Part shown: in pieces, positions 1 to 64,000 of the stretch
Layout of the letters: the number at the start of each line of letters is the position of its first letter
How positions within the stretch are numbered: the first letter of the stretch is position 1
Translations under genes and position numbers: made by a program
NCBI GenBank assembly: GCA_964544585.1
Contig: CAZJBV010000003.1
Location: 16,950-80,949 of the forward strand
Direction: 5' to 3'
Length of the DNA stretch: 64,000 nt
DNA from: an uncultured Gammaproteobacteria bacterium
GTDB taxonomy: Bacteria > Patescibacteriota > Microgenomatia > 2-02-FULL-39-11
The notes under the pieces: model-generated
What the model saw: only the letters and a program-made list of their open reading frames with translations
Database searches by the model: none
Told to the model about the DNA's origin: nothing

Positions 1-2154
1 ACTACTTGGACTTTAGCTGCTGTTGGAGCTACCTCAAATACCAAGGTAGGACAAACAACAAATGAAATTGTAGTTACGAAAGATGTAATTGTTCGTCCGA
101 TAACCCCCAACATTTTGAGAACTGGTGATGAAATAGTACTATCAGCCATTGTTCAAAACTTTACAGAACAAGACCAATCATTTGATATAGATCTTAAATT
201 TGACTCAGGAGAGGTTGATCAAGCTCTACAATCAAATGTTGCACTAAAGTCAAACGAAATGCAGCAATTTTATTGGAAAGTCAAACCCACCAAGGAAAAC
301 GATAAATCCAAGTTAGTCTTCGGTACAAGGGCAAAAAATGATAATATATTGGGTGATGTTGTCACGCAAGTAATTCCCGTTCGGCCATTTGGTTTTGAGG
401 AAAGAAGAGCTGAAGCTGGAGAAGACGCAAAAACATTCCAAGTTAAGTTGGCTCCGGATAGTCATAAAGAAAAATCTACAGTAACCCTTTCCCTGTCTCC
501 GGCAATAATTGGCACCCTTCCAACAGCAATGAAGTATCTTATTGATTATCCCTATGGTTGTGTAGAACAAACAACAAGCCGATTTGTTCCAGCAGTAATT
601 GCAAAAGTAAATCAAGATTTATTTACAGAAGCCCTAAAAGATAAAGATATAAATGATGTTATTGATAAAGGCATTTCGAGACTATCAACCCTACAACAAG
701 GAGACGGTGGATGGGCATGGTGGTTCTCTGGAAATTCTGACCCATACATAACGGCTTACGTCATTGAGTACGTTATTCAGGCAAAACAGGCAGGAATTAA
801 AGTAGATGATGATTTTCTGAAGCGAGCACAAAGTTATCTTGAAAAAGAAAGATACTATGATTCTAAATCTCAACAAGAAGTAAATTACCAAAGAGAAGAT
901 TTAATAGCAAAGAACTATGGATTAATCTTACTGGGTGCTAAAAATAAAGTTAAGAAAGTAAATGACTTAAGTAATCTAAGTCCTGATCTACTAGCTCTGG
1001 CTGTAATGACAAACTATCTTAACGGCGACAAAAATTCTCAAAGTAATGGTTTAAACCAGCTAGTATCTATTGCGCAGACTCAAGGTGATGCAGTATTTTG
1101 GGAAGGTGGTAATAAAGTGAATTTTGGTTCTAAGGATGCCTCAACTGCTTTGGCAATTCGTGCAATAGCGCTTGCAGGAGGAGATAGGGATTTAGCAGTC
1201 AAAGCAACAAGATACCTTACTCGAGTTCGCCAATCAGATTACTGGTCAAACACCTATGCAACTGCGCAGGTGATTCGCGCTCTTGTTGATCTTTCGAGGA
1301 CTGGTAATGAGCTTACACCAAATTATACATATTCAGTTACGTTAGATGGCAAACAAATTGCCCAAGGATCAGTATCAAACTCTAAGCAAGTAATAAAAGA
1401 TATTGAGATACCAGCTGCAAATCTAAAATCTGGTGGCTCCAGTATTTCATTAACTAAAAATGGGACTGGACAAATTTATTCCACTCTCGTAATCAACGAA
1501 TTCCATACAGACAGAGATACTCCAGCAGTAAACAATGGGTTATCTGTTAGAAGAGAATACGTTAATGAAAAAGGTGAACAACATACGTTAGCGGTGGGCG
1601 ATACAGCTATAGTTAAGATAACTGTAAGTGGACTCAAAGCTAATGAAAATTACGGTGTTATAAATGATGAATTACCCTCAGGCCTCGTCCCGATAAATCA
1701 GGCATTTAAGAACGAGCAATATGGATACGATCCAAATACTTACTATTCCTCTTATGGTGTAACTGACAGAGAGATTACTGAAAATGGGATGGTGCTGTCG
1801 CTTTATCAAATCGCTTCTGGAGAGCGTACTTATACTTACAAAGCACGTGTTGTAAACGAAGGCACATTTATTGTGCCCCCCGCCACCGCTTCCCTTATGT
1901 ATGCACCAGAGATATACGGTAGATCAGATGTGCAAACAGTCAAGATTACCAAAGAATCAGAGATAATACCTACAAAAGCTCCAAAAGAAGCAGTAGAAAA
2001 ATATACCAAACAGATTATCGCTGCAATAATACTCATAGTTTTGACAGCGATTGGAGTAATCATAAGAATGAAAAAACGAAACAGGCCGCCTACTCCTATA
2101 GAACCAACTCAACCAAGCAATACTACACCTGGTAATGACCAACATGGACAATGA
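1..2154 (+). CDS. alpha-2-macroglobulin family thioester-containing protein (5' partial, C-terminal membrane anchor)
   Basis: The reading frame stays open back to base 1, so the ORF track start at 115 is an internal TTG. The thioester motif GCVEQ sits inside YPYGCVEQTTSRF. There is a C-terminal hydrophobic segment followed by a Pro/Thr-rich tail. Confidence 0.7.
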   Translation, partial: TTWTLAAVGATSNTKVGQTTNEIVVTKDVIVRPITPNILRTGDEIVLSAIVQNFTEQDQSFDIDLKFDSGEVDQALQSNVALKSNEMQQFYWKVKPTKENDKSKLVFGTRAKNDNILGDVVTQVIPVRPFGFEERRAEAGEDAKTFQVKLAPDSHKEKSTVTLSLSPAIIGTLPTAMKYLIDYPYGCVEQTTSRFVPAVIAKVNQDLFTEALKDKDINDVIDKGISRLSTLQQGDGGWAWWFSGNSDPYITAYVIEYVIQAKQAGIKVDDDFLKRAQSYLEKERYYDSKSQQEVNYQREDLIAKNYGLILLGAKNKVKKVNDLSNLSPDLLALAVMTNYLNGDKNSQSNGLNQLVSIAQTQGDAVFWEGGNKVNFGSKDASTALAIRAIALAGGDRDLAVKATRYLTRVRQSDYWSNTYATAQVIRALVDLSRTGNELTPNYTYSVTLDGKQIAQGSVSNSKQVIKDIEIPAANLKSGGSSISLTKNGTGQIYSTLVINEFHTDRDTPAVNNGLSVRREYVNEKGEQHTLAVGDTAIVKITVSGLKANENYGVINDELPSGLVPINQAFKNEQYGYDPNTYYSSYGVTDREITENGMVLSLYQIASGERTYTYKARVVNEGTFIVPPATASLMYAPEIYGRSDVQTVKITKESEIIPTKAPKEAVEKYTKQIIAAIILIVLTAIGVIIRMKKRNRPPTPIEPTQPSNTTPGNDQHGQ

Positions 2155-3071
2155 TTTACAAAAAACTGTTTCTGTTGTTATTTATTTTGTTCCTGGTAGG
2201 ATTTCTTTGGACAGTTACAATTAGGCATAATCCTCTCGTTAAAATTGGACAAAAAAATTCTCTAGACGTATCAATCACGGATAATAATCGGCTAGCTCAT
2301 CCATTAGTTTTTTTTGACAAAGATGCCTTTTATAGAGGAGTTGAAGAAGCCAAAACTAAAAATAAAATATTTATAGACCACGCATTTGGAGGTATTGTCC
2401 CTCACCATCTTTTTCCAGGTTTTATTATCACCGACTTCTTTAATCGACTATCGAAACAAAATCCTAATACGATTATTCTAATAGGCCCAAATCACTATGA
2501 ACGAGGTGATTATCACGCGCTCGCAAGTCTTTATAAGTGGGAAACACCTTTTGGGACTGTTGATCCAAACGAACAAGTTATTCAAGAGTTAGTTAAAAAC
2601 AAAATGGTACAAATAGATGAAAATGTTTTGCCTGAAGATCATGCTGTAGCTGGAATGATGCCTTTTATAAAATATTACCTTCCAAATACTAAGGTTGTCC
2701 CAATCCTTCTAAGTGGTTTTATGACTGAGATAGACACCCAGATACTTTCTAACGAACTGAAAAATTATGTTGACTCAGACTCAGTAATTATCGCAGCTGT
2801 AGACTTCTCTCATAATCTAACAAATCAACAAGCACAAGAAAAGGATAGGACAACTTTAGAATTAATGAGGAGCTTTAATTACAAACAATTATTAAGTCTT
2901 AACAACGAATATCTTGATAGTCCCTCATCCATTACAGTCTTTTTGAAGATAATGCAAGCATTGGGTACTACTAAGATGGAGATATTCTATCATACAAATT
3001 CCGGAGAATTACAAAAAAATGATTATATAGAAACTACAAGTTATTTTTCAATTGCTTACTATAAATTATGA
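2151..3071 (+). CDS. MEMO1-family protein (AmmeMemoRadiSam system protein B-like)
   Basis: Conserved His-rich motifs (HAFGGIVPHH, GPNHY, EDHAVAG) match the Memo/extradiol dioxygenase-B-like fold. An N-terminal TM segment is present. The start overlaps the upstream stop (ATGA). Confidence 0.5.
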   Translation: MIYKKLFLLLFILFLVGFLWTVTIRHNPLVKIGQKNSLDVSITDNNRLAHPLVFFDKDAFYRGVEEAKTKNKIFIDHAFGGIVPHHLFPGFIITDFFNRLSKQNPNTIILIGPNHYERGDYHALASLYKWETPFGTVDPNEQVIQELVKNKMVQIDENVLPEDHAVAGMMPFIKYYLPNTKVVPILLSGFMTEIDTQILSNELKNYVDSDSVIIAAVDFSHNLTNQQAQEKDRTTLELMRSFNYKQLLSLNNEYLDSPSSITVFLKIMQALGTTKMEIFYHTNSGELQKNDYIETTSYFSIAYYKL

Positions 3072-3272
3072 TAGCATCGGCTCTACCCTGAAGTCTTATT
3101 GCGCTTCCAATATTCTATACATCAAACACTTCCTGTCCGGAAACATTTAATCTCCTCATTTTTTCAACCATATTAGGTGGGATAAATGGCTCTGCCATCA
3201 AAGTAAAAAGATTATACACTTAAAGCTTTGTGAAAATACTTGACTCTATGTAAATAAAATTATATCATTTGT

Positions 3273-3602
3273 ATGTATATGCAAATGAAGAAATTAAAAG
3301 CTCTAAGGAAGGAACTCCAGGATAACACAAAAATAGAGACATGTGCCATAAGGTTTGGAACTACAGGCGATCTAACCCGCATGAAGATCTGCTACCTTCT
3401 CTGTCACTATCCACAGCTTTCAGTTTCCCAGATTGCCCAGATTATCGACGCCCCAATCTCTACAGTATCTCACAGCTTAAAAAAGCTGAAAACTATCGAG
3501 CTTGTTGAGAATCGTCGTCAAGCCAAAGCGGTATTCTACTCATTAACGAACAATAAGTTTGCCGCAGTTATTAAAGAACAATTACTTTCAGCATATGAAT
3601 AA
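3273..3602 (+). CDS. ArsR/SmtB-family metalloregulator (HTH)
   Basis: The winged HTH signature ISTVSHSLKKLKTIELVENRRQAKAVFYSL is present. The gene is located at the head of the metal-resistance-like cluster. Confidence 0.7.
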   Translation: MYMQMKKLKALRKELQDNTKIETCAIRFGTTGDLTRMKICYLLCHYPQLSVSQIAQIIDAPISTVSHSLKKLKTIELVENRRQAKAVFYSLTNNKFAAVIKEQLLSAYE

Positions 3603-4188
3603 GAAAATATTATTATTGGGGCTTATTATCATCATAGGTGGCTACCTATATTACTCAAGTAACAAACCAATCTTCAATTTCTCTCAACAACCCACAACCA
3701 ATTCACAAATAAATGTAAGTGAAGCTGTCGCCTCAAAATTTGATTATCTTTCCCAGAATGGCAACTCTTCTTGCTCTCTTTCGTTTAAAGACTCTATTCC
3801 AAATATGGCAGATGAGGAAAGACTGCTTGGCTCTTGTTGTAGCCCGATGAGCCTACATCGGTATAGTGAACAGGTTGAAGGTATCAAAAAATATTCACAT
3901 ATCCCCGAGATCCCCCCAGATCCATATGATATTGAGGTAGGACTAGCTAAGAAACTGCTGCCTTATTATGACCAAAATCTAACTTCCTCTGAACAAAAGG
4001 CTTATGACTTTGCCATGCAAAACTCGGATGAAAAAGGACCCTGCTGTTGTAAATGTTGGCGATGGTATGTGTATGGCGGACTTGGTAAATACCTCATAAA
4101 AAATTACAAGTTCACAGGCGAACAACTTACCGAAGTCTGGAATTTCTCCGATGGTTGCGGCGGAGATAGCGAGCATCACCATGCATAA
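3595..4188 (+). CDS. Cys-rich secreted protein, hypothetical metal-binding
   Basis: The ATG at 3595 is in frame and overlaps the arsR stop. It has an N-terminal signal-like segment MNKKILLLGLIIIIGG. Cys clusters include SCCSP, GPCCCKC and DGCGGDSEHHH. Confidence 0.4.
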   Translation: MNKKILLLGLIIIIGGYLYYSSNKPIFNFSQQPTTNSQINVSEAVASKFDYLSQNGNSSCSLSFKDSIPNMADEERLLGSCCSPMSLHRYSEQVEGIKKYSHIPEIPPDPYDIEVGLAKKLLPYYDQNLTSSEQKAYDFAMQNSDEKGPCCCKCWRWYVYGGLGKYLIKNYKFTGEQLTEVWNFSDGCGGDSEHHHA

Positions 4189-5641
4189 ACCAGTCCTTAC
4201 TGCCTTGTTTTACGGGTTAATAGGTTTAGTTGCCTCTTTGGCCTTATTCTTAGTCTTCTATTGGAGCTTAAGCCTTAATGCTAGTATTTACAATCTAGTC
4301 ACAAACTTCTCCACCGATTTACCTTTGTATTTTTGGCCGTATATCATCTTGACAGTCGGGACCATCATTCTTTTTGGTATCAACGTACCACTTTTTATTT
4401 ATCGCGTTCGAAAATACGGTTTTCCAAAATTTAGAATTCAAGGATCAACCGGCCTTGGAAGTGTAATTGGAGTTTTAGCCTCGGCTTGCCCAGTTTGCGG
4501 CTCAACTCTTCTTTCGGCAATTGGAATTGCTGGCGGACTTACAGCTTTTCCTCTTGGTGGGCTCGAGTTAAAAGCCCTATCATTTGGTCTTATGGCACTG
4601 CCTATTGTCTTAACCGGCAGGGAACTTTCAAGATTTGCTAAGGGTGGAAAAGCTTGCCCTGTACCTCGTGATGCTTCATTCAAGACCAAAGACAAACCAT
4701 GGCTTTTAGTTTTGGTTGTGGCAGTTGCACTTTTGGGATATTGGGGATTTAAAATGCTATCCCAAGACCCAATCTTTTTTGGATTCGTGAGTAAAACTAA
4801 CATTATCAATCCTAATGACAATCAGCTTTATGATGCCAGTCAAACCCCTGCCGAGAATAACCCTCTTTATGACGAGGTTGTGGCAAAAGTCTTACCAGAA
4901 AGAGGTTTTCAAAGCAAAATCGTATTGACTGATAGTATAGTCAAATTAGTAAAAAATGGGGTTATAGACAAGCAAAAATTTGAAAATATTTATAAAGAAA
5001 GGGGCGGTTTACCGCCCGAACTAAAAAATGTTTTAACCATTAAAACAGACAAAAGAATTCTTTTAACCAGAGAAAATGCCAACTATTATGTAAATCTCCT
5101 CTGGCCTCTTGGGTTATCCAACTATATGTCTACCAATAATAAAAGTCCCATCCTTGGAGACTCGCTTTTTAATTTTGCCTCAACTGGAGGTTGGAAATTA
5201 GGCAAAGAAGAAAATGGAGGTGCGTATTTTAATAAGCTTAAGATTGTTAAATTAACCAGAGAACAAGAAGCTTTGGTAACAAAGATTGCGCAAAATACCT
5301 ATCGACCTTGTTGTGATAATTCTACCTTCTTCCAAGACTGTAATCACGGATCAGCTCTTCTCGGCCTTTTAGAACTCGGAGCCTCTCAAGGACTCACCGA
5401 AGAAGAGCTTTACAGGGAAGCCCTAGCTTTTAATTCATTTTGGTTCCCTCATAATTATATTCAAACCGCACTTTATTTTAAGGTAGCAAAGAATACAAAT
5501 TGGGAAGATGTAAATCCTGCCGAAGTAATGGGGTATGACTATTCAGCTGTTAGTAATTGGGCAAAAAATGTTCAGGTGGAAATCGCTAAAATTCCCAATC
5601 TTCTTCCACAAACAAGAAGTGGCGTAGGTTGTGGGGTATAA
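4181..5641 (+). CDS. polytopic membrane protein with CPVCG motif and Cys-containing C-terminal domain (hypothetical)
   Basis: The internal Met at 4181 overlaps the upstream stop. Four to five N-terminal TM helices carry ACPVCGSTLL. The soluble C-terminal domain contains RPCCDNSTFFQDCNHG. Confidence 0.4.
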   Translation: MHKPVLTALFYGLIGLVASLALFLVFYWSLSLNASIYNLVTNFSTDLPLYFWPYIILTVGTIILFGINVPLFIYRVRKYGFPKFRIQGSTGLGSVIGVLASACPVCGSTLLSAIGIAGGLTAFPLGGLELKALSFGLMALPIVLTGRELSRFAKGGKACPVPRDASFKTKDKPWLLVLVVAVALLGYWGFKMLSQDPIFFGFVSKTNIINPNDNQLYDASQTPAENNPLYDEVVAKVLPERGFQSKIVLTDSIVKLVKNGVIDKQKFENIYKERGGLPPELKNVLTIKTDKRILLTRENANYYVNLLWPLGLSNYMSTNNKSPILGDSLFNFASTGGWKLGKEENGGAYFNKLKIVKLTREQEALVTKIAQNTYRPCCDNSTFFQDCNHGSALLGLLELGASQGLTEEELYREALAFNSFWFPHNYIQTALYFKVAKNTNWEDVNPAEVMGYDYSAVSNWAKNVQVEIAKIPNLLPQTRSGVGCGV

Positions 5642-5701
5642 ATACTAAGGGGGTGAGAAATTATGGAGCCATGTTGTCCTTGTGGAGCCTAAATAAAGAT
5701 A

Positions 5702-7108
5702 ATGAATGAGTACGATTTAGTCATTATTGGTGCTGGTGCAGGAGCATTTGCCGCTGCAATTAAGGCAGATGAATTAAGCGCTAAAACCCTGATGGTAAAT
5801 AAAGGTTTGCCTATTGGCGGAACATGCGTCAACGTCGGCTGTGTACCATCCAAAACCCTCCTTTGGGCCGGCGAAATCATGCACCAAGCCAAACATCACG
5901 GCATCCCCGGAATTGATATTGAAGTTAAAAACTTTGATTTTTCAAGAGTTGTCCAGCATGAACTTGATCTGGTTGAAAAATTACGGGTTGAAAAGTATGA
6001 AAAGGTGCTCAAAGCCTTAGAACATGTAACTCACTTGGAAGGACAAACACGCTTTGTTTCTTCAAACGAAATAGAAGTTGATGGTCAAAAATATCAAGGG
6101 AAGAAATTTATTATTGCCGCTGGATCCACCGCGATTATCCCACCAATTGAGAACATACGAGAAGTTGGGTACCTCACGCATATTGAAGCTTTAAAACTCA
6201 AACAGCAACCGAAAGAACTTATAGTTGTAGGAGCAGGCCCACTCGGACTTGAGTTTGCCCAAATGTATGCACGATTTGGCACAAAAGTAACTATTCTTCA
6301 TAGAGGTCCATCGATTTTCCATGGAGAAGAAGAATTGATTACTAGGCTAGCAGAAATTCTGACTAAAGAAGGTATCACTATTAAAACAAACGTCCAAGTT
6401 CAAAAAGCATATAAAGATGGGGATAAAAAGGTTTTAGTTTACAAAGAAACAGACTCATCCGCCGAAACTTTAGTAAAGGCGGATGAAATTTTGCTTGCTA
6501 CGGGTAAAACACCTAATACACAAGAGTTAGAACTAGATAAAGTAGATGTGGAAGTTGACAAAAGTCAAGCTATAAAGGTAAATCAGCAGTTCCAAACCTC
6601 GCAGGAACATATCTATGCAGTTGGAGACGTCACAAATGCTCCTTTGCGCCTTGAACCAACTGCAGGCAGAGAAGGAACATTAGCCGCTGAAAATGCCTTA
6701 AAGAATACGCAAAATAGCATTGATTACAATACTGTCCCTTGGACTATCTTCACTGATCCACAACTAGCAGGAGTAGGATTTACTGAAGAAGAGCAAATGA
6801 AGAAATTTGGTACTTGTATGTGCAAAACTGTATCTTTCAAAGACGTACCGAAAGCCTTGATAATAAACAGAACCGAAGGACTTATCAAAATGGCAATTCA
6901 TCCTGAAACTAAACAGATTATGGGAGTGCACATCTTGGCTCCAAATGCTGGTGAGCTAATAGCAGAGGCAATGATGCTTATTAGAAATAAAAACTCTATT
7001 GATGATGTGGTAAATTTACTCCCAATGTTTCCTACACTTTCAGAATCGATAAAAATTGCTGCACTATCATTTACCAAAGACATTTCAAAATTAAGTTGCT
7101 GTGTCTAA
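5702..7108 (+). CDS. merA: mercuric reductase core (pyridine nucleotide-disulfide oxidoreductase, no NmerA domain)
   Basis: A FAD-binding GAGAGA motif is present. The redox-active site GGTCVNVGCVPSK is identical to the MerA/DLDH class I active site. The protein ends in ...KLSCCV, a C-terminal Cys-Cys pair characteristic of MerA. Confidence 0.65.
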   Translation: MNEYDLVIIGAGAGAFAAAIKADELSAKTLMVNKGLPIGGTCVNVGCVPSKTLLWAGEIMHQAKHHGIPGIDIEVKNFDFSRVVQHELDLVEKLRVEKYEKVLKALEHVTHLEGQTRFVSSNEIEVDGQKYQGKKFIIAAGSTAIIPPIENIREVGYLTHIEALKLKQQPKELIVVGAGPLGLEFAQMYARFGTKVTILHRGPSIFHGEEELITRLAEILTKEGITIKTNVQVQKAYKDGDKKVLVYKETDSSAETLVKADEILLATGKTPNTQELELDKVDVEVDKSQAIKVNQQFQTSQEHIYAVGDVTNAPLRLEPTAGREGTLAAENALKNTQNSIDYNTVPWTIFTDPQLAGVGFTEEEQMKKFGTCMCKTVSFKDVPKALIINRTEGLIKMAIHPETKQIMGVHILAPNAGELIAEAMMLIRNKNSIDDVVNLLPMFPTLSESIKIAALSFTKDISKLSCCV

Positions 7109-7546
7109 TACCTTTACTTCTAAACTAAACCTCTGTTTCTTAGGTGGTAGGCAAAGTGTAGCAGTGCATCCCTGATATGAAAGCATTCCTTCGATAGGAC
7201 GTTTGCCCGACTTTGCATTTTTATCTACTTCGGTCGGCATCATAATCTTGATTTTGCCCTCATAAACTAGAAGCTCGACTTTCATTTTGTCATCTTGACG
7301 GAAGACATAAATTTAGGTAAACTTTCGTTTACCTTTAAAATCCTCTAATTTGATTTGGTAAGAGTTTTTTAGAGTATAATTCCTTTCTTCTTTTCCCAGA
7401 TAATATCAAAGATTTCCAAAAGAATCTTGCCGAAATAGCAGGTTACCTAGGAAATTAATATAAAAAGCCCCGCCTGCCGGCAGGCAGGACGCCGGCGTGT
7501 TAAAAATCCTCTACTTTACATACATATCAAATTTGATATAATAAAT

Positions 7547-7903
7547 ATGGAATTTAACATACTATTTTACCAAGACGAAAAGGGAGATAGTCCCATTGAG
7601 GAATTTCTGCTTGAATTAGGTAAAATAAATAGAATTTTGGTAGCTAAAACTCAACAAGGTATTGAAAAGTTAAAAAACAAGGCATACCATAGAGAACCTT
7701 TGTCAAAATATCTTGAACCTGGACTTTGGGAACTAAGAATCAAAGCAGGAAATGATATTTTGAGGATTATCTATACATTTGCAAAAGGACAAATAATAAT
7801 TTTGTTACATATTTTTATAAAAAAGAAACAAAAAACACCTATGACTGATTTTAAGATGGCAAGAAAAAGATTAAAAGAAATCAAACTAATGGAGGTAAAT
7901 TAA
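7547..7903 (+). CDS. higB: type II toxin, HigB/RelE-ParE superfamily (Gp49-like)
   Basis: Sequence GLWELRIKAGNDILRIIYTFAKGQIIILLHIFIKKKQKTP is typical of the phage Gp49-like HigB family. It sits toxin-first, 1 nt before an XRE antitoxin. Confidence 0.75.
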   Translation: MEFNILFYQDEKGDSPIEEFLLELGKINRILVAKTQQGIEKLKNKAYHREPLSKYLEPGLWELRIKAGNDILRIIYTFAKGQIIILLHIFIKKKQKTPMTDFKMARKRLKEIKLMEVN

Positions 7904-7904
7904 C

Positions 7905-8225
7905 ATGAAAAGACGAAAAGATGATTTAGATAGATTAAAAGAGAAATTATTAAAACAAGATCCTTCTCTTAAAGAAGAATTTGAGAAAGCCGATCGAGCG
8001 TGGGATATTGCATTTCAAATTTACGACTTGAGGCAAAAAGCAGGACTAACCCAGACACAATTAGCTAAACTGGTAGGCACCAGGCAATCAAACATTGCCC
8101 GCATAGAATCAGCAGATTATACCGGGTATACTTTTAAAACGCTTGAAAAAGTAGCAAAAGCGCTACAGGCAAAATTACAAATCAAAATAGTCCCTGAGAC
8201 TAAGAACAGAATGGCTCAAATATAA
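7905..8225 (+). CDS. higA: HigA-like antitoxin, XRE-family HTH
   Basis: The HTH reads LTQTQLAKLVGTRQSNIARIE. The gene lies immediately downstream of the HigB-like gene. Confidence 0.7.
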   Translation: MKRRKDDLDRLKEKLLKQDPSLKEEFEKADRAWDIAFQIYDLRQKAGLTQTQLAKLVGTRQSNIARIESADYTGYTFKTLEKVAKALQAKLQIKIVPETKNRMAQI

Positions 8226-8232
8226 TTGACTC

Positions 8233-9216
8233 CTACATCACCATTACCGCTGAACCATTAATGTTGCCAATTCTGACATCAGATAAAGCCTGATTAATTT
8301 CACTAAATTTATAAAGATTTATATTAAGTTTTAAAGGAATTTTCTGGGCTAATTTTAAAAATTCCTCACCGTCTTTCCTAGTTAGATTTGCAATCGTTGT
8401 CAGCGTCTTTTCACTCCATAAAAGTTTATAATGAAACGTAGGAATATCACTCATATGTATTCCCGCGCACACAACTACACCTCCGGGTTCTAAAACTTTT
8501 AATGCTTGCGGAATCAACGCCCCAACAGGCGCAAAAATAATAACACCCTCAAGAGGGTGAGGAGGCATTTCCCCAGAACTCCCCACCCATACCGCTCCTA
8601 ATTTTCTTGCTAGTTCCTGTCCCTCGTCATCTCCGGGTCGTGTAAATACATACACCTTTTTTCCTTGAGCTTTGGCAATTTGTATCAGTATATGCGCACT
8701 CGATCCAAAACCATAAAATCCAATTCTCTCAAAATTCTCGACCATCCGATATGCTCTAAAACCTACCAACCCCGCGCACAATAATGGCGCAGCCTCCATA
8801 TCATCATACCGCTCAGGTATTTTAAAACAATAATTTTCATTAGCAACACAATATTGGGAAAATCCACCATTTACATCTTTTCCCGTAAATTTTGCTCGTT
8901 TACATAAATTCTCTTTTCCTTTTTGGCAAAATCGGCATCTACCACAAGTCCACGAAAGCCAACCCACTCCCACTCTCTCACCCAACGAAAATCGCGTCAC
9001 ACTTTTTCCAAGTTTTTCTACCTTGCCGACAATCTGATGTCCTGGCACAATTGGATAAGAAATGTCAGCCAACTCCTCATCCACAATATGCACATCAGTC
9101 CGGCAAACCCCACAAGCATTTATTTTAATAAGAACCTCCGAAATCCCGGGCTCCGGAATTGGCAAATCAACCATTTGTAGAGGTTGACCTTTATTAAAAA
9201 GTTGCATCGCTTTCAT
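8233..9216 (-). CDS. zinc-dependent alcohol dehydrogenase (MDR family)
   Basis: The catalytic Zn motif GVCRTDVH and the structural Zn cluster CGRCRFCQKGKENLC are both present. Confidence 0.8.
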   Translation of the reverse strand: MKAMQLFNKGQPLQMVDLPIPEPGISEVLIKINACGVCRTDVHIVDEELADISYPIVPGHQIVGKVEKLGKSVTRFSLGERVGVGWLSWTCGRCRFCQKGKENLCKRAKFTGKDVNGGFSQYCVANENYCFKIPERYDDMEAAPLLCAGLVGFRAYRMVENFERIGFYGFGSSAHILIQIAKAQGKKVYVFTRPGDDEGQELARKLGAVWVGSSGEMPPHPLEGVIIFAPVGALIPQALKVLEPGGVVVCAGIHMSDIPTFHYKLLWSEKTLTTIANLTRKDGEEFLKLAQKIPLKLNINLYKFSEINQALSDVRIGNINGSAVMVM

Positions 9217-9249
9217 AAGAAATTAGTTAACATATTATATAATCATCAC

Positions 9250-9834
9250 ATGACTCTCACTCCTTCAACGATGTTACCCTTGGGTACTCTGGTACCTTAT
9301 TTTAGATTGACCGACGTAGTCACTGGCAAAATAATATCACTTGATGACATCAAAGGGAAACAAGCGCTTCTTGTCATGTTTATTTGCCGACACTGTCCTT
9401 ATGTCAAGCACGTCGCGAAAGAAATAGCAAGAATAGGTAGAGACTACATTGACAAAAATATTAGCATTGTTGCCATAAGTTCCAATGATGCAGACTCTTA
9501 TCCGGAAGATAATCCAGAAAGTTTAAAGGAAATGGCAAAAGAGCTAGATTTAGTATTTCCCCTTCTTTATGATCCCACTCAAGAGGTAGCCAAAGCTTTC
9601 ACTGCCGCCTGCACTCCTGATTTCTTTATTTTTGATAAAGATGAAAAACTGGTTTATCGCGGCCAACTTGATGGGAGTCGCCCTGGCAATAATATTCCGG
9701 TTACTGGCAAAGATCTTCGAGGGGCTATAGATGATGTTTTCAACCATAAGTCAGTAACAAGTGAACAAAAGCCAAGCACAGGTTGCAATATCAAATGGAA
9801 ACTCGGCAACGAGCCTACTTATTTCAAGACATAG
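9250..9834 (+). CDS. thioredoxin-fold protein (redoxin/TlpA-like)
   Basis: The internal Met at 9250 avoids overlap with the convergent ADH. Trx-like topology is indicated by a CRHCPY motif. Confidence 0.45.
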   Translation: MTLTPSTMLPLGTLVPYFRLTDVVTGKIISLDDIKGKQALLVMFICRHCPYVKHVAKEIARIGRDYIDKNISIVAISSNDADSYPEDNPESLKEMAKELDLVFPLLYDPTQEVAKAFTAACTPDFFIFDKDEKLVYRGQLDGSRPGNNIPVTGKDLRGAIDDVFNHKSVTSEQKPSTGCNIKWKLGNEPTYFKT

Positions 9835-9878
9835 CCTCTAATAGTGTAAGCTGGATAAGAATCTTGTAAAATAGATTC

Positions 9879-10469
9879 GTGAAAATTGGACAAACATTGT
9901 ACATTACAGACAGAACCAAATGGCGCTCCTGGCTTTCTCAAAATTATAATAAAAAACCTGAGATATGGCTCATCTTTTATAGAAAAGATTCAGGCAGACC
10001 CCGTCTTTCCTACGACGGGGCCGTTTTAGAAGCTCTTTGCTTTGGCTGGATTGATAGTTTAGTCAAAAAAATTGACCATGAAAGTTTTGCCCAAAGATTT
10101 TCTCCTCGCAAGAAAACAAGTAGTCTATCCCAAATGAATCTGGAGCGTGTCAGAGAACTTATAAAACAGGGAAAGATGACAAAGGTAGGTCTTGACGCCA
10201 TATCACATGTCTACGATCCGAAAAAAGATAATAGCAAAAATTTCACCATCCCTCCTGATATTTTAAAGGCAATAAAAGAAAATAAAGCCGCCTGGAAAAA
10301 TTTTCAAAACTTCCCTCCGGAGTATCAGCGTATAAGGATTGCCTACATTCAAAGTAGAAAAAGACATGGCATTTCTATATACAAAAAAGCACTATCATAC
10401 TTTATTAAAATGACTGCCCAAAATAAACACATAGGTGCGGTAGCCGAAAGGAAAAATGAAAAGCACTAA
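9879..10469 (+). CDS. YdeI/OmpD-associated family protein
   Basis: Conserved pattern WRSWLSQNY...EIWLIFYRK...ALCFGWIDS is present. The gene is adjacent to a DUF1905 partner, which is the usual pairing. Confidence 0.6.
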   Translation: MKIGQTLYITDRTKWRSWLSQNYNKKPEIWLIFYRKDSGRPRLSYDGAVLEALCFGWIDSLVKKIDHESFAQRFSPRKKTSSLSQMNLERVRELIKQGKMTKVGLDAISHVYDPKKDNSKNFTIPPDILKAIKENKAAWKNFQNFPPEYQRIRIAYIQSRKRHGISIYKKALSYFIKMTAQNKHIGAVAERKNEKH

Positions 10470-10755
10470 ATATAAAGTTAGCGCCAAAGTCTGGCTTTAC
10501 CAGGATGATAGTCCCTGGCACTTTATAACTATCGAAAAAGAAGACGCTGAAGAAATAAAAAAAGAATACATCTGGCCGCGCCGGGGCTTCGGCGCCATAC
10601 CGGTAAATGTAAAAGTTGGCAATACATCCTGGAAAACTTCAATTTTTCCGGAGAAAAAAGGCACATATTTGCTGCCCTTAAAAAAAGAAGTCCGGGCAAA
10701 GGAAAATATAAAGATAGGGGATACAATAAAAGTATATATTGAAGTAATAATTTAA
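10456..10755 (+). CDS. DUF1905 domain protein
   Basis: Sequence FGAIPVNVKVGNTSWKTSIFP...KIGDTIKVYIE matches the DUF1905 fold. It overlaps the ydeI-like stop. Confidence 0.6.
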   Translation: MKSTKYKVSAKVWLYQDDSPWHFITIEKEDAEEIKKEYIWPRRGFGAIPVNVKVGNTSWKTSIFPEKKGTYLLPLKKEVRAKENIKIGDTIKVYIEVII

Positions 10756-10973
10756 ATACCCCCATGCCTAAATATGTAGCACTTCTTCGCGGAATTGATC
10801 CTAGAAATCCAAATATGAGAAACAACAAACTAAAAAGTGTTTTTTGAAATTTTAGGGTTTATAAACTTAAAAACAGTTATCTCAAGAGGCAATGGCCTCT
10901 TTGAAAGTCAATTTACAAATGTCAAAAATTTTTAAGAAACGATTGAATAAGCATTGCGGCTATTTCTTAAATC

Positions 10974-11675
10974 TTATTTAATTGTAAAATTAGTGATTGT
11001 TGGTAAGTTATCTATAGTAGTAGGTTGATTTGCTAGAATTAAAGGTTCATTACCATTCCATTCAATCTTCACCTCAAAATGCCCGGTCTGGCCATTTTGC
11101 TGGAAATATTTTAAAATGAGGAGCATCTTGCCAGCCCTAAGATCTCTTATATTTTTCAGACCCTCAAGATTAGGTGCTGCTAAAACAACAGGCTCTAGTT
11201 TTCTAAATTTTATCTCAAATAAATCTAAGAGTACAGTTTGATGTGGGAAAATATTTCTCGGTTTAGAATCGCGATGGGTCCATCTCAAAGGCGAAGGAAT
11301 AAAGTTTTTTCTAAAATTAGCACCATTATCATAAACTTCTTGAATGTATATCTCAACATTCTTAGCAATATAATTACTGTCATTTAACAATTCCAAACGA
11401 TAAATCCACTGAGCTGGAAGACTTCGATCTTCAGGTTCTTGATATACTCTCATATCCTCTGTTGGTTTTTCGACTGGTACAAGCCTGGATTTATGAAAAT
11501 ATCGATCGTAATTTTCTTTTATTATTAAAGTCAAAAGAGCAACCATAGCGCCTGTCGCAATAGGAATAAACTCTCCAATTACTTGAAATGCAGATATGGG
11601 CTGATCTAATGCCTCCAACGGCCTCAAGTTGTCCGCAATCTTCTGAAGCAATGCTGATGTTGTTGCATCAATCAT
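10974..11675 (-). CDS. hypothetical protein with one N-terminal TM segment
   Basis: Long ORF on the minus strand with no recognisable motif. Confidence 0.4.
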   Translation of the reverse strand: MIDATTSALLQKIADNLRPLEALDQPISAFQVIGEFIPIATGAMVALLTLIIKENYDRYFHKSRLVPVEKPTEDMRVYQEPEDRSLPAQWIYRLELLNDSNYIAKNVEIYIQEVYDNGANFRKNFIPSPLRWTHRDSKPRNIFPHQTVLLDLFEIKFRKLEPVVLAAPNLEGLKNIRDLRAGKMLLILKYFQQNGQTGHFEVKIEWNGNEPLILANQPTTIDNLPTITNFTIK

Positions 11676-11876
11676 TAAGAATCTATACTATCATATTTGA
11701 GGCTTACAAGTGAGCAAAATCGGAAATTTATTATTAACTATTTTAGAAATTAAGCTTCTAATGAAACAGCCAGAGAAACTATTTTTGAGTAAAACGGAGT
11801 TCGACTTTAAGATTTAAAGCATCTGCCAATTCATACTTGACAATACGGTATGCTATTGTATATACTGTAGACTACC

Positions 11877-12161
11877 ATGAATACCGCCGTAATTAGCACC
11901 AAAATTGAGCCTCAAATAAAAAGACAGGCCCAAAAAACAGCCAAAGAACTTGGCATCCCTTTATCTGTTGTCATTAAAGCTTTTTTGAAACACTTTATCA
12001 GGACAAAGTCTATAGAATTCAGCGCCAGAAATGAAGAACCAAGTGAATATCTTAAATCTGTAATAAGACAAGCAGAAGAAAATCTAAAGCAAGGTAAACA
12101 TTCCCCTATATTCAAAACAGGCAAAGAAGCAGTTACTTGGCTTGAAAAACAGGGCATATGA
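11877..12161 (+). CDS. dinJ: RelB/DinJ-family antitoxin
   Basis: The ribbon-helix-helix-like N-terminus reads IEPQIKRQAQKTAKELGIPLSVVIKAFL. It overlaps the downstream toxin gene by 4 nt. Confidence 0.7.
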   Translation: MNTAVISTKIEPQIKRQAQKTAKELGIPLSVVIKAFLKHFIRTKSIEFSARNEEPSEYLKSVIRQAEENLKQGKHSPIFKTGKEAVTWLEKQGI

Positions 12162-12433
12162 ACGTTGTCTATGACCCCGAATTTGTCAAAAAGCTTAAAA
12201 AGGTAAATGTAAAAATTAAAAAAAGTGCCAAAGAACGCATACTTCTTTTCTCCAAAGATCCCACTAATCCCCAACTAAACAATCATCCACTTAAAAGAGA
12301 ATGGGAAGGATATCGCAGCATTGATATTACAGCGGACTATCGGGCCATCTTTAAAGAGACACAAATAGTAGATGAGATTGTGGCATATTTTGTTGCCTTT
12401 GGAACTCATAAAGAACTTTATCAGAAACCATAA
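12158..12433 (+). CDS. yafQ: YafQ/RelE-family mRNA interferase toxin
   Basis: The 91-aa product contains PTNPQLNNHPLKREWEGYRSIDITADYRAIF and ends in FGTHKELY. Confidence 0.7.
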   Translation: MNVVYDPEFVKKLKKVNVKIKKSAKERILLFSKDPTNPQLNNHPLKREWEGYRSIDITADYRAIFKETQIVDEIVAYFVAFGTHKELYQKP

Positions 12434-12502
12434 ATAAAATTATGAAAATTCTTCTGACATCTCGCGGTATTACAAATGACGCTATAAAAAAGCAGTTGTA
12501 AT

Positions 12503-13042
12503 ATGAAACCGAGAATTATTTATATCCATGGCAATCAAACGACGCACTGGTCTTTCGGTTGGTCGCCTTGGCTTAAAAAAGAACTCGATAAGAAGGGCTA
12601 CAAAACATTTTTTGAAACTTTTCCTGATTCGATTATTGCCAGGGCAAAATATTGGCTCCCCTTTTTAAAATTACATGTAAAGGCAGGAGCTAATGACGTA
12701 ATTGTCGGCTGGTCATCTGGAGCCGTCGCCGCTCTTCGCTACGCCGAAACAAATAAAATCCGCGGATCTATACTCATTGCGCCAAGCCATACAGACTTGA
12801 ATGATGAGTTAGAGAGACAAAGCGGTTATTTTAAAAAGCCCTGGAATTGGCAGAAAATAAAAGCAAACCAAAGTCACATTGCTCTAGTTTATAGCGAAAA
12901 TGATCCTTATATTCCGCAAAAACAATTTCAGTTTATAGCTGAAAAGCTAAAACCCACGATTATTAAAGTTCCAAAGGCGAAACATTTTATAGAGAGAAAT
13001 ACTTTTCCCGAAGTCTTAGAATATATTTTACAAACATATTAA
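12503..13042 (+). CDS. alpha/beta hydrolase, YdeN/RBBP9-like serine hydrolase
   Basis: The N-terminus IIYIHGN and the nucleophile elbow GWSSGA are present. Length is about 180 aa. Confidence 0.6.
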   Translation: MKPRIIYIHGNQTTHWSFGWSPWLKKELDKKGYKTFFETFPDSIIARAKYWLPFLKLHVKAGANDVIVGWSSGAVAALRYAETNKIRGSILIAPSHTDLNDELERQSGYFKKPWNWQKIKANQSHIALVYSENDPYIPQKQFQFIAEKLKPTIIKVPKAKHFIERNTFPEVLEYILQTY

Positions 13043-13112
13043 TCTTATTCAAAAAATATCTGTTATAATGAGGCGATAAAAATATTACTAAATTAATTAA
13101 AAAGGAGATCTT

Positions 13113-13502
13113 ATGAAAATGAATCCGGTCGTTCACTTTGAAATGCCGGCAGCGGATAAGAAACGTGTCAAGAAGTTTTATGAAAATGTTTTTGGCTGGG
13201 AAATGAAGCAGCTTGGATCAGAAATGGGTGATTATATTTTGGCTACCACCACACCAGTTGATAAAAACGGAATGGCAAAAAACCCAGGTGCCATAAATGG
13301 AGGTTTTTTTCCAAGAGGTGACTACGGGAAAGTATCCCATCTCGTCGTCTCTGTTCCTGATGTCAAAAAACATATCGAAATAGTCAAAAAGGTAGGTGGA
13401 AAAATTTTGGGTGAAATTATGGATATCCCAGGGGTTGGAAAATTTGTCATGATTAAAGATACGGAGCAAAACCGCGTCGGCATGCTCGAGCCTACCCGAT
13501 AA
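13113..13502 (+). CDS. VOC/glyoxalase family protein
   Basis: The HFEMPAAD N-terminus and paired beta-alpha-beta-beta-beta modules are present. An SD-like AAAGGAGA lies upstream. Confidence 0.65.
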   Translation: MKMNPVVHFEMPAADKKRVKKFYENVFGWEMKQLGSEMGDYILATTTPVDKNGMAKNPGAINGGFFPRGDYGKVSHLVVSVPDVKKHIEIVKKVGGKILGEIMDIPGVGKFVMIKDTEQNRVGMLEPTR

Positions 13503-13820
13503 ACCTCACATAAATCTTACACTCTCCTTACATAATTAAGTCTCGATTAAGTCGCGATACATTTTGGAATCCTGAAGGAGAATTCTTTATGCCCAGCGAC
13601 GTACACAGACTCCGATACTTTCGAGCCAGATATTCCATGAGGACGTATCATGTCCTCATGAAAACACTCCAAACCGCACTCGTTACCCAATCCTGTTGAA
13701 AAAGGTATACGTTCCTTTATCATAGTTATTCAAATTACTACTATCCCCAAAAGGCGTAAAATTTAATGAAATTTTTTGTAAGCAAGTCTTTCTTGGAGCA
13801 ATTTTTGTTATAATTCAGAT

Positions 13821-14225
13821 ATGAATAATATAACCAATGATGCTTTAATCAAAAAAGCTTCTTCGGTCATTAACTCCAAAAAGATTCATGATTATACTGT
13901 TGGGGATGTTGGGTGTGCTTTGGTTACAGAACAAGGAAATGTCTATATTGGCGTAAGTATTGATGCACGGTCCGGGATGGGGTTTTGCGCCGAAGCCAGT
14001 GCAATTGCCGCTATGGTTACAGCTGGCGAAACTAAGATTAAAAAAATTGTATCTACCTGGAAAGATGGAGAAGAGACTTATATTATATCTCCTTGTGGTA
14101 GATGTAGAGAGTTTATCAGTTTCTTTGACAAAGATAACCTTAATACAGAAGTAATTCTAAGTAATAGTAAGTCAGTTAAATTATCTGATTTACTCCCCCA
14201 TCACCAGGAAGACAATAAAATATAA
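13821..14225 (+). CDS. cytidine/blasticidin-S deaminase family protein
   Basis: Zinc ligands C/H-AE (FCAEASAI) and PCGRCRE are present. Confidence 0.7.
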   Translation: MNNITNDALIKKASSVINSKKIHDYTVGDVGCALVTEQGNVYIGVSIDARSGMGFCAEASAIAAMVTAGETKIKKIVSTWKDGEETYIISPCGRCREFISFFDKDNLNTEVILSNSKSVKLSDLLPHHQEDNKI

Positions 14226-14232
14226 ACGCTTT

Positions 14233-14748
14233 ATGAAAATAAATGAAAAAATTCTTCTCCTCCTTGAAGAACTCTACGAAGATCTAGAATTTTGGTATCC
14301 CAAAATACGGCTTGAAGAGGAAGGAATAAAAGTAGTCGTCGCCGCCCCCGAAAAAAGGGTTTACCACGGAAAAAAAGGAATGCCGGCAGAACCCGATACA
14401 ACACTAGATAGTCTAACCGAAAAAGAGTTTACCGGTATAATTATCCCCGGCGGTTTTGCACCTGATAAACTTCGCCGCTATCCAAAAGTATTAGAACTAG
14501 TAAAATCTTTTGATAAAAAGAAAAAACTCATCGCCTTTATATGTCATGCAGGATGGGTACCAATATCTGCCAAAATCTTAAAAGGAAGAAAAGCAACCAG
14601 TGTTTCTGCAATCAAAGACGATATGGAAAACGCAGGAGTCATATGGAAAGATTCTCCAGTTGTCGTGGACAAAAACTTAGTCTCTTCTCGCACACCTAAA
14701 GACCTTGGCAATTTCTGCAAAGCAATTATTAAGTTTTTACAAAAATAA
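14233..14748 (+). CDS. DJ-1/PfpI family protein
   Basis: Sequence IIPGGFAPD...FICHAGW places the nucleophile Cys in the expected context. Confidence 0.7.
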   Translation: MKINEKILLLLEELYEDLEFWYPKIRLEEEGIKVVVAAPEKRVYHGKKGMPAEPDTTLDSLTEKEFTGIIIPGGFAPDKLRRYPKVLELVKSFDKKKKLIAFICHAGWVPISAKILKGRKATSVSAIKDDMENAGVIWKDSPVVVDKNLVSSRTPKDLGNFCKAIIKFLQK

Positions 14749-14974
14749 TTACTTCATCGCCGTTACCGGTTTTATATCAACCACACTTCTTATCATGCCA
14801 CTTGCAAAAAAATCCTGTATATCACCAAAATCACGAACTTCTAAAACAAAGTAGAGTACATGTGCTAGAGTACAAGCGTACATGTTTATTAGTTTGATCT
14901 TTTTGCTTTTTGTGTCCCACAAAGGTTTAGGTTTTGTATCATTGATGTAGTATAATAATTTGAACTAAATTCAC

Positions 14975-15922
14975 ATGAAAGCAGCCCAAATTAATTCATA
15001 TGGCGGCATCGATGTTTTGGAGATTAACGAAAATGCCCCAAAACCATCCCCAACTGAAAATCAAGTATTAGTTGAAATTTATACTACTTCGATCAATCCC
15101 ATAGATTATAAAATCCGTAAAGGTTACCTTAAACAATTTGCTCCACTTAATTTCCCTACAACCTTAGGCGGCGATTTTGCAGGTAGAGTAGTAGAAGTCG
15201 GAGAAGGAGTCACTAATTATAAAGTAGGCGACGAAGTGTACGGTACAACAATTGTCTTAAGTGGCGGCTCCGGCGCATTTGCCGAAATGGGAGTTGCAAA
15301 TACTAAAAATATAGCATTAAAGCCAAAATCGGCAAGTTATATAGAGGCGGCAGCCTTACCTCTTGCAGGAAGTAGTGCCCTCCAGGGGGTAGAAGGACAT
15401 ATAAAACTAAAAAAAGGACAAAGAATTTTAATCCACGGTGGAGCAGGAGGAATTGGCCACCTTGCCATCCAAATTGCCAAGGAAAAAGGCGCCTATGTAG
15501 CTACCACAGTCAGCGGTGATGATAAAGAATTTGTCAAAAATTTAGGTGCCGATCAGGCGATAGATTATAAAAATGAAAATTTTGCCGAAGTTTTAAAGAA
15601 ATTCGATGCTGTTTTTGATACCGTCGGAGGAGAAACTGATAATAAATCTTTTATTGTCCTAAAAACAGGTGGTATTTTGGTTTCTATGTTAGGCAGTCCT
15701 GATGAGACACTTGCCCAAAAATATTCTGTCACAGCCATCGGCCAAAATACGCATACCAACAAAGATCATCTAAATCGCCTTAGAGAACTTGTAGATAGTA
15801 ACACTTTCAAAGTACACGTTGATAAAGTATTTCCTCTTGACCAAATAAAAGAAGCATTTAAATATCAAGAAGAAGGTCATCCCCGCGGCAAAGTAGTCAT
15901 AAATATAAAAGATCAAATCTAA
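14975..15922 (+). CDS. NAD(P)H quinone oxidoreductase-like MDR family oxidoreductase
   Basis: It shows a GroES-like N-domain and a Rossmann motif HGGAGGIGH. Confidence 0.7.
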   Translation: MKAAQINSYGGIDVLEINENAPKPSPTENQVLVEIYTTSINPIDYKIRKGYLKQFAPLNFPTTLGGDFAGRVVEVGEGVTNYKVGDEVYGTTIVLSGGSGAFAEMGVANTKNIALKPKSASYIEAAALPLAGSSALQGVEGHIKLKKGQRILIHGGAGGIGHLAIQIAKEKGAYVATTVSGDDKEFVKNLGADQAIDYKNENFAEVLKKFDAVFDTVGGETDNKSFIVLKTGGILVSMLGSPDETLAQKYSVTAIGQNTHTNKDHLNRLRELVDSNTFKVHVDKVFPLDQIKEAFKYQEEGHPRGKVVINIKDQI

Positions 15923-16011
15923 CCCATTTTACCCGTTGACAAGCTATTTTTTATCATATATTCTTTCTAAGTCGTTAACAAATCTTCAAATAAAAGGGGG
16001 TGATTTAATTT

Positions 16012-16224
16012 ATGATGAATGTATCTGGTGCAATGGATCATCTTAAAACACATCTAAAATATCCAGCCACTAAAGCCGATCTAGTCGCAGCCTGCAACAA
16101 TCTTTCCGATTTTTCCGAAGAGGATAAAAAGGAGTTTATGGAAAAGCTCCCGGAAGGAACATACAATTCAGCCGACGATGTCATTAAAGCATTAGGCTGG
16201 CAACAAACACCACCTCAAGCTTAA
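16012..16224 (+). CDS. DUF2795 family small protein
   Basis: Sequence HLKTHLKYPATKADLVAACNN...LPEGTYNSADDVIKAL matches DUF2795. An SD-like AAAGGGGGTGA lies upstream. Confidence 0.55.
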   Translation: MMNVSGAMDHLKTHLKYPATKADLVAACNNLSDFSEEDKKEFMEKLPEGTYNSADDVIKALGWQQTPPQA

Positions 16225-16228
16225 TTGA

Positions 16229-17737
16229 CTAGCGAAAATGTAGCGTATCAATCAGATTTGGATCAGATGGTAGAGATAATTCCCTTATGTTTAAGTCGTA
16301 CCTTTCTATTCTATAAGGGTAGGAAAGATGAGTCACAGAATTAGGTTTCCGATCTATTTTTACCTGGGTTTTTTTCCACCATCTATAATCATGTGCCGAC
16401 GCAACAAATAGATACGTTACTGGCTTTTTTGTATTGGAATTCCCCTGATTTCTATAAAATTTTTCCGCATAATTTATTGCATATCTTCCCCTATACCCCA
16501 ACATATCATCTTCAAAAATATAATAACCAAAATCTTGACCACTTTCTTCATACATATTTTTTGCCCCATTTAAAAATAATACCCATGAGTAATGATCTTT
16601 TCCGCTGAATTCCTTTTGCACTCGAAAAAAAGTCTGGATTTGACCTTTCATCACCAATCCGAAACAAAGGACAAAAACGACAAAAAACATCCACTTATTT
16701 ATATATCTATAAAGTGAGGAAAATATTATCACCATTACAGGCGCAAACGCCCAGTGATACCAAATCCAAATTTGCCCCGTATAAAAATATGTGATTACCC
16801 AATATCCAATGTATAAATAAAGAAAAAGTAAATAAAAGTTTTTTTTGGAATTTTTCCTTTGACTAAATATTTTTTTATATCCAAATATAAAAAGCAAAAT
16901 CACAAAAATAGAAATTATTATCTCCCGTCCGGAAATTTGTCCAATACTATCCTTAAAAATAAGAGATACTCGGGAAAAAAATGTTTGCACCGATAAAAAA
17001 TTGAAAGTTTCCGCTTGACGTGAAGTTATATATGTTAAAAAAGATTGTGTTTGTAAAAACTGATGCCGAAGTTCAAAAAGAATAAATGTAGACAAAGGAA
17101 TAAAAAGAATAGGAAGAGCCATAAAATGCTTTAATAATTTTTTCCTCATCAAAAAGTACAATAGAAATCCAACTTGCAAAATAAGAATTGGTATACCAAA
17201 AGCCATTTGAAATTGAATAATTAACCCCACTAATAAGAACGACAAAATAAGATATCTGACTTTTAAAGTATTTATATACAAATTAAAAATATAAAAATAA
17301 AAAGGAAAAATAACTACAGCCCCAAATGTGTTATTAAAATTATGAAGTGGAGAAGCAAAAATAGACGAGTATAGAAGAGTACTTAAAAAAGCGGTCAATT
17401 TATCAAATAATTTCTTCGCCACATACCATAAAACCACAACCGATAAAGAAAAAAGCATTCCCCAAAAAACTCCAATCACAGCAGGATTTCCACCTCCTAA
17501 AATATAAACCGGTACATTTATATATAACCATAGGGGTCCATGGAATATACCTGATATCCCCAAAGTTCTTGGGCCAATAAGAGTAAACGGTTCTCTTTCA
17601 ATAATTTCCTCCAGAAGTAAAAAATCCCGAGCACTATCTTGGTTATAAAAAATATCTCCATTTATAGGAAGCCAAAAGGTAACAAATATGTTGAATATTA
17701 TTAAAAGAGAAAAGAGGAAATATAAAGCCCGTTTCAT
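16229..17737 (-). CDS. polytopic membrane protein, GT-C-type glycosyltransferase-like (PMT/ArnT-like)
   Basis: About 12 predicted TM helices are present. The call is from overall architecture only. Confidence 0.35.
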   Translation of the reverse strand: MKRALYFLFSLLIIFNIFVTFWLPINGDIFYNQDSARDFLLLEEIIEREPFTLIGPRTLGISGIFHGPLWLYINVPVYILGGGNPAVIGVFWGMLFSLSVVVLWYVAKKLFDKLTAFLSTLLYSSIFASPLHNFNNTFGAVVIFPFYFYIFNLYINTLKVRYLILSFLLVGLIIQFQMAFGIPILILQVGFLLYFLMRKKLLKHFMALPILFIPLSTFILFELRHQFLQTQSFLTYITSRQAETFNFLSVQTFFSRVSLIFKDSIGQISGREIIISIFVILLFIFGYKKIFSQRKNSKKNFYLLFLYLYIGYWVITYFYTGQIWIWYHWAFAPVMVIIFSSLYRYINKWMFFVVFVLCFGLVMKGQIQTFFRVQKEFSGKDHYSWVLFLNGAKNMYEESGQDFGYYIFEDDMLGYRGRYAINYAEKFYRNQGNSNTKKPVTYLFVASAHDYRWWKKTQVKIDRKPNSVTHLSYPYRIERYDLNIRELSLPSDPNLIDTLHFR

Positions 17738-18273
17738 TCTTTTAAATCTTTCCCAAAAAGTTCTCTTAGTTTCTCAAGTTTTGGATTTATGACAAATATA
17801 CAATAAGGACTCATTTTATTTTTCTCATAAAAATTTTTATGATATTCATCCGCTTCATAAAAAGATTTGAAAGGTACGATCTCTGTCACAATAGGATCTT
17901 TAAATATTCCGGCTTTTTCGAGCTCCCTTTTATATTTTTCCGCATTTTCTTTTTGCTTATCATTATGATAAAAAATAATGGACCTATACTGACTGCCGAC
18001 ATCAGCTCCCTGGCGATTTAAAGTCGTCGGATCATGTGTTTTGAAAAACACTTCCACAAGTTTTACATAAGGAATAATGGAGGGATCAAATTCTATTTGA
18101 ATGGACTCTGCATGCCCCGTAGATCCGGAATGAACCTGGTCAGTAGTCGGACTTTCTACATCTCCGCCACTATATCCAGGTTTGACAGAAATAACTCCTT
18201 TGAGTCTTTTAAATATCGCCTCCGTACACCAAAAACATCCTCCACCAAATGTAGCAATTTCTTTATCATTCAT
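17734..18273 (-). CDS. msrA: peptide methionine sulfoxide reductase MsrA
   Basis: The active site GGGCFWC, plus GHAE and the conserved YHQ/KNF-like C-terminus, are present. Confidence 0.9.
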   Translation of the reverse strand: MNDKEIATFGGGCFWCTEAIFKRLKGVISVKPGYSGGDVESPTTDQVHSGSTGHAESIQIEFDPSIIPYVKLVEVFFKTHDPTTLNRQGADVGSQYRSIIFYHNDKQKENAEKYKRELEKAGIFKDPIVTEIVPFKSFYEADEYHKNFYEKNKMSPYCIFVINPKLEKLRELFGKDLKE

Positions 18274-18315
18274 ATTAAAAAGTTAAATGCGTTGATTTCC
18301 ATTATAATACTATAT

Positions 18316-19266
18316 ATGAGCATATATAAAATAATTCTCATAATCATTGTAATTACATTTGTTTCATTTTTAGTTTTTAACAAATGGCAAAAAAACGATA
18401 CCTCCTCTTCTAAATTTCCAGAATTTAAAACAGACCTAAGTAAAACTTCAATTGATATCTCCAAACTAATAAGTGGAGGACCAGGCAAAGATGGAATCCC
18501 TGCTATCACCAATCCCAAATTTGTTTCCATAGGAGAAGAAGATGTAAACTCAAATAGTCTAGGAATCCTTTTATCTTTAAATGAAGAGGAAAGATTCTAT
18601 CCATATTATGTTTTAACTTGGCACGAAGTTGTCAATGACAAAATTGGTAATAAAAATTTTGCCGTCACCTTTTGTCCTCTTTGCGGTTCAGCAATTGTGT
18701 TTAATAGAGAGGTTGAGGGAAGAATATTGGAATTCAAAGTCAGTGGTTTACTGTTAGAATCTAATTTGGTCATGTACGATACTCAAACAGAATCTTTCTG
18801 GTCCCAGGTGAGAGGGGAAGCAATAGTTGGTGAATATACAGGCAAAAAACTCGAGATTTTACCATTACAAGTAATTAGTTTTGCAGAAGCTTCTAAAAAA
18901 TATCCCAATGCCAAAATCCTCAGTAAAGACACAGGATATGCTAGAGACTATTCTATTGACCCCTATAGTGGTTACGGAGACACAGAAGAAACTTATTTTC
19001 CTATCTCCATCAAAGATAAAAGATTTAAGACAAAAGAAATTATGTATGTCATTCCCTACGGTGAAAAATCAATAGCTTTTCCCCAAATTAAGTTGAAAAA
19101 TAATGACACAAAGAAATTTACACTTGATGGTAAAACTTTTACCATCCAAAGAAAGGGAGAAGAAATCATAGTTTTAGAAAACAACAAACAATTACCTGGC
19201 TATTTTGAAATGTGGTTTTCTTGGGCCACAAATCACCAGCATAACGGAATAGTTTGGGAATTATAA
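18316..19266 (+). CDS. DUF3179 domain protein
   Basis: The start was moved to the ATG at 18316, beyond the convergent msrA. Sequence FCPLCGSAIVFNR...VSGLLLESNLVMYDTQTESFWSQ matches DUF3179. Confidence 0.6.
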   Translation: MSIYKIILIIIVITFVSFLVFNKWQKNDTSSSKFPEFKTDLSKTSIDISKLISGGPGKDGIPAITNPKFVSIGEEDVNSNSLGILLSLNEEERFYPYYVLTWHEVVNDKIGNKNFAVTFCPLCGSAIVFNREVEGRILEFKVSGLLLESNLVMYDTQTESFWSQVRGEAIVGEYTGKKLEILPLQVISFAEASKKYPNAKILSKDTGYARDYSIDPYSGYGDTEETYFPISIKDKRFKTKEIMYVIPYGEKSIAFPQIKLKNNDTKKFTLDGKTFTIQRKGEEIIVLENNKQLPGYFEMWFSWATNHQHNGIVWEL

Positions 19267-20216
19267 TGTTCTTAATTCAAACTATTATTTATCTTTTGTC
19301 CTTTATCGCGATCTGGCTAGGTGCCGGACTCATTGTCCGCTCAGCCGATAGGTTCTCCCATAAACTTCGTCTTTCCTCGTTTGCAGTTTCATTTTTTATA
19401 TTAGGCATGCTTACCTCAACCCCTGAATTTGCCGTAGGCATAACTTCTGTTGCAGAAGGAAATCCAGAAGTTTTTGTCGGAAATCTCATCGGCGGTATTC
19501 CCGTAATTTTTCTCTTTATCATCCCCATTTTGGCAATTTTTGGCAACGGGGTGAAATTGACTCACCAGCTTAGTAAAAAAAATCTTCTCCTTACCCTAGG
19601 AGTAATTCTTGCCCCCTCTCTTGCCGTAGGTGATGAAAACGTCACCCTGGTAGAAGGCATCATTTTAATTCTTCTCTATATCATACTTTTTTACGTCATC
19701 GAAAGGGAAAAAGGGGTATTTGATACAAATCATTCCAATATACTCAACATTCATTCCTACTCTTATAAAGATATTCTCAAAGTCCTTTTAGGTGTAGCCA
19801 TTGTTTTTGTATCAAGCCAGTTTATTGTAGACAAAACTCTACTCTTTGCTGATATATTAAGAATATCTCCCTTTTATATAAGTTTGATTATCCTCTCTCT
19901 CGGAACAAATCTTCCGGAATTAAGTCTAGCCGTACGTTCAGTCATCTCAGGAAAAAAAGACGTTGCCTTTGGTGATTATTTGGGGTCTGCCGCAGCCAAT
20001 ACCTTTCTCTTCGGATTATTTACAGTGATGAGTGTCGGCGAAACATTTGCCGTCCAAAGTTTCTTCAAGACATTTATTATCCTTTTAGCAGGATTATCTC
20101 TCTTTTATTTCTTTTCCAGATCCAAAAATGACATTTCTCGAAAGGAAGGAATAATACTCCTTAGCGTTTATATAATCTTTGTCATTTTTGAAGTCTTTTT
20201 TGCCACTAACCTATAG
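19254..20216 (+). CDS. Ca2+/Na+ antiporter (CaCA family, YrbG-like)
   Basis: Two alpha-repeat signatures, GNLIGG and GTNLPELSLAV, are present with about 10 TM helices. Confidence 0.7.
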   Translation: MGIIMFLIQTIIYLLSFIAIWLGAGLIVRSADRFSHKLRLSSFAVSFFILGMLTSTPEFAVGITSVAEGNPEVFVGNLIGGIPVIFLFIIPILAIFGNGVKLTHQLSKKNLLLTLGVILAPSLAVGDENVTLVEGIILILLYIILFYVIEREKGVFDTNHSNILNIHSYSYKDILKVLLGVAIVFVSSQFIVDKTLLFADILRISPFYISLIILSLGTNLPELSLAVRSVISGKKDVAFGDYLGSAAANTFLFGLFTVMSVGETFAVQSFFKTFIILLAGLSLFYFFSRSKNDISRKEGIILLSVYIIFVIFEVFFATNL

Positions 20217-20221
20217 TACTA

Positions 20222-20250
20222 TTGACAAGCAGGGAAGAGTGTAGTATATT
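20222..20250 (+). promoter_or_regulatory. sigma70-like promoter TTGACA-N17-TATATT
   Basis: A consensus -35 TTGACA (20222-20227) lies 17 nt from TATATT (20245-20250). It sits directly downstream of the antiporter stop. Confidence 0.5.
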
Positions 20251-20259
20251 ATTTATAAT

Positions 20260-20594
20260 TAAATATACAAAGCGTTTAAGCGGAGTCACGATCCGCGAGC
20301 TGATGGCAAAAATGCCATACGGAAGCTGAACCGTAAAAATCCAACAGACGATGTCGCGGAATCAAAGCGCTTGCACTGAGCGCAGCGAAGTGGAGTCGCC
20401 ATAAAGAGCTAAAAGCATGCAAATGTTTTTAGAATAAAGGATGGGACCGCGAGAGGTCCTTTTTTGTTGCCTCTCGTTCCTTACTCACGATTTTTCGTGG
20501 GTAGGAAACGGGAGGTTTTATTTTACGGTGGAACGTAAAATTGCAAAGCAATTAACGTTCCTACCACGTTAATTTGCGAAGCAAATTTTTACGT
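20260..20594 (+). ncRNA. structured GC-rich leader or ncRNA with four consecutive hairpins (three followed by U-runs)
   Basis: The region is locally GC-rich against an AT-rich genome. Hairpins: GGACC-GCGAGA-GGTCC+T6 (20443-20466); a 20-bp G.U-containing stem at 20470-20515 followed by T4AT4; a stem at 20527-20567; AATTTGC-GAA-GCAAATT+T5 at 20571-20590. No His-rich leader peptide is present. Confidence 0.35.
20443..20466 (+). terminator. intrinsic terminator-like hairpin plus U-tract
   Basis: GGACC GCGAGA GGTCC is followed by TTTTTT. Confidence 0.5.
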
Positions 20595-20670
20595 GGTGGT
20601 ATTAGCTCAACGGTAGAGCACTAGTTTGTGGAACTAGATGTTGCCGGTTCGAATCCGGTATACCACCCCA
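20595..20670 (+). tRNA. tRNA-His (anticodon GUG) with encoded G-1 and 3' CCA
   Basis: The cloverleaf was folded by hand. Acceptor GTGGTAT/ATACCAC is perfect. G-1 (20595) pairs C73 (20667). D stem is GCTC/GAGC. The anticodon loop TTGTGGA gives GTG. T-loop is TTCGAAT. CCA occupies 20668-20670. Confidence 0.9.
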
Positions 20671-21536
20671 TGAATAACAGAAGTCTAAAATTAGCAGTCC
20701 AAAAAGAAGGGCGTCTGACAGAAGAGACGCTGCAGTTTTTGTGGAAATCAGGTCTTGAGTTTGATAGTTTTAGGCAAAGACTTTTTTCTTCGTGCAGAAA
20801 TTTTCCCCTAGAAATCCTCTACGTCCGAGACGATGACATCACCGACTACGTTTCCCAAGGTACAGTGGACCTGGGAATAGTGGGACAAAATATATTAAAT
20901 GAAGAAAGACCCAAAGTAAAAAAACTGCTTAACCTAAGATATGGATTTTGCTCTCTTATCATTGCCGTTCCAAAGGAATCAGAAATAAAAGAGATAAAAG
21001 GATTAAAAGGAAAAAAAATCGCCACCTCATACCCCGTATCAACTAAGAAATTCCTTAGGCAAAATAATATCGAAGCTCAAATAGTGTCTATTTCAGGATC
21101 AGTAGAAATTACCCCCGCATTAGGTATAGCCCAAGCAATAGTTGACCTGACTTCAACAGGTAGCACTCTTGCCCTAAACGATCTAAAAATACTGACAAAG
21201 ATTTATGATTCCGAAGCTATTTTGATCGCAAATAAGGCATCCCTCATCAACAAGAAAAAGAATCTGTTAGAAAAATTGATAACCCGTTTTAAAGGTGTTC
21301 TTTCAGCCAAAAACTACAAATATGTCATGATGAATGCCCCAAAAGATATACTTCCAAAACTAAAAAAAATTACTCCTGGATTAAAATCTCCGACAGTTTC
21401 ACCTCTTACCAAAGAAGGATGGGTGCAAGTAAAAACCGTCATCAAAGAAGATATATTTTGGGAAACAATAGAGCGCCTTAAAAAAACCGGTGCCTCTGGA
21501 ATAATTGTTCTTCCCATAGAAAAAATGATCATCTAA
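20670..21536 (+). CDS. hisG: ATP phosphoribosyltransferase (long form)
   Basis: The N-terminus MNNRSLKLAVQKEGRL aligns with the canonical HisG N-terminus. The ATG A is the terminal A of the tRNA-His CCA. A C-terminal regulatory domain is present. Confidence 0.85.
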   Translation: MNNRSLKLAVQKEGRLTEETLQFLWKSGLEFDSFRQRLFSSCRNFPLEILYVRDDDITDYVSQGTVDLGIVGQNILNEERPKVKKLLNLRYGFCSLIIAVPKESEIKEIKGLKGKKIATSYPVSTKKFLRQNNIEAQIVSISGSVEITPALGIAQAIVDLTSTGSTLALNDLKILTKIYDSEAILIANKASLINKKKNLLEKLITRFKGVLSAKNYKYVMMNAPKDILPKLKKITPGLKSPTVSPLTKEGWVQVKTVIKEDIFWETIERLKKTGASGIIVLPIEKMII

Positions 21537-21543
21537 AAACTAT

Positions 21544-22839
21544 ATGAAAGTCATAAATCTAAAAGACTTATCAATTAAAGATAGAAACAGAATCATTAAT
21601 CGCTCATTCGGCCTGAATGCGACGCTCTTCCCCATGGTAAAAAAAACAATGGAAAAGATAAAAGTCAATGGAGATAAGGCAATTTATGAAAAATATCAAA
21701 ATAGATATGGTAAAGATCAATACAAAAACATAAGAGTAAAAAAAGATGAAATAAAAAAAGCATATGAAAATATATCCAAAGATACTTTGAAAGCTTTAAA
21801 ACAGATGATAAAAAACATTAAAGTAGTTCACAAAGCGCAGTTGCCTTCAAAGAAAGATACAATTGTCTACCCTGAAAAAGGGATAAAAGTAGAAAGAAAT
21901 TGGCGTTCTATTGAAAAAGTAGGTCTATATATTCCTGGCGGAAAAGCAATCTATCCCTCCTCAGTCTTGATGTCAGCTATTCCCGCAATTATTTCCGGCT
22001 GCAAAGAAATCATCATCTGTACTCCACCCGGAGATGAAGGAAAAATTCCATCCGCGACATTAGTTGCTGCAGATTTAGTTGGGGTAAAGAAAATATTTAA
22101 AGTCGGCGGGGCTGAAGCAATTGCTGCCATGGTCTTTGGAACAAGAGAAATACCAAAAGTATACAAAATATTCGGAGCCGGAAACGCCATTGTCACAGCC
22201 GCTAAAATGATCGCCATGGAAACTATCGCCATCGACATGCCCGCAGGACCATCGGAAATATTTATCATTGCAGACAATACTGCAAATCCCAAATTTATCG
22301 CCGCAGATCTTCTTGCCGATGGAGAACACGGGCCAGATTCTGCTTGTGTACTTCTTACAACATCAAACATTATTGCCCAAAAAGCAGTTTCGGAAATTGA
22401 AAAACAGCTAAAAAATCTATCAACACGAGAAAGAGTAAGAGAATCTTTGAAACAATACGGTCTCATTGCAGTAGTTAACTCTCTCGACGAAGCTATAAAC
22501 TTTACCAATGAATATGCGCCAGAACATCTAGAGATCATGACTAAAAACGCAAGGGAAATTGTAAATAAAATCCAAAACGCAGGATCGGTATTCATTGGGA
22601 ATTGGACTACTAAATCTGCCGGAGATTATGCCACAGGCGCCAATCACATCCTTCCTACAGGAGGCACTGCCAAAATGTATCCACCTTTAGGAGTCGACAG
22701 TTTCGGTAAGTGGATGCAGGTACAGGAATGTACAAAAGAAGGCCTGCGTACCATACGAAAAACTATTGAAACAATGGGAGACGTAGAACAATTACCAGCA
22801 CACAAAAACGCAACATCAATAAGATTTAATAATAATTAA
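21544..22839 (+). CDS. hisD: histidinol dehydrogenase
   Basis: Length 431 aa with the conserved HisD core (GPSEIF, DLLADGEHGPDS). Confidence 0.85.
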   Translation: MKVINLKDLSIKDRNRIINRSFGLNATLFPMVKKTMEKIKVNGDKAIYEKYQNRYGKDQYKNIRVKKDEIKKAYENISKDTLKALKQMIKNIKVVHKAQLPSKKDTIVYPEKGIKVERNWRSIEKVGLYIPGGKAIYPSSVLMSAIPAIISGCKEIIICTPPGDEGKIPSATLVAADLVGVKKIFKVGGAEAIAAMVFGTREIPKVYKIFGAGNAIVTAAKMIAMETIAIDMPAGPSEIFIIADNTANPKFIAADLLADGEHGPDSACVLLTTSNIIAQKAVSEIEKQLKNLSTRERVRESLKQYGLIAVVNSLDEAINFTNEYAPEHLEIMTKNAREIVNKIQNAGSVFIGNWTTKSAGDYATGANHILPTGGTAKMYPPLGVDSFGKWMQVQECTKEGLRTIRKTIETMGDVEQLPAHKNATSIRFNNN

Positions 22840-23910
22840 ATGAAAAATATTCAAAACTATTTCTCGCGAGTTGCCCAAAAAATTGAGCCTTATCAATGGG
22901 AAGAGGTGCTATCGGCAAAATCCCTGCGTTTTGATACCAACACTCCTCCCTTGCCACCAGCAAGTCTTAACCGCTTTTTAAAATCTATGGCAAAAAATTG
23001 CCCGATCAACGAATATACCGATCCTGCATACACAAAGCTTCGAGAATTAATAGCAAAATACGAAAAAGTAGAAAGCGATATGGTGACAGTCATAAATAGC
23101 GGAGATGAAGCAATAGATGTCTTGGCAAAAACATTTTTAAACCAAGGCGATATGTTTATCATTACTCCGCCAACGTATGAAATGTTTACAATCCAATGTA
23201 GTATAAACCGCGGTATTCCTCTGGAGGTACCATTGAAAAAAGAAACATTTGCTGTAGATGCAGAAAAAATAATTACAGAAAGTAAAAAACCAACAGTAAA
23301 ACTTATATTTCTCGTAAATCCCAACAATCCTAGCGCAACAATCACTCCTTTAAATACAATCGAAAAAATTGTCAAAGAGGCAAACTCAATTGTTGTCGTT
23401 GACGAAGTTTACAGAGAATTCTATGGAAAAACCGCAGTTCCCCTTTTAAAAAGATACGAAAATTTAGTAATCCTAAGAAGTTTTTCCAAATTTGCCGCAA
23501 TTGCAGGCGCCCGAGTCGGATACCTTTTAGCAAACAGTACTCTCTCGCAAAAATTTGACGCCATCCGATTTCCCATGGGTGTAAGTTTCCTTTCATACAA
23601 ACTGGCAGAATATATTTTAGAAAATGACCAAGTCTGGATGAAAAAGCAAATACAAATGGTAAAAAGAGAAAGAACGAAACTTAGTACCGACTTGCAAAAG
23701 TTAGGCTTTAAAGTCATCCCTTCAAAAGCCAATTTCGTTCTCGTCAATATGGGCAAAAAAGCAAAACAAATTTCGCAAAAGTTAAAACAAAGAAATATCA
23801 TTATTAGAGATAGAAGTAATAAGCCATATTTAAAAGGATTCGTCCGTATAACCGTACGAAGCCCAGAAGAAAATAAAAGACTCATAACAACTTTAAAGGA
23901 GATATTATGA
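22840..23910 (+). CDS. hisC: histidinol-phosphate aminotransferase
   Basis: Class II aminotransferase with NPNNPSAT and the PLP-Lys motif SFSKFAAIAG. Confidence 0.85.
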   Translation: MKNIQNYFSRVAQKIEPYQWEEVLSAKSLRFDTNTPPLPPASLNRFLKSMAKNCPINEYTDPAYTKLRELIAKYEKVESDMVTVINSGDEAIDVLAKTFLNQGDMFIITPPTYEMFTIQCSINRGIPLEVPLKKETFAVDAEKIITESKKPTVKLIFLVNPNNPSATITPLNTIEKIVKEANSIVVVDEVYREFYGKTAVPLLKRYENLVILRSFSKFAAIAGARVGYLLANSTLSQKFDAIRFPMGVSFLSYKLAEYILENDQVWMKKQIQMVKRERTKLSTDLQKLGFKVIPSKANFVLVNMGKKAKQISQKLKQRNIIIRDRSNKPYLKGFVRITVRSPEENKRLITTLKEIL

Positions 23911-24740
23911 AAAAAATATTCTTGTTTGATTATCATGTCCAAGCTCTAGCCCACGAAAGAGGAAGTAAGTTAAGAATAGAAGAAACAATAGAATCTGCCA
24001 TCGAAAAAGGATTATCTGCAATCTGTCTTACAGATCACTTTCCCCTGCCGTCAGATTTTACTGATCTGACAAAAGATGTCAGAGTCAAATATCCAGGGTA
24101 CGTCGATAAAGTTATCAGCGCTAAAGAAAAATATAAGAATGATATCGAAGTTTTATTAGGCGCAGAGTTTGACTGGCTTTCCAGTTATGAGGAATGGATA
24201 GAAAACGCAGAGAAGCAATATCCATTCGATTATGTAATCGGTTCAGTACATTTTTTAGATAATATTCCTATCGATTATACAAAAGAATATTTTGTCAAGG
24301 CGATAAAAACATATGGTGGTATCAAAAGTCTAATCACAAAATATTATGAGAATGTTCGCAAAGTTTCTATCTCGAACTTATTTGATAGTATCGGCCACTT
24401 AGACAGAATTAAAGTATTCAACGACGGAAATTTCTTTTCCGAAAAAGTGGATTGGTACCGAATGGAAGTTTTAAAAACTTTAGATGTCATCGCAAAATAT
24501 ACAAAAACTATCGAAGTAAACACTGCGGGACTTAATAGGGTATGCCAATCAACATATCCAAGTCTTTGGATTTTAAAAGAGGCAAAGAAAAGAGGGATAA
24601 ATCTGACCCTCGGCTCGGATGCGCACTTTCCCCAAAAAGTCGGCAGAAATTTAGATATTGCGGTAAGTTTAGCCAAACAAGCAGGATTCACGTCTTTAGT
24701 AAGATTCAAAAATAGAACAAAAATCGAGGTAAAAATATGA
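23907..24740 (+). CDS. hisK: histidinol-phosphatase, PHP family
   Basis: PHP metal-binding motifs TDHFP, GSVHF and GSDAHFP are present. It sits between hisC and hisB. Confidence 0.75.
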   Translation: MKKIFLFDYHVQALAHERGSKLRIEETIESAIEKGLSAICLTDHFPLPSDFTDLTKDVRVKYPGYVDKVISAKEKYKNDIEVLLGAEFDWLSSYEEWIENAEKQYPFDYVIGSVHFLDNIPIDYTKEYFVKAIKTYGGIKSLITKYYENVRKVSISNLFDSIGHLDRIKVFNDGNFFSEKVDWYRMEVLKTLDVIAKYTKTIEVNTAGLNRVCQSTYPSLWILKEAKKRGINLTLGSDAHFPQKVGRNLDIAVSLAKQAGFTSLVRFKNRTKIEVKI

Positions 24741-25327
24741 AAAGAACAGCAAAAGTGGAAAGAAAAACAAAAGAAACAGACATAAAAATAAAACTAAATA
24801 TCGATGGCGAAGGAAATTATTCCATAGATACTCCTATTGGATTTTTAAACCACATGCTCGAGCTTTTTGTCAAACACGGTTTATTTGATCTCGAGATAGT
24901 TACAAAAGGAGATATCAAAGTCGACGAACACCACACCGTCGAAGATATCGGCATTATCTTGGGAAAAGTATTTGCAAAAGCCCTAAATGACAAAAAGGGT
25001 ATTAATCGTTATGGATTTTTTATCCTTCCCATGGATGAATCGCTCATCACAGCTGCATGTGATTTATCTGGAAGAATTTATTTTCGTTTAGATTGCGAAT
25101 TTAAAAGAGAAAAAGTAGGAGATCTTCCTACAGAACTTGTCTATGATTTTTGGGACGCTTTTGCCAAAAATGCAAATATCAGTTTGCAAATAAAGGAAGA
25201 ATTCGGCCGAAACGATCACCACAAAATCGAAGGAATTTTCAAGTCCGTCGCCCGAGCTCTTCACATAGCCTGTGATTTTGATGAAAGAATAAAGGGTCAA
25301 ATTCCCTCAACGAAAGGAGTCCTATGA
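24737..25327 (+). CDS. hisB: imidazoleglycerol-phosphate dehydratase
   Basis: Motifs IDTPIGFLNHML and VDEHHTVEDIGI are present. Confidence 0.9.
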   Translation: MKRTAKVERKTKETDIKIKLNIDGEGNYSIDTPIGFLNHMLELFVKHGLFDLEIVTKGDIKVDEHHTVEDIGIILGKVFAKALNDKKGINRYGFFILPMDESLITAACDLSGRIYFRLDCEFKREKVGDLPTELVYDFWDAFAKNANISLQIKEEFGRNDHHKIEGIFKSVARALHIACDFDERIKGQIPSTKGVL

Positions 25328-25947
25328 TTGGAATTTTGGATTACAAAATCGGAAATGTTGGGAGCGTTGCAAATGCCTTAACAAAGCTAAATATTCCCTT
25401 TGTTTTAACAAGCGATAAAACTGTTCTAGAAAAAACTACCGCTCTCATCCTTCCTGGCGTCGGATCAGCAAACCAAGGAATGGAAAATCTTATAAAGCTG
25501 GAATTAAAGAATTTTCTCATAGACCAAATAAAGTCAGGAAAGCCATTTTTGGGAATTTGTCTTGGCATGCAACTTCTATTTGATAATAGCGAGGAAGGAA
25601 ATACAAAATGCCTCGGGGTTCTTAGAGGCAAAGTAAAAAAATTTAGAAAAGAGGAAAAAATCCCACAAATCGGCTGGAATAAAGTAGAACCAATGGATAA
25701 ATATTTTTATTTCGTCAATAGTTATTATTGCGAACCAGAAGACAAATCAATCATCGCTGGTAAGACAAAATATGGCGAAGAATTTGCCAGCATCATTAAA
25801 TATAAAAATATTTTTGCCACCCAGTTTCACCCTGAAAAAAGCGGAAAAGATGGCTTTCAACTATTAAAAGATTGGACAAGACACCTCCGAGGTGACCCAA
25901 AGGGACTCCTCGGATGGTGGAGGAATCAGGAAAAAGTAATATGTTAA
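25324..25947 (+). CDS. hisH: imidazole glycerol phosphate synthase, glutamine amidotransferase subunit
   Basis: The class I GATase Cys sits in GICLGMQLL, followed by the His-Glu pair FHPEKS. Confidence 0.85.
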
Positions 25948-26699
25948 CAAAACGAATTATTCCTTGCCTTGATATGACTCAAGGAAAAGTAGTTAAGGGC
26001 ATACAATTTGTCTCATTTCGCGATGCCGGCGACCCAGTAAAACTTGCAAAAATATATGACCAACAGGATGCAGACGAGCTTGTGTTTTTAGACATAACGG
26101 CAACAGTAGAAAACCGACCCATACTTCTTGATGTCGTGAGACGCACAGCAAAGGAAGTCACAATTCCTTTCTCGGTTGGCGGAGGAATAAGAACAGTCGA
26201 AGATATGCGCATGATTCTTCGCGCTGGTGCTGATAAAGTTTCGGTCAATACTGGAGCACTCAAAAATCCAAAACTTATTTCTGATTGCGCCAAAGAATTT
26301 GGCAGCCAGTGTGTTGTTCTTTCCATGGATGTAAAAAAAATAAGTGCTAGCCGCTGGAATGTATTTATAAATGGAGGAAGAACCGATACTGGGATGGATG
26401 CAGTTTCCTGGGCAAAAAGTGCAACTCGCTTAGGTGCCGGAGAAATACTTCTTACGTCAATTGATAGCGATGGCACCAAAAATGGATTCGACGTCGAATT
26501 GACAAAACGTGTATCAAACGCCGTGACCGTTCCAGTCATTGCCTCCGGAGGAGCAGGAAAACTTGAAGATTTTTATTCCGTGCTAACAAAAGGGAAAGCA
26601 GATGCGGCTCTTGCCGCATCTCTTTTTCACTTTAAAGAGTTAACCATCCAAAAAGTAAAAGATTATTTAAAAGTTAAAAACATTTCAATTAGAAATTAA
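25941..26699 (+). CDS. hisF: imidazole glycerol phosphate synthase cyclase subunit
   Basis: The N-terminus [11 protein letters not shown] is the HisF type. GGGIR and IASGGAG are present. The ATG at 25941 overlaps the hisH stop. Confidence 0.85.
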
Positions 26700-26700
26700 T

Positions 26701-26991
26701 ATGAAATTAATTCCAACAATCATTCAAGAGGAAAAATCAGGAGAAGTGCTTATGCTTGGATATATGAATGATAAGTCTTTGAAGCTTACAAAAGGCACAG
26801 GTTATGTATATTTTTGGAGCAGAAAAAGAAAAAAACTCTGGAAAAAAGGAGAATCATCTGGAAATACGTTAAAAGTAAAAAGTCTATCAAGCGACTGTGA
26901 TAATGACACTTTACTTATAAAAGTAGACTCACAGGACAAAAATATTTGTCACAAAGGGACACGATCATGTTTTAATTATGAAATTAAATAA
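26701..26991 (+). CDS. hisI: phosphoribosyl-AMP cyclohydrolase
   Basis: Sequence GYMNDKSL...YFWSRKRKKLWKKGESSGN plus a Cys/His zinc site is present. Confidence 0.85.
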   Translation: MKLIPTIIQEEKSGEVLMLGYMNDKSLKLTKGTGYVYFWSRKRKKLWKKGESSGNTLKVKSLSSDCDNDTLLIKVDSQDKNICHKGTRSCFNYEIK

Positions 26992-27259
26992 ACTATATTC
27001 AATCATCGAGAAGCGCAAAAAAGGGTTGCCAAAAAACTCATATACTGCAAACATTTTTCGAGCTGGAAAAGACAAAATCATCCAAAAAGTAGGCGAGGAG
27101 GCAGTAGAGGTCATTATTGCTGCCAAAAATAGTGATAAAAAGGCACTGATTTCCGAACTCGCCGATTTGCAATATCATCTATTAGTCTTACTATCCCAAT
27201 GTAGTATCACTCCAGAAGATATAGAAGAGGAATTAGAGAAAAGAATGAAAAAACTATGA
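26978..27259 (+). CDS. hisE: phosphoribosyl-ATP pyrophosphatase
   Basis: The MazG-like motif EEAVEVIIAAKN...ELADLQYHLLVLL is present. Confidence 0.8.
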   Translation: MKLNKLYSIIEKRKKGLPKNSYTANIFRAGKDKIIQKVGEEAVEVIIAAKNSDKKALISELADLQYHLLVLLSQCSITPEDIEEELEKRMKKL

Positions 27260-27437
27260 AATTTTGGCCCTCAAGAAAAAAAGAATGAGCAAGTTTACCC
27301 AGTAAGCCTTGGTTTAATTACTATTTGACACAATCAGACACTTAATAAAGCTAACTTGACAACCTACCGACCTGTACACCACAATTATACATAGCAGTAT
27401 TGAAATTCAAAAGAAAGTTAACTATAATTCTCTCCCT

Positions 27438-27638
27438 ATGCCAATCAATTGGACAAAAATATATAATTCATATAAAGGTCAATGGGTCGCCCTGAAAGAA
27501 GACGAAAAGACTATTATTACTTCCGGCAAGACAGTTAAGGAAGTAATGGTAAAATCCAAAAAAAAGGGCTTTAACTTGCCGATATTATTTCATGTACCTG
27601 CAAAATCTACAGCTTACATCGGCTTATTTCAAGAATGA
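27438..27638 (+). CDS. DUF5678-like small protein (partner of retropepsin-like protease)
   Basis: The 66-aa product contains YKGQWVALKEDEKTIITSGKTVKEVMVKSKKKGF...FHVP. It overlaps the downstream protease gene (ATGA). Confidence 0.5.
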   Translation: MPINWTKIYNSYKGQWVALKEDEKTIITSGKTVKEVMVKSKKKGFNLPILFHVPAKSTAYIGLFQE

Positions 27639-28075
27639 AGTTTGCTTATAAGAAAATACCTATCTTTCCCCATTCATCTTATCTAGGTATTTCTGTTCTA
27701 AGACCAATTATTCCTGCAATAATATCTTACGGAGGTAATTCTCTAAAGTATGATGTCCTTATAGATTCTGGTGCTGATTTCTGTATTTTGCCAGCAGAGA
27801 TAGGTGAATATTTAGGGATCGATATTAAAAGTAGAACGAAGCAAGAATTTGGTGGTATACAAGAACAAGGTAAGACTCGCGCCGTGGCTTATATGCATGA
27901 AGTAATTTTAAACATCGGAGGATATGACTATAAAACAACGGTTGGTTTTTCTTATGATATTGCTAAAATGGGGTACGGTATCTTGGGCCAAAAAGGATTT
28001 TTTAACCTTTTTAAGATACAATTTGATTATCGCAAGGGAGAAGTTGAATTAAAAGAAAAGCCTGAAGTTAATTAA
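27635..28075 (+). CDS. retropepsin-like aspartic peptidase
   Basis: The D-S-G-A catalytic motif appears as VLIDSGADFCILP. Length is about 146 aa. Confidence 0.7.
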   Translation: MKFAYKKIPIFPHSSYLGISVLRPIIPAIISYGGNSLKYDVLIDSGADFCILPAEIGEYLGIDIKSRTKQEFGGIQEQGKTRAVAYMHEVILNIGGYDYKTTVGFSYDIAKMGYGILGQKGFFNLFKIQFDYRKGEVELKEKPEVN

Positions 28076-28196
28076 ATCAATTTTGGCAAAACTTGACAAA
28101 TAACAAAAAACTTTAGTATATATAATCTGTGGCACGGTTTTTTTCGTAAGGGATATTAAATTTCGAGGAGTGATCCCATCCTCAAAATTAAAAAAT

Positions 28197-28226
28197 AAAC
28201 GACCTATTATGCTGGTCGTTTTTTAG
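28197..28226 (+). terminator. hairpin plus U-tract immediately upstream of the FTR1 gene (terminator or attenuator)
   Basis: AAACGACC-tattatgct-GGTCGTTT is followed by TTTAG. It lies 11 nt before the ATG at 28237. An alternative pairing GAGGA...TCCTC is possible upstream. Confidence 0.4.
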
Positions 28227-28236
28227 TCTCAGAAAA

Positions 28237-29070
28237 ATGATACCTTCATTTCTTATCACTTTTAGAGAAGTCATCGAAGCATCCCTTATCGTGGCCACAA
28301 TTTTAGGTATACTCGTTAAACTCAATCAAAAAAAGAGTATCAAAACAGTTTGGATAGCAGCAGGCGCAGCAACATTTATAAGCATAACTCTTCTTGGCTT
28401 AGGAAGTCTCTTTGGATTGAAAGTGCAGGAGCTGTATTCAGGAAAAACAGAAGAATTCATAGAAGGTATTTTGATGGTCACATCAGCGGTATTTATCACT
28501 TGGGCAGTCTTTTTCCTTCATAAATACTTTGCCCAGTACAAAACTAGGCTCCTTCAAAAAATAAAAGCAACAGTCGAAAAAGAGGAACAAAAAGGACTAT
28601 TTCTACTTGTATTTACCGCAGTATTCCGGGAAGGATTTGAAATAGTTCTTTTCCTTTCCACAGTCTACTTCTCTTCTAACCCTCAGAGTATATTTACAGG
28701 ATTTGCGCTCGGAACAATCGGCGGACTACTCATTTCCTTGGGATTATTTACCGCAACTCTACGGCTTCCAGTTTTCTATGCATTTCGAGTTACAAGCATA
28801 CTTCTTATCCTTTTTGCCGCAGGCCTTCTTGCTCGCGGAATTCATGAATTCGCAGAAGTAGGAATTATTCCAGAAATTGGAAAAATGACATTCGCCTTTA
28901 TTCCTGCTAAAGCCACGTTTACAGGCGACATGCTAAAAGCAATCTTTGGCATTACCCAAAAAATGGATCTTATACAATTATCCCTCTATTCTGCCTATGT
29001 TGCCCTCATGTCCTGGTGGGTATTTTTTCGAAATGCCAACCCTAATGTGCCTCGGAAAGAAGAGAAATAG
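28237..29070 (+). CDS. FTR1/EfeU-family high-affinity iron permease
   Basis: Two RExxE motifs are present in TM helices: REVIEAS and REGFEIV. Confidence 0.75.
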   Translation: MIPSFLITFREVIEASLIVATILGILVKLNQKKSIKTVWIAAGAATFISITLLGLGSLFGLKVQELYSGKTEEFIEGILMVTSAVFITWAVFFLHKYFAQYKTRLLQKIKATVEKEEQKGLFLLVFTAVFREGFEIVLFLSTVYFSSNPQSIFTGFALGTIGGLLISLGLFTATLRLPVFYAFRVTSILLILFAAGLLARGIHEFAEVGIIPEIGKMTFAFIPAKATFTGDMLKAIFGITQKMDLIQLSLYSAYVALMSWWVFFRNANPNVPRKEEK

Positions 29071-29797
29071 TCACATATAAAACAACAATCCCCAGAATAA
29101 ATGGAACAGTCTGAAACCATCCTCTATTTTTTCTAAATTCTCGATGAAGTTCGGGAATAAGATCGGAGCAGGCAATATAAATAAACATTCCTCCCGTAAA
29201 AGATAAAAAGTATGGCACTAATCCTTCGATATTTTCCAAAAAGAAGTATCCCAAAATTGCCCCTACCATCGCAGTCAAGGCCGAAAGGAAATTAAAAAAT
29301 AATGCCCTTGTCCTTTTCATTCCTCCATGAAGAAGAATACTCAAATCCGCTATTTCTTGGGGTATTTCATGTGCAGCAATTGCGAGAGTCGCAGTGATTC
29401 CTACGCCCGGGTTTGTCAAGAAGGCAGCTGCAATAGCAATACCATCAATAAAGTTGTGGAAAGCATCACCTAAAAGAATGAGTACAGACGATGGCCTGGC
29501 GCCATGAAGATCATGATGATGATGAAACCATAAAACGTACCGCTCTAAAAAGAAGAAAAATATAACACCCAAAAATGCCGGAAGTAACACGTTCTCATGT
29601 ACACCAAGTTCTTCAAATCCTTCAAGTGCTTCCGGAAGTAAATCCAAAAAGGCAGCAGTGATCATCACCCCCGCCGCAAAACTAACAAGATATGTCAAGA
29701 AGCGCTCATTAAGAATTCGTTTCTGAAAAAGAAATACTCCGCCCGAAAAAGATATTATACTTACAATAAAACTCGCTAATACAATGTATATAAACAT
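29042..29797 (-). CDS. ZIP family divalent metal transporter
   Basis: A His-rich loop HHHHDLHG and the signature motif HEIPQEIADLSILL are present. Confidence 0.8.
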   Translation of the reverse strand: MFIYIVLASFIVSIISFSGGVFLFQKRILNERFLTYLVSFAAGVMITAAFLDLLPEALEGFEELGVHENVLLPAFLGVIFFFFLERYVLWFHHHHDLHGARPSSVLILLGDAFHNFIDGIAIAAAFLTNPGVGITATLAIAAHEIPQEIADLSILLHGGMKRTRALFFNFLSALTAMVGAILGYFFLENIEGLVPYFLSFTGGMFIYIACSDLIPELHREFRKNRGWFQTVPFILGIVVLYVTISLLSEAH

Positions 29798-29821
29798 ATA
29801 TTATTGCCAATTCTTACATAT

Positions 29822-30622
29822 TTATTCCCATTTGAAAAGGTACATCCAAAAAGCAATAGCCAAGACAATCCTATAAACTCCGAAAGGAATAAAAGTATGA
29901 TGAGCAATATACCTTAAAAAATATTTCATCGTTAAATAGGCTGTCATAAATGAACCAAAAAATCCGATAGCCAAAAGAGTAAATTCATTCATACTAAAAT
30001 AAAACCCACTTTTAAATAAATCATAACCAGTTGCCGCCATCATAGTCGGTACCGCCAAAAGAAAGGAGAATAAAACGGCCTCTTTTCGTGAAAGTCCGAT
30101 AAAAATTCCTCCGAATATGGTTGCCGCAGCTCTGGAAACGCCAGGAACGACCGAAAAAGATTGGACAACTCCAATCAGAAATGATTGTTGCGCGGAAAGA
30201 GTTGAAAGATTTATTCTTACTTTGTGAGAGGCTAGATATTTATACTCAATAAAAATAAGAAGGACACCCCCTAAAAAAAGCATAAGCGTAGTCAAAAAAC
30301 TATTTCCAATTAAAAACCCTTTAATTACCGGATAAAATAAAAATCCCACCACCAACGTAGGCAAAAAAGCAATAAAAAGAGTACGCCATATATTCTTTTG
30401 AGTAAAAAGAGTCTTCCAATAAAGTGAAAAAACTGCCAAAATCGCTCCAAGTTGGATAAAAATTTCAAAAGATTTGACAAAAGGAGTTTGAGGAATATTT
30501 AAAAGATTTGAAGCTAAAACCAAATGTCCCGTCGAAGAAATAGGCAAAAATTCTGTAACACCTTCAACAATAGAAAGTATAATAGCTTGTATAATATTCA
30601 CAATTCTTTGAAAGTATAACAT
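29822..30622 (-). CDS. uppP: undecaprenyl-diphosphate phosphatase
   Basis: The BacA motif VEGVTEFLPISSTGHL is present, along with TM helices. Confidence 0.85.
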   Translation of the reverse strand: MLYFQRIVNIIQAIILSIVEGVTEFLPISSTGHLVLASNLLNIPQTPFVKSFEIFIQLGAILAVFSLYWKTLFTQKNIWRTLFIAFLPTLVVGFLFYPVIKGFLIGNSFLTTLMLFLGGVLLIFIEYKYLASHKVRINLSTLSAQQSFLIGVVQSFSVVPGVSRAAATIFGGIFIGLSRKEAVLFSFLLAVPTMMAATGYDLFKSGFYFSMNEFTLLAIGFFGSFMTAYLTMKYFLRYIAHHTFIPFGVYRIVLAIAFWMYLFKWE

Positions 30623-30672
30623 GAAATATATATGCGTTTGCTAAAAATATTTGTATTTGATAGGATAGATTC

Positions 30673-30897
30673 ATGAAAAGACCAGTGAACTTCACAGCAA
30701 TTTCAAAAAAATACGGCCCAGGATACATTGCCAGAATTGAGGGGAAAACAAAAGTTTTAGCAGCTGGAAAAAAAGTGGATATTCTTATGAAAAAAATAAA
30801 AAACATAAAAGAATTTAAAGAAAATAAAGTAGTCATTAGTTGGGTACCCAAGTATGGCCAAAAATACGCTTTTAGAATATCCGTTCGAATTCATTAA
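30673..30897 (+). CDS. small protein, second DUF5678-like partner
   Basis: The 74-aa product is K-rich and ends ...VVISWVP, analogous to the 27438 protein. It overlaps the downstream protease gene. Confidence 0.4.
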   Translation: MKRPVNFTAISKKYGPGYIARIEGKTKVLAAGKKVDILMKKIKNIKEFKENKVVISWVPKYGQKYAFRISVRIH

Positions 30898-31270
30898 AGT
30901 TGATAAGTTAGGAATACTATTTTATCCTGTTGTTAGCATTGAATTGCTAACCATCTATGGTTTCAAGAAATTTGATTTTTTAGTAGACACAGGTGCAGAT
31001 GTAACCACCATTCCATCATCCGTAGCTTCACTTTTACATGTCAATCTTAACAAGTTACCCAAAAGCATCACGGTAGGTATAGGAGGAGTAGAAGTAGCTG
31101 TAAAAGAAACTTTCTTACCGATTCGCATAGATAAATTTAACCTTAAAATACGAGTAAATATTACCGAAGGCGGATCAGCATTCCTTTTAGGTAAAAAAGA
31201 TGTTTTTGAAAATATGTTTAGCTTAAGATTAGATTCAGTGAAAAAATTGACGATTCTGGAAAAGAATTAA
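30854..31270 (+). CDS. retropepsin-like aspartic peptidase (second copy)
   Basis: The catalytic motif appears as FLVDTGADVTTIP. Confidence 0.65.
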   Translation: MAKNTLLEYPFEFIKVDKLGILFYPVVSIELLTIYGFKKFDFLVDTGADVTTIPSSVASLLHVNLNKLPKSITVGIGGVEVAVKETFLPIRIDKFNLKIRVNITEGGSAFLLGKKDVFENMFSLRLDSVKKLTILEKN

Positions 31271-31274
31271 AATA

Positions 31275-32033
31275 ATGAAAATTATTTCTTTAAATATATG
31301 GGGCGGTATATTAAGAACCTCTCTTTGTAAATTTCTTAAAAAATATTCACCACAAGTTGATTTTTTCTGTCTTCAAGAAGTTTATTCCTCACCTATCCCC
31401 GAGACTAACCAGAAAGGAATGCATTTTGATATTTACACACAAATAGAAAAAATTCTTCCCAACCATCTAGGTTATTTTTCTCCTTCTTATCAAGTTGATA
31501 CCATCGGTAAGTCGGATCTAAAAATTTTAACGGGATTAGCAATTTTTGTAAAAAAATCTATTCCTATTAAAGAACATGACGAAATCTTTATTTATAGAAA
31601 CAAATCTTTTAAACCAATCAATAATTTTCAAACTGCACCAAGAAATCTACAATTTGTAACTTTTGTTAATAAAAACATTGATTATATTCTTTGCCATTTC
31701 CATGGCATTTGGCATCCAAAAACTAAAGTTGACACAACGGAAAGAATAGAGCAAGCAAATATTATCAAGCAATTTCTGAATCGTTATAAAGACAGAGTAA
31801 TTTTATGTGGTGATTTTAATTTACTTCCTGATACTAAGAGTATTTCAATTTTAGAAAAGGGTATGAGAAATTTAATCAAAGAATATAACATCAAAACAAC
31901 ACGTAATCAGCATTATAAACGAGAAGAAAAATTTACGGATTATATTATTTTATCTCCAGAAATTCCTATCCGGTCATTCCAAGTTATTCAAGATACAGTG
32001 TCAGATCATTTACCTTTACTGCTCGAAATATAA
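31275..32033 (+). CDS. endonuclease/exonuclease/phosphatase (EEP) family protein
   Basis: Motifs FCLQEV, LCGDFN and SDHLPLLLEI are present. Confidence 0.75.
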   Translation: MKIISLNIWGGILRTSLCKFLKKYSPQVDFFCLQEVYSSPIPETNQKGMHFDIYTQIEKILPNHLGYFSPSYQVDTIGKSDLKILTGLAIFVKKSIPIKEHDEIFIYRNKSFKPINNFQTAPRNLQFVTFVNKNIDYILCHFHGIWHPKTKVDTTERIEQANIIKQFLNRYKDRVILCGDFNLLPDTKSISILEKGMRNLIKEYNIKTTRNQHYKREEKFTDYIILSPEIPIRSFQVIQDTVSDHLPLLLEI

Positions 32034-32046
32034 AATAACAATAAGC

Positions 32047-32628
32047 CTAGTGATATTTTCTTGTTATGGAAACGACAATCCCGAAAATAGACAAATGCTC
32101 CTGTGGATAAAGGACAGGGTATTTTTTATTGGCAGGAACTAAACGTATCTTTCCATTTTCTTTAAAAAAATATTTGAGAGTCCACGCTTCATCAATAAAG
32201 GCTGCCACAACATCTCCATTCTTTGGATCATGGTTTTCTTCGATCACCACCATATCTCCATCATAAATACCCGCGTCAATCATAGAATCACCATTTACTT
32301 TCAGAATATAAGAGTGTTCTGGTCTATTTATAAGGTAAGAATCAAACGATAGAGTTTGATAAAGTTGTTCTTCCGAAGGTGTCGGATATCCTGCCTGTAT
32401 CGCGCCTAAAAAGGGAAGAGGATGAAAAAGATTTTTTGGTACAAGCTTACCCGATGAATCTTTCTCCAATATATTAAGTTCAATCAGTTTCTTGGCAATA
32501 TCAAAACTTGCCTTTTTAGAAGCAAATCCCAAAAGTTCTGCCATTTCTTTGTAAGAGGGAAGTCTGCGGTGACTCCGAAAAAAAAGACGCAATTTCTTTG
32601 TGGCAGTTTCGAGATTCATAAAAACCAC
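32047..32628 (-). CDS. lexA: LexA repressor (S24 peptidase)
   Basis: It has an N-terminal wHTH, an Ala-Gly cleavage site (IQAG), and the catalytic Ser and Lys in GDSM...K. Confidence 0.85.
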   Translation of the reverse strand: MVFMNLETATKKLRLFFRSHRRLPSYKEMAELLGFASKKASFDIAKKLIELNILEKDSSGKLVPKNLFHPLPFLGAIQAGYPTPSEEQLYQTLSFDSYLINRPEHSYILKVNGDSMIDAGIYDGDMVVIEENHDPKNGDVVAAFIDEAWTLKYFFKENGKIRLVPANKKYPVLYPQEHLSIFGIVVSITRKYH

Positions 32629-32666
32629 TCTCTAATCGTAGCCCTATCCATATCTCTATCATAGTA

Positions 32667-32680
32667 AACGATCGTTCACT
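32667..32680. promoter_or_regulatory. SOS-box-like palindrome upstream of lexA (GAAC-N4-GTT[T/C] type)
   Basis: AAACGATCGTTCAC lies about 40 nt upstream of the lexA start. AACGATCGTT is a perfect 10-bp palindrome resembling the Gram-positive Cheo box GAAC-N4-GTTC. Confidence 0.45.
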
Positions 32681-32702
32681 TGTCAAGAGGGCAATCTGCA
32701 AA

Positions 32703-34484
32703 TCAAGGGGTAGCCGATAAAAGGCTTCTAATATCAGATCCATTTGTAGTAAAAGTTCGCTTTTCCATAAGCTTATTGGCAAGATACAACCAACTCAAAG
32801 CGTTATGAACTGTATCTACATCCCTGCGGTAATGCTTTTTTGCTTGTCGGCAAAAAGATCTATACAATTTTTTATCAGCAAAAAGGCGCCATAGACTCCG
32901 TACGACACCGTCAATATTTCCCACCGGCTCAACCAAAAACCCATCCAACCCGGAAACGAGTTGAAGCTGAATACCGCCAGTTTTATAAGCAATTACTGGT
33001 TTGCCCTTCATTAAAGCTTCAGTCACTTTCACTTCAAAACCATCCTGATGCGACAGCTGTAAAACAGCATAACTTTCACGCACAAGCGTATTTAGAATTT
33101 GGTCTATATGGGGTAGAAGTGCAATTTTAATATCGTGAGTCAAGTCCGAAAATCTAGCAGACCTAATAGTTTCCAAAGTCAAATGAAAAAGAGGATCTCC
33201 ATCAGGATCATCTATAGATCCATTTCCAGCAATCACCAGCTGGGGACGAATCTGCGAGTGAGAATGTCTTAACATTCTATAACTTTCCAACACATCCGGA
33301 ATACCCTTTGCCGGATCAAAACGGGCAATTTGCACTAAATATGGTCGTGACCTATCAATGGGAGTCTGTCCTGTTTCCAGAAGGTATTTATCAAAAAGCT
33401 TTAAATAGTAGTTTCTTTGGCTTGGCAAAAGAGGTTTATTCAGCCCGTCAAATACATCACTTGTTGCTGGCATAAACACAACTTTTTCAAATGATACATG
33501 AGGAGGCACAAACGAGACAACCGGATGACTTACAAAAAGATCGGCATCTTTTATAGACTGCCACAGAAACTCCCACGTCGCGGCCGAGGGAGAATTGCGA
33601 TCAAACATATGCTCCGTATCCATGTGGATATGAGAGCGATATATACAAAAAGCATTTGGATTTATTTTTTTGATATAAGGTATAAGACCAGCCGGTTGTG
33701 GATCATCTATCACAATCACATCGGACTTTGCAAAAGCCGATTGAAATAAAATGGCATTTTCCTGTATCCAAGCCTTGTAAACTTCAATATCGGAATGTGT
33801 TAGAGATGCTTTTGATTCATGCTGCAAGACATTATGAAATTTCTCTTTGGTAATCTCGAATGCTTCCTTTCGAGGTTCCAACACATACCAATGACTGTCA
33901 ACTCCCAGAAGAGAAAAAAGCCTCAAGAGGGCATGGCGCATAATCGCCACCCCCCCACCGCGAGGTGTGGCGCTTATAAAAGAGATCCTTTTACCGGAGA
34001 ACTTCTTGGATAGTGCTTTTAGCTTCTGAAATGATTCAGGATCTGAATATCTCGCATACTCGTCGAGATCAACGAGGGGTTGAGGAATTACTTCGTTTTG
34101 GGCCGTCAATCTAACTTTAAAAATATTCCCCTCAAAGTGATGCGAAGTAAAAGAGGCAAGTTGGGTCGGAGAAAAATGAAGCTGATGGCCTAAAATAGGA
34201 ACGATATCGAATCTCTTCCAAAGTTTCGAGAAAAGATCATTATAGTTTAGATGGTCGGCCAAAGTTGCGGCCACATATTTAACATTTCTTTTTTCTCCAT
34301 GCTTATTGATAAACCGTAAAATAGAAGATGATAATTTGGAATAAACGGCAACAGGCTGATGTATATACACATTCTCTCCACCAACCTCTGCAATTGTAAA
34401 AGTTTTATTTTTAATAAGAATCCCTAAGTATGCAGGAAGGGGAATACCTAAATGTTCTATCGCAATTTGACTTGTCTTGGGCAT
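32703..34484 (-). CDS. glycosyltransferase family 4 (trehalose-synthase-like GT-B) with about 170-aa N-terminal extension
   Basis: The Gly-rich motif TPRGGGVAIM starts the GT4 core. The C-terminal E-x7-E-like region is GFEVKVTEALMKGKPVI. Confidence 0.55.
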   Translation of the reverse strand: MPKTSQIAIEHLGIPLPAYLGILIKNKTFTIAEVGGENVYIHQPVAVYSKLSSSILRFINKHGEKRNVKYVAATLADHLNYNDLFSKLWKRFDIVPILGHQLHFSPTQLASFTSHHFEGNIFKVRLTAQNEVIPQPLVDLDEYARYSDPESFQKLKALSKKFSGKRISFISATPRGGGVAIMRHALLRLFSLLGVDSHWYVLEPRKEAFEITKEKFHNVLQHESKASLTHSDIEVYKAWIQENAILFQSAFAKSDVIVIDDPQPAGLIPYIKKINPNAFCIYRSHIHMDTEHMFDRNSPSAATWEFLWQSIKDADLFVSHPVVSFVPPHVSFEKVVFMPATSDVFDGLNKPLLPSQRNYYLKLFDKYLLETGQTPIDRSRPYLVQIARFDPAKGIPDVLESYRMLRHSHSQIRPQLVIAGNGSIDDPDGDPLFHLTLETIRSARFSDLTHDIKIALLPHIDQILNTLVRESYAVLQLSHQDGFEVKVTEALMKGKPVIAYKTGGIQLQLVSGLDGFLVEPVGNIDGVVRSLWRLFADKKLYRSFCRQAKKHYRRDVDTVHNALSWLYLANKLMEKRTFTTNGSDIRSLLSATP

Positions 34485-34517
34485 CTGTTAGTTTATAATA
34501 AGGGGAATATATAAAAT

Positions 34518-34994
34518 TTGTCAAAGAGGCAAATGGCAAAAAAAGTATTAATTATTTATGCAACAAACTCTGGGGGCACCCAAATTTCCAGTAATATCAT
34601 CGAAACTATATTCAAACAAAAAGGTCAAGACGTAATATTAAAGAAAGTAAGTAATATTAATCCTGAAGAATTTTCTTCCTTCGATCTAATAATTTTTGGT
34701 TCTCCCAGTTGGGACTATCAGGGAAAAGAAGGCCAATTACACCAAGATTATCTGCCATTTTTAGAAAAGGCAAAAGGCAAAACTTTTCCCGATAAAAAAT
34801 TTGCCGTCTTTGGATTAGGAGATTCATCTTATACCTATTTCTGCGGCTCGGCAACTCATCTAGAAAATCTTGTCAAAAATCTAAATGGCCAAAAAATCGG
34901 AGACACACTACGTATCGACGGCTTCTATTTTAACCAAGATGAAAACTCCAAAAAAGTAGAAGAATGGGCTACCAATCTGGCAAACCAACTATGA
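34518..34994 (+). CDS. flavodoxin
   Basis: The FMN-binding loop is ATNSGGT. A conserved W/Y stacking loop GSPSWDY is also present. Confidence 0.75.
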   Translation: MSKRQMAKKVLIIYATNSGGTQISSNIIETIFKQKGQDVILKKVSNINPEEFSSFDLIIFGSPSWDYQGKEGQLHQDYLPFLEKAKGKTFPDKKFAVFGLGDSSYTYFCGSATHLENLVKNLNGQKIGDTLRIDGFYFNQDENSKKVEEWATNLANQL

Positions 34995-36019
34995 AGACTA
35001 CTCCCTTTTATGACCCTCTTAAGACTTACGAAGAAAATTATCAAGACGGACCATTTGGTGCATTTACCGAAAAAAGAGTTGCCCGACCGCCTTTTATTCC
35101 TTTTGGCATTCCCGCAGGCCCACTCTTAAATGGAAAATTTATAAATAGCGCCCTCAACCATGGTTTTGATATACCTATCCACAAAACAGTCCGCACCAGA
35201 AAATATAAGTGCCACCCTTGGCCAAATGTTTTGGCTGTTCACATAAAGGGAGACCTGACAATAGAAAAAGCATCAAATCAGCTCGTCGCTGACACCAATT
35301 ATTCTTGGCCTTTATCAATCACCAATTCATTCGGCAATCCCTCACGAGATCCCGATATTTGGCAAAAAGACATAAAAAAAAGTGTCAAACACGCAAAAAA
35401 AGGCCAAATGGTCTGGGGCAGTTTTGAAGGAACTCACTGGGACGGATCATCCGCCAAGGATTATATAAATGATTGGGTATTAGGCGCAAAACTTTTGAAA
35501 GAGGCAAACGCCCAGGCCGTCGAGGCAAATTTCTCCTGTCCAAACGAAGGGACGGCCAACCTTCTCTGTTTTGACGTTGCAAAAGTTCAAATTATTTGTA
35601 ATGCGATTAAAAACGAAATTGGCAATACGTCACTATATATAAAGACCGCTTATTATCAAGATCAAAAACTTTTAGAAAAATTGGTCGAGAATGTCGGAAA
35701 AATAGTCGACGGCTTTTCTTCCATAAACACCATCCAGGCAGAAGTCGTCGGCAGAAATGGAAAACAGGCATTGCCGGGCGAGGGAAGAAAAAGAAGCGGA
35801 ATTTGTGGGGAATCAATTAGATGGGCTGGCCTAAATATGGTTGCCCGCTTAAAAAAACTAAGAGAAAAACTCGGATTTTCTTACAAAATAGTAGGTGTAG
35901 GAGGCGTCATGACGGCAAGAGATTATTTTGAATATAGAAAAAATGGAGCAGATATCGTCATGAGCGCCACCGGCGCCATGTGGAATCCACTCCTAGCTCA
36001 AGATATAAAAAAAAGGTAA
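34991..36019 (+). CDS. dihydroorotate dehydrogenase-family TIM-barrel flavoprotein (PyrD-like)
   Basis: It has the NFSCPN motif and the C-terminal FMN-binding GVGGV...SATG. The ATG at 34991 overlaps the flavodoxin stop. Confidence 0.6.
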   Translation: MKTTPFYDPLKTYEENYQDGPFGAFTEKRVARPPFIPFGIPAGPLLNGKFINSALNHGFDIPIHKTVRTRKYKCHPWPNVLAVHIKGDLTIEKASNQLVADTNYSWPLSITNSFGNPSRDPDIWQKDIKKSVKHAKKGQMVWGSFEGTHWDGSSAKDYINDWVLGAKLLKEANAQAVEANFSCPNEGTANLLCFDVAKVQIICNAIKNEIGNTSLYIKTAYYQDQKLLEKLVENVGKIVDGFSSINTIQAEVVGRNGKQALPGEGRKRSGICGESIRWAGLNMVARLKKLREKLGFSYKIVGVGGVMTARDYFEYRKNGADIVMSATGAMWNPLLAQDIKKR

Positions 36020-36021
36020 TT

Positions 36022-36675
36022 ATGGAAGAGGAAATAAAAGAAAAAATTGTCGAATTTTCTCAAAAATACCCCCCCGAGCAACTAACAAAAGGACAAATCA
36101 TAGTCCGGGCAGGTGATATGCCAAAAGGAATTCACTTTTTAGAAAAAGGTTTTATCCGCCAATATGTCCTAAGCAATGATGGCGAGGAAATGACTCTAAA
36201 TATCTTCCGTCCTGTGGCCTTTTTTCCTATTCCCTATGCACTCGATATCTACACACCCAATTATTTTTTTGAAGCCATGGAAGAGTCGCAAGTTCGAATT
36301 GCACCTAAAGAAGATACTCTATTATTTTTAAAAAATAATCCCGATGTGTTATTAGATTTACTGAAACGAGTATTTGTCGGCCTTGAAGGAATACTAGTCC
36401 GGATGGAACACCTCATGTCCGGAGAAGCACACCACAAACTCATTGCAATTCTTATTCTTTCGGCAAAGCGCTTTGGTCAAGAATCTCCAAATGGAATTGC
36501 AATCGATGTAAAACTGACACACAAAGATCTCGCCAGTCAAGCCGGATTAAGTCGCGAAACAGTAAGTAGAGAAATGGCCCGCCTTAAAGGAAAAGGCATA
36601 GTCGACTATACCTCCTCTTCCATTTTGATAAAAAATCTCGAAGATCTGGAAAGAATAATCCGAAAATCGCTGTGA
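36022..36675 (+). CDS. Crp/Fnr family transcriptional regulator
   Basis: It has a cNMP-binding-like N-domain and a C-terminal HTH, THKDLASQAGLSRETVSREMARLK. Confidence 0.7.
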   Translation: MEEEIKEKIVEFSQKYPPEQLTKGQIIVRAGDMPKGIHFLEKGFIRQYVLSNDGEEMTLNIFRPVAFFPIPYALDIYTPNYFFEAMEESQVRIAPKEDTLLFLKNNPDVLLDLLKRVFVGLEGILVRMEHLMSGEAHHKLIAILILSAKRFGQESPNGIAIDVKLTHKDLASQAGLSRETVSREMARLKGKGIVDYTSSSILIKNLEDLERIIRKSL

Positions 36676-36721
36676 CAACTATCACAGCATGCAAATAAAG
36701 ACAAACTATATGCTGATATAA

Positions 36722-37375
36722 ATGCAAAAAGAAAATTTAAATCGCTGGTTCAAAAGTATTGTCATTTCCCTCATCATATTCTTTTTATTTTCAATCTACC
36801 TCTTACTTCGTCGTGGCTATTTCAATCTTTATATCGCCAATAAAGTTTTTGGTTCTAGTGCCGTAATAATCGCCGGACTCACACTTCTCATTGGACCTGT
36901 TAGTAAAAAAATTCAAAACCTAGCAAAATTTATGACTATCCGCCGTCACCTAGGTCTAATTGCTCTCCTTTTTGCGATTATTCATACACTTGTCTCATTT
37001 TTTTTCTTACCGGAAAAATTTCCCCTTTCTTGGTATGGAAAAGAAATAGTCCCAGTTTTTTTTGGATTATTAGCTTTAGGCCTTTGGCTCTATCTAGCTT
37101 ACCTATCCGAAAATGAGAGAATACTAAAAATGGGCTCCGATCTATGGAAAAAACATCTAAGTTTAGGTGGAAAAATAGCTTTTCTTTTTGTCTTTTTCCA
37201 TTTGGTCGTAATGAAGTACCCAGGGTGGTTAAGATGGTTTCAAGGACAAACAAAGCAAACTCCAGAACTTTTAAATCCCGAGTATCCACCCGCAAGTCTC
37301 TTTGTATTTATTGCTATGTTAGGAATAATAGTTTATCGTATTCTTAACGATTATTTTTTACCTCAAAAAAAATAA
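36722..37375 (+). CDS. ferric-reductase-like / MsrQ-like heme-binding membrane protein
   Basis: Six TM helices are predicted. IRRHLGLIALLFAIIHTL and a second conserved His (FFHLVV) are present. Confidence 0.45.
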   Translation: MQKENLNRWFKSIVISLIIFFLFSIYLLLRRGYFNLYIANKVFGSSAVIIAGLTLLIGPVSKKIQNLAKFMTIRRHLGLIALLFAIIHTLVSFFFLPEKFPLSWYGKEIVPVFFGLLALGLWLYLAYLSENERILKMGSDLWKKHLSLGGKIAFLFVFFHLVVMKYPGWLRWFQGQTKQTPELLNPEYPPASLFVFIAMLGIIVYRILNDYFLPQKK

Positions 37376-38137
37376 ATGTTTAATCTTACAGGAAAGGTAG
37401 CCCTCGTTACTGGTGCCTCAAGTGGAATTGGTTACTCGGCAAGCATGGCTCTCGCCAGGGAAGGCGCAAAAGTAGCTGCCGCAGCTCGACGAATCGACCG
37501 CCTGGAAGAACTTGTTTCCAAAATAAAATCTCAAGGAAAAGAAGCTATCGCAGTCAAAATGGACGTCACCAAAAAAGACGAAATTGTTGCTGGAGTTGCT
37601 AAAGCCATTGAGACATTCGGCAGATTAGATATATTGGTAAACAACGCCGGAGTTGCAGATTTTACCCCCTTTTTAGAAATGACCGAAGAACAATGGGATA
37701 AAGTAATCGATACAAATCTAAAAGGATATTTTTTAGTTGCCCAGTCAGCAGCAAAGGAAATGGCCAAAAATAAATGGGGTAGAATTATTAATATTTCCTC
37801 TATCGCCATGGGCGGACAAGGTATCGGTTTTCCGGCAATAGCCCACTATTGCGCCTCAAAAGGTGGAGTAGTCGCATTCACAGAGGCCCTGGCCGACGAA
37901 CTTGCCCCAATGGGAATCTTAGTAAACTGTATTGCTCCGGGTCTTATTGAAACAGAAATGACCCAAAGTATAAAAAGTAATCCCGAGGGATACAATGCAA
38001 TTTTGGCCAAAAATCCCTTAAAACGCGCCGGAAGACCCGAGGAAATCGCAGCAGGAATAGTCTTTTTATCTTCAAATGAAGCTAGCTATACAACCGGCGC
38101 CACCCTCGTCATCGACGGCGGCTGGTTATCTCAATAA
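37376..38137 (+). CDS. SDR family oxidoreductase (FabG-like)
   Basis: Motifs TGASSGIG, NNAG, and the catalytic YxxxK in YCASK are present. Confidence 0.8.
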   Translation: MFNLTGKVALVTGASSGIGYSASMALAREGAKVAAAARRIDRLEELVSKIKSQGKEAIAVKMDVTKKDEIVAGVAKAIETFGRLDILVNNAGVADFTPFLEMTEEQWDKVIDTNLKGYFLVAQSAAKEMAKNKWGRIINISSIAMGGQGIGFPAIAHYCASKGGVVAFTEALADELAPMGILVNCIAPGLIETEMTQSIKSNPEGYNAILAKNPLKRAGRPEEIAAGIVFLSSNEASYTTGATLVIDGGWLSQ

Positions 38138-38425
38138 TTTCTCCGACCAAAAAAAACTGCAACCTTCTTTTCCAACCATAGCACTGTGTTTCACATTTCC
38201 AGTAATAATGAGTTTATCTCCCTTTTGACAAACAAAACTTTCATCACCTACCTTTACATTCATACTTCCCTCTAAAAAGGCTAGAAGCTTGGTTTCCGGA
38301 TGGGTATGAGGAGTATACACAAATCCCGGATTATCAGAAAATTTCATCGGAGTAAAACCCTCATCACGTATTTTGTCTTCTATCTCTTCCTCAGTTAGCC
38401 CAGAATAAAAATCCTTGTAATACAT
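38126..38425 (-). CDS. cupin domain protein
   Basis: Small beta-barrel motifs HTHPETKLLAFLEG...H are present. Confidence 0.55.
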   Translation of the reverse strand: MYYKDFYSGLTEEEIEDKIRDEGFTPMKFSDNPGFVYTPHTHPETKLLAFLEGSMNVKVGDESFVCQKGDKLIITGNVKHSAMVGKEGCSFFWSEKLLR

Positions 38426-38506
38426 AAATTAAGTATATCATTCAAATTCAAATGTAAAGTCTACTTGACATTTGATGTGATGGTGATTACACTAATTTAT
38501 GTATGT

Positions 38507-38707
38507 ATGGAAGAAAAAGTCAAAAATAACGTCCAAATGCTTCGTACTAATTACAACATCACTCAAGAAAAGTTAGCCCAAATACTTAGCGTCTCCAGAC
38601 AAACAATTATTGCTATCGAAAAAGGAAACTATACACCATCAGTTTTGCTGGCATTAAAGATTGCGGACTATTTTAAACTTCCATTGGAAAAAGTTTTTTA
38701 TTTATGA
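38507..38707 (+). CDS. XRE-family HTH transcriptional regulator
   Basis: The internal Met at 38507 gives a product containing ITQEKLAQILSVSRQTIIAIEKG. Confidence 0.65.
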   Translation: MEEKVKNNVQMLRTNYNITQEKLAQILSVSRQTIIAIEKGNYTPSVLLALKIADYFKLPLEKVFYL

Positions 38708-39066
38708 AAGATTTTATAAAAGAGTTTGGCGTAGCATTAGTTTTGTTAATACTTTCAATGCTCCTTTTAAATCCGGGCAATACCTGGATGCCGGGGGAAA
38801 CATCAATGATGATACTGGCAGGTCTCGTCATCACTTTTGTATTCTTTGCGAGTTTCATATACAAAGAAAAAGTATCAGATGAAAGAGAAGCGTATCATCG
38901 ATTTCTTGCCTCTCGCTATGCCTATTTACTAGGCACTTCAGTCCTCGTCCTAGGCGTTACCATACAGACTTTTCAGCATACACTTGACCCTTGGCTCGTT
39001 TTAACCCTAATTACTATGATTCTTGGAAAAATAGCCGGCCAAATTTATGGAAAGATTAAACATTAA
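38704..39066 (+). CDS. small membrane protein (DUF2178-like partner of XRE regulator)
   Basis: Three to four TM segments are predicted. It overlaps the regulator stop. Confidence 0.4.
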   Translation: MKDFIKEFGVALVLLILSMLLLNPGNTWMPGETSMMILAGLVITFVFFASFIYKEKVSDEREAYHRFLASRYAYLLGTSVLVLGVTIQTFQHTLDPWLVLTLITMILGKIAGQIYGKIKH

Positions 39067-39093
39067 TCCGCCAACTGGCGGAAAGGAGAGTCT

Positions 39094-39609
39094 ATGAATA
39101 AAAATTTTGTTTTTGGCGCAATTACTGTCTTAGTCTTATTAGGAGGATCAGTATGGTTTTTTGTCTCAAATAAACCAGCCGAAGAAAAGATGATGGAGAA
39201 AACTGATACTACCCTAGACACAAACATGAAGGCAGAAGGATATCAAGGAAATGTAATAGCCGGCAAAACATCTCCCTATCTCGAGTTTAATAAAAATGAT
39301 TATGATAAAGCTATCAACGAAGGAAAGTTTATAGTCCTCAATTTCTATGCCAACTGGTGTCCCATTTGTCGGCCAGAACAAAAAGAATGGCAAAGCGCAT
39401 TTAACGAGATTACGGATCTAAATGTGATAGGTTTTCGAGTAAATTATAACGATTCAGACACCGACGAAGATGAAAAAAAATTAGCTAAAGAATTTGACAT
39501 CACCTATCAGCACACAAAAGTCATTCTCAAAAATGGAAAAGAAATCTTCAAGGTGACTGAGCAATGGGATAAAGATCAAATTCTCTCTCAAGTAGACAAA
39601 TATAAATAA
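39094..39609 (+). CDS. thioredoxin-like protein (WCPIC active site), N-terminal signal anchor
   Basis: Active-site context is FYANWCPICR. A TM or signal segment is present. Confidence 0.65.
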   Translation: MNKNFVFGAITVLVLLGGSVWFFVSNKPAEEKMMEKTDTTLDTNMKAEGYQGNVIAGKTSPYLEFNKNDYDKAINEGKFIVLNFYANWCPICRPEQKEWQSAFNEITDLNVIGFRVNYNDSDTDEDEKKLAKEFDITYQHTKVILKNGKEIFKVTEQWDKDQILSQVDKYK

Positions 39610-39611
39610 AT

Positions 39612-41405
39612 ATGATCATTTTGCTCATTTTTGCCTTCCTGTCAGGGTTAGTTACAATTCTTGCTCCCTGCATTTGGCCGCTTTTACCAATAATTCTTTC
39701 TTCATCTGCAACCGGAGGAAGGGAAAAATCATTTGGCATTACCCTCGGTATCATGATCAGCTTTGCCATTTTTACTCTGACCATTTCCTATTTGGTTTCG
39801 CTTTTTAATATCGATCCAGATTTTCTTCGCCTTTTTGCCGTCATCGTCATCGGTTTTTTAGGACTCTCATTAGTAATTCCCCGACTTTCGGGAGTTTTAG
39901 AAGTCTGGGTCAGTAAAATTAGTAGCAAAATTAATCCAACCTCGTCCCAACCAAGAAGCGGTTTCTGGGGAGGACTTATTACCGGAGTTTCTCTTGGCAT
40001 TGTCTGGACTCCCTGCGCCGGACCTATTCTCGCAACTATCGCCACTTTATCAGCCACCCAGGCCGTAAACCTTTCCCTTGTTTTAGTAACTATTGTCTAC
40101 GTCACAGGAATTGGAATTCCACTCTTTTTCTTCTCCTACGGAGGTTCACTCCTTATTACAAAATCAAGAATACTTTCTCCCTATCTTGGTCGCATCCAGC
40201 AAATATTTGGCATCATCATGATTGCCACCGCCCTCGCCATTTTTACCAACTACGACAAAGTCCTTCAGGCAAAACTCCTAGATAGCGTCCCGGCCTATGC
40301 AGATTTTCTGGTGAAACTCGAAAGTAATCAAGAAGTTAAAAAACAACTCGACGTTTTAAAAGGCAAAAAGGAAACAGACGATATGACCGGAAAAGCCTTA
40401 AATCCAATTTCCGAAATGGGGCAAAATTTGTTACCCAAATATGGTCAGGCTCCAGAATTTGTTGGAATTGTTAAATGGTTAAATTTACCAGAAGGAAACC
40501 TGCCTGCCGGCAGGCAGGAAGAATCATTGACTATGTCACAACTCAAAGGCAAAGTAGTTCTTATCGATTTCTGGACTTATACCTGCATAAATTGTATTAG
40601 AACCCTTCCATATGTCACTTCCTGGTACGAAAAATATAAAGACGATGGTCTAATCGTCGTCGGCGTCCATACACCCGAATTTGAATTTGAGAAGAAGACA
40701 GAAAATGTAGAAAACGCTATTAGACAATATAAAATCACTTACCCAGTAGCCCAAGATAACGATTATAAAACTTGGGATGCTTATTCCAATAGGTATTGGC
40801 CGGCCAAATATTTAATCGATAAAGATGGAATTCTCCGCTACTACCACTTCGGCGAAGGAAAATATGAAGAAACAGAAGAAGCAATTAGAACCTTATTAAA
40901 AGATTTAGGGAAAGATATAGAAAAACCAATGCTTGACTTAACAGACGAAACGCCCAAAACGCGAAACACTCCCGAATCATATTTAGGCTCAAAAAGAATG
41001 GAATTCTATTATCCGGGAAGATTTCTTAACAATGGAAAACACAATCTAACACTCCCGGAAAACTTACCCGAAAACACATTTAGTTTCGGTGGAGATTGGA
41101 CCATCAAAGACGAGTACGCTTATGCGGGAAAAAATGCAGTCCTTGAGTTAAACTTCAATGCCAATAAAGTATTTTTAGTAATTCGTCCATCAGAATCACA
41201 AAAAAATTCAACCATGAAAGTTTTATTCGATGGAAAAGTTGTCGATAAAAATAATGCCGGAGTCGATGTCAAAGTTGGAATCGTAACTATAGATTCCGAT
41301 CGGTTATACAATTTAGTTGATTTAAAAGGAAGCCCAAGTCGTCACATTTTACGCCTCGAATTTCAAACAGAAGGAATATCCATCTATGCTTTTACCTTTG
41401 GCTAA
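39612..41405 (+). CDS. CcdA/DsbD-like thiol-disulfide transporter fused to TlpA/ResA-like thioredoxin domain plus extra C-terminal domain
   Basis: CcdA Cys residues sit in LAPCIWPL and WTPCAGP across 6-8 TM helices. These are followed by the redoxin motif FWTYTCINCIRTLP and an uncharacterised domain of about 170 aa. Confidence 0.7.
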   Translation: MIILLIFAFLSGLVTILAPCIWPLLPIILSSSATGGREKSFGITLGIMISFAIFTLTISYLVSLFNIDPDFLRLFAVIVIGFLGLSLVIPRLSGVLEVWVSKISSKINPTSSQPRSGFWGGLITGVSLGIVWTPCAGPILATIATLSATQAVNLSLVLVTIVYVTGIGIPLFFFSYGGSLLITKSRILSPYLGRIQQIFGIIMIATALAIFTNYDKVLQAKLLDSVPAYADFLVKLESNQEVKKQLDVLKGKKETDDMTGKALNPISEMGQNLLPKYGQAPEFVGIVKWLNLPEGNLPAGRQEESLTMSQLKGKVVLIDFWTYTCINCIRTLPYVTSWYEKYKDDGLIVVGVHTPEFEFEKKTENVENAIRQYKITYPVAQDNDYKTWDAYSNRYWPAKYLIDKDGILRYYHFGEGKYEETEEAIRTLLKDLGKDIEKPMLDLTDETPKTRNTPESYLGSKRMEFYYPGRFLNNGKHNLTLPENLPENTFSFGGDWTIKDEYAYAGKNAVLELNFNANKVFLVIRPSESQKNSTMKVLFDGKVVDKNNAGVDVKVGIVTIDSDRLYNLVDLKGSPSRHILRLEFQTEGISIYAFTFG

Positions 41406-41410
41406 ATAAT

Positions 41411-41656
41411 TTAGTGGGCAATATTTTTTACTTTTTTAATCCTCTTAATTGTTTTAGCCCGTTCTATAGATTTATGTTGTAAAGCAATTAACTTATCTTT
41501 TCTCACCTGCAATTCCACATCCACAATCTTTTGACACTCACGATCTGGACAGACAGTCTCTGTATGAGTAATAAAAGAAATACCAGTATTCTCATTCCAA
41601 CTTTTAACCACAATCCGCATTTTCCCGCAACGAATGCATGGGGTAATATAAGACAC
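41411..41656 (-). CDS. small zinc-ribbon protein (CxxC...CxxxxC), hypothetical
   Basis: CIRCGK and CPDREC are present. It overlaps the upstream RRM gene stop by 1 nt. Confidence 0.4.
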   Translation of the reverse strand: MSYITPCIRCGKMRIVVKSWNENTGISFITHTETVCPDRECQKIVDVELQVRKDKLIALQHKSIERAKTIKRIKKVKNIAH

Positions 41657-41997
41657 TAAAATCTCCTCCCTCCACCGCCACCTCGTCTGTCTCCACCACC
41701 AAATCTTCCTCCACCTCCTGGACCTCCTCCTCTCCCACCGGTATAAGTCGGTTTCGGCAGCGCCTCTTTCACTACGATAGTCCGACCCTCAAGATTGTAT
41801 CCATTAAGTGCTGCAATTGCTTTTTGCGCTTCTTCCTCTGTACCCATCTCGACAAAACCAAAACCTCTACTTTGTCCTGTATATTTATCTTTGATAACTG
41901 CCACAGATACTATTTGTCCGTGTTGAGAAAAAAGTTGCCCCAATGCGTCTTCTGTCACAGAATAGGGAAGACTTCCTACAAAAAGATTCTTTGCCAT
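41656..41997 (-). CDS. RRM-domain RNA-binding protein with Gly/Arg-rich tail
   Basis: RNP2 is LFVGSL and RNP1 is RGFGFVEM. The C-terminus is GGRGGGPGGGGRFGGGDRRGGGGGRRF. Confidence 0.8.
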   Translation of the reverse strand: MAKNLFVGSLPYSVTEDALGQLFSQHGQIVSVAVIKDKYTGQSRGFGFVEMGTEEEAQKAIAALNGYNLEGRTIVVKEALPKPTYTGGRGGGPGGGGRFGGGDRRGGGGGRRF

Positions 41998-42358
41998 TTA
42001 ATAACTCCTTCTAGAAACACTTGACGAATATATAAGTCTAGTGTTTCTTGAACCCGCCTAAGATCGCTCTTCGAGCCGCGCTACGAATAGTAGGTAAGGC
42101 GAGAAGTAAGATCAGGCGGATAAAAACATTTAATAAAAATTAAATAAATAAAACTGCCTAAATGAGAAATTATTTGAAGAAGTTGAAAAGATATTCAAAG
42201 AAAATTTAGGAAATCTTTACTTACTAAAAACGAAAATCAAATTTAAACAGATTTACATATTCAAAATCTGTAAAACATATTATACCACATCCAACTCCCA
42301 AAGACAATGCAGTGATACTGCACGATTAATACGGTCCAAAAGGTTTATAATATAGATA

Positions 42359-43282
42359 ATGAAAAAACATAAAATTGTATTTTTGGATAAGCTGGCCATA
42401 CCTGAAAATCTTTTAAAAAAACTTGAAGATCGGGCTACTGTAATTCTCCCCAAACAATCATGGCCAAATGAAGAAGAAGTTATAAAATCAGCAAAAGATG
42501 CCACCATCCTCGTCAGCAAATGGGTCCATATTGGAGAAAAGATTTTGAGAAATGCTCCAAATCTTTCCTATGTCGTCATGGCTATGACTGGCTATCAAGA
42601 TTGGGTGGATATCAAAAAAGCGAGAGTTTACAACATAAAAGTCTCCAATGTGCCTGATTTTTCCACCGAGGCAGTGGCCGAACACGCAATTTTATTAATA
42701 CTTTCTGTCCTTCGCAGATTAAACTCTGCCCAAAGTACGCTAAAAAGGGGAGAGTTCGACCCTAAATTCTTCAAAGGAGTAGAACTTAAGGGAAAAACCC
42801 TGGGTATCATCGGTTTTGGCCATATCGGAAAAAGGATTGCAGAAATCGCCAAGGGTTTTGGCATGAAAATTGTCTACATCACTTCAAAGTCTTCGAGAAA
42901 TGACATGGAAAATTTATTAAAGAAATCCCAAATTCTTTCCATAAGTGTTCCCCTGACTCCCAAAACCCACCATCTAATTTCCGAAAAAGAACTATCCCTT
43001 CTTCCCAAAGGTGCGATAGTCATAAATACCGCCAGAGGCAAAGTCATCGATGAAAAAGCACTGATAAAATATTTAAAAAGCGGACATCTAGCTGGAGCTG
43101 GACTCGATGTTTTTGATAAAGAGCCGCCCGATAAATATAATCCCTTATTTTCATTACCAAACGTCGTCGTCACCCCTCATATTGCCTGGAATACAAAAGA
43201 ATCCCAGGAAAGACTAGCAGAAGGAATAGTCAAAAACATAGAATCATATCTCAAAGGCAATCCCATAAACATCGTTACCTGA
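42359..43282 (+). CDS. D-isomer-specific 2-hydroxyacid dehydrogenase
   Basis: The NAD motif GIIGFGHIGKRIA and the catalytic R/E/H pattern (TARG, HIAW) are present. Confidence 0.75.
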   Translation: MKKHKIVFLDKLAIPENLLKKLEDRATVILPKQSWPNEEEVIKSAKDATILVSKWVHIGEKILRNAPNLSYVVMAMTGYQDWVDIKKARVYNIKVSNVPDFSTEAVAEHAILLILSVLRRLNSAQSTLKRGEFDPKFFKGVELKGKTLGIIGFGHIGKRIAEIAKGFGMKIVYITSKSSRNDMENLLKKSQILSISVPLTPKTHHLISEKELSLLPKGAIVINTARGKVIDEKALIKYLKSGHLAGAGLDVFDKEPPDKYNPLFSLPNVVVTPHIAWNTKESQERLAEGIVKNIESYLKGNPINIVT

Positions 43283-43420
43283 AAATTAGTATATGTCTAA
43301 ATTCACCCTATTGGGGGACTGCTTGTACTGAGCTTGCCGAAGTAAAAGAAATTAGAATTTTATTTATCTAGTAATATTATCTTATTAGAGTAATAATAGT
43401 ATTAACTCGGATTAAGTAGT

Positions 43421-44386
43421 TTGCTTTGTATGTCAGACTTATTTTCAGAACAAAAACTAGCGGATGTCAATTTCCAAGCAAAAGTAAAAAATAGTTTGAC
43501 GACAAGATTACATTTAGGAAGAGCCTTAAACGATCAAGACAAAGCAAATTTTTTAGATGAAGCAGTAGGTGAAGCCAGAAGAACAATCATAGATCCTCCA
43601 CAACGCAAAATGGAAACATCCGATGCAGAATTCTTTAATGCGGTATTAAAAGAGACAAGGGATAAACTTGGAGAAATCGGCATAGATAGTCCTGATCAGT
43701 TACTACCAAGTCCCGACCAAATCATCGTATGGGATAAAAATATTGAGGATGGAACAGATACCCATGGAGATGTGAGTGCTTATGGAGGATATGTCAACTT
43801 AAAGATAGTAAAAGATTTACCAGTGAACTCTCCGGATGCGAAAAGAGTTCTGATCCATGAGCTTTCGCACTATATAACCCAGAGTACAGTTGTGAAAGAC
43901 GCTTATGGTGATATTAAAGTGAACCGAAGAGGATTTAATAGAATAGAGAACGACCATAAAAAATATGGAGTGATTGAAGAGTCAACAGCAGAATTATTTA
44001 CACTATTTTGCACCGACGGTATAAATCCAACGTCATATTCAAAACAAGTACCTTTTATGATGGCTTTAATAAATAAGTATGCGGGGGATAGACAAATGAG
44101 CGAATTAGAATTTTTCAAGAAATTATTCAAGGCAAAAGTATTTCAAGACGAAAGAGAGCTTTTACAACTTCTTGATCCTAAAATAGTAAAACAAATAAAT
44201 AATATAAGAGTGAAAGAAGCCGGATGGGGTATATCTGATCCTTCGCAATTAACACAAATCGCACAGGAAAATGGGTTTGGAGAAAAATATCTATCTCTTC
44301 AAAATGCAATAGATACTGGAGAAGTTATACATTTCCCTGGTCTTAATGGTGGAATAAAAAAAGGACCTGTCCAAAGTGATAAATGA
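43421..44386 (+). CDS. hypothetical protein with HExxH zinc-metallopeptidase-like motif
   Basis: LIHELSHYIT is followed about 40 aa later by EESTAE. Confidence 0.35.
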   Translation: MLCMSDLFSEQKLADVNFQAKVKNSLTTRLHLGRALNDQDKANFLDEAVGEARRTIIDPPQRKMETSDAEFFNAVLKETRDKLGEIGIDSPDQLLPSPDQIIVWDKNIEDGTDTHGDVSAYGGYVNLKIVKDLPVNSPDAKRVLIHELSHYITQSTVVKDAYGDIKVNRRGFNRIENDHKKYGVIEESTAELFTLFCTDGINPTSYSKQVPFMMALINKYAGDRQMSELEFFKKLFKAKVFQDERELLQLLDPKIVKQINNIRVKEAGWGISDPSQLTQIAQENGFGEKYLSLQNAIDTGEVIHFPGLNGGIKKGPVQSDK

Positions 44387-44431
44387 GTCTCTTGAAGTAA
44401 AAAATAGCGCCTTGTGAAGGTCTATATAGAC

Positions 44432-44463
44432 CTATGTTGCGGGCACTGAAACAAATCAGAACC
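44432..44463. repeat. 32-nt motif copy 1 (TATGTTGCGGGCACTGAAACAAATCAGAACCT)
   Basis: It matches 44830-44861 at 30/32 positions. Each copy is preceded by a perfect hairpin. Confidence 0.7.
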
Positions 44464-44509
44464 TTTTTTGGATACTCTCACGCTAATTTATGAGGTATGA
44501 AGAAATGGT

Positions 44510-44725
44510 TTATCGAGAAAAAACAAAAAGAATTATACTTATAAGAATAGTGATTACGCCAATTGCAAAGAATTTTTTACCCTCTTTTACAGCGGCTTCT
44601 CCTGTGATTAATTTATTGCGATTTAACGGTAGAAATTTAACTCGTTTTTCTTGTATCGTTTTGTAGCCAGCAAAAACAAGATATAAACCACAAATCAATA
44701 TCGCAATAGGAAGGAGGTTGTTCAT
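44510..44725 (-). CDS. small two-TM membrane protein
   Basis: The 71-aa product is hydrophobic at both ends. It is bracketed by two copies of a 32-nt direct repeat. Confidence 0.35.
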   Translation of the reverse strand: MNNLLPIAILICGLYLVFAGYKTIQEKRVKFLPLNRNKLITGEAAVKEGKKFFAIGVITILISIILFVFSR

Positions 44726-44802
44726 ATTAAAAGTATTATATCAGATAGTGAATTTAATTAAGGACGAAAAATAACAGAATTAAGTTTCTCAAAATAAAAA
44801 AA

Positions 44803-44830
44803 CAGAGCCTTAGAAGGCTCTGTTTATCGT
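44803..44830 (-). terminator. bidirectional hairpin; strong intrinsic terminator on the minus strand
   Basis: On the plus strand the hairpin CAGAGCC-TTAGAA-GGCTCTG is followed by TTTAT. On the minus strand its complement is followed by TTTTTTTATTTT. Confidence 0.5.
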
Positions 44831-44861
44831 ATGTTGCGGGGACTGAAAGAAATCAGAACCT
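44830..44861. repeat. 32-nt motif copy 2 (TATGTTGCGGGGACTGAAAGAAATCAGAACCT)
   Basis: Direct repeat of 44432-44463. It contains an internal CTGA-N6-TCAG mini-hairpin. Confidence 0.7.
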
Positions 44862-44879
44862 GTTAGCTTGAGTTCCAAG

Positions 44880-45175
44880 GAAAAAATTAGTATAATATAA
44901 AGAGTAAAATTATACCGCGGGGTAGTGTACAGCCGCACAGGAGGCTCAATTTTTGGGCTCCCCGATGAAAATCGGGGTTAACTTAGCTATATCGGTAGAT
45001 TCCTAATACGGGAGAATACCGAGGCAACCTTTTTTAAAGGAAGTCCGTAGAGACTATACGCTAAGTTACAAGCAGTTCCCATGCTTGTAAAAGATATAGT
45101 CCGACACTCCAAGTAATTGGAGAGTACAGATCGCATAATCTCCTAGACCAGGTGCGACTCCTGGCTCCGCAACAA
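44880..45175. ncRNA. candidate structured RNA region (identity and strand unknown)
   Basis: No ORF longer than 13 aa is present. Hairpins include CCCCGAU-GAAA-AUCGGGG and UUACAAGCAG-UUCCC-AUGCUUGUAA. GTTGCGGGG (44832) can pair with CTCCGCAAC (45161). Confidence 0.3.
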
Positions 45176-45199
45176 AGTTCCTTAGAAGAGAGGCTAATT

Positions 45200-45427
45200 A
45201 TGACTAAAAATCTGTCTTATCTTATCGATTTAACTTATGATAAAGACTACAAAGGCTATGTTGCAGATGTAGTAAATCTTTATGGCTGTATGAGTCAGGG
45301 AAAAACTAAGAAAGAGGCATTAGCAAATGCAAAAAATGCAATTAAAGCTTATATGGAAGCAATTGAAAAGAAGAAATCACTTGAACAAGAAGTAGTAAAT
45401 GTCCCCATTCAATTTGCCTCTGCATAA
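45200..45427 (+). CDS. HicB-like (UPF0150) antitoxin-family protein, apparently orphan
   Basis: The internal ATG at 45200 gives a product containing YKGYVADVVNLYGCMSQGKTKKEALANAKNAIKAYMEAIEKK. No hicA-sized ORF is adjacent. Confidence 0.55.
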   Translation: MTKNLSYLIDLTYDKDYKGYVADVVNLYGCMSQGKTKKEALANAKNAIKAYMEAIEKKKSLEQEVVNVPIQFASA

Positions 45428-45490
45428 CTTCTTCGAAAGTAATTACATCATTGTTATCCTTTGATTTATCTATGCTATGCTTAAAATCGT

Positions 45491-46309
45491 ATGAATTATC
45501 GAAAGATTGATAATTGGCGAGAATATAAAGAACTTTCTGGTTTAAAAGATTTGCCAGATGCTCCAAAAGAAATCTACTATTTAGGAAATTGGAATCCAAA
45601 AATTTTTACAAACTGTGTCGCCATCGTCGGTAGTCGCAGAATGACAGAATATGGCCGGCGCGTAATTGAAAAAATAGTTCCCCAATTGGTTTTTGAGAAA
45701 AAGACAATTATCTCCGGATTTATGTATGGAGTGGATCAATATGCTCATCAAGTTTGTATAGAAAATAATGGCAAAACAATTGCCGTACTGGGATGGGGAA
45801 TTAATATTAAGCTTGAGGGAAATGATCGAAAACTCGCCGAAAAAATTATTAACTCCGGTGGACTCCTTCTATCTGAATGGGAAGATCAAAAAGGTAATCT
45901 TTGGACATTTCCCAAAAGAAATAGAATCATTGCCGCCCTTAGTCATGAAGTAATTATTATCGAAGCCGCGGTAAAAAGCGGCTCCCTCATTACCGCCAAT
46001 CTTGCCGGCAAACTAAAACGCACCCTTTGGGCAGTTCCCGGACCAATAACCAGTCCTACCTCTTTTGGCACAAATTCCCTTATTGCCCAAAATCAGGCCA
46101 TGATGTGGCTTGGGGGAAACCCGTCCAAACCAGCTCTTTCAAAAGATCCCCTATTAAATATGCTTCAAAGTGAGTCACTGACAACAAATGAAATTGCCAG
46201 AAAACTAAACCAATCTGTCGTCCAAACAGGCGCCCAACTATCGCTCCTTACCCTGTCCGGCCAAATAGTTGAAAAAGGAGGGAAGTATTATTTAAATTAT
46301 GTTGACTAA
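45491..46309 (+). CDS. dprA: DNA-processing protein DprA (Smf)
   Basis: The Rossmann-like DprA core contains IVGSRRMTEYG and SGSLITA. Confidence 0.8.
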   Translation: MNYRKIDNWREYKELSGLKDLPDAPKEIYYLGNWNPKIFTNCVAIVGSRRMTEYGRRVIEKIVPQLVFEKKTIISGFMYGVDQYAHQVCIENNGKTIAVLGWGINIKLEGNDRKLAEKIINSGGLLLSEWEDQKGNLWTFPKRNRIIAALSHEVIIIEAAVKSGSLITANLAGKLKRTLWAVPGPITSPTSFGTNSLIAQNQAMMWLGGNPSKPALSKDPLLNMLQSESLTTNEIARKLNQSVVQTGAQLSLLTLSGQIVEKGGKYYLNYVD

Positions 46310-47840
46310 AGTAAGTTCCGTTGCCAATATTGGACTTGAGACAATACCCATAGATGTTGAAGTTGATGTAGCCCAGGCCGGATTTCCTGGGTTTACCATC
46401 GTAGGACTTGCAAGTAAAGCAGTCGAGGAAGCCAGAGAGCGGGTAAAAACCGCCATCATCAATTCCGGTTTTGATTTTCCTCCCAAAAAAATAACCGTTA
46501 ATCTTGCCCCTGCTGATATCCCTAAAGATGGAGCAGCCTACGATCTGCCTATTGCCATAGGCATACTCCTCTCCAGCGGTCAGCTAACAATGGATGATTC
46601 AATTAATTTGGGAAAATCACTATTCTACGGCGAACTTTCACTGGACGGCACATTAAGACCTACTCGCGGAATTCTTCTTCTTGCCCTTTTTGCCAAAGAA
46701 AAATCATTTTCCACCATCTTCGTTCCAGAGATTTCGGCAGGTGAAGCCAGAGTCGTACCAGGTATAAATATAATGCCCTTAAAAACTTTGACCCAATTGG
46801 TAAACCACTTATCTGGAAAAACCACAGTTATTTCATTGGAGCATACCTCAATCAAAGATTCAATCGATGAAGTTTTGGCAGAATTTGATCTAAAAGATAT
46901 TGCCGGACAAGAACAAGCAAAAAGAGCTCTCATTATTGCTGCTGCCGGAGGGCACAATGTCCTCATGTGGGGACCGCCCGGAACAGGAAAAACCATGCTC
47001 GCCCGCTCACTCCCAGGTATACTTCCGCCGTTAACTCCAGAAGAGGCTCTCGAGGTGACCCGAATTTATTCTATCGCCGGACTTCTTTCCTCTGGAGAAT
47101 CTCTCATGAAAAAGCGTCCTTTTCGATCGCCACACCATGGTGTCTCTGCCGCAGGACTAATCGGAGGAGGAAGTAATCCCCTTCCTGGTGAAGTAAGTCT
47201 CTCCCACTTAGGCGTTTTATTCCTCGACGAAATGCCCGAATTTCAAAGGGGAGTTCTTGAAAGTCTCAGGCAACCCATGGAAGATGGTTTTATAGAAATT
47301 GTCCGAGTGTCAGGACACGTTCGCTATCCGGCAAGTTTTACATTAATCTCAGCAGTCAATCCCTGTCCCTGCGGCTATTTAGGTCATCCCAAAAAAGAAT
47401 GTAAATGTACTGAAAAACAAATTGCCAAATACAATCACAGGATCTCCGGACCTATTCTCGATAGGATAGATTTATATGTTTTAGTTTCCGTCATTGAAGC
47501 CGAAAAACTCTCCATCAATAGACCGAAAAGTAAAGATAACATCACCTCAAAACAAGCAAAAGACCTAGTATTAAAAACACGAAGAATCCAATACAAACGT
47601 TTTATGGGAATTTCAATATATACCAATTCTCAAATGAGAAATAAGGAAGTTAAAGAGTATTGTGAATTAACCCCTGAAGCAGAAAATCTTCTTAAATTGG
47701 CCTCAGATAAATATAATTTTTCCGCCAGAAGCTACTATCGCCTTATTAAAGTCTCCCGGACAATAGCAGACCTCGAAGGATCTAAAAAAATCTTTCCAAT
47801 CCACATGGCCGAAGCTCTTCAATACAAACAGCATATATGA
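46299..47840 (+). CDS. comM: YifB/ComM family Mg-chelatase-like AAA+ ATPase
   Basis: It has a Lon-like N-domain, a Walker A GPPGTGKT, and a Cys4 zinc motif CPCGYLGHPKKECKC. Confidence 0.8.
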   Translation: MLTKVSSVANIGLETIPIDVEVDVAQAGFPGFTIVGLASKAVEEARERVKTAIINSGFDFPPKKITVNLAPADIPKDGAAYDLPIAIGILLSSGQLTMDDSINLGKSLFYGELSLDGTLRPTRGILLLALFAKEKSFSTIFVPEISAGEARVVPGINIMPLKTLTQLVNHLSGKTTVISLEHTSIKDSIDEVLAEFDLKDIAGQEQAKRALIIAAAGGHNVLMWGPPGTGKTMLARSLPGILPPLTPEEALEVTRIYSIAGLLSSGESLMKKRPFRSPHHGVSAAGLIGGGSNPLPGEVSLSHLGVLFLDEMPEFQRGVLESLRQPMEDGFIEIVRVSGHVRYPASFTLISAVNPCPCGYLGHPKKECKCTEKQIAKYNHRISGPILDRIDLYVLVSVIEAEKLSINRPKSKDNITSKQAKDLVLKTRRIQYKRFMGISIYTNSQMRNKEVKEYCELTPEAENLLKLASDKYNFSARSYYRLIKVSRTIADLEGSKKIFPIHMAEALQYKQHI

Positions 47841-48190
47841 AAAAGTTCAATAGACAAACAGGACTTCTTGCAGAAAAATTTGCTGCCGACGCATTAAAGG
47901 AAAAAGGATATCAAATTCTTGCTCAAAATTTTTCCAATAGATACGGAGAAATAGATATCATCGCTAAAGATAAAAATGTTTTAGTCTTTGTCGAAGTCAA
48001 AGCAAAAATTGGTACCGACTTCGGCATTCCAGAAGAAATGATAAACCCCAGCAAATTACAGCGCATCCGCAATATGGGCTTGATCTATATGAAAGATAAA
48101 TCTCTTCCTTGTAGGATTGACGTTGTTGCGGTAATTCTCAGTGAGTCAAATACACTCATTCGCCTGACTCATTATGAAAATGTCTACTAA
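47837..48190 (+). CDS. yraN: YraN-family (UPF0102) endonuclease
   Basis: PD-(D/E)xK-like motifs EIDII and VEVKAK are present. It follows comM, as in many genomes. Confidence 0.7.
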   Translation: MKKFNRQTGLLAEKFAADALKEKGYQILAQNFSNRYGEIDIIAKDKNVLVFVEVKAKIGTDFGIPEEMINPSKLQRIRNMGLIYMKDKSLPCRIDVVAVILSESNTLIRLTHYENVY

Positions 48191-49496
48191 AATAATTATT
48201 CTCCTTATACTAATCCAATCCTTTCTTCTTTATTCCACTAAAACCATCCTCTTTCCCGAAATGTATTTTTTACCCTGGCTCGTTTCAAAAGGCTTAATCC
48301 CTTATAGAGACTTTTTCGATCATCATGGATTTCTTACTTATTATCTGCTTGGCCCTTTTGCTTCCACAGGAAATTTTGAAGCACTCAAATTAGTTTATAT
48401 AACAGTTCTTGCCATTAATTTAACTTTATTCCTTCTCATTCTCAAAAAGACTGCCTCAAAATGGGGACTTATCACTGGAGGAATTCTTTATGTCTTAATC
48501 AATTTTTACGTCGGAGAAAATATTTTATGGTACGAATCTTTTATCACAACATTATTTCTTCTGGGTTATTATTTTATTCTGAATAATCATAAAATTTATC
48601 TCTATCTCACTGGAGCAAGTATTGCCCTGGCTACACTCATAAAACCCACAGCGGGAATAACAATTCTTCCTCTTCTCTTTAATAAAATGAAAAAAGAAAT
48701 ATTCTTTGGCTGGATAATTATTTTAATTGGCGCATTTCTATTTCTCTTAAATAGTAATAGTTTTAGTCAATTTGTAATAGGCGTCATAAATTACAATACT
48801 TTTTTATCCTCATATTTCCATCCTTCATTTCTAATCCCCTGGAAATTCTATTTTCTTTCGGCCGGAATAATTATTGGAAGTATCGCAATTTTATACAAAG
48901 AAAAAAAGCATAAATATATTTATCTATCATTAATTTTTCTCACAGGCGCAGTATTCTCCTTAAAAACTGGCTTAGGTGGAGACAAACTAATTCTTCCAGC
49001 AACATTTTTTACAATTCTCATCGGACAGGCTGTTTCAGATAAAAAAAATGCTCTCAGCAAAATTTTTATTGTTATAGTATTTTTCTACATATCGATTCTT
49101 ACTATAAAGAGCATAGGAAAATATGATGAATTTAAAAATACCCGCATTCCCTGGCAAGAAGAGCTTCCCATAAAACAAACCGAAAAAGAAATAGTAGAAA
49201 AAATAAAACCAGGAGAAAATTTATACGTTTTCAGCAATCACGCAGAATTGTATATGAAACTAAATACTCTCCCCAAAACTTATTTCCCGCTTTTTTTCCC
49301 CGGTTTTAAACACTATTTTCCAGATCTGGAAAAAAAAATAATAGAGGAGCTGAAACAAAATAAGATTAAATATATAATAATCCCAAAGCAGTCAGACAAA
49401 GAGCAGCTCCAGATGAAAAAAGTTCTTCAGTTTGTAGAAAAGGAGTATAGAATAGAAACAGAAACTGATACCTATAAACTCTTGAAAAGAATATAA
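48174..49496 (+). CDS. polytopic membrane protein, putative GT-C glycosyltransferase
   Basis: At least 10 TM helices are predicted. The call is from architecture only. Confidence 0.3.
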   Translation: MKMSTKIIILLILIQSFLLYSTKTILFPEMYFLPWLVSKGLIPYRDFFDHHGFLTYYLLGPFASTGNFEALKLVYITVLAINLTLFLLILKKTASKWGLITGGILYVLINFYVGENILWYESFITTLFLLGYYFILNNHKIYLYLTGASIALATLIKPTAGITILPLLFNKMKKEIFFGWIIILIGAFLFLLNSNSFSQFVIGVINYNTFLSSYFHPSFLIPWKFYFLSAGIIIGSIAILYKEKKHKYIYLSLIFLTGAVFSLKTGLGGDKLILPATFFTILIGQAVSDKKNALSKIFIVIVFFYISILTIKSIGKYDEFKNTRIPWQEELPIKQTEKEIVEKIKPGENLYVFSNHAELYMKLNTLPKTYFPLFFPGFKHYFPDLEKKIIEELKQNKIKYIIIPKQSDKEQLQMKKVLQFVEKEYRIETETDTYKLLKRI

Positions 49497-49505
49497 TGAA
49501 TTAGT

Positions 49506-50444
49506 ATGAAAGCCGTCGTTTTTAAGGGATCGGGTGGCACGGAAGTAATTTCGATTGTCCAAAGACCAAAACCCATTCCTAAAAAAGATGAAGTGCTCGT
49601 AAACGTCCATGCAGCAGGGCTAAACCGGGCAGAAATCCTTCAAAGAAAAGGACTCTATAAAGCACCGAGTGACGCACCAGCAGATATCCCCGGCTTGGAA
49701 TTTGCAGGGGAAATAGAGGAGACAGGAGAAAAAGTAATGGGCATAACAGGTGGAGGAAGCCAGGCAGAATACCTATCTGTATCCAAAGATTTATTGATTC
49801 CGATTCCCGCTAATTTAGATTTTGTAACTGCAGCTGCAATCCCGGAAGCGTATATTACAGCCAGCGATGCCATTTACACTCAACTTCAAATTAAGTCCAA
49901 AGATTCAGTCCTCATCCACGCCATTGGAAGCTCTGTCGGAATTGCACTTCTGCAAATATTAAAAACAATAGGTTGCCAAGTAATTGGAACATCTCGAACC
50001 CAAGAGAAATTGGACAAAGCAAAAAAATTAGGATTAGATTTAGGAATTAATTCACAAAATCAAGACTTTCAAAAAGAAATAAAGTCAGTTGATGCAATTA
50101 TTGATTTTGTCGGTGGACCATTTTTAGATAAAAATATTGCTGTTATAAAAGAGGGAAGAAAAATTCTTATTTTAGGATTGATCGGTGGAGTAGAAGCAAA
50201 AATAAATTTAAACCATCTCTTACCCCGAAGGATAAAAATCCTCACAGCCAATATGCGTACAAGACCATTATCTGAAAAAATTGCGGCGACCAATGTATTT
50301 AAAAATAAAATCCTCCCGTTCATAGCCAGTGAAAAAATTAAACCGGTAATCGATCGGGTATTTAAATTAGAAGAATTACCCAAAGCCCATCAGTACATGG
50401 AAGAAAATAAAAACTTTGGCAAAATAATCATTAAGATTCAATAA
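49506..50444 (+). CDS. MDR-family NAD(P)H:quinone oxidoreductase-like protein
   Basis: It has a GroES-like N-domain and is a second Qor-like paralog in the window. Confidence 0.65.
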   Translation: MKAVVFKGSGGTEVISIVQRPKPIPKKDEVLVNVHAAGLNRAEILQRKGLYKAPSDAPADIPGLEFAGEIEETGEKVMGITGGGSQAEYLSVSKDLLIPIPANLDFVTAAAIPEAYITASDAIYTQLQIKSKDSVLIHAIGSSVGIALLQILKTIGCQVIGTSRTQEKLDKAKKLGLDLGINSQNQDFQKEIKSVDAIIDFVGGPFLDKNIAVIKEGRKILILGLIGGVEAKINLNHLLPRRIKILTANMRTRPLSEKIAATNVFKNKILPFIASEKIKPVIDRVFKLEELPKAHQYMEENKNFGKIIIKIQ

Positions 50445-50545
50445 AAATTCCTTTTTTTAAAGAAAATTTCTCCTGATTGAAAAAGCTAAGGTTTTATAGT
50501 AAATATTTGTTGTGACGTATATCACTTCGAAAGGGGGTGAAATAC

Positions 50546-51079
50546 ATGGAGCAAAATAAATGGATGTGGCTAGGAGGTGCACTACTTGCTGGTTTAGTAA
50601 TTGGTTATATAGCTAGAGGTGTAACAACATTGAGTCCGACGACACAAAATCCAGAACCTACTCCCATGACCCAGGCAGAAAACTTACCTCACTCGGGTTT
50701 TACTCTGCATATCGATGCCGAGAAACACTTTCCAGCCGATGAGAAAAAGATAGCTCATCACTGGTGTAAACAAGTAAAAGGCGGTATGTTTGAGTGTCAG
50801 CTGTATGACTCAGACGATAAAGATGCAAGACTCGTAGGAGTCGAAACAGTGGTAGACACCAAAACTTGGCAAGCCTTTGACGCGGACGAACAGGGATTAT
50901 GGCATTATCATAAAGAAGAAATTCCCAAGATTAACGCCAAACTTCCTGATCTATCAGAAGAGGAAGCAGCCAAAGTAGTTCAAATGTTAAATGAGACCTA
51001 CGGCAAGGTTTATCTACTTTGGGATCCAGCTCAATCTGATCTTCCCATCGGCCAGCCAAGTATTACTATTTTAGAGTAA
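50546..51079 (+). CDS. secreted or membrane-anchored hypothetical protein (possibly DUF1264/OBAP-like)
   Basis: The ATG at 50546 has an SD-like AAGGGGGTGA 8 nt upstream; the ORF track start is a GTG. Motifs HHWCKQ and HYHKEE are present. Confidence 0.3.
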   Translation: MEQNKWMWLGGALLAGLVIGYIARGVTTLSPTTQNPEPTPMTQAENLPHSGFTLHIDAEKHFPADEKKIAHHWCKQVKGGMFECQLYDSDDKDARLVGVETVVDTKTWQAFDADEQGLWHYHKEEIPKINAKLPDLSEEEAAKVVQMLNETYGKVYLLWDPAQSDLPIGQPSITILE

Positions 51080-51101
51080 AAGAAGACGGGGATTGCTATC
51101 G

Positions 51102-51500
51102 TCAGATAAATTCATAAGATAGTTGTCTTCGATATGCAATAGTACCTAGTGGAATAACTTCTGTTGATGAATCCACTTGAAAAGTTTGTTCGTCAATAAG
51201 CACGCCTCTATGATTATCTTTAATTAACTCTAAATTAAGCTCACCTTGAGCAAAGTCCAACCAATAAATATAAAAGGAATAAATATTAAACAGTACTATA
51301 GTTCTATTCACCGAGTCAAACTGAATTTTCTGTCTTTCATCGGGAGTAAATTTTGCAAGTTGAGTAGGTACAAAACGATATAATTTACGTTCTTTAACCA
51401 TCGCACGCAATTTATTACTGCCTGCAACCATAAAAGTTAAAGCTCTCTTTTCATGGTTTGGCCTAGAAATCCCCCATAGAGTTTCATCCAGTGGACTCAT
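51102..51500 (-). CDS. hypothetical protein (start uncertain)
   Basis: The ORF track extends to 51605 but that stretch overlaps the tRNA-Tyr gene. An internal Met near 51500 is more plausible. Confidence 0.3.
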   Translation of the reverse strand: MSPLDETLWGISRPNHEKRALTFMVAGSNKLRAMVKERKLYRFVPTQLAKFTPDERQKIQFDSVNRTIVLFNIYSFYIYWLDFAQGELNLELIKDNHRGVLIDEQTFQVDSSTEVIPLGTIAYRRQLSYEFI

Positions 51501-51563
51501 TGAGGAAGTATTATAGTGCAGCGGAGGTCGTAGACAAAATAATATTCCAACAATCCTCTTCAG

Positions 51564-51646
51564 TGCCGGGACCAGGATTCGAACCTGGGAAGGCGTGAGC
51601 CACATGATTTACAGTCATGCCCTGTTGGCCGCTTAGGTATCCCGGC
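51564..51646 (-). tRNA. tRNA-Tyr (anticodon GUA), type II long variable arm, CCA not encoded
   Basis: The cloverleaf was folded by hand from the reverse complement. Acceptor GCCGGGA/TCCCGGC is perfect. The anticodon stem CATGA/TCATG closes loop CTGTAAA. The variable arm is 14 nt (GGC-tcac-GCC). T-arm is CCAGG-TTCGAAT-CCTGG. The discriminator is A. Confidence 0.9.
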
Positions 51647-51647
51647 T

Positions 51648-51856
51648 TGGAGCCATTATATCAAATAGCTCGCACCTATTTTATCAAAAATTTTTGAAAC
51701 TTGATACTTTATTAAACTGTAGCAAGAAAAAGGGGTTTAAGGGGAAAATGAATTGCTACAGTTTCGCCAATCATTAAGCCTCGCTTCGCTCGGCTTTCTT
51801 TTTGCTTAGCCCTCCTTTCGGTCGGGTCTTCGCCTTCTCTCTTTGGGAAATTTTCG
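51648..51856. repeat. 209-bp inverted repeat, left copy (IR-L)
   Basis: It is 100% identical to the reverse complement of 62772-62980 by base-by-base comparison. It begins 2 nt from the tRNA-Tyr 5' end. It contains an internal 12-bp inverted repeat AAACTGTAGCAA...TTGCTACAGTTT. Confidence 0.9.
51655..51663 (-). promoter_or_regulatory. extended -10 promoter (TGATATAAT) for tRNA-Tyr inside IR-L
   Basis: TGnTATAAT ends 9 nt upstream of tRNA-Tyr +1. Confidence 0.5.
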
Positions 51857-52490
51857 TTATAAGGAAGGGGAAATTATTTTATAGAGTATTAGGTTTTTCT
51901 GATTCCGTCACAGCCCACCCACCCAATTTTTAGATGTAGGCGACTTCCCCCGCTTTGGGCGAGAGAGCTCCCTATGGGGAGCTTCGCTGGAAGTCATCTT
52001 GTTTTATCATCTCTTTACAGTCTCTTACTCGCTTCGGGAAGAATCGTTATCCATCCATACAGTCTTCGTCCCTCCGCTCACCTTGAGTTTGATTTAGTAT
52101 CGCCTGCCGTCGCGGGGGATATCCGCTTCCCCCTTTCGCTCATCCCGACTTTTCATCGGGATTCGCTATGTTCCCCCTTCCTGTGCTGGCTGGTCATCCC
52201 GCCATTGACATCGGCGGGATTCCGCCAGCACTAGGTGGGGGAGCCCCCGCCGCCTGATTTCTATCCCTTCCAGTGTCCGGTCGGCTCGTATCCCGCCTTT
52301 AGTCGGGATACTTCGCGCCTAGTTCGGACCGCTCACCCCGCGTTATCTTTATATAATGTATATCTCGCGGGGTTCGCCTTTGTCGGGAGCACTCTTACTT
52401 TATCTATTTGCCTTGATAGTCTTTCTGTCGTGCTCCCTCCTTTTAGGAAGCTACTATCCGATGGGGGCGGGGTCGGCGGATGTCGCCAAC
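51857..52490. ncRNA. GC-rich, hairpin-rich non-coding region (candidate large structured RNA)
   Basis: Local GC content is far above the genome background. Overlapping low-complexity ORFs fall on both strands with no protein-like sequence. There are several perfect 7-8-bp hairpins (AGCTCCC-TATG-GGGAGCT, ATCCCGCC-N9-GGCGGGAT, GTATCCCG-N8-CGGGATAC). Pyrimidine tracts and a TATAAT occur near 52352. Confidence 0.3.
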
Positions 52491-52850
52491 TTGGCCAATT
52501 ACTTTTTCCACTTGGCCATTTTCCACCATTTTGGCCAAGTTTCTTTTTCTGTTGGCCAATTAACTTGGCCAATTGGTGCATGGGCTTGTCCTGAGGCAAG
52601 TCGGAGGATATACTGGATTTATGAGTGACGATATTGGCCAATCAACAGATACATCTTCGGCTCCTCCGGTTTCCGATGTTCCATTGGCCAATACGCCAGA
52701 TTCCACTTGGCCAATTTCCACCAAAATGGCCAATGACCAACTACAAGAAGCATCACCATCTGGCCAATCAGCTAAAACTCCATTGGCCAATAACGATTCT
52801 GCATCGTCTCCGGACTTGGCCAATCAGGATGCAACCAGTTCTGGCCAAGT
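52491..52850. repeat. array of the palindrome TTGGCCAA(T), at least 13 copies, frequently about 21-bp spaced
   Basis: Exact or near-exact copies start at 52491, 52512, 52531, 52552, 52565, 52634, 52685, 52706, 52726, 52760, 52783, 52816 and 52840. Outliers are near 53100 and 53146. Copies occur in all three frames of the overlapping CDS, translated as LAN, WPI or GQS. Confidence 0.85.
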
Positions 52851-53685
52851 TACGACTTCACTAGACGCTTCTTCATCTCCCAATTTACCTAATCAGTCAT
52901 TACCGGCCGATTCCACTTCTTCCATATCTCCCCAACCTGCCTCGCCGGTAGACGGGTCACCCTCATCACTCCAATCTCCCACAGATAATTTACCCTCGCC
53001 TATTTCTGTTCCTTCACCATCAGTTGAACCATCCCAAATGCAATCCAGACCGTCAGATAGTCCTTCTCAAGATACTACAACTTCTACTCCTCCCGACTTG
53101 GCCACTATCAAGCCGGTGTCTCCACAAAGCCCCCAAAACACCTCATTGGCCAATGACAATTCTCAAAAAACAGAAGAAATTAAGCCCACATCTCCTCCCA
53201 AAAGTTCTTTTGGCGATATCCTAGCTAAAGAAAATCCGCCATCTTCATCTAATCCTTCTCCTCCTTCTACTTCTTCTAATCCTCCTAAACCGTCATCTTT
53301 CGGAAATATCCTACGAGGATACAGTTCTTCATCCCAATTAGACCAATCTTTGCATGATGAACCCAAAATTAATATAGAACCCGTCGTCCCACCAAAGCCA
53401 TCTCCGGCTGTTACTCCCCAGATCCCCCAACCACCCCAATTTCCCTTATCTCCCAATACAAGTGGCCTCCGCCAAAAAGCCAATCAAAAGCGACTCGACA
53501 AAAAACAAAAGAATCTCGACAGAATTATGCTCCTTATTAAAGAAACGGGAACTATCACAAACACAGATGTTCAAAGACTTTGTAGAGTTTCTCAAAGTAC
53601 GGCCACCAACTATCTTACTGAGCTGGAAAAGAAAGGTATGCTCAAACAAAAGGGTATTCGCGGTGGAGCAAAATATACTTTATGA
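52621..53685 (+). CDS. S/P/T-rich low-complexity protein with C-terminal winged-helix DNA-binding domain
   Basis: The Met at 52621 has a GGAGG SD 13 nt upstream. About 300 aa of disordered Ser/Pro-rich sequence carries a duplicated PxSSFG(D/N)IL motif. The C-terminus MLLIKETGTITNTDVQRLCRVSQSTATNYLTELEKKGMLKQKG is wHTH-like. Confidence 0.5.
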   Translation: MSDDIGQSTDTSSAPPVSDVPLANTPDSTWPISTKMANDQLQEASPSGQSAKTPLANNDSASSPDLANQDATSSGQVTTSLDASSSPNLPNQSLPADSTSSISPQPASPVDGSPSSLQSPTDNLPSPISVPSPSVEPSQMQSRPSDSPSQDTTTSTPPDLATIKPVSPQSPQNTSLANDNSQKTEEIKPTSPPKSSFGDILAKENPPSSSNPSPPSTSSNPPKPSSFGNILRGYSSSSQLDQSLHDEPKINIEPVVPPKPSPAVTPQIPQPPQFPLSPNTSGLRQKANQKRLDKKQKNLDRIMLLIKETGTITNTDVQRLCRVSQSTATNYLTELEKKGMLKQKGIRGGAKYTL

Positions 53686-54242
53686 AATCTAAACCCAGTG
53701 CACAAAACAAAAAGTCAGGGAAAAACAAATATGTCCTTGTTCCTCTTGCGCTTCTTTTATCTCTTTCCTCCTTTTTCGCAGGAACAAAGTATGAGAGCGA
53801 GATTAAAGATGCGATTGAAAACCAACCGGTTATAAATCAACAGCAGATCATAGAGTTTCCCACGGAAGCCAAAATTAAAAGAGTTATAGATGGAGATACT
53901 CTCGAGTTACAAAATGGACAAATCGTGCGACTTGTCGGAGTTAATACACCGGATCATGGACAACCATATGATGAAGAATCCACAGAGTTTACCAAAAAAC
54001 TCGTTGAAGAGAAAAAAGTAAATATTGAATATGATGAGTATAAATCAGACAGATTCGGAAGAATTCTTGCATACGTAGTAATAAACAACAAAAACCTCTC
54101 CATTGAATTAGCCAAACGAGGATTAGCCAAAGTTACTATCTACGAAAAAAGAAAACCACTTATTTATCAAGAGCAATTATTAAATGCCGAAAAAGAAGCA
54201 AAATTAAAAAAATTAGGTATTTGGAAAGCAGGTGATAAATAA
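53682..54242 (+). CDS. staphylococcal (micrococcal) nuclease homologue, secreted or anchored
   Basis: It has an N-terminal signal/TM segment. SNase motifs DGDT, RLVGVNTPD and DRFGRILAYV are present. Confidence 0.75.
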   Translation: MKSKPSAQNKKSGKNKYVLVPLALLLSLSSFFAGTKYESEIKDAIENQPVINQQQIIEFPTEAKIKRVIDGDTLELQNGQIVRLVGVNTPDHGQPYDEESTEFTKKLVEEKKVNIEYDEYKSDRFGRILAYVVINNKNLSIELAKRGLAKVTIYEKRKPLIYQEQLLNAEKEAKLKKLGIWKAGDK

Positions 54243-54523
54243 TGGATTTTCAAATAGCAGCTTTACAATTTTTATCAGGTGGCATGGGAGGATTAGTCAG
54301 AGCAGTTGTTGGTATCACTAAAGCCAAAGAATTCGATCCCGAAAAATTCAAATTTCAGTGGAAATATTTCGCAATCACTATTATTGTGTCTATAATCACC
54401 GGTCAAATGGCTGGACTTATTGCAAATGCCGACTGGCGTATGTCCTTATTAGCTGGCTACGCAGGGAGTGATTTTTTGGAGAGCCTATACAAATTAAGAT
54501 TTGCACAATTTTTTAAGTCATGA
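54242..54523 (+). CDS. small hypothetical membrane protein
   Basis: The 93-aa product has two hydrophobic segments. It is translationally coupled to both neighbours. Confidence 0.35.
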   Translation: MDFQIAALQFLSGGMGGLVRAVVGITKAKEFDPEKFKFQWKYFAITIIVSIITGQMAGLIANADWRMSLLAGYAGSDFLESLYKLRFAQFFKS

Positions 54524-54577
54524 AGATATAGACTTAGAAATTTAAAATAAATATATTATTTTATCTTTAGATTTATA

Positions 54578-55939
54578 ATGGCTATTAAAATTAGTAAGAG
54601 CCCACAATTAATTTTTTCTGCACGAGCTTTAATTTTTATTGCAGTTTCCTTCTTGTTTTATCTACTTATAAATTATTTTTATCTTAAGTATACCGCGATA
54701 AATGAAATCCAAGATTACTTAAAGAATGCCAATAATAGGATAGTCTCTGACTTAGCTTATAAAAATGATAAGTGGGACACGACAGCGTATATAAATGATA
54801 GTCAAACAATTCAGGATAATCCTTTATATATATTAACAATAGATGGATTTGTTATCGACAGAATTAAACCAATAAATGGCTTTCTTGATACGTCCGATTT
54901 TATGTTTGGTTCTTCTTTTACAACTCCCAAAACTGTTTCAATCTTAGAAAGTGAAACATGGAGGTTGTATTCAAAAAAAATAATTAGAGAAAATAATATA
55001 TTTGGTACTATACTAGTGGGAGATTTCCAACCGGAAACCACAGAATTAAAAAATATAGATGATGAACTAATTAAGACAGCAGATATGATATTATCTCAGA
55101 TTAAGATCAGTAATAGTGAAATTGATATCTCAGAACTGGATTTAAAAAGAATTAATGTCAGACATTACGTAGAAATAATTGATAGATTTAATCGCTCAAT
55201 AGAAAGCGTTGGTAGTGGAATACCAGCTTATATTGATAGAAGTTATGTTGCAAATGAATTAAACGAAAATTATAAGACAGTTTATGATACGAAGAGTAAA
55301 GAGCCTTTCCTAGTATACTCAAAACCTATTTTCGATATGTCAAATGATCCAATTGGTATAGTTATAAGTGGCTATTCGCTAAAACAAATCTTCATGAATC
55401 TTAGAAACCAGCTTATCTTTTTAACCATAAGTGGTTTGTCAGTAATTATATTTATATTCATATTTCTGATTCTTATATTTCAAAGAAATTTAGCATTTTT
55501 AATCAAGAATCCAAGAGCTGCGCTATTTGGCTTTTCTGGGAAACACGATGAGGCAAATTCAAAAATGGTCCTTGAGGTGGACCAAAATATAGACGGTACA
55601 GTCGTAATAAACTTCCAGGGTAAATTATATAAAATTAGTAAGCCGGAATTTGATAGTGAATCAGATCAACTAATTGAAAGATTAATGGATTTGGTTCAAC
55701 CAGATACTAAAGAGATTGAATATGATGGTTTAAAAGATGAGCAATTAAAATTAAGTACCCCTCTGAGCAGACTTGTAACAAGGCTTGGATTTGTTGGATT
55801 AAAAAGAGACTTATTTTTTCCTCGTACATCTAAACAGAGAGTTTATTTTCGAAGATATCTGACACACAATGACTTAGTAGTTATGAATATAACTACTGAG
55901 CAAATTCTTACTGATCTATTTGTATCTTCGCAAACTTAG
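54578..55939 (+). CDS. two-TM membrane protein with large extracytoplasmic domain and about 140-aa cytoplasmic tail (sensor-like, no recognisable output domain)
   Basis: TM1 spans about aa 17-37 and TM2 about aa 285-310. No catalytic motif was recognised. Confidence 0.35.
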   Translation: MAIKISKSPQLIFSARALIFIAVSFLFYLLINYFYLKYTAINEIQDYLKNANNRIVSDLAYKNDKWDTTAYINDSQTIQDNPLYILTIDGFVIDRIKPINGFLDTSDFMFGSSFTTPKTVSILESETWRLYSKKIIRENNIFGTILVGDFQPETTELKNIDDELIKTADMILSQIKISNSEIDISELDLKRINVRHYVEIIDRFNRSIESVGSGIPAYIDRSYVANELNENYKTVYDTKSKEPFLVYSKPIFDMSNDPIGIVISGYSLKQIFMNLRNQLIFLTISGLSVIIFIFIFLILIFQRNLAFLIKNPRAALFGFSGKHDEANSKMVLEVDQNIDGTVVINFQGKLYKISKPEFDSESDQLIERLMDLVQPDTKEIEYDGLKDEQLKLSTPLSRLVTRLGFVGLKRDLFFPRTSKQRVYFRRYLTHNDLVVMNITTEQILTDLFVSSQT

Positions 55940-56154
55940 CAAACTAAAACTAGGTCTACACAGGTCGGCATAAGTCTTTTTATATCTCACAAGCCTCATT
56001 TAATTACATATCTTTTAAGATGAGATTATCAGCAAAACAAATTATAAATTTATGAATTATTAACTGAAAAAAATGTTTCATCCTTATATATCGGCAATAA
56101 TCTTTATTTTAATTTGGCTACTAATTATAGTGTTATTATTTAAGACTTTATAAT

Positions 56155-56919
56155 ATGTTAAAAATTTCTGGAAAAAATTTAGCAGAATTAGCTTTACCAA
56201 ATACTTGTTCTACTTGCTTTAGAATTAAGGTAAATTTGGACGCACAAATGAGTATCGAGCGTAAGAAAATTCCCTATCAAATGCCTATGCCAGGAATTTT
56301 CGCTAATTTAGATTCGCATATAAAACAAGTTGTAAAACATTATTTTGAAATGCATGGTAGAGTGCCTTCATGGTTTCCAAATATTGGAAGCCAAATAGTT
56401 AGCATTGAATCTCCACCAGGCTGGCAAAAATTCAACGCTTTTATTTCTGAATATAACATCTTTTTGACTGGCGCTCTTGATGTCGTTTTTAAATTAAATG
56501 ATGGTTCATTTGCGTTTGGTGATTATAAAACAGCAAGATTCTCTGAAATGCACGATAGTTTAATACCCTTATACAAAGCTCAATTACATAATTATCTAGA
56601 AATTGCAAAAAGAAAAGGAATTTTTACTCCTGTTTCTAAGTTATTTTTAATTTATGCAGAACCCCTGGACTATAAACCTTACGATGGAATATATCAACTC
56701 ACAGATTTCGAGAAGCTTTTTAAATTGCATTTCAGAGTCATACCAAAACTATTAGAAATCGATACTTATTTGACAGAAAACTTATTAAAGAAGGCTCGCT
56801 CAATTATGAGTAAGCATAATCCTGAAGCATTACCTAATTGTCCAAATTGCGCTTTGAGGACGAGGCTATATAATGAAGAATGTTTGCTAAGATCATCTAA
56901 TAAAGAACAAATAGTATGA
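56155..56919 (+). CDS. putative PD-(D/E)xK-fold nuclease with CxxC...CxxC
   Basis: The core reads GALDVVF...FAFGDYK (D...D-x-K). It has an N-terminal CSTC and a C-terminal CPNC. Confidence 0.4.
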   Translation: MLKISGKNLAELALPNTCSTCFRIKVNLDAQMSIERKKIPYQMPMPGIFANLDSHIKQVVKHYFEMHGRVPSWFPNIGSQIVSIESPPGWQKFNAFISEYNIFLTGALDVVFKLNDGSFAFGDYKTARFSEMHDSLIPLYKAQLHNYLEIAKRKGIFTPVSKLFLIYAEPLDYKPYDGIYQLTDFEKLFKLHFRVIPKLLEIDTYLTENLLKKARSIMSKHNPEALPNCPNCALRTRLYNEECLLRSSNKEQIV

Positions 56920-59900
56920 ATAACTCTATATTAAATTTTATAAGATATTGCCTTAGTTACGTAAAATTAACCAGAAACCGAACTATACTAGATCAGCAGA
57001 AATACTCTGTTGATCTTCCGATGGATTATTTTGGGTTACTTGGTTTATTAAACGGAGATACGGATGAAAAGAATGGTGAGTTAATAAACCTAAAAACTTT
57101 CTATTCCTACGATCCCAAAAATGTTCCAGATGATGAGTTAAGTATTTATGAGAAAGAAAAAGAATTAGCAAACAAGATCGAGGAAATTTATAACAAATAT
57201 CGTAACGACCAATATACAAAGCAAGTAATTTTAAGTTTTGGATATTTCGAAATTGAAATTCCTATCGAAGAGAATGGCGACGTTGTTACACAAGCGGAAC
57301 AAGAGTCAGACGAAAAGCTAACTAAAACCAAAGTTGATCGCTATCCGCTTTTTTCATTACCGGTGAGAATAGAGAAAGAAATTCGCCAAATTGGAGTTGG
57401 AGAATATCTAGTTTACTTCGTTGATCCTGAAGTTCAAGTAAATATCGGAATACTAGAACCATTACTAGGGGAAGATCTATATTTTCAACTTTTGGAAGAA
57501 ATTGGGAAATACGAAATTGAAGGAAGACTAACATTACCAATATTAGATTTAGAAATATTTAAAGAGATTTGGCACAAAATAAAGGCACAATTGCGCTTAA
57601 AAAATGCCAAATTTAATGAACAATCTTTTTCATTAGAAGAAGTAAAAATAGCCCTTGGCCCCAAAGCAAATTACTTCCTCGCAGAGGATCTAGCTAAATT
57701 GAGTCAATTAACAGAGGAAGAGCTTTCTAAAACTGCCCTTACATGTTGGACAGAAGATGAAGGATTAAATGTTGAAAGTGATATTCCACAAGAAAAAGAT
57801 TTATATTTTCCCTTTTTATATGATAAATATCAGCTCTCCTCTCTATCAATACTTGGAAACGTCGCCTCAATTGTTCAGGGACCACCTGGAACAGGAAAAT
57901 CGGAAACGATTTCAAATATACTTTGCCACCTAGCTGCCACTGGAAAAAAAGTTTTATTCGTTAGTCAAAAAGCACAGGCTCTTAAGGTTGTTAAAGATAA
58001 ACTAAAAAAGCTAGAAATAAGGTATTTATTTGGATATTTGCCTAACCCAAATTCTGCTCAAATCGGAGAAGAGGATGAAGCTGACGGTATTGCGCCTCAA
58101 CTGAGCGCTATTGGTTCACATATAGAAAAGATGAGTTTTACACAATATTCAAGTTCTAAATTCGCTCGCTATGTAGATAAAAGTGAAGTAGCTAGCTTGA
58201 TTCATTCTGCTGTTGAAGAAAAAACTGTTAAACGAACTTCATTGAATAGCGTAATTAATGCTCAGAGAAAATATTATCAACTAAACCAAGAACTTTTAAA
58301 TCTTAAAGAATATGACATTGACATTACTGATTTTAGTTATTTCACTCAAACATTCTCATCATTTGAGTGGCAGGAAATCAAGAAAGCAAAAGCGGAAATA
58401 GAAAATCTTAGTGAAATAATAAAAAAATATGAACTAAGTAATGAAAAAAAGGAATATGATAGTCTTTTTCCTTCACTCAATAGAAACCTTGGAGAAATCG
58501 CTGACCAGATTGGAACTATCAGAGATGATGTTGATAAAACAGGTTTTGACCGTCATTCAAAATTTTTGAGAAAAATAAATAACATGAGCCGCGATTTCCG
58601 TCTTAGTAATATTCGTGGAAAGCTCCCACGAGAGATTATCGATCATGTAGATAATATTTTACAAGCTGATAAATCAAGAAGCGAGCAAATAAAATTACTC
58701 GATAATCTCTATAATCATTGTTCCTATTTCAAAAACATTCGGATGCTTAATGGATTTGAAGAAGCCTTAAATCAAAGATTAAATATATGTGGTGTTTCAG
58801 ATAAAGAATTTAAAATTATAGATGAAAAAATTAACAAATCTGCTTCTGCATCTTTAGACGATATCAAAGCTAAAATCCTACGAGTTCAGGAAATAAAATA
58901 TGAACTAGAAATGCTCAAAAAGACTGAAAGCCCAAATAAGATATCTTTAGCAGTGAAGCGTTTCGAACAAAACAGAGTAAAACGTGTGGGGCAATATATT
59001 CAAAATATTATTAATCAAGGAATACTTGAAAAATGGAGGTCAGGTGTAACAATTAAGCAAATTGTAAGAAAACTAGCTAGTGCTTTTGGAAAATCAAAAA
59101 AGGCATTCAAGACCTTTGATAATCTACGTAAAGACATAAACAATTTTAATGCAATTCTTGATTTGATTCCTATTTGGATCATGGAACTCGATGATGCAAG
59201 TCGCATTATTCCACTTGAGGTTGGCATTTTCGATTATGTAATTTTAGATGAAGCATCGCAATGTAATGTAGCATATACCTTGCCAGTCATGTACAGGGCG
59301 AAGAAAATATTATTTGTGGGAGATAGTGAACAAATGCGAGATAGTACTATAATGTTTAAGTCTAATAGGGTTTTTGATGAACTTGCTCGCAGATATCAAA
59401 TTCCTGAGGAAAGACAAATAAAAGCGACTGGAACTTCAGTGCAATCTGTCTTGGATATTGGTTATAAACGAGGTTTCATGGATCGTCCACTTAGATATCA
59501 TTATCGGTCGCCTGCAGAATTAATTGGCTTTAGTAATAAATACTTCTACAAACCAAAAGGTAAAGAATTAATACCAGTTAATAACAATTACCTATCTTAT
59601 AAAGATACGAACCGTATAATGTTTGTACATGAGGTTAAATCTAATTGGAAGGAAGAATTCTCTGATAACATAAACGTTGCAGAGGCAAACAGAATACTTA
59701 AGCTTTTTAAAGAATTGCGAAGTGATATTCGTTATCGAGATAAATCTATTGGTATTTTAACTTTCTTTAATGCACAAGCTGCTTTTATCCGAGATCTTTT
59801 TGAAAAAGAAGGTTATAAAGAAGAAGAGGATAATTACAAAATTAGCATTATTGAAGGTATACAAGGAGACGAAAAAGATATTGTTTTTTACTCATTTGTT

Positions 59901-60479
59901 ATTAGATCCATTGAACAGAAAAATAAGTACGTACCTCTAACTGGTGAAGGAGGAGATCTCCGATCAGATATAAATAAGGGTCGAGTGAATGTTGCTTTTT
60001 CGCGAGCAAAACTACAAGTGCATTGTTTTGTTAGTCTTCCACCTAATGAAATGCCAGAAAGAATTTGGCTAAAGAAATACCTTGAGTATATACATGACAA
60101 TGGTGCAGTTGAATTTTATTCAGATGATCTTAAAACTTTTGATTCCTATTTTGAAGAAGAATTTTATGCGTTATTGCGAAAAAACTTAAAGCGTGGTCAT
60201 AAGATCCAAAATCAGGTAAGAAGTTGTGGATTTAAAATTGATTTTGTTGTTAGCAATTTAAATTCTGGAAAACGTTTAGCGATCGAGTGCGACGGTCCAT
60301 GCCATTTTAAAGATGAATTAGATGAGTCATATGGCATCTATGTGGGAAGCGATGAAGAAAGACAAGCTGTACTAGAAGCTGCTGGATGGAAGTTTTGCCG
60401 GATCAAATATTCAGATTGGATTGACGAAAAATTTGATCGCAATATTGTTACTCAATCAATAATGAATTTACTAAAATAA
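56916..60479 (+). CDS. Upf1-like SF1B helicase with N-terminal unknown region and C-terminal DUF559 (Vsr/restriction-endonuclease-like) domain
   Basis: Walker A is GPPGTGKS, motif II is VILDEASQ, motif V is GIQGDEKDIVFYS, and motif VI is GRVNVAFSRAK. The C-terminal domain reads KRLAIECDGPCHF...AAGWKFCRIKYSDW. Total length is 1187 aa. Confidence 0.75.
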   Translation: MNNSILNFIRYCLSYVKLTRNRTILDQQKYSVDLPMDYFGLLGLLNGDTDEKNGELINLKTFYSYDPKNVPDDELSIYEKEKELANKIEEIYNKYRNDQYTKQVILSFGYFEIEIPIEENGDVVTQAEQESDEKLTKTKVDRYPLFSLPVRIEKEIRQIGVGEYLVYFVDPEVQVNIGILEPLLGEDLYFQLLEEIGKYEIEGRLTLPILDLEIFKEIWHKIKAQLRLKNAKFNEQSFSLEEVKIALGPKANYFLAEDLAKLSQLTEEELSKTALTCWTEDEGLNVESDIPQEKDLYFPFLYDKYQLSSLSILGNVASIVQGPPGTGKSETISNILCHLAATGKKVLFVSQKAQALKVVKDKLKKLEIRYLFGYLPNPNSAQIGEEDEADGIAPQLSAIGSHIEKMSFTQYSSSKFARYVDKSEVASLIHSAVEEKTVKRTSLNSVINAQRKYYQLNQELLNLKEYDIDITDFSYFTQTFSSFEWQEIKKAKAEIENLSEIIKKYELSNEKKEYDSLFPSLNRNLGEIADQIGTIRDDVDKTGFDRHSKFLRKINNMSRDFRLSNIRGKLPREIIDHVDNILQADKSRSEQIKLLDNLYNHCSYFKNIRMLNGFEEALNQRLNICGVSDKEFKIIDEKINKSASASLDDIKAKILRVQEIKYELEMLKKTESPNKISLAVKRFEQNRVKRVGQYIQNIINQGILEKWRSGVTIKQIVRKLASAFGKSKKAFKTFDNLRKDINNFNAILDLIPIWIMELDDASRIIPLEVGIFDYVILDEASQCNVAYTLPVMYRAKKILFVGDSEQMRDSTIMFKSNRVFDELARRYQIPEERQIKATGTSVQSVLDIGYKRGFMDRPLRYHYRSPAELIGFSNKYFYKPKGKELIPVNNNYLSYKDTNRIMFVHEVKSNWKEEFSDNINVAEANRILKLFKELRSDIRYRDKSIGILTFFNAQAAFIRDLFEKEGYKEEEDNYKISIIEGIQGDEKDIVFYSFVIRSIEQKNKYVPLTGEGGDLRSDINKGRVNVAFSRAKLQVHCFVSLPPNEMPERIWLKKYLEYIHDNGAVEFYSDDLKTFDSYFEEEFYALLRKNLKRGHKIQNQVRSCGFKIDFVVSNLNSGKRLAIECDGPCHFKDELDESYGIYVGSDEERQAVLEAAGWKFCRIKYSDWIDEKFDRNIVTQSIMNLLK

Positions 60480-60565
60480 TTATATTCAATTTATGTTTGA
60501 ATTTAAAAAGGTAAACAAAAGTAAAGTGGAAGAAAATTTGATATAGAACTAAATGGAGTAAATTA

Positions 60566-61399
60566 ATGAAAGATAAATATTCAGCAATTTGGGTCTCACA
60601 CTCATCAATAAGTGATTATCTCAAGTGTCCCCGAGCTTATTATCTCAAAAACGTATATAAGGATCCCAAAAATAATCACAAAATAAATATCATGTCTCCT
60701 TCATTAGCTTTAGGCCAAACAGTACATAAAGTCATTGAGTCTATATCTACTCTTCCGGTAGAAAGAAGATTTGAAAAGTCCCTTCTCGATCTTTACGAGA
60801 TATATTGGCAAAAGATATCGGGCGAAAAAGGAGGATTTAGTCATAAAGATGAGGAAGAAAACATCAAACAACAAGGAAAGGAAATGATACAGAGAGTAAT
60901 TAATAATCCGGGTCCTTTAAAAAGAAAAGCTATAAAAATTAGAGAGGACTTACCTTATTTTTGGTTATCAGAAGTTGACAATATTATTCTTTGCGGGAAG
61001 ATAGATTGGTTGGAATATATAGTCGAAAGCGATAGTGTGAAAATTATAGATTTTAAAACTGGTAAGTATGATGAAGACCCAAATTCACTTCAATTGCCTA
61101 TTTATCATTTATTGGTCAAAAATAGCCAGTCAAAAAACATTGTAGGTGTAGCTTACTGGTACTTGGATAGAGATAATGAACCCATAGATGCTTCTTTACC
61201 ATCCTATCAAGAAGCAAGTCAGAGAGTATTGGAAATTGCTAAACACATTGTGTTGGCGCGAAAATTAGAACGGTTTGTATGTGGAAGAAGAGACGGATGT
61301 ATGTTTTGCCATCCATTTGAGACAATTCTTGTGGGAAAAGCTAAATTTGTTGGTGAAGATGATTTTCGTCATGATTTATACGTTATTTCACATAGATGA
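60566..61399 (+). CDS. Cas4/RecB-like PD-(D/E)xK nuclease with four-Cys cluster
   Basis: An N-terminal Cys sits in YLKCPRAYYL. The nuclease core is GKIDWL...IIDFKTGK with a QLPIYHLL QxxxY motif. The C-terminus carries CGRRDGCMFC (C-x5-C-x2-C). Confidence 0.6.
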   Translation: MKDKYSAIWVSHSSISDYLKCPRAYYLKNVYKDPKNNHKINIMSPSLALGQTVHKVIESISTLPVERRFEKSLLDLYEIYWQKISGEKGGFSHKDEEENIKQQGKEMIQRVINNPGPLKRKAIKIREDLPYFWLSEVDNIILCGKIDWLEYIVESDSVKIIDFKTGKYDEDPNSLQLPIYHLLVKNSQSKNIVGVAYWYLDRDNEPIDASLPSYQEASQRVLEIAKHIVLARKLERFVCGRRDGCMFCHPFETILVGKAKFVGEDDFRHDLYVISHR

Positions 61400-61662
61400 T
61401 TATCAAAATAGTATTAAAAATTGATATAGTGTCTTTTCTTGAAAATAGAGTGGCTTTATTTGGTGTTTGGTACTTATCTTTCCGTAAACAGAAGCATAAG
61501 GCGAAAGATATTTTGGATAAGATTGCTATTTTCACTCTCCATTTTCTTGGTATCTTTTCACTTTTTTATCTTAAATCAATAGCCTTTATTTTATGTCTTA
61601 TCTATCGTTTATCTTCTGGGATTACTAAAGATAAGTTAGATCACTGGCTGAATAAAAAATGA
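61396..61662 (+). CDS. small hypothetical membrane protein
   Basis: The 88-aa product is hydrophobic. It overlaps both neighbouring genes (ATGA junctions). Confidence 0.35.
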   Translation: MIIKIVLKIDIVSFLENRVALFGVWYLSFRKQKHKAKDILDKIAIFTLHFLGIFSLFYLKSIAFILCLIYRLSSGITKDKLDHWLNKK

Positions 61663-62756
61663 ATCTTAAGAAAATATTTAATTTTAAATTTAATTTTTTA
61701 GTATTAGTTGTTATTTCTTTTTACTTTTTCTCAATCCAAATGAATTTCATAAATAAAAGACTTGATAAAATAGAAAATAAATTAGGCGGTACCAAAAAAA
61801 TTACCTGCAATGAAAAGGATACTATAGAAAGAGTCCGGCAGTCGGTGGTAAGGATAATTGGCGGGGAATCAGAAGGATCAGGCTTTGCCATCAAAGAAAA
61901 CGGATTAATACTGACTAATTTTCATGTCATCCAGTTTGAACCGAGCCCAAAAGTGGTTTTGCCGGATAATACTTTTCAAACTGCGGAAATTATCATGGCG
62001 GATAAGAATTCCGACCTTGCAATAATAAAAATAAAAAGAGATTTACCCGTTATATCCTGGGGTGAGCCATCAGAACTTGATCCTGCTGAGGAACTTCTGG
62101 CTATAGGGTTTCCTCTGGGCGGCATACTTAAAGGTGAAGCATCCGTCAATAAAGGATCATTATCAGGCAGAAGAAGATCAAAAGATGTGGGAGTTGAGTA
62201 TTTACAGACAGATACTACGCTTACTCAAGGAGTAAGCGGAGGGCCGATGACCAATATCTGCGGTGAGGTTGTAGCTATCAATACAGCCGGATTATCCGGA
62301 TTGGGTTTGGGAATATCAGCCGATTCCATCAAACAGAAATGGCTCGAGATGGCCACCGCCAAAGACTCGCTTAAGGATGTACATAAAATTACTTTTGAAC
62401 CTGATAAAAGTCCGCTGGAAGCAGTACGTGCCTTTTATAATTATCTTAAAGCAAGAAAGCTGGAAAAAGCTTTTGAACTTTTATCCGATAATTTCAAGAA
62501 GGGCTACAGTTTTGATAACTGGAAAAAAGGATATGAACCTCTTTTGGATACTACAGTTATCAAAATAGACGATGACAAAGAGAATGAAAACAGGGTAAAT
62601 ATTAAACTTTCCACAAAAGATATGGTAAGTGATGAAATAGTTTATAAATATTTTGAAGGTTACTGGGATGTGAAAAGTGCGGATGGAAAATGGCTGTTAT
62701 GGGATCCGGAAATTAAAGAAGTTATAAAACCGGATTTCTTTTGGTTTTACGAATAA
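61659..62756 (+). CDS. trypsin-like (S1 family) serine protease with N-terminal signal anchor and about 150-aa C-terminal extension
   Basis: The catalytic triad context is TNFHV (His), DLAII (Asp) and GVSGGP (Ser). The stop lies 15 bp before IR-R. Confidence 0.65.
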   Translation: MNLKKIFNFKFNFLVLVVISFYFFSIQMNFINKRLDKIENKLGGTKKITCNEKDTIERVRQSVVRIIGGESEGSGFAIKENGLILTNFHVIQFEPSPKVVLPDNTFQTAEIIMADKNSDLAIIKIKRDLPVISWGEPSELDPAEELLAIGFPLGGILKGEASVNKGSLSGRRRSKDVGVEYLQTDTTLTQGVSGGPMTNICGEVVAINTAGLSGLGLGISADSIKQKWLEMATAKDSLKDVHKITFEPDKSPLEAVRAFYNYLKARKLEKAFELLSDNFKKGYSFDNWKKGYEPLLDTTVIKIDDDKENENRVNIKLSTKDMVSDEIVYKYFEGYWDVKSADGKWLLWDPEIKEVIKPDFFWFYE

Positions 62757-62771
62757 GAGTCATAAAAATTT

Positions 62772-62980
62772 CGAAAATTTCCCAAAGAGAGAAGGCGAAG
62801 ACCCGACCGAAAGGAGGGCTAAGCAAAAAGAAAGCCGAGCGAAGCGAGGCTTAATGATTGGCGAAACTGTAGCAATTCATTTTCCCCTTAAACCCCTTTT
62901 TCTTGCTACAGTTTAATAAAGTATCAAGTTTCAAAAATTTTTGATAAAATAGGTGCGAGCTATTTGATATAATGGCTCCA
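62772..62980. repeat. 209-bp inverted repeat, right copy (IR-R)
   Basis: Its reverse complement equals 51648-51856 exactly. Confidence 0.9.
62965..62973 (+). promoter_or_regulatory. extended -10 promoter (TGATATAAT) inside IR-R, reading outward
   Basis: This is the mirror copy of the tRNA-Tyr promoter. Confidence 0.45.
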
Positions 62981-63046
62981 TCTCCCGACTTGTCGGGGCC
63001 GCCCGAAGGGCGGCCCAGGGAGGAAGCGCGTTCCCACCTGCTTTTG
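62981..63046 (+). ncRNA. candidate small GC-rich RNA made of three consecutive hairpins
   Basis: The hairpins are CCCGA-CUUG-UCGGG, GGCCGCCC-GAA-GGGCGGCC and CAGGGA-N10-UCCCaCCUG, followed by CTTTTG. It starts where the tRNA starts in the mirror copy. Confidence 0.3.
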
Positions 63047-63293
63047 TATCTTTTAAGAAAATTAGCGTAAAGATTCAATGATACTCGAAAAATTCTACTA
63101 AAACATAGAGTTTTTCGTTATTAACTCTCCCTTGCGATGTTTTATTCCTCCGATTATCACCGGAGGAAACTTTGCCTTTACACTGAAAAATGCATCAGCA
63201 TTTTTTACGTGCAAAAAAATAAAAAGAATTTTTGCTCCGGTTTGATTTATTTAATCATATTGTAAAATCTTTCATCTCATATATATTTATGAT

Positions 63294-63361
63294 GCACACA
63301 AAATATTCCTGTTGAGATTTTTAGTGGCCGTCCTGGTACAGATCTCAACAGATTTGTGTGC
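63294..63361. promoter_or_regulatory. imperfect 68-bp palindrome upstream of the serine recombinase gene (candidate recombination site or operator)
   Basis: GCACACAAA..CTGTTGAGAT - 22-nt centre - GATCTCAACAG ATTTGTGTGC. It ends 25 bp before the recombinase ATG. A NotI-like GCGGCCGC lies just downstream. Confidence 0.4.
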
Positions 63362-63385
63362 AACCGGGGCGGCCGCTTGAAATTT

Positions 63386-64000
63386 ATGAATATATCACCT
63401 GTCAATCATTCAATAATTAAATCTCATAGAAATTATTTGAAGCTAGGGTTACCTATTCAGCAAAAATTCTTTTTATATGCGCGCAAGTCAACAGATGTAG
63501 AAGATAAGCAGATACAATCAATAGAAGCACAATTAGTCGAACTTCGTGAATTTGCAAAACGGGAGGGTTTTCAAATTGTAGAGGAGCTCATTGAAAAACA
63601 ATCAGCCAAGATACCGGGTCGGCCAGTTTTCAATTCGATGATAGAGCGAATTGAAAAGGGTGAAGCCTCCGGTATCTTGGCCTGGCATCCGGATAGACTT
63701 GCGCGAAATTCTATTGACGGAGGAAAAATTATATATCTTATCGATACGGGTAAAATCAAATTCTTAAAATTTCCACAATTTTGGTTTGAGTCTACCCCGC
63801 AAGGTAAATTTATGCTTTCAATTTCGTTTGGGCAAAGTAAATACTTTGTGGATTCCCTCTCAGAAAATACCAAGCGTGGTCTTCGCCAAAAAGTGAGAAA
63901 GGGAGAATTTCCCAGTCTTGCACCCGTAGGATATCTCAATGACACGAGAACCAAAACGATTGTACTTGATCGAAAAAAAGCTTCTGTTATTAAAAAGCTC
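63386..64000 (+). CDS. large serine recombinase (3' partial, runs off window)
   Basis: I translated it by hand; it is missing from the ORF track because no stop falls in the window. The product begins MNISPVNH. It carries YARKSTDVEDKQIQSIEAQ (catalytic Ser context) and AWHPDRLARN. The recombinase-domain GY is in APVGYLND. Confidence 0.7.
   Translation, partial: MNISPVNHSIIKSHRNYLKLGLPIQQKFFLYARKSTDVEDKQIQSIEAQLVELREFAKREGFQIVEELIEKQSAKIPGRPVFNSMIERIEKGEASGILAWHPDRLARNSIDGGKIIYLIDTGKIKFLKFPQFWFESTPQGKFMLSISFGQSKYFVDSLSENTKRGLRQKVRKGEFPSLAPVGYLNDTRTKTIVLDRKKASVIKKL

Follow-up and report, generated by a model that had tools for sequence, protein, structure and literature searches.

The window analysed here is a stretch of 64,000 nucleotides whose host is Candidatus Gottesmanbacteria, a tiny-genome CPR bacterium. 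It carries four co-directional ORFs, at the same coordinates as in a preliminary description of this DNA, that encode in this order an ArsR-type regulator, two Cys-rich proteins (A and B, the latter with domains B_N and B_C) and MerA. The features of the locus are the following:

3240-3268, + strand: promoter-like site, TTGACT (-35), 17-nt spacer, TATCAT (-10)
3265-3288, no strand assigned: candidate ArsR operator, inverted repeat TCATTTGTAT-gtat-ATGCAAATGA with 10-nt arms, 90% complementary
3273/3279-3602, + strand: ArsR/SmtB-family repressor (NF033788, PF01022), first gene of the operon
3595-4188, + strand: protein A, 197 aa, predicted N-terminal membrane anchor and helical extracytoplasmic domain, second gene
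4181-5641, + strand: protein B, third gene
4181-4759, + strand: predicted membrane domain B_N of protein B, residues 1-193 (hydropathy, positive-inside count, invariant Cys, homology)
4862-5641, + strand: predicted extracytoplasmic domain B_C of protein B, about residues 228-486
5648-5692, + strand: Shine-Dalgarno AGGGGGTGA (5648-5656) and mini-ORF MEPCCPCGA (5663-5692)
5702-7108, + strand: MerA, core mercuric reductase without NmerA, 468 aa (TIGR02053, PDB, signature sites), last gene

Operon layout, regulator and MerA

It had been proposed that the start of every gene overlaps the stop of the gene before it. This is the case for ArsR/A (3595-3602, ATGAATAA) and A/B (4181-4188, ATGCATAA), and these overlapping start and stop codons make arsR, A and B one translational unit, but the end of B (5641) and the start of MerA (5702) are separated by a 60-nt gap. 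The gap contains a strong Shine-Dalgarno and a nine-codon Cys-rich mini-ORF that stops 9 nt ahead of the MerA ATG. Similar mini-ORFs were found directly 5' of MerA in six other loci (MGPCCPCRA, MCPDCN, MCPNCG in three loci, and MCPNCS), and their conservation was independent of which gene stands upstream. An alternative start of protein B at 4151 is possible. Since database searches yielded 2,017 homologues of A and 1,410 of B, mostly with 60-80% identity, both are real genes and not chance ORFs.

The first gene was confirmed as an ArsR/SmtB-family regulator by NF033788 (61.3 bits, cut-off 55) and PF01022 (E 2.4e-8). Its true start is probably at 3279 (MQMKK) and not at 3273, because the MQMKK start matches those of the homologues. 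A triad of Cys (C24, C40 and C44) is invariant across 10 homologues, while the canonical CVC of helix alpha3, placed by Pfam coordinates, reads SVS. Counterparts of the promoter-like site (TTGACA-N17-TAyyAT) precede the ArsR gene in more than 20 related loci. The candidate operator spans part of the -10 box plus the ArsR start codon, so that the transcript would be autoregulated and leaderless or nearly so; the operator is kept as TCATTTGTATA-ga-TATGCAAATGA in four loci (L012, L013, L020 and L042), and a variant, TATTTGAA-N6-TTCAAATA, is present in about 17 other ArsR-MerA loci. It is known that ArsR-type regulators take the place of MerR in mer operons of Sulfolobus and Streptomyces (PMC3466566).

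The preliminary description identified the oxidoreductase as MerA and not dihydrolipoamide dehydrogenase, and the profile searches bear this out: the window enzyme scored 511.4 bits with the MerA equivalog TIGR02053 (cut-off 454.45), whereas the lipoamide-DH model gave 374 bits, under its own cut-off of 409. Both the redox site IGGTCVNVGCVPSK (C42/C47) and the C-terminal Cys pair (...KLSCCV, C466/C467) were found as described, and with Y99 and F443 they make up the key residues; all four signature positions, as defined by Boyd & Barkay 2012 (PMC3466566), are present, the Phe being of the archaeal type. NmerA is absent, as TIGR02053 positions 1-464 correspond to residues 4-468 and the NmerA-containing model PRK13748 aligned only from its position 98. 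The three top PDB matches were all MerA (4ywo, 5x1y and 1zk7), the best one being the NmerA-less enzyme of Metallosphaera sedula (4ywo), and the identity to the MerA of a Candidatus Daviesbacteria genome was 77%. By these sequence criteria, the window encodes a genuine MerA.

Proteins A and B and the ArsR-to-MerA slot

Neither protein A nor protein B matched any entry of Pfam, NCBIfam or PDB; they displayed no homology to MerT, MerP, MerC, MerF or MerE, and resembled none of the known mer transporters and metallochaperones in sequence or fold. Protein A carries eight invariant Cys (C60, CC81-82, CCC150-152, C154 and C188), which are also present in proteobacterial homologues; the clusters lie in the motifs GSCCSP and GPCCCKCWRW, and C188 is within a flexible tail, DGCGGDSEHHH. 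It had been called a secreted protein with CC/CCC clusters, of which the clusters stand but the secretion is doubtful: the N-terminus consists of MNKK followed by a hydrophobic helix, reading by eye disclosed no obvious signal-peptidase cleavage site, and the protein is more likely membrane-anchored.

Protein B was correctly described as a membrane protein with a CPVCG motif and an RPCCDN-containing domain, as it displays ASACPVCGS in a hydrophobic segment and RPCCDN...DCNHG in the C-terminal domain. Hydropathy and the positive-inside count predict for B_N five TM helices with the N-terminus inside, placing CPVC (C103/C106) in the middle of TM3 and C159 in a K/R-rich cytoplasmic loop. This loop contains a CX4C in many homologues, the parcubacterial ones of which bear an extra N-terminal Cys-rich DUF7128 domain, whereas the B of the window has only one Cys there. 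B_N is homologous to standalone CxxC membrane proteins of 165-193 aa and also, by hhalign (probability 96.3%, E 1.8e-9), to f174, a 174-aa membrane family encoded directly upstream of MerA. B_C contains the invariant motifs ASTGGW and RPCCxNSTFFQDCNHG and a C-terminal CGV tail, its Cys are invariant from CPR to Proteobacteria, and it stands alone in proteobacterial proteins of about 310-330 aa, with no fold match in PDB.

We compared the slot between ArsR and MerA across 33 loci that encode close MerA relatives. It was occupied by a TlpA-like redoxin together with proteins of the MerC family (PF03203, 34 bits, cut-off 27.6), by f146 or f174 membrane proteins, or by nothing. The core order ArsR-f174-MerA was found in L094 and L120-L123, the latter four with YHS or MerC genes downstream, and ArsR-A-B-MerA recurred in five loci (L012, L020, L026, L042 and L050), with rearranged orders in L028 (ArsR-A-MerA-B) and L090 (ArsR-MerA-HWHP-B). 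L090 lies between two IS200-like Y1 transposase genes. The MerA cluster was matched in eight of the ten A-B loci bearing ArsR, this cluster including also three weak non-MerA matches, all among the members lacking ArsR. Minimal ArsR-MerA operons (L097, L109 and L114) show that the accessory proteins are dispensable and, in L011, the A-B unit adjoins a separate ArsR-MerC-MerA unit, so that there A-B does not replace a transporter.

Outside these operons, the picture is broader. MerA was nearby in only 11 of 80 A-B loci (about 14%), and most had as neighbours genes for copper ATPases, cupredoxins, DsbA-like, DsbD_2, TlpA-like, Met-rich or rhodanese proteins. The plasmids of Sinorhizobium and Burkholderia have copper and heavy-metal islands in which A and B_C are found apart from each other and with neither B_N nor MerA; in Sinorhizobium, the order SCO-DsbA-CcdA-A lies within MCO/DUF411/CusA copper islands. 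In CPR, DsbA-like-B_N-like-A was found in L119, L120, L064 and L055. The A and B families are widespread, mobile and mostly located in copper and heavy-metal islands and, since about 86% of the A-B loci lack MerA and A and B_C occur separately in such islands, the pair is a general soft-metal/thiol envelope module recruited into the mer operon and is not mercury-specific. Accordingly, the earlier proposal that the Cys-rich pair stands in place of merT/merP gains comparative support as to position, from the equivalence of the slot in the 33 loci and the homology of B_N to f174, but not as to mercury specificity.

A proposed Hg(II) relay and its alternatives

Taking together the gene identities, their conservation, the operon architectures and the homology of B_N to membrane proteins adjacent to MerA, the reading we favour, at about even confidence, is that of a functional mercury-resistance operon with a MerA of the archaeal-type lineage spread among CPR, in which A-B would be a recruited Hg(II) capture and handover module. 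The ArsR protein, a putative thiolate sensor with a three-Cys site, would bind the inverted repeat over the -10 box and repress a single leaderless transcript, arsR-A-B-miniORF-merA, until released by Hg(II). A and B would take the accessory slot of the MerC-family or 174-aa CxxC proteins. Protein A would be fixed to the outer side of the membrane, and the vicinal-Cys clusters and Cys-bearing flexible tails of A and B_C could capture Hg(II) outside the cell. By exchange between thiol ligands, the metal could then move to the CPVC in the middle of TM3, on to the Cys of the cytoplasmic loop and finally to MerA. As expected from its family, the flexible C-terminal Cys pair of MerA would feed the active site (C42/C47), where NAD(P)H would serve to reduce cytoplasmic Hg(II) to Hg(0). 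We infer metal binding, the direction of transfer and the inducer, and the homology of B_N to f174 supports a role of B in the handover; the MerA-poor A-B loci, the separate occurrence of A and B_C in copper and heavy-metal islands, the dispensable accessories, L011, the lack of similarity to known mer transporters or metallochaperones and the single cytoplasmic-loop Cys in the B of the window are points against this reading. Moreover, the correspondence between DsbA-CcdA-A in Proteobacteria and DsbA-like-B_N-like-A in CPR fits an electron conduit equally well.

This last point leads to an explanation that we regard as possible though doubtful, namely, that A-B is an envelope thiol-redox and copper-tolerance module, no mercury importer, and merely co-regulated with MerA because both respond to thiophilic-metal stress. 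B_N would move reducing equivalents outward like CcdA, DsbD or ScsB and keep the Cys of B_C and A reduced, which would then sequester Cu(I)/Hg(II) or repair exported proteins that metal has damaged. The majority of A-B loci, with their DsbA-like, DsbD_2, TlpA-like, cupredoxin, copper-ATPase and Met-rich neighbours and without MerA, the Sinorhizobium gene order, the B_N-like proteins at the position of CcdA in CPR, and the union of a TM domain with Cys-bearing outer domains, which recalls DsbD and ScsB, are consistent with it. However, B_N matched none of the DsbD_TM, DsbD_2, DsbB and VKOR models, and L119 encodes both f174-like and DsbD_2 genes, so that B_N-like proteins are not simply CcdA substitutes. 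In addition, the nearest f174 relatives are only in ArsR-f174-MerA operons, which encode no extracytoplasmic redox partner, and Hg(II) binds thiols and does not oxidise them, so that a supply of reductant would be no detoxification.

We consider it improbable that the main role of the MerA-like flavoenzyme is, instead of mercuric reduction, that of a cytoplasmic NAD(P)H-dependent reductase dedicated to a B/f174 thiol relay, its C-terminal Cys pair reducing the cytoplasmic Cys of the membrane protein in the stead of thioredoxin. The disulfide-reductase superfamily does include MerA, the f174 C-terminus is a cytoplasmic CxxC, and the stop of f174 and the start of MerA are only 3-5 nt apart in L094, L101-L103 and L120-L123, but the presence of every Hg-specific signature site, the score above the equivalog cut-off and the closest solved relatives all argue for MerA, as do the ArsR-MerA operons that stand alone or with MerC-family transporters and the nesting of the CPR lineage (Daviesbacteria, Peregrinibacteria and Giovannonibacteria) in the published MerA tree (PMC8261052). 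Least probable of all is that A and B are passengers, unrelated to mercury or to each other, placed between arsR and merA by mobile-element assembly, for, although the clusters are mobile (L090) and A and B_C occur independently in Proteobacteria, arsR, A and B are translationally united, at least six genomes from different CPR classes share the four-gene order, which survives rearrangement (L028 and L090), and adjacency to MerA in 11 of 80 loci is, by rough estimate, much more than chance would give for a rare gene.

Comparison with known systems

The operon resembles the archaeal ones, which also have an ArsR-type repressor in place of MerR and no MerT/MerP, and its MerA shares with 4ywo the lack of NmerA, a Phe at the position of Bacillus 605 and the same ...LSCCV end. 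In contrast, the operon of Sulfolobus solfataricus (merR-merH-merA-merI; PMC3466566) exemplifies the use of a TRASH-domain chaperone, MerH, where the window presents A, B, a CxxC mini-ORF and a CPR host. A CPR MerA lineage including Daviesbacteria, Peregrinibacteria and Giovannonibacteria (clades K12-K14), sister to thermophilic euryarchaeal MerA and attributed to lateral transfer, has already been published (Christakis et al. 2021, PMC8261052), and the enzyme of the window was compared with it by its pairwise identity to the one Daviesbacteria-genome MerA mentioned above. As the words 'ArsR' and 'transporter' are absent from the text of that work, the accessory and regulatory genes of CPR mer operons are apparently not covered there; described here are A/B and the f146/f174 and MerC/TlpA-like variants of the slot, plus the operator.

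MerC-family proteins (PF03203), small membrane proteins with a TM CxxC and a C-terminal Cys pair, occupy the same slot in sibling CPR operons, but hhalign of B_N against them gave a probability of 0.7% and, therefore, B_N is not homologous to MerC. Copper-tolerance thiol systems (ScsABCD; DsbA/CcdA/TlpA/SCO/DUF411-CopG) include clusters with homologues of A and B_C in Proteobacteria and CPR, although A and B belong to none of those families.

With regard to the MerP-MerT-MerA relay of Tn501/Tn21, there is no detectable homology to A or B, the regulator here is of the ArsR type, B combines five TM helices with an outer domain of 290 aa, and A is a 9-Cys helical protein and not an HMA fold. The likeness is in the proposed logic: an outer Cys site, a TM Cys pair near Pro/Gly, a cytoplasmic-loop Cys pair and the C-terminal Cys pair of MerA. 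The motif of MerT is ...ASACCLGP..., to be compared with ...ASACPVCGS... in B. The window would thus represent a mer operon of a tiny-genome CPR bacterium in which two widespread, uncharacterised Cys-rich envelope proteins replace the usual mercury uptake genes.

Gene layout, reductase and regulator

The cluster and the elements that belong to it are arranged as follows:

3240-3268: promoter-like TTGACT-17-TATCAT, upstream of arsR
3265-3288: candidate operator, inverted repeat TCATTTGTAT-gtat-ATGCAAATGA, over the -10 box and the arsR start codon
3273-7108: ArsR/SmtB regulator, protein A (197 aa), protein B (486/496 aa) and a flavoprotein disulfide reductase (468 aa), co-directional
5648-5692: strong Shine-Dalgarno AGGGGGTGA, then a 9-codon mini-ORF, MEPCCPCGA (5663-5692), ending 9 nt before merA

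The preliminary description took the flavoprotein for a mercuric reductase (MerA) and not a dihydrolipoamide dehydrogenase, and this is confirmed here by HMM cut-offs, by the ranking of PDB matches, by signature residues and by where a lineage from CPR (Patescibacteria) has been placed in published work. The protein scored 511.4 bits with the whole-protein HMM of the TIGR02053 equivalog (cut-off 454.45), while the lipoamide dehydrogenase model gave 374.2 (cut-off 408.8) and those of glutathione reductase and RclA fell far under their cut-offs, the signature residues also speaking against these three candidates; the score with the hypothiocyanous-acid reductase "MerA" model was far below that model's cut-off. 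All four MerA-defining sites of Boyd & Barkay (PMC3466566) were found; these are the redox-active Cys pair, a vicinal Cys pair at the C-terminus, Tyr264, and position 605, which is Tyr in the bacterial and Phe in the archaeal type. Both Cys pairs to which attention had been drawn are thus present: C42/C47 in GGTCVNVGCVPSK corresponds to Bacillus 207/212, and C466/C467 (...KLSCCV), which aligns with SCCV of 4ywo and SCC of 5x1y, to Bacillus 628/629. Y99 (R-x-EKY) occupies the Tyr264 site and is aligned to KY in both structures, and F443 (MFPT) occupies the 605 site, where 4ywo has F and 5x1y has Y, so that the window MerA is of the archaeal type. Its top three PDB relatives are mercuric reductases, the first being 4ywo of Metallosphaera sedula, which has the same ...LSCCV terminus and is likewise devoid of NmerA, the N-terminal MerA domain. 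MerA in CPR is already known, since Christakis et al. placed the MerA sequences of CPR (from Daviesbacteria, Peregrinibacteria and Giovannonibacteria) as the sister group of those from thermophilic Euryarchaeota and inferred lateral transfer (PMC8261052); the window protein is 77% identical to the MerA of a Candidatus Daviesbacteria genome.

The upstream regulator had been described as a member of the ArsR/SmtB family, and its winged HTH bears this out by scoring above both cut-offs (NF033788, 61.3 against 55; PF01022, 34.2 against 22). The canonical alpha3 CxC motif (ELCVCDL) is absent, the corresponding stretch, as mapped from Pfam coordinates, being QLSVSQI; an invariant triad of C24, C40 and C44 is shared by 10 homologues instead. 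Judged from these residues, the sensory site would be of a different type, one that the ArsR/SmtB family allows. The layout of promoter and inverted repeat is kept, in two sequence variants, in more than 20 related loci, and the ATG directly after the repeat would imply a leaderless, autoregulated transcript. ArsR-type control of mer genes is documented for Sulfolobus and Streptomyces (PMC3466566). Taking MerA, ArsR and the candidate operator together, we read the cluster with high confidence as a mer operon.

It had also been proposed that each gene overlaps the stop of the previous one. This holds for arsR/A (in ATGAATAA) and A/B (in ATGCATAA), with 8 nt each, but not for B and merA, as 5641 is the last position of B and 5702 the first of merA. 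It is in this interval that the mini-ORF lies. Six other loci carry an equivalent 3-11 nt before merA (MGPCCPCRA, MCPDCN, MCPNCS and, in three loci, MCPNCG), each headed by the same Shine-Dalgarno, and the gene upstream may be B, a MerC-like gene or arsR. Since this Shine-Dalgarno serves the mini-ORF and none was obvious for MerA itself in these loci, the mini-ORF is predicted to act at least as a translational coupler. Its Cys codons show synonymous TGT/TGC changes and other positions are variable, and the conserved CxxC suggests a role beyond coupling.

The flanks are without metal genes on either side, and no second metal locus was found within the 64-kb window, where an Rfam scan returned two tRNAs and nothing else. 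Upstream (115-3071) lie genes for an alpha-2-macroglobulin-like protein (bMG10 and TED domains) and a homologue of AmmeMemoRadiSam system protein B, the latter starting within the end of the former (4-nt overlap, 2151-2154). Downstream, a 64-aa ORF on the minus strand (7091-7285) converges on merA and overlaps the final 18 nt of that gene; its match to PF11412 is limited to the C-terminal third (positions 71-117 of 119), and it is probably the leftover of a DsbD_N-like thiol-disulfide interchange gene. DsbD_2-cupredoxin and HMA genes occur downstream of MerA in related loci. A HigB/Gp49-like toxin (PF05973) and an XRE-family antitoxin (7547-8225) are directly 3' of the cluster, and alcohol dehydrogenase and redoxin genes are also found downstream.

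The Cys-rich proteins A and B

Window B is 100% identical to NCBI HYW54_02970 (Candidatus Gottesmanbacteria). Both proteins are abundant and exceptionally well conserved: homology searches yielded 2,017 (A) and 1,410 (B) matches, most of them 60-80% identical, across Microgenomates and Parcubacteria, and 278 GTDB species genomes encode relatives. Protein A consists of an N-terminal anchor and a helical domain with eight invariant Cys (C60, CC, CCC-x-C and one in a GCGG...HHH tail). Five TM helices make up the membrane part of protein B, and by the positive-inside rule its N-terminus is cytoplasmic; CPVC (C103/C106) sits halfway along TM3, and C159 is found in a cytoplasmic loop rich in K/R, where many homologues have CX4C instead of a single Cys. 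The membrane domain of B (B_N, residues 1-193) is followed by a 290-aa outer domain (B_C, residues ~228-486) with invariant ASTGGW, RPCCxNSTFFQDCNHG and a CGV tail. Many parcubacterial B proteins (loci L014, L019, L029 and L030, among others) bear an extra N-terminal Cys-rich DUF7128 domain above the Pfam threshold, which, in columns 1-70 of the alignment, reads CxxC...CxxxC...H..C and is predicted to be cytoplasmic. Tat-like signals (e.g. SRRRFSAML) were seen by a strict pattern in 9 of 81 B_C-only proteins, P0245, P0247, P0256, P0280 and P0332 among them; being confined to a minority, the twin-arginine signal is not a family trait, and it hints at export of a pre-folded or cofactor-loaded B_C protein in some lineages.

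Neither A nor B fell into a family of Pfam or NCBIfam, and they are not similar to each other by BLASTP (best E 0.7). Profiles of both had no meaningful match among all PDB sequences, and their AlphaFold models (pLDDT 76 and 79) retrieved no PDB structure with E < 1 in Foldseek. For A and B_C, none of these three approaches (Pfam/NCBIfam, PDB profile, Foldseek at E < 1) pointed to the MerP, HMA, TRASH or YHS metallochaperones. For B_N, the MerT, MerC, MerF, MerE and MerTP families gave no match in Pfam at E <= 0.01 or in NCBIfam at E <= 1, and a MerC-like nature was discarded by hhalign against CPR MerC-like proteins (0.7%).

A relative of B_N was found in f174, a small, CPR-restricted family of 174-aa CxxC membrane proteins whose close members occur in ArsR-f174-MerA operons (hhalign 96.3%, E 1.8e-9). 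B_N is also related to standalone 165-193-aa proteins (hhalign 98.2%), which near A-B gave hmmsearch E values of 1e-8 to about 1e-15 (lowest 4e-15; 3e-12 for the 165-aa protein of L120) and which sit beside A in the order DsbA-like-B_N-like-A. B_N, f174 and the B_N-like proteins share a G-rich CxxC motif in a TM helix and, beyond the helix that follows, a Cys on the cytoplasmic side. The 146-aa family (f146), found upstream of MerA in sibling loci, was borderline (hhalign 83%), and a relationship with the 187-aa family of L086 was not supported (15.9%).

Genomic neighbourhoods of A, B and MerA

We surveyed 80 loci centred on B and 33 metagenome loci centred on MerA. In the former, A is directly upstream of B in at least 36, a true MerA is nearby in 11, and ArsR is present in 10. 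A match to the MerA cluster occurs in eight of the ten ArsR-bearing loci; this cluster also holds three weak non-MerA matches, among members lacking ArsR. The order ArsR-A-B-MerA is found in L012, L020, L026, L042 and L050, and rearranged orders in L028 (ArsR-A-MerA-B) and L090 (ArsR-MerA-HWHP-B). The cluster of L090 (4078-9197 of that locus) has an IS200-like Y1 transposase gene (PF01797) on either side, which suggests that in CPR genomes such a metal cluster is mobilised as a composite unit.

The HWHP protein, a membrane-anchored protein of ~150-200 aa, stands beside B in 19 loci (L008, L011, L012, L018, L023, L030 and L090 among them), in L012 between B and MerA. It carries the conserved motifs HWHP...IHTHD...H-x-E and CIF(D/E)xCN, had no significant Pfam match, and may be a further metal-binding accessory protein.

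The remaining B loci contain HMBD copper-type P-ATPases (12 loci), DsbA-like proteins (12), TlpA-like redoxins, cupredoxins, DsbD_2 and Met-rich SHOCT proteins (7 each), rhodanese (5) and several unknown proteins with Cys or His motifs, and at least one metal or thiol-redox neighbour lies within 5 kb in 45 of the 80. In Proteobacteria, homologues of A and of B_C alone keep every Cys at 41-63% identity and are encoded in copper and heavy-metal islands, together with P-type ATPases, multicopper oxidase, SCO1, DUF411/CopG, MsrPQ, CusA, CcdA and TlpA. Some of the islands are on conjugative plasmids, from Burkholderia contaminans, Paraburkholderia fungorum and Sinorhizobium, and there A and B_C are encoded apart from each other. 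Examples are WP_027810704.1 and WP_028197075.1 for B_C on Burkholderia or Paraburkholderia plasmids and WP_115422038.1 for A on pSinB. On the plasmids of L125-L128 (P. fungorum, B. contaminans, Sinorhizobium sp. M14 pSinB and S. meliloti) the homologues, annotated "hypothetical protein", show 41-48% (B_C) and 56-63% (A) identity. On the two Burkholderiaceae plasmids that were examined, one from Burkholderia and the other from Paraburkholderia, a class I SAM-dependent methyltransferase is the neighbour of the B_C homologue. We conclude that, family-wide, A and B form a generic soft-metal/thiol module that is mostly copper-linked, and not a dedicated mercury system.

In the 33 MerA loci, MerA is mostly 52-82% identical to that of the window and ArsR is usually upstream, but the slot between the two is variable. 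It may hold a TlpA-like redoxin with one or two members of the MerC family (scoring above the PF03203 cut-off); a CC protein of 68 aa together with a DUF3105/thioredoxin protein and the 146-aa and 174-aa CxxC membrane proteins; f174 alone (L094); or nothing (L097, L109, L114). In L119 and L120, pairs of BlaI/CopY-like (Penicillinase_R) and M56 peptidase regulators precede DsbA-like-B_N-like-A modules that adjoin ArsR-MerC-MerA or ArsR-f174-MerA-YHS units, so that two separately regulated thiophilic-metal modules appear side by side. A literature search for mer accessory genes in CPR turned up MerA phylogeny only.

Possible roles of A and B

The mer operons are a textbook metal-detoxification system, and the catalogue of their accessory genes draws mainly on Proteobacteria and Firmicutes. 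The locus studied here shows that in CPR a MerA of the archaeal type is placed under an ArsR-type sensor with three Cys, and that the slot for accessory genes is exchangeable; two or three protein families of this system are uncharacterised.

The Cys-rich pair had been put forward as components of Hg(II) uptake or handover. Four observations argue for this proposal: the slot is exchangeable, B_N is homologous to CxxC membrane proteins encoded next to MerA, the Cys are placed in a MerT-like manner (a mid-membrane pair plus a cytoplasmic Cys), and A, B and MerA stay associated when the gene order is rearranged. A dedication to mercury is not supported, given that the family is mostly copper-linked. 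The favoured reading, to which we give about an even chance, is that A and B of the window would constitute a Hg(II) capture-and-handover set. A less probable but serious rival is that B_N is a CcdA-like conduit of reducing equivalents that keeps the outer Cys clusters reduced, in a redox or copper-tolerance role. The order DsbA-CcdA-A in Sinorhizobium, as compared with DsbA-like-B_N-like-A in CPR, fits such a conduit; the DsbD/CcdA, DsbB and VKOR family models had no match in B or B_N, and DsbD_2 models readily match neighbour genes in loci related to that of the window. Sequence alone gives no distinction between thiol ligand exchange and thiol-disulfide exchange.

Returning to capture and handover, a broader and only tentative proposal is that B_N/f174, A and B_C are three previously unrecognised families that would build a thiol relay of modular design, mobile between CPR and Proteobacteria, which handles thiophilic metals (Hg, Cu and perhaps Ag) both across and outside the cytoplasmic membrane. 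In addition, the conserved mini-ORFs (6-9 codons, CxxC) might encode a Hg(II)-handling peptide smaller than any known, which imitates the HMA loop in minimal form ("MCxxC"), or be a metal-sensitive translational coupler for MerA. In any case, A and B, with thousands of members and some 60% identity between those of CPR and of Proteobacteria, gain a concrete context in the handling of thiophilic metals, and the plasmid-borne homologues of A and B_C in cultured Burkholderia, Paraburkholderia, Sinorhizobium and Ensifer make their function genetically testable, unlike in CPR. Were B_N/f174 indeed a Hg(II) importer, it would represent a new class of transporter, MerT-analogous but unrelated, and would aid in annotating the mercury-cycling potential of groundwater metagenomes. 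B has the hallmark of the known Hg(II) transporters, a TM Cys pair (C103/C106) plus a cytoplasmic Cys (C159), and this is a resemblance of possible mechanism and not of family membership.

Follow-up and report, generated by a model that had tools for sequence, protein, structure and literature searches.

How is a bacterium to make both a tRNA and a protein from a transcript in which the one runs directly into the start codon of the other? The 64,000-nucleotide stretch of DNA considered here (the window) comes from a member of the Microgenomates, an ultrasmall bacterium of the CPR, and in it the ATG of hisG shares its A (20670) with position 76 of a tRNA-His gene. The original prediction read this junction as a possible switch in its own right, in which exact maturation of the tRNA would strip the mRNA of its start codon, processing and translation of one transcript would be mutually exclusive, and the resulting trade-off would replace the classical attenuator of histidine operons. 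Is the tRNA the regulator of this operon, or does something else regulate both? And if the tRNA is excised, where must the cut fall for hisG still to be translated?

Layout of the locus

The order of elements is His T-box riboswitch, tRNA-His, and hisG, with the T-box previously missed, and this order is seen again in dozens of related genomes. In window coordinates, the unit reads as follows.

20222..20250, + strand: sigma-70-type promoter for the entire unit, TTGACA-17 nt-TATATT (11/12 matches)
20266..20524, + strand: His-specific T-box leader of CPR type (short stem I, stem II, IIA, stem III, T-box core, antiterminator, terminator), from Rfam and covariation
20526..20594, + strand: pre-tRNA spacer with two hairpins, from the minimum-free-energy fold in context (z = -4.1)
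20595..20670, + strand: tRNA-His, with G-1 at 20595, C73 at 20667, C74/C75 at 20668-20669, and A76 at 20670
20670..21536, + strand: hisG, long-form ATP phosphoribosyltransferase of 288 aa, ATG at 20670-20672, protein beginning MNNRSLKLAVQKEGRL
21544..27259, + strand: remaining his operon, from Pfam matches and ORFs, comprising the eight genes below
21544-22839, + strand: hisD
22840-23910, + strand: hisC
23907-24740, + strand: PHP-type histidinol phosphatase
24737-25327, + strand: hisB
25324-25947, + strand: hisH
25914-26699, + strand: hisF
26701-26991, + strand: hisI
26978-27259, + strand: hisE

The promoter at 20222-20250 is the sole + strand promoter-like site that a scan finds between the end of the upstream gene (20216) and hisG, and the leaders of sister loci are headed by the same layout (TTGACA-N16-17-TAnnnT). 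Scanning revealed no internal promoter for the tRNA or hisG on the + strand of 20251-20670, and neither a promoter nor a terminator between the T-box terminator and hisG. Given this uninterrupted stretch, and given that in relatives the tRNA begins at the terminator U-tract, the tRNA and the his operon almost certainly constitute one transcription unit. The fusion of tRNA-His to the operon asserted in the original prediction is thus physical fact and very probably transcriptional as well.

The hisG product is the long form of the enzyme, matching both the catalytic Pfam domain HisG (PF01634, 173.7 bits) and the C-terminal regulatory domain HisG_C (PF08029, 102.2 bits). Its N terminus, as read from the ATG at 20670, aligns with those of about 40 relatives (e.g., MADLNNKNLKLAIQKQGRL and MKKFNNGNLKLAIQKEGRL), which bears out the conserved start that had been claimed for it, and the start is identical in the public gene call on contig JACPKX010000017.1 (GCA_016186845.1), given as the source contig. 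Two other in-frame starts were considered and rejected: GTG at 20628 lies inside the tRNA, and TTG at codon 24, the next one downstream, would remove the conserved LKLAVQKEGRL N terminus. No Shine-Dalgarno-like motif precedes the ATG, in agreement with the earlier statement that hisG has no ribosome-binding site. As judged by Pfam matches and ORFs, hisA is absent from the operon (20670-27259).

A T-box riboswitch upstream of the tRNA

The original prediction was right that a classical His leader-peptide attenuator is absent from the window: the ORF list contains no His-rich leader ORF of the hisL type between 20217 and 20595, and Rfam gives no His-leader match anywhere in the window. It erred in giving the tRNA the attenuator's part, because a His T-box with its own terminator lies at 20266-20524. 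A whole-window Rfam scan does not report this element, which becomes visible only with lax filters, as a match to RF00230 at 20266-20484 (40.8 bits, E 6e-7) below the gathering score of 93; most sister leaders likewise go unreported by Rfam at E < 0.1. In the alignment to RF00230, 8 nt stand in for 75 model positions of stem I. The long stem I, with its distal platform stacking on the tRNA elbow, is absent, and stem I is a 5-bp hairpin. Four parts of the leader carry the argument.

20280..20296, + strand: stem I hairpin GCGGA-GUCACGA-UCCGC with a 7-nt terminal loop, read from the sequence
20437..20455, + strand: T-box core AAGGAUGGGACCGCGAGAG, found once in the window (chance expectation 0)
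20443..20465, + strand: short hairpin GGACC-GCGAGA-GGUCC followed by U6, within the antiterminator loop, terminator-like in the scan
20469..20524, + strand: intrinsic terminator, a 21-bp hairpin (20469-20516) followed by UUUAUUUU (-32.7 kcal/mol, z = -7.1)

The specifier in the stem I loop is CAC (20287-20289), a His codon able to pair with the anticodon GUG. The loop GUCACG does not vary from locus to locus, and its stem covaries (CUGGA/UCCAG, GUGGA/UCCAC, CCGAA/UUCGG, and others). At the other end of the leader, the core sequence AAGGAUGGGACCGCG contains the bulge UGGG (20442-20445), the predicted partner of the C73-C-C-A end of uncharged tRNA-His; the fourth bulge base, complementary to C73, is G in 137 of the 138 cores found in the loci. 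The 5' arm of the terminator (20470-20482, CCUCUCGUUCCUU) doubles as the 3' strand of the antiterminator, and by way of this strand the alternative antiterminator fold (-17.4 kcal/mol) and the terminator are mutually exclusive.

An alignment of 37 homologous leaders argues strongly for this structure. The alternative antiterminator/terminator pairing is present in all 37, and over the aligned structure as a whole compensatory changes occur at 21 of 34 pairs. Paired cells amount to 95.6% (shuffles, 78.6%); for covariation the score reaches 0.496, compared with 0.162 in shuffles and at most 0.14 in slid controls; none of 500 shuffles reached the observed values. The antiterminator pairs never vary, but their 5' strand was fixed by the scan pattern itself. 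The leader lacks the Shine-Dalgarno sequestrator of translational, class II T-boxes and has instead a hairpin and U-tract 75 nt before the tRNA. The region from 20266 to 20524 is, on these grounds, the obvious candidate sensor of uncharged tRNA-His, a His-specific T-box riboswitch as predicted from sequence and covariation. An Rfam scan and a T-box core search found no further His T-box, and no other riboswitch, within the 64-kb window. As a separate observation, the terminator 3' arm of two tRNA-less sister loci (L003 and L006) contains GGGAGG, which could double as a Shine-Dalgarno sequence.

Two smaller features surround the switch. The hairpin-U6 element, whose 5' arm overlaps the UGGG bulge, is kept across loci with changing stems (GGACC/GGUCC, GACCGC/GCGGUC, CCGC/GCGG), each followed by a U-run; it may be an early pause site or terminator, one whose formation would hinder the tRNA 3' end from binding. 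The spacer that follows the terminator has a middle strand, CCUACCACGU (20560-20569), with two alternative partners: GGUGGAACGU upstream of it, and ACGUGGUGG (20591-20599), the 5' acceptor strand of the tRNA. Locus L067 has the same hairpin (ctaccacgttaattt..aaattttacgtgGTGG) ahead of its tRNA, with compensatory changes in the upstream helix; the hairpin is known from these 2 examples only.

The tRNA and its junction with hisG

The tRNA of the window is canonical, as originally described. ARAGORN calls tRNA-His(GTG) at 20596-20670, the Rfam tRNA model RF00005 matches 20596-20667 with 69 bits against a gathering score of 29, and direct reading gives an acceptor stem GTGGTAT/ATACCAC, a D-loop with GG, the anticodon loop TTGTGGA, and the T-loop TTCGAAT. 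That the tRNA ends at 20670 and that the hisG ATG overlaps its final A also hold. But is the CCA at this end truly encoded? The letters are present; their reading as an encoded CCA fares less well. The window junction, C73-CC-AUG, is one base shorter than the C73-CNU-AUG of sister loci, and since the same positions read CNU or CU in the sister loci that abut in this way, the "CCA" is probably C74 and C75 plus the A of AUG. The window has one other tRNA gene, a tRNA-Tyr, and it does not encode CCA. On the other hand, the nearest tRNA relatives (L091 and L118) do have an encoded CCA, with other bases after it, so the CCA of the window might be real.

Recurrence in related loci

The same fusion is conserved in the related genomes with which the original prediction was to be compared. 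A scan of these genomes yielded 136 T-boxes of this class, about 43 of which are followed by a tRNA-His or tRNA-His-like gene and none by another tRNA. ARAGORN finds a downstream tRNA on the same strand behind 40 of the 136, in every case tRNA-His; inspection by eye or script added three degenerate copies and one that is truncated. Within 943 kb of related loci, all 43 tRNA-His genes sit behind a histidine attenuator, no tRNA of any other type does, and there is no second, unlinked tRNA-His copy, of which only about 0.5 would be expected, too few for the absence to carry weight. T-boxes specific for amino acids other than histidine are absent from these loci. In at least 11 unique loci, only 0-5 nt separate the terminator U-tract from the tRNA, too few to hold a promoter. 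An insert of about 70 nt recurs between attenuator and tRNA or hisG and has no Rfam match; nine copies of it gave a poor alignment (RNAalifold).

In sister lineages, a His leader peptide (HH or HHHH) replaces the T-box, and in three such loci (L009, L011, and L012) a tRNA-His also lies behind the attenuator. The link is therefore to histidine-responsive attenuation in general. These leader peptides start 6-12 nt after a consensus -10 box (exactly 6 nt in four loci), so close that their mRNAs would be leaderless, which argues that the lineage can translate leaderless mRNA.

The distance from tRNA to start codon is bimodal among the 30 unique tRNA-bearing loci with a readable downstream gene, the window counting among the abutting ones. 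In 10 of the 30, the ATG follows the C73 discriminator by 2-3 nt, and none of the 10 has a Shine-Dalgarno motif; at gaps of 13-26 nt, 11 of 13 loci have an SD-like motif (AGGAGG, GGGGG). Against a uniform spacing of 0-60 nt, the 10 close loci have a binomial P of about 2e-8, so the juxtaposition of tRNA and start codon is not chance. Besides the window, eight of the abutting loci read CNU-AUG and one (L109) reads CU-AUG; L070, cut by a contig end, has C73-CCU-AUG. The start codon is ATG and C74 is present in all abutting loci, a class that spans five acceptor-stem types and several unrelated downstream genes. An encoded CCA is missing from 23 of 36 T-box-linked tRNA-His genes; among tRNA genes of other types in related loci, about half have one.

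Not all of the linked tRNAs look ordinary. Elbows are non-canonical in seven loci, five of which (L001, L016, L025, L027, and L059) have the T-loop AGCRUUA and a D-loop without GG, the other two being L048 and L109. At L107, the tRNA is reduced to its 5' half and anticodon arm, followed by TT and the ATG of hisG. The anticodon GUG, G-1, and C73 are kept even in degenerate copies. Judging from these features, the linked tRNAs with non-canonical elbows may not all be ordinary translation tRNAs, and some with rebuilt elbows may be dedicated sensor tRNAs.

A proposed mechanism and its alternatives

In total, we favor, as rather probable, a model in which a single T-box-controlled transcript gives rise both to tRNA-His and, by excision of that tRNA, to a nearly leaderless hisG mRNA, the excised tRNA adding to the pool of T-box ligand. 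Transcription from 20222-20250 would produce one RNA carrying the His T-box leader, tRNA-His, and hisGDC-(PHP)-BHFIE. Stem I, cut down to a K-turn-like base, a 5-bp helix, and a 7-nt loop, would present CAC, and when uncharged tRNA-His accumulates, the terminator at 20469-20524 would be read through. The read-through transcript would contain a real tRNA-His, cut by RNase P 5' of G-1 and by an RNase Z-type 3' endonuclease at or just after C73, with the CCA then completed or added. The same 3' cut would free a hisG mRNA with only 1-2 nt ahead of its AUG, to be translated as a leaderless message. We posit that the tRNA thus has two jobs: as a punctuation mark, it would remove the structured leader and set the 5' end of the mRNA; as a further supply of T-box ligand and of substrate for translation, produced only when histidine is limiting, it would close a feed-forward loop. 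The missing CCA of tRNA-Tyr and of the 23 tRNA-His genes implies that a cut near position 73 and CCA addition are obligatory in this lineage.

Several observations sit uneasily with this model. Precursors with an encoded CCA are refractory to RNase Z in Bacillus subtilis, with C74 and C75 as the main obstacle, and are trimmed there by exonucleases instead. Exonuclease trimming of a CCA-bearing precursor would destroy the hisG start, and the C74 of every abutting locus would be unfavorable for a Bacillus-type RNase Z; both count against punctuation. So does L107, where RNase Z could not act on the truncated structure that directly precedes the start codon. If this were the only tRNA-His gene, a strong terminator opened by uncharged tRNA-His would create a bootstrapping problem, which also speaks against the model. 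Motifs of RNase Z (HxHxDH) and of the CCA-adding enzyme (GGxVRD) do not occur in the window ORFs, a 64-kb sample that is uninformative either way.

How do other readings of the junction compare? Were the CCA truly encoded, with the tRNA 3' end falling exactly after A76 or trimmed back, each transcript would become mature tRNA-His or hisG mRNA, never both, and the partition would be the regulatory trade-off first proposed. The CCA that literally overlaps the ATG and the CCA of the closest tRNA relatives fit this reading, and since about half of the related non-His tRNA genes encode CCA, a maturation route for such precursors must exist; mutual exclusion would indeed follow if the organism trims them by exonuclease. 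We nevertheless regard it as unlikely. It depends on a cut after A76, whereas a cut near 73 leaves the AUG on a 1-2 nt leader, and it is the less parsimonious account: the T-box already senses histidine, so a replacement regulator is unneeded; the nine other loci with 2-3 nt gaps, and L070, have CNU or CU in place of CCA; the sister tRNAs could not be finished without a cut near 73, which preserves their AUG, and the window is only one base away from them; and the tRNA-Tyr of the window manages without CCA. Moreover, a system in which each matured tRNA destroys the start of the first cistron would be wasteful just when histidine enzymes are needed.

Could the tRNA, or tRNA-like element, simply stay on the mRNA as a structured 5' cap, a stabilizer, or an aid to SD-independent entry, with hisG translated from the chimera? 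We give this the same low standing as mutual exclusion. The altered elbows of L001, L016, L025, L027, and L059 would suit a purely structural role, as would L107, where half a tRNA still directly precedes the hisG ATG, and the window spacer can sequester the 5' acceptor strand. However, the 30S subunit needs space upstream of the start codon to form an initiation complex, and a folded tRNA 0-3 nt before the AUG would fill that space; a mere stabilizer would not require the anticodon, G-1, and C73 that degenerate copies conserve, and the tRNA of the window is fully canonical. Least probable, and already disfavored, is that an independent housekeeping tRNA-His adjoins hisG by accident of genome compaction, with hisG using another start or promoter. 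CPR genomes are compact, gene overlaps are common in them, and the spacer at 20525-20594 could fit a promoter, yet it contains no promoter-like site, and the tRNA begins at the terminator U-tract in many relatives. Nor would accident account for the 43 tRNA-His genes out of 43 behind histidine attenuators, with no other tRNA type so placed, or for the non-random spacing, and the later hisG start would delete the conserved N terminus. The sequence gives no sign of the separate promoter and downstream start that the original prediction had named as counting against it.

Comparison with known systems

T-box riboswitches are the textbook case of an RNA that senses tRNA charging. Like the RF00230 paradigm of Bacillus tyrS and glyQS, the window element offers a specifier codon to the anticodon and a UGGN bulge to the NCCA end, which is free only in uncharged tRNA; it has stem II, IIA, and stem III, its antiterminator and terminator helices exclude each other, and it heads amino-acid genes that it is predicted to control. 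Unlike the paradigm, the window element has a short stem I with its specifier in the terminal loop and no distal elbow platform, scores far below the family threshold, carries an extra hairpin and U6 in the antiterminator loop, and belongs to a class found in CPR/Patescibacteria whose regulated unit often starts with the gene of the ligand tRNA. Transcriptional T-boxes generally need a long stem I, and the actinobacterial ileS-type T-boxes, which have an ultrashort stem I, no elbow platform, and recognition of anticodon plus acceptor end, are class II and translational (PMC7583486). The window element shares the truncated stem I without elbow platform; the ileS-type elements, in contrast, sequester a Shine-Dalgarno sequence and act on translation, while here a short stem I is joined to a strong intrinsic terminator.

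Other parallels concern the tRNA. In mitochondrial tRNA punctuation, where RNase P and RNase Z excise the tRNAs, a tRNA likewise lies 0-3 nt from a start codon that has no ribosome-binding site, and its excision sets the mRNA 5' end, as it would here; the differences are that ours is a bacterium, that the tRNA heads a riboswitch-controlled operon and matches its regulator in identity, and that cleavage is in this case predicted. Co-transcription of tRNAs ahead of a protein gene, with release by processing, is familiar from E. coli thrU-tyrU-glyT-thrT-tufB, but that operon has a spacer with a Shine-Dalgarno sequence before the ORF, no matching of tRNA to gene function, and no upstream attenuator. 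In Salmonella, the hisL attenuator and the hisR (tRNA-His) locus let tRNA-His charging set his operon output, and the leader peptides of sister CPR loci recall that arrangement; the window differs in having no His-rich leader ORF, in the direct RNA-tRNA sensing predicted for it, and in carrying the tRNA-His gene inside the operon. Finally, the T-box leader of B. subtilis thrS is processed from the read-through transcript. A similar cleavage, of the S. aureus met T-box leader by RNase III, is reported (PMC7913692). Both cases resemble our model in that cutting the leader off the read-through mRNA changes its fate, and both differ from it in that the cleavage signal in the window would be an embedded tRNA, handled by tRNA-maturation enzymes.

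Implications

The searchable literature yielded no paper linking T-boxes with CPR/Patescibacteria, no T-box that controls a tRNA gene or the gene of its own ligand, no bacterial tRNA punctuation (the examples are all mitochondrial), and no description of the T-box/tRNA-His/hisG arrangement; a Streptomyces transcriptome paper has nothing on tRNA-derived leaderless mRNAs. More generally, and with somewhat less confidence than we place in the model for this locus, to the point of slight doubt, we propose a CPR class of transcriptional T-boxes with minimal stem I, about one-third of which would drive their own ligand, a tRNA-His that punctuates a leaderless mRNA at the junction C73-CNU-AUG.

What would this mean for the biology of these organisms? 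The window element calls into question the requirement of a long stem I in transcriptional T-boxes. Pipelines that apply Rfam thresholds miss this riboswitch class and ARAGORN misses some of the linked tRNAs; regulation in the almost unstudied Patescibacteria is accordingly under-annotated. The conserved C73-CNU-AUG junction offers a testable case of processing-made leaderless mRNA in bacteria, and it would tie tRNA maturation to translation initiation, as in mitochondria. If confirmed, the arrangement would add a feed-forward or positive-feedback layer to the control of amino-acid starvation. If true, it would be a riboswitch with built-in positive feedback on its own ligand, as well as the first counterpart in bacteria to the tRNA punctuation of mitochondria.

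A histidine T-box upstream of the tRNA

The roughly 330 nt upstream of tRNA-His were overlooked in the original prediction, which had the tRNA stand in for an absent attenuator. Under relaxed filters, the Rfam T-box model matches 20266-20484 at 40.8 bits (E 6e-7; gathering score 93), a match that the whole-window Rfam scan did not report.

20222-20250, +, consensus promoter (promoter scan)
20287-20289, +, His codon CAC in the loop of a short stem I hairpin, GCGGA-GUCACGA-UCCGC (inspection)
20437-20455, +, T-box core AAGGAUGGGACCGCGAGAG (inspection)

The UGGG bulge of the core is complementary to C73-C-C-A. The antiterminator is predicted to fold at -17.4 kcal/mol, and the predicted terminator (21 bp, -32.7 kcal/mol, z = -7.1), which is followed by UUUAUUUU, takes as its 5' arm the 3' strand of the antiterminator. 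By inspection, the element has every working part of a His-specific T-box, terminator included, so the notion of a substitute attenuator fails.

Among species-representative genomes, every HisG relative belongs to the CPR/Patescibacteria, most of them to Microgenomates (Roizman-, Gottesman-, and Woesebacteria). Ahead of hisG, these relatives have one of two leaders, the T-box seen in the window or a His leader peptide with terminators behind it. Searching metagenomes for the 19-nt T-box core yielded at least 120 contigs; adding the genome loci and the window brings the set to at least 136 instances. An alignment of 37 non-redundant leaders yields six helices, with compensatory changes in 21 of 34 pairs, and 95.6% of cells paired (78.6% in shuffles). 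The covariation score reaches 0.496, where shuffles give 0.162 and slid partners no more than 0.14. In the antiterminator no pair varies, which carries little weight, as one of its strands (5') was already set by the motif used for searching; the loop GUCACG is also invariant, while its stem covaries. The distal platform of stem I is wholly absent. Transcriptional T-boxes generally require that platform, and a short stem I is characteristic of the translational T-boxes of Actinobacteria (review PMC7583486); the short-stem-I model of TBDB was searched in Actinobacteria only (PMC7778990). The CPR T-box shares the short stem I of the actinobacterial type but has a terminator, whereas the latter is translational. 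On this comparative evidence, we take the T-box to be real and a distinct class.

The same T-box also precedes a HisZ/HisRS-like gene, M15 and M20 peptidases, a SLOG protein, a PNP-family gene, racemase-like proteins, and several families without a Pfam match. Six related loci (L028, L034, L037, L038, L078, and L132; L-numbers denote loci from genomes and metagenome contigs compared with the window) carry two near-identical His T-boxes that lie on opposite strands and are separated by about 3.5 kb, one ahead of hisG and the other ahead of an M15 (D-Ala-D-Ala dipeptidase-like) gene; the near-identity of both leaders suggests that copies within one genome are homogenised.

Two smaller structures accompany the T-box. 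A short hairpin followed by U6 (20443-20465) sits inside the antiterminator loop, and almost every sister T-box has it there too; there are three stem variants, all keeping hairpin and U-run, and the 5' arm overlaps the UGGG bulge, the predicted contact with the tRNA 3' end. It could be an early pause site or terminator that gives a platform-less T-box time for tRNA capture. The 70-nt spacer of the window is modeled as able to sequester the 5' acceptor strand of the tRNA; L067 has the same spacer hairpin, its upstream helix with compensatory changes. A separate structured element of about 70 nt, with no match in Rfam, recurs at window positions 42050-42121 and in L004, L009, L010, L067, L070, L084, L088, and L091. 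Its outer helix covaries (AACCCGCC..GGCGGAU; AAUCCUCCU..AGGAGGAU; ACCCCG..CGGGGU) around a conserved core, ..UCGCUCUUYGAGCCGCR-hairpin-AAGGCGA.., and it occupies gaps between a histidine attenuator and the tRNA or hisG, T-box antiterminator loops, and, in the window, an intergenic region.

The tRNA-hisG junction

A canonical tRNA-His with the hisG ATG on the last A of its CCA, the layout originally described at 20595-20672, matches ARAGORN, Rfam (tRNA model, 69 bits, threshold 29), and direct reading.

20595, +, G-1 of tRNA-His (direct reading)
20596-20670, +, tRNA-His(GTG) (ARAGORN)
20667, +, C73 of tRNA-His (direct reading)
20668-20670, +, CCA of tRNA-His (direct reading)
20670-20672, +, hisG ATG, opening a 288-aa ORF
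20670-27259, +, his operon, hisG-D-C-PHP-B-H-F-I-E (Pfam/ORFs)

Direct reading also gives the acceptor stem GTGGTAT/ATACCAC, GG in the D-loop, the anticodon loop TTGTGGA, and the T-loop TTCGAAT. The hisG ORF (288 aa, N-terminus MNNRSLKLAVQKEGRL...) encodes a long-form HisG (Pfam) whose N-terminus is alignable to about 40 relatives, and JACPKX010000017.1 (NCBI assembly GCA_016186845.1), the contig that the window comes from, has the identical start in its public gene call. No Shine-Dalgarno motif was found 5' of the ATG, in keeping with the claim that hisG has no ribosome-binding site. The operon encodes a PHP-type histidinol phosphatase, with hisI and hisE as separate genes; hisA is absent from it, and only one gene there belongs to the His_biosynth family. 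A terminator-like hairpin and U-run (GGCGTCTGACAGAAGAGACGCT GCAGTTTTTG; 20710-20740), 40 nt inside hisG, coincides with the stretch encoding the conserved GRLTEETLQFL and is probably incidental. Farther along, the Rfam model of the ribosomal S15 leader matches below its threshold at 47924-48034 (29.3 bits versus 39.5, E 0.008), within or beside a small ORF.

The spacing between discriminator and start codon is bimodal in the 30 of 36 unique tRNA-bearing T-box loci whose downstream ORF is readable. In 10 of the 30 it is 2-3 nt, with an ATG start in all ten and a Shine-Dalgarno motif in none (P about 2e-8 against a uniform expectation over 0-60 nt); in 13 others it is 13-26 nt, and 11 of these have a Shine-Dalgarno-like motif (AGGAGG, GGGGG, etc.).

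Junctions with the start codon 2-3 nt after C73
C73-CNU-AUG: L016, L036, L048, L057, L062, L074, L082, L105
C73-CU-AUG: L109
C73-CC-AUG: window

L070, cut by a contig end, also reads C73-CCU-AUG. This abutting class spans five acceptor stems and precedes both hisG and unrelated genes, so the layout is no single inherited accident. In L048, L109, L057, L074, L082, and L087, the first ORF after the T-box and tRNA-His has no Pfam match; the six proteins are apparently related to one another (a CP(G/A)-type motif and a C-terminal ..AEG/AQG.. region), and their placement, mostly behind C73-CNU-AUG, would put them under histidine control.

Recurrence and co-transcription

The fusion recurs in related genomes, where the original prediction had suggested looking for it. 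tRNA-His lies between T-box and hisG in L001, L007, L013, L016, and L017, and between a leader-peptide attenuator and hisG in L009, L011, and L012. Among the 136 T-boxes listed, 40 have a tRNA called by ARAGORN on the same strand, no more than a few hundred nt downstream, and all 40 of these tRNAs are tRNA-His; ARAGORN misses tRNA-His-like elements in L025, L027, and L059 and a truncated one in L107. All 43 tRNA-His genes in 943 kb of related loci stand behind a histidine attenuator. The scan found no promoter- or terminator-like site between the T-box terminator and hisG in the window, which supports transcription of tRNA and operon as one unit. In at least 11 unique loci, G-1 follows the terminator U-tract by 0-5 nt (...gggaggtttttttgGTGG...), leaving no room for a promoter, and in L012 the tRNA likewise starts right after the leader-peptide terminator. 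We infer from this arrangement that tRNA-His would be transcribed by read-through of the histidine-responsive terminator. In L017 (2800-2960), the place expected for the anticodon loop of a second tRNA-His-like gene is taken by an entire, CCA-bearing tRNA-His, so that the outer gene runs GGTGGCATTAGCTCAATGGTAGAGCGTCCCGAT[inner tRNA]ATCGGGAATGTTGGCGGTTCAAATCCGCTATGCCACCCAG.

Does one cut make both the tRNA and the mRNA?

The overlap of CCA and ATG had been taken to mean that each transcript gives either a mature tRNA or a translatable hisG mRNA, never both. The overlap is as described; the exclusivity is doubtful. In Bacillus, CCA blocks RNase Z, hence CCA-bearing tRNA precursors are matured by exonucleases, a route that would favor exclusivity, as would the CCA encoded by L091 and L118, the nearest tRNA relatives of the window. 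However, within the abutting class only the window has CCA (the others read CCU, CAU, CUU, or CU), and its junction looks like CCU-AUG minus one base. Judging from their sequences, the sister tRNAs can be completed only if an endonuclease cuts at position 73 or close by and CCA is then added, and such a cut spares the AUG: after C73 or C74 of the window it leaves 5'-CCAUG or 5'-CAUG. CCA is likewise missing from 23 of 36 linked tRNA-His genes, 9 of 21 non-His tRNAs across the loci, and tRNA-Tyr, the sole other tRNA gene in the window. The lineage, moreover, evidently uses leaderless translation, because in seven sister loci (L005, L010, L011, L014, L015, L018, and L020) a consensus -10 box precedes the ATG of the His leader peptide, which has two His codons (four in L011), by 6-12 nt, and by exactly 6 nt in four of the loci. 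For these reasons we prefer a punctuation model, in which a single cut would release tRNA-His and a translatable, nearly leaderless hisG mRNA. The original interpretation stands as to fusion, conservation, and the missing ribosome-binding site, and not as to attenuation.

All tRNA genes examined (the loci and window 51563-51646) have C at position 74, whether CCA is encoded or not, the 3'-end variants being CAA, CTA, CAT, CTG, and CCT; this hints at cleavage after C74, or at only CA having to be added. L107 holds only the 5' acceptor strand, D arm, and anticodon arm of tRNA-His, then TT-ATG of hisG without a Shine-Dalgarno motif. It looks like a deletion derivative of an L025-type locus. A half-tRNA abutting hisG is at odds with an obligatory RNase Z step.

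Why tRNA-His?

If the tRNA were purely a processing signal, any tRNA could serve. Its identity strictly matches the specificity of the attenuator, for T-boxes and leader peptides alike, which points to selection for the co-induction of tRNA-His as such. Fresh tRNA-His, uncharged when made, would be both the T-box ligand and a substrate capturing scarce histidine. These genomes carry several His T-box operons, two on some contigs, and such a feed-forward loop would sharpen the response across them. The difficulty is that if the operon copy is the sole tRNA-His gene, its expression needs its own uncharged product. Could some linked tRNAs be specialized? Those of L001, L016, L025, L027, and L059 have the T-loop AGCRUUA and a D-loop without GG, with G-1, C73, and GUG intact (ARAGORN misses three of the five), and the elbow is altered in those of L048 and L109 as well. 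Since a T-box without an elbow-binding platform would not notice such changes, they could be sensor tRNAs; equally, they may be tRNAs with a compensated elbow.

The constituents, a T-box riboswitch, a tRNA-mRNA co-transcript, and a leaderless mRNA, are of known kinds. In the literature we found no prior account of a CPR T-box class with minimal stem I and terminator, of a T-box driving the gene of its own ligand, or of a conserved tRNA-AUG junction implying tRNA punctuation in bacteria, and as far as we found these three features are new.

Follow-up and report, generated by a model that had tools for sequence, protein, structure and literature searches.

Two inverted arms of 209 nt in the window (the whole stretch of 64 000 nt that was analysed) are probably, at roughly 75%, two copies of a module, P, of a large serine recombinase (LSR) integrative element; the DNA between them would be its cargo bay, because P occurs twice, inverted. 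The island is about 13.3 kb long, runs from window position 51648 to about 930 nt past the window end and is inserted in a Gottesmanbacteria (CPR) genome at the encoded CCA end of the tRNA-Thr(UGU) gene, between tRNA-Thr(UGU) and tRNA-Tyr. The features within the window are as follows.

51563-51646, minus strand: tRNA-Tyr(GTA), from ARAGORN and Rfam; host flank B' of the island
51648-51856, minus strand: left P arm (IR1-L), attR-like island end; the outer 7 nt, TGGAGCC, are the core
51857-52620, no strand assigned: GC-rich (50-61%), hairpin-rich non-coding stretch; z = -7.7 and -7.5 on the two strands
52621-53685, plus strand: winged-helix DNA-binding protein (wHTH), 354 aa, its N-terminal region long and rich in Ser/Pro; backbone cargo
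53682-54242, plus strand: staphylococcal-nuclease-like nuclease (Pfam SNase, 2e-23) with an N-terminal hydrophobic segment; backbone cargo
54242-54523, plus strand: small protein, 93 aa, with weak, sub-threshold holin matches; backbone cargo
54578-55939, plus strand: 453 aa protein with long hydrophobic stretches; variable cargo
56155-56919, plus strand: 254 aa protein with a weak Cas4-like (PD-(D/E)XK) match (PADLOC Cas4b, 4e-5); overlaps the helicase start by 4 nt
56916-60479, plus strand: SF1 helicase (AAA_11/AAA_12), 1187 aa, with a C-terminal MTES_1575/DUF559 endonuclease; candidate anti-phage cargo
60566-61399, plus strand: PD-(D/E)XK Cas4-like nuclease, 277 aa (Pfam PDDEXK_1, 7e-20; PADLOC Cas4 models)
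61396-61662, plus strand: hydrophobic protein, 88 aa, an ORF with overlapping junctions
61659-62756, plus strand: Trypsin/HtrA-like serine protease, hydrophobic segment at the N-terminus (Pfam Trypsin_2, 2e-24)
62772-62980, plus strand: right P arm (IR1-R), which supplies the P half of an intact, attP-like P-core-T module inside the element
62974-63061, plus strand: core GGCTCCA and T arm (IR2-L), with three hairpins and a T-run
63062-63385, plus strand: leader 5' of the recombinase gene; conservation in related elements over its final ~100 nt (63282-63383)
63386-64000, plus strand: LSR, N-terminal 205 codons; the full gene has 536 codons and ends about 1 kb past the window

The arms are 100% complementary over all 209 nt and lie 10 915 nt apart, in agreement with the perfect inverted repeat reported in the first-pass annotation; the 64 kb window holds no further long repeat. 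Logan unitigs (k = 31) from other samples break at the repeat edges: L133, L134 and L137 stop at 51677, 30 nt inward from the outer edge of the left arm, L001-L003 stop at 62801, 30 nt from the inner edge of the right arm, and L004 ends at 62980, the final base of the right arm. Breaks of this kind occur in unitigs of four or more further samples. In GenBank, the record for this contig (JACPKX010000017.1, GCA_016186845.1) is without window positions 51789-51849 and approximately 62914-62989, and its repeated sequence amounts to 74 nt only. Such different deletions in each arm would suit a chimera created where the metagenome assembler joined sequences at a repeated tRNA promoter, and a collapsed repeat would likewise yield perfectly identical arms. 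An assembly artefact is nevertheless very improbable: on three sides, independent unitigs of several samples terminate 30 nt within an arm boundary, and the same architecture recurs in dozens of contigs produced by different studies and assemblers, with arms diverged to 80-99.6% identity, for which an artefact cannot account. The unitig break points, together with homology to at least 40 related elements, favour the window version of the arms over that in JACPKX010000017.1.

A 7 nt core, GGCTCCA, is present at three junctions: P-core-tRNA-Tyr, the internal P-core-T and tRNA-Thr-core-T. Read on the tRNA strand, the order is tRNA-Thr-core-T (attL-like), the LSR gene in antisense, the inverted P-core-T (attP-like), the 10.9 kb cargo and P-core-tRNA-Tyr (attR-like). 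Judged by sequence, the three junctions are consistent with an attR, an intact attP-like site and an attL. The core and T arm (62974-63061) are perfectly inverted over 88 nt in a partner, T', that lies outside the window at the LSR gene's 3' end and runs up to and into tRNA-Thr (L040, 13031-13118). The small hairpin RNA that had been proposed past the right arm corresponds to one arm of this second inverted repeat. The T arm contains a terminator-like site (63018-63035), and its hairpin is conserved with compensatory changes at four of seven pairs; the end of the leader (63282-63383) gave blastn matches of 79-82% in L052, L054, L070 and L074.

The long inverted repeats enclosing a block of genes had also suggested a classical transposon with long terminal inverted repeats, a transposase and a target-site duplication, which is scarcely credible here. 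The two arms are not both ends of the element, which runs past the right arm through the LSR gene to tRNA-Thr; the right arm passes seamlessly into the conserved module 5' of that gene, the bases just outside the two arms are not directly duplicated and searches with the cassette proteins gave no transposase family. The earlier statement that no flanking direct repeat is visible holds solely for the segment bounded by the arms, as the core GGCTCCA is directly repeated at both true ends of the island.

Both arms have TGATATAAT at their outward end (51655-51663, minus strand; 62965-62973, plus strand). It is directed into tRNA-Tyr, one base outside the arm, on the left and rightward on the right, so the outward promoter-like ends and the abutting tRNA-Tyr described from the first reading were borne out. 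The same extended -10 is found just upstream of several window genes (e.g. at 7534 and 13806), and TGnTATAAT occurs eight times in the window, several of these just 5' of gene starts. The P promoter was not called by a simple sigma-70 scanner because the spacing from TTGATA to TATAAT is 21 nt; its function is predicted from the extended -10 by itself.

The LSR, read from DNA fetched past the window, has 536 aa with Resolvase, Recombinase and Zn_ribbon_recom domains. Its ORF reads through T' and ends within the antisense of tRNA-Thr(UGU). The best PHROG match is integrase phrog_95 (6e-73); the catalytic domain also matches the PHROG 'DNA invertase', and the N-terminus is similar to CcrB and CcrA with E values of 1e-14 to 1e-12, far under their cut-offs. 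With 30-33% GC, the cargo is poorer in GC than most of the flanking genome (35-40%). The view that the segment is foreign and mobilised by, or associated with, the adjacent LSR was upheld.

The family was defined as 80 related metagenome loci with LSRs 59-71% identical. A convergent tRNA stands at the LSR 3' end in 64 of the 68 loci with enough 3' flank (21 anticodon types). The T/T' repeat flanks the LSR gene in 58 of the 59 loci with enough 5' flank, extends 3-8 nt into the tRNA in 44 of 51 and is abutted by P homology in 44 of 58. P-core-T is contiguous in 41 aligned related modules, with a strongly conserved consensus and a closing GC hairpin plus T-run, and the outer ~109 nt of the left arm are homologous to many related loci. 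A second repeat pair adjoins the first and brackets 0.6-8.3 kb in L059, L076, L118, L081, L084, L089, L092, L100 and L121/L122, placing the double-repeat layout in at least nine other loci. The core common to all three junctions recurs in L059, L076, L118 and L084; in L081 it was read after extending the printed flank of the left arm by eye. An attP-type joint without a tRNA (LSR 3' end, T', TGGAGCC, inverted P, start of GC-rich cargo) is seen in L096, with similar joints in L086 and L125. The arm is an element-borne module, conserved across dozens of elements from other hosts, rather than a duplicated tRNA promoter in a fixed, syntenic arrangement. We found no published description of this abundant island family.

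We infer that tRNA-Tyr was the immediate downstream neighbour of tRNA-Thr before the insertion; a Thr(tgt)-Tyr(gta) tandem on a single strand is present in L117. An empty site (tRNA-Thr directly followed by tRNA-Tyr) was not found for the Gottesmanbacteria genome, the nearest available relative of which has 53% identity in the flanking methyltransferase and a contig beginning at tRNA-Thr. The tRNA-Thr adjoining the element differs from the remnant of an apparently native tRNA-Thr about 65 nt further on, so that a single insertion is too simple a history for the site.

It is unlikely that two independent events produced the arrangement, with the left arm a solo P-end remnant of an older element copy and the interior not the cargo of one element. 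Relatives do offer parallels: in L057, arms of 80% identity enclose an arginyl-tRNA synthetase gene and two tRNA-Arg genes, which look like host DNA, and L084 and L085 carry two LSR elements close together. Furthermore, the distal P arm was not within reach in 11 of the 18 related loci having more than 3 kb of upstream flank, and the double-repeat layout is thus demonstrated for part of the family only. Against two events, the arms in the window are identical at every position, tRNA-Tyr, which directly adjoins the left arm, is the neighbour one would expect for the tRNA-Thr bounding the other end, and the low-GC interior begins with the same backbone module as lies against P arms in sister elements. 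Both arms are, moreover, already present in L084, a minimal element of 2.43 kb with both repeat pairs.

The cassette comprises nine genes, all on the plus strand, as had been described; overlapping junctions were found at only five of the eight, the remaining gaps being 55, 216 and 87 nt. About 765 nt at its left end are non-coding, and Rfam gave no family for this stretch (51857-52620). A palindromic 32 nt motif, CACTTGGCCATTTTCCACCATTTTGGCCAAGT (52509-52540), lies ~80 nt 5' of the wHTH gene and is a candidate operator; the motif and patches of the stretch are conserved beside the P arms in L076, L069, L067, L072 and L114. The wHTH protein matches Pfam MarR/HTH_24 at residues 317-358 of the scanned 370 aa ORF and has homologues in L069, L072, L073, L076 and L011. 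The SNase-like protein has copies of 48-51% identity in L069, L073, L076, L085 and L107, and the 93 aa protein, presumably a membrane protein, has copies of 58-61% identity in L069, L072, L073 and L076. On sequence comparison, the GC-rich stretch, the palindromic candidate operator, the wHTH protein, the SNase-like nuclease and the small membrane protein are the backbone cargo common to sister elements.

The helicase-nuclease, the two PD-(D/E)XK nucleases and the protease form a variable, defence-like cargo. Like the anti-phage helicase-nucleases Hhe, ProA and PDC-S37, the helicase combines an SF1 core with a C-terminal Vsr/DUF559-type endonuclease. All three give partial matches far under the NCBIfam cut-offs; PADLOC PDC-S37 matches at 7e-72 and NCBIfam ProA at 6e-70, with scores of 236 and 152 bits against curated cut-offs of 1500 and 2000; the model match is limited to the C-terminal two thirds, the N-terminal 300 aa being unrelated. 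Helicase relatives of 48-76% identity occur in 34 species from several phyla in unrelated contexts, and in these 34 species the 254 aa Cas4-like gene is not beside them. The protease matches the NCBIfam DegP/HtrA subfamily under its cut-off. No family match was obtained for the 453 aa protein, which was also not found in the related loci, or for the 88 aa hydrophobic protein. Acquisition of the cassette as one block, as first supposed, is contradicted by the recurrence elsewhere of the wHTH-SNase-small membrane protein module, by the occurrence of the helicase alone in 34 species and by the other genes being unshared.

The suggestion that the interior can invert was substantiated among the relatives, which carry it in both orientations relative to the recombinase. 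The 4.4 kb cargo of L100 and L089 (83% identity) is in opposite orientations with the LSR units aligned the same way, and the wHTH module is at the proximal arm in L073 and at the distal arm in the window, L076 and L072. L092 has arms and an LSR as in L100 (85%), with a trp operon as cargo instead. These comparisons support inversion of the interior over evolutionary time. Inversion was also expected to swap what faces each flank; the layout is symmetric and no promoter-gene relation would change, which makes a regulatory switch unlikely. A dedicated switch, in which the LSR flips the 10.9 kb segment for phase variation in the manner of Hin, Gin and Pin, would account for a long perfect inverted repeat adjoining a serine recombinase, for cargo in both orientations in related elements and for the 'DNA invertase' match. 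We consider it quite unlikely, because both arms carry the same outward promoter and cargo genes face the inner end of an arm either way, the enzyme is of the integrase type instead of a ~190 aa invertase, the arms measure 209 nt compared with sites of ~26 bp, and a tRNA 3' end beside the enzyme in nearly all relatives is an integration signature.

The LSR segment between T and T' is flipped in none of 58 loci, showing that inverted repeats alone do not guarantee inversion. To our knowledge, recombination of attP with attL or attR is not a reaction of canonical LSRs, so that LSR-catalysed inversion is hypothetical and the internal intact site has no evident purpose. RecA-type homologous recombination in the arms is the more likely route of inversion and exchange.

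The enzyme shares its three-domain architecture with the phiC31, Bxb1 and A118 integrases and with CcrA/CcrB of the staphylococcal and enterococcal SCC elements. As in these LSR elements, the island inserts site-specifically at a conserved gene's 3' end, carries variable cargo and has a short common core at both ends with no long direct repeat. It differs in that the family targets the CCA end of many different tRNA genes, in that 61 of 63 relatives have an LSR ORF that reaches the junction without its own stop codon and in that a second intact attP-like module is kept inverted, giving two abutting inverted-repeat pairs. The terminal arm also bears an outward promoter, predicted as above, beside the downstream host tRNA, and neither phage structural genes nor a recognisable directionality factor are present. 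Tycheposons of Prochlorococcus are likewise cargo-carrying integrative elements at tRNA genes, with niche or defence genes among their cargo (Hackl et al., bioRxiv 10.1101/2020.12.28.424599). The present island is found in another host phylum, shows no hallmark replication genes (primase, polymerase) and is inserted at the very 3' end of the tRNA without partially duplicating it; no description of a double inverted-repeat layout was found for tycheposons. The serine DNA invertase systems Hin/hix, Gin/gix and Pin (e.g. PinQ, PMC12529663) also place a serine recombinase beside a segment bracketed by inverted repeats. The segment occurs there in both orientations, here among relatives; unlike those systems, the island has a 536 aa integrase-type enzyme, 209 nt arms with predicted promoters and a symmetric layout that allows no expression switch. 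In the yeast 2-micron plasmid, which is eukaryotic, Flp is a tyrosine recombinase acting on FRT. By analogy, the predicted circle of the present element would contain two inverted site copies defining two invertible halves, with the recombinase gene in one of them; in contrast to the plasmid, nothing here shows replication or copy-number amplification, and a complete circle was not observed for this particular element.

In the proposed mechanism for the LSR element with two P modules, a circular form would have integrated through an LSR-catalysed crossover inside the core. The terminator hairpins of T would halt tRNA-operon and P-driven transcription running antisense into the LSR gene, and the internal P-core-T would act as a promoter and attenuator before this gene and possibly also as an LSR operator. 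The outward promoter of the terminal P arm would restore expression of tRNA-Tyr, severed from its upstream promoter by the insertion. The cargo bay may be flippable, and its contents replaceable, through recombination in the arms, either RecA-type or LSR-catalysed.

Two copies of a 209-nt sequence (the P arms) bracket a 10.9-kb cargo. The perfect inverted repeat reported by the first-pass annotation was recovered exactly: 51648-51856 and 62772-62980 are 100% complementary over 209 nt and lie 10,915 nt apart, and the 64-kb window contains no other long repeat. The outward promoter-like end assigned to each arm was likewise recovered, both arms finishing in the extended -10 motif TGATATAAT, which has eight copies in the window, several of them just upstream of gene starts. 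Together with a second repeat pair (T and T') and a large serine recombinase (LSR) gene, the arms delimit an island of about 13.3 kb reaching from tRNA-Tyr to a tRNA-Thr(UGU) that lies about 930 nt past the window end. The features of its two ends are as follows.

51563-51646, minus strand: tRNA-Tyr(GTA), one base outside the left arm
51648-51856: left P arm
62772-62980: right P arm, inverted relative to the left
63282-63383: putative LSR leader, about 100 nt directly upstream of the start codon, two hairpins, 79-82% conserved in several related elements
63386 to beyond the window end: LSR gene

The arms were compared with the GenBank record of the contig (JACPKX010000017.1 of the Candidatus Gottesmanbacteria MAG GCA_016186845.1; L005 and L040) and with k=31 unitigs (Logan) from other samples of the same sequencing project. 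The GenBank contig is without window positions 51789-51849 (61 nt, left arm) and about 62914-62989 (~76 nt, right arm). The second gap takes out the promoter and the short core that follows it, and the repeated length in that record is 74 nt only. Three unitigs enter the left arm from its outer side and three enter the right arm from its inner side; both sets stop after 30 nt, at 51677 and 62801 respectively. One more traverses the entire right arm and stops at 62980. If the GenBank version were true, the break on the tRNA-Tyr side would be expected near 51744, whereas it was observed at 51677. The unitig ends and the homology within the family favour the window version of the arms, and the GenBank contig probably has local misassemblies inside both of them. 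The k=31 public unitigs cannot bridge the 209-nt arms, and the orientation of the cargo in the source population is not readable from them. A GTDB genome (L027) has the same arrangement around a more distant LSR (52% identical), with arms of 163 nt that have diverged to 93% identity; diverged arms of this kind cannot be products of assembly.

The 'small hairpin RNA' proposed to follow the right arm proved to be something else: 62974-63061 is one arm (T) of a further inverted repeat, 88 nt long and again perfect, the partner of which (T', in L040, the fetched DNA extending past the window end) covers the end of the LSR open reading frame and the final 7 nt of the convergent tRNA-Thr(UGU). A signal recognition particle (SRP)-like or tRNA-like reading of this region was rejected because no model matched and because the region copies the LSR 3' end and the tRNA trailer. 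A search of the whole window against Rfam at gathering score gave the two tRNAs and nothing else, so the hairpins that follow the right arm match no known small RNA, and a search of 51400-53800 and 62700-63500 in E-value mode returned chance-level matches only.

Completed with the DNA past the window end (L040), the LSR has 536 aa and contains the Resolvase (PF00239, 5e-22), Recombinase (PF07508, 5e-14) and Zn-ribbon (PF13408, 3e-10) domains, that is, all three domains of an integrase-type LSR in a protein of more than 400 aa; among PHROG families it matches an integrase best (phrog_95, 6e-73). The reading frame has no stop codon before tRNA-Thr and terminates inside the tRNA antisense (L040 13031-13179). 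As the stop codon lies in target DNA, the C-terminal tail would differ between the integrated and excised states. The hairpins and conservation of 63282-63383 suggest a possible regulatory 5' leader of the LSR.

The two repeat pairs overlap in the core GGCTCCA (62974-62980), which also forms the last bases of tRNA-Thr and stands between the -10 motif of the left arm and tRNA-Tyr. This short core is thus present at the P|tRNA-Tyr, P|T and tRNA-Thr|T junctions, and there are no long direct repeats. Along the tRNA strand the order is tRNA-Thr, core, T, LSR (antisense), inverted P-core-T, cargo, P, core and tRNA-Tyr. By sequence, the tRNA-Thr|T, internal P-core-T and P|tRNA-Tyr junctions would correspond to attL, an intact attP-like site and attR, respectively.

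At E<=1e-20 the LSR has 2,827 protein relatives. When the full LSR was run against public metagenome contigs (JGI collection), 80 loci at 59-71% identity were listed, of at least 568 confirmed stretches. Of the listed loci, 68 extend 100 nt or more past the LSR 3' end, and 64 of these have a convergent tRNA there; the target tRNAs of the listed loci represent 21 anticodon types, Gly being the commonest. The T/T' repeat flanks the LSR in 58/59 listed loci with at least 450 nt of 5' flank and overlaps the tRNA by 3-8 nt in 44 of 51 listed loci; homology to the P arm of the window adjoins the upstream T arm directly in 44 of 58 listed loci. In 61 of 63 listed loci the LSR frame has no stop codon before the tRNA and ends in or beyond the tRNA antisense. 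An alignment of 41 modules gave a strongly conserved P-core-T consensus: TTTTTGATAAAATAnGTTCGAGC, about 4 nt, a -10 resembling TTTGTAnAnT and then the core, after which come a variable hairpin, a conserved GGGCGGCGC/GCGCCGCCC hairpin with compensatory changes at four of its seven pairs, a GC hairpin and a T-run.

A P/P repeat adjoining the T arm and bracketing 0.6-8.3 kb was found at the related loci L059, L076, L081, L084, L089, L092, L100, L118 and L121/L122. Where the distal outer flank is present (L059, L076, L084 and L118) the three junctions share a core of 3-6 nt identical to the last bases of the target tRNA; L081 fits only if its left arm is extended by eye into the printed flank. The minimal element, L084, measures 2.43 kb and has both repeat pairs, with 633 nt between its P arms. 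Eighteen loci have over 3 kb of flank on the upstream side, and in 11 of them the distal P arm was not within reach, so the double layout is established for part of the family only; nor was it found within the available flank of 14 related loci without a second repeat.

Two loci are more complex. At L057 (1-7650), 80% identical arms (P, core and T) bracket an arginyl-tRNA synthetase, a BtpA/APH fusion and two tRNA-Arg genes. This reflects either the capture of host genes or a chromosomal segment lying between two elements, and the synthetase inside the bracket means that some bracketed segments may be host DNA. At L069, two inverted copies of the P/GC-rich/wHTH backbone region (1-1757 and 17633-19322; 82-93% identical over more than 1.6 kb) flank about 15 kb in which two integrase-like stretches lie; this arrangement, nested or duplicated, goes beyond the simple layout.

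The cargo had been described as a one-strand cassette with overlapping genes. All nine genes are indeed on the plus strand, but only five of the eight junctions overlap; the other three leave 55, 216 and 87 nt between the genes, and the cargo begins on the left with about 765 nt of non-coding DNA. Its acquisition as a single block is contradicted by its composition, which is a mosaic of a shared backbone and a variable part. The backbone module, common to at least six other elements, comprises a GC-rich stretch, a 32-nt palindrome, a wHTH protein, an SNase-like nuclease and a 93-aa protein with weak holin matches. The parts of the cargo are listed here.

51890-52500: GC-rich non-coding stretch, about 600 nt, 50-61% GC in a 36% GC genome
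52509-52540: conserved 32-nt palindrome, about 80 nt upstream of the first cargo gene
Variable cargo, plus strand: 453-aa protein with hydrophobic stretches; weak Cas4-like protein; 1187-aa SF1 helicase with a C-terminal endonuclease (56916-60479)
Variable cargo, continued, plus strand: PD-(D/E)XK nuclease; 88-aa protein; trypsin-like protease

The GC-rich stretch folds far better than its shuffles (z = -7.7 and -7.5 on the two strands), corresponds to no Rfam family and is conserved in patches beside the P arms of three related elements (L076, L069 and L072). A structured RNA is one possible identity, a region for replication or binding another. The motif TTGGCCAA occurs ten times within 52491-53153, along with TGGCCA variants, against 1.8 copies expected for the whole window. 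The cluster covers the promoter region and continues through the Ser/Pro-rich 5' half of the wHTH gene. In sister elements the motif is limited to the two copies that the 32-nt palindrome contains. A repeated peptide was rejected as its basis because the motif falls in all three reading frames, and the cluster looks like a DNA-level array, possibly of binding sites.

Assignment of the helicase to Hhe or ProA was judged by a full-length match above the curated cut-off that includes the N-terminal DUF4011 region. Its matches to Hhe, ProA and PDC-S37 are partial and far below the cut-offs (ProA 236 bits versus 1500; Hhe 152 versus 2000), the Hhe and ProA matches covering the C-terminal helicase and nuclease parts only, and the assignment was rejected. 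Relatives of the helicase-endonuclease (48-76% identity) occur in 34 species of several phyla among unrelated neighbours (L006-L039), in CPR phyla, Omnitrophota, Chlamydiia, Bdellovibrionales, Babeliales, Nitrospiraceae and Ignavibacteriae. At three of these loci a homologous serine recombinase lies within a few kb (L012) or adjacent (L013 and L027). The gene has the look of a module that is often transferred by itself. The cassette was also considered as one conserved operon or defence system; this was discarded, as the helicase neighbours differ in all 34 species and PADLOC gave partial single-gene matches only. With 30-33% GC, the cargo lies below most of the surrounding genome (35-40%).

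The first-pass annotation had offered two readings of the bracketed segment, a transposon with long terminal inverted repeats or a recombinase-invertible segment. The transposon reading accommodates the perfect repeat, but no transposase family is represented among the nine cassette proteins and the outer flanks differ, leaving no target-site duplication. Of the inversion reading, the part that stands is that the cargo is found in the opposite orientation in relatives. In L100 and L089, related elements at different tRNAs, the LSR units have the same orientation (82%) and the 4.4-kb cargo is inverted (83%), with break points inside the P arms. As an invertase switch of the Hin/Gin/Cin/Pin type the segment does not qualify: the enzyme has 536 aa with integrase-type C-terminal domains versus about 190 aa with an HTH, and the arms are 209 nt long versus inverted sites of about 26 bp. 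Nor would inversion change any promoter-gene join, since the arms are identical, their promoters point outwards and the cargo reads toward the inner end of an arm either way.

The backbone module adjoins the distal arm in the window, L076 and L072, and the proximal arm in L073. The inter-arm DNA is also exchanged: L092 and L100 have arms and LSR in common (85%) and carry different cargo, with a complete trpD-trpC-trpF-trpB-trpA set in L092 (679-5198), and NAD synthase, CN-hydrolase, Orn/DAP decarboxylase and an ATP-grasp protein in L100 (238-4270), as in L089 (373-4404). From the L100/L089 inversion, the module position in L073 and the swap in L092 it follows that, in the course of evolution, the inter-arm DNA has undergone inversion as well as replacement. 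The LSR segment that T and T' enclose was in no case seen flipped (0 of 58 among the listed loci). CPR genomes are usually poor in biosynthetic genes, and cargo of the trp type would for that reason be notable.

The empty site (attB) was searched for through homologues of the flanking methyltransferase. The nearest relative is 53% identical and its contig begins at tRNA-Thr; more distant Gottesmanbacteria have a different gene order, and no empty site was found in this search. A Thr(UGU)->Tyr tRNA tandem is present in another contig (L117), and the empty-site joint deduced for the island, ...TTCGATTCTCCGGGAAGGCTCCAAGCCGGGATACCTAAGCGG..., is a unique sequence. In contig L096 the LSR 3' end is followed by T', TGGAGCC, an inverted P arm and then GC-rich DNA resembling the start of the cargo in the window, with no tRNA; L086 and L125 have the same tRNA-less joint. 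This joint is of the attP type that would be expected after excision, in contigs too short to tell a circle from a flipped integrated isomer. No excised or circular form of the element of the window itself was seen; the attP of such a circle would match the internal P-core-T exactly over 290 nt.

About 1.1 kb past the window end (L040 about 13250-13310), some 65 nt beyond the intact tRNA-Thr, lies a remnant 5' half of a second tRNA-Thr(UGU). Over 37 nt it is identical to the tRNA that the nearest relative (L045) carries. It is broken directly after the anticodon, a 20-nt palindrome, CCTGCCTGCCGGCAGGCAGG, interrupts it, and neither the window nor the 8.8 kb downstream yielded the missing 3' half. 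The intact tRNA-Thr beside the island differs in sequence type, the broken remnant being apparently the native one, and the site therefore has an older, unexplained history. A GC-rich palindrome with the core CCTGCCGGCAGG occurs at 7452-7489 and 40482-40519 in the window and at about 13266-13285 in L040, in its full 20-nt form at 40500-40519 and in L040; the Logan unitigs break there too. Candidate readings of it are a shared terminator and a small hairpin element present in several copies.

The element as a whole functions in the manner of a serine-integrase genomic island. Its closest parallels are the phage-type serine integrases, the SCC cassette chromosomes and the tRNA-targeting tycheposons. 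SCC elements have CcrA/CcrB/CcrC above cut-off and insert into rlmH (orfX), whereas here the CcrB match reaches 53 bits versus 900 (N-terminal 205 aa only) and the target is a tRNA. A phage origin was rejected, as IMG/VR gave no relative by protein or by the conserved P motif and no structural PHROGs are present. Within the collection searched in full text, no paper links serine recombinases with mobile elements of CPR/Patescibacteria.

The following course of events is proposed. A circular form would have integrated at the CCA end of tRNA-Thr by LSR-mediated crossover within the core, parting tRNA-Thr from tRNA-Tyr. T would terminate read-through that otherwise runs antisense into the LSR gene, the terminal P arm would supply a new promoter for tRNA-Tyr, and the internal P-core-T could act as promoter and attenuator, perhaps also operator, for the LSR. 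The inverted P arms may serve as handles by which the cargo is flipped and swapped. To our knowledge canonical LSRs do not recombine attP with attL or attR, which makes homologous recombination the likelier route for both. Our most far-reaching reading gives this role to the integrase itself: CPR bacteria would host an abundant, undescribed class of integrase elements built on two inverted promoter-core-terminator modules, whose integrase uses the copies to insert at tRNA CCA ends and to flip and swap the inter-arm DNA, a natural recombinase-mediated cassette exchange, with cargo ranging from defence nucleases to operons such as trp and an integrase C-terminal tail that would change with the integration state. 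We give this full reading a chance of about one in four.

Retention of a second intact inverted attachment module in the integrated element is a mechanistic puzzle. Each element displays its own attP-like module and the 3' end of its target tRNA, so the family offers dozens of natural integrase/site pairs of the kind used for inserting large DNA and is a possible resource for genome engineering. The layout accounts for the frequent breaks of CPR assemblies beside tRNA genes. The LSR element family is abundant; it delivers defence-like genes to very small genomes, to which relatives also bring metabolic operons.
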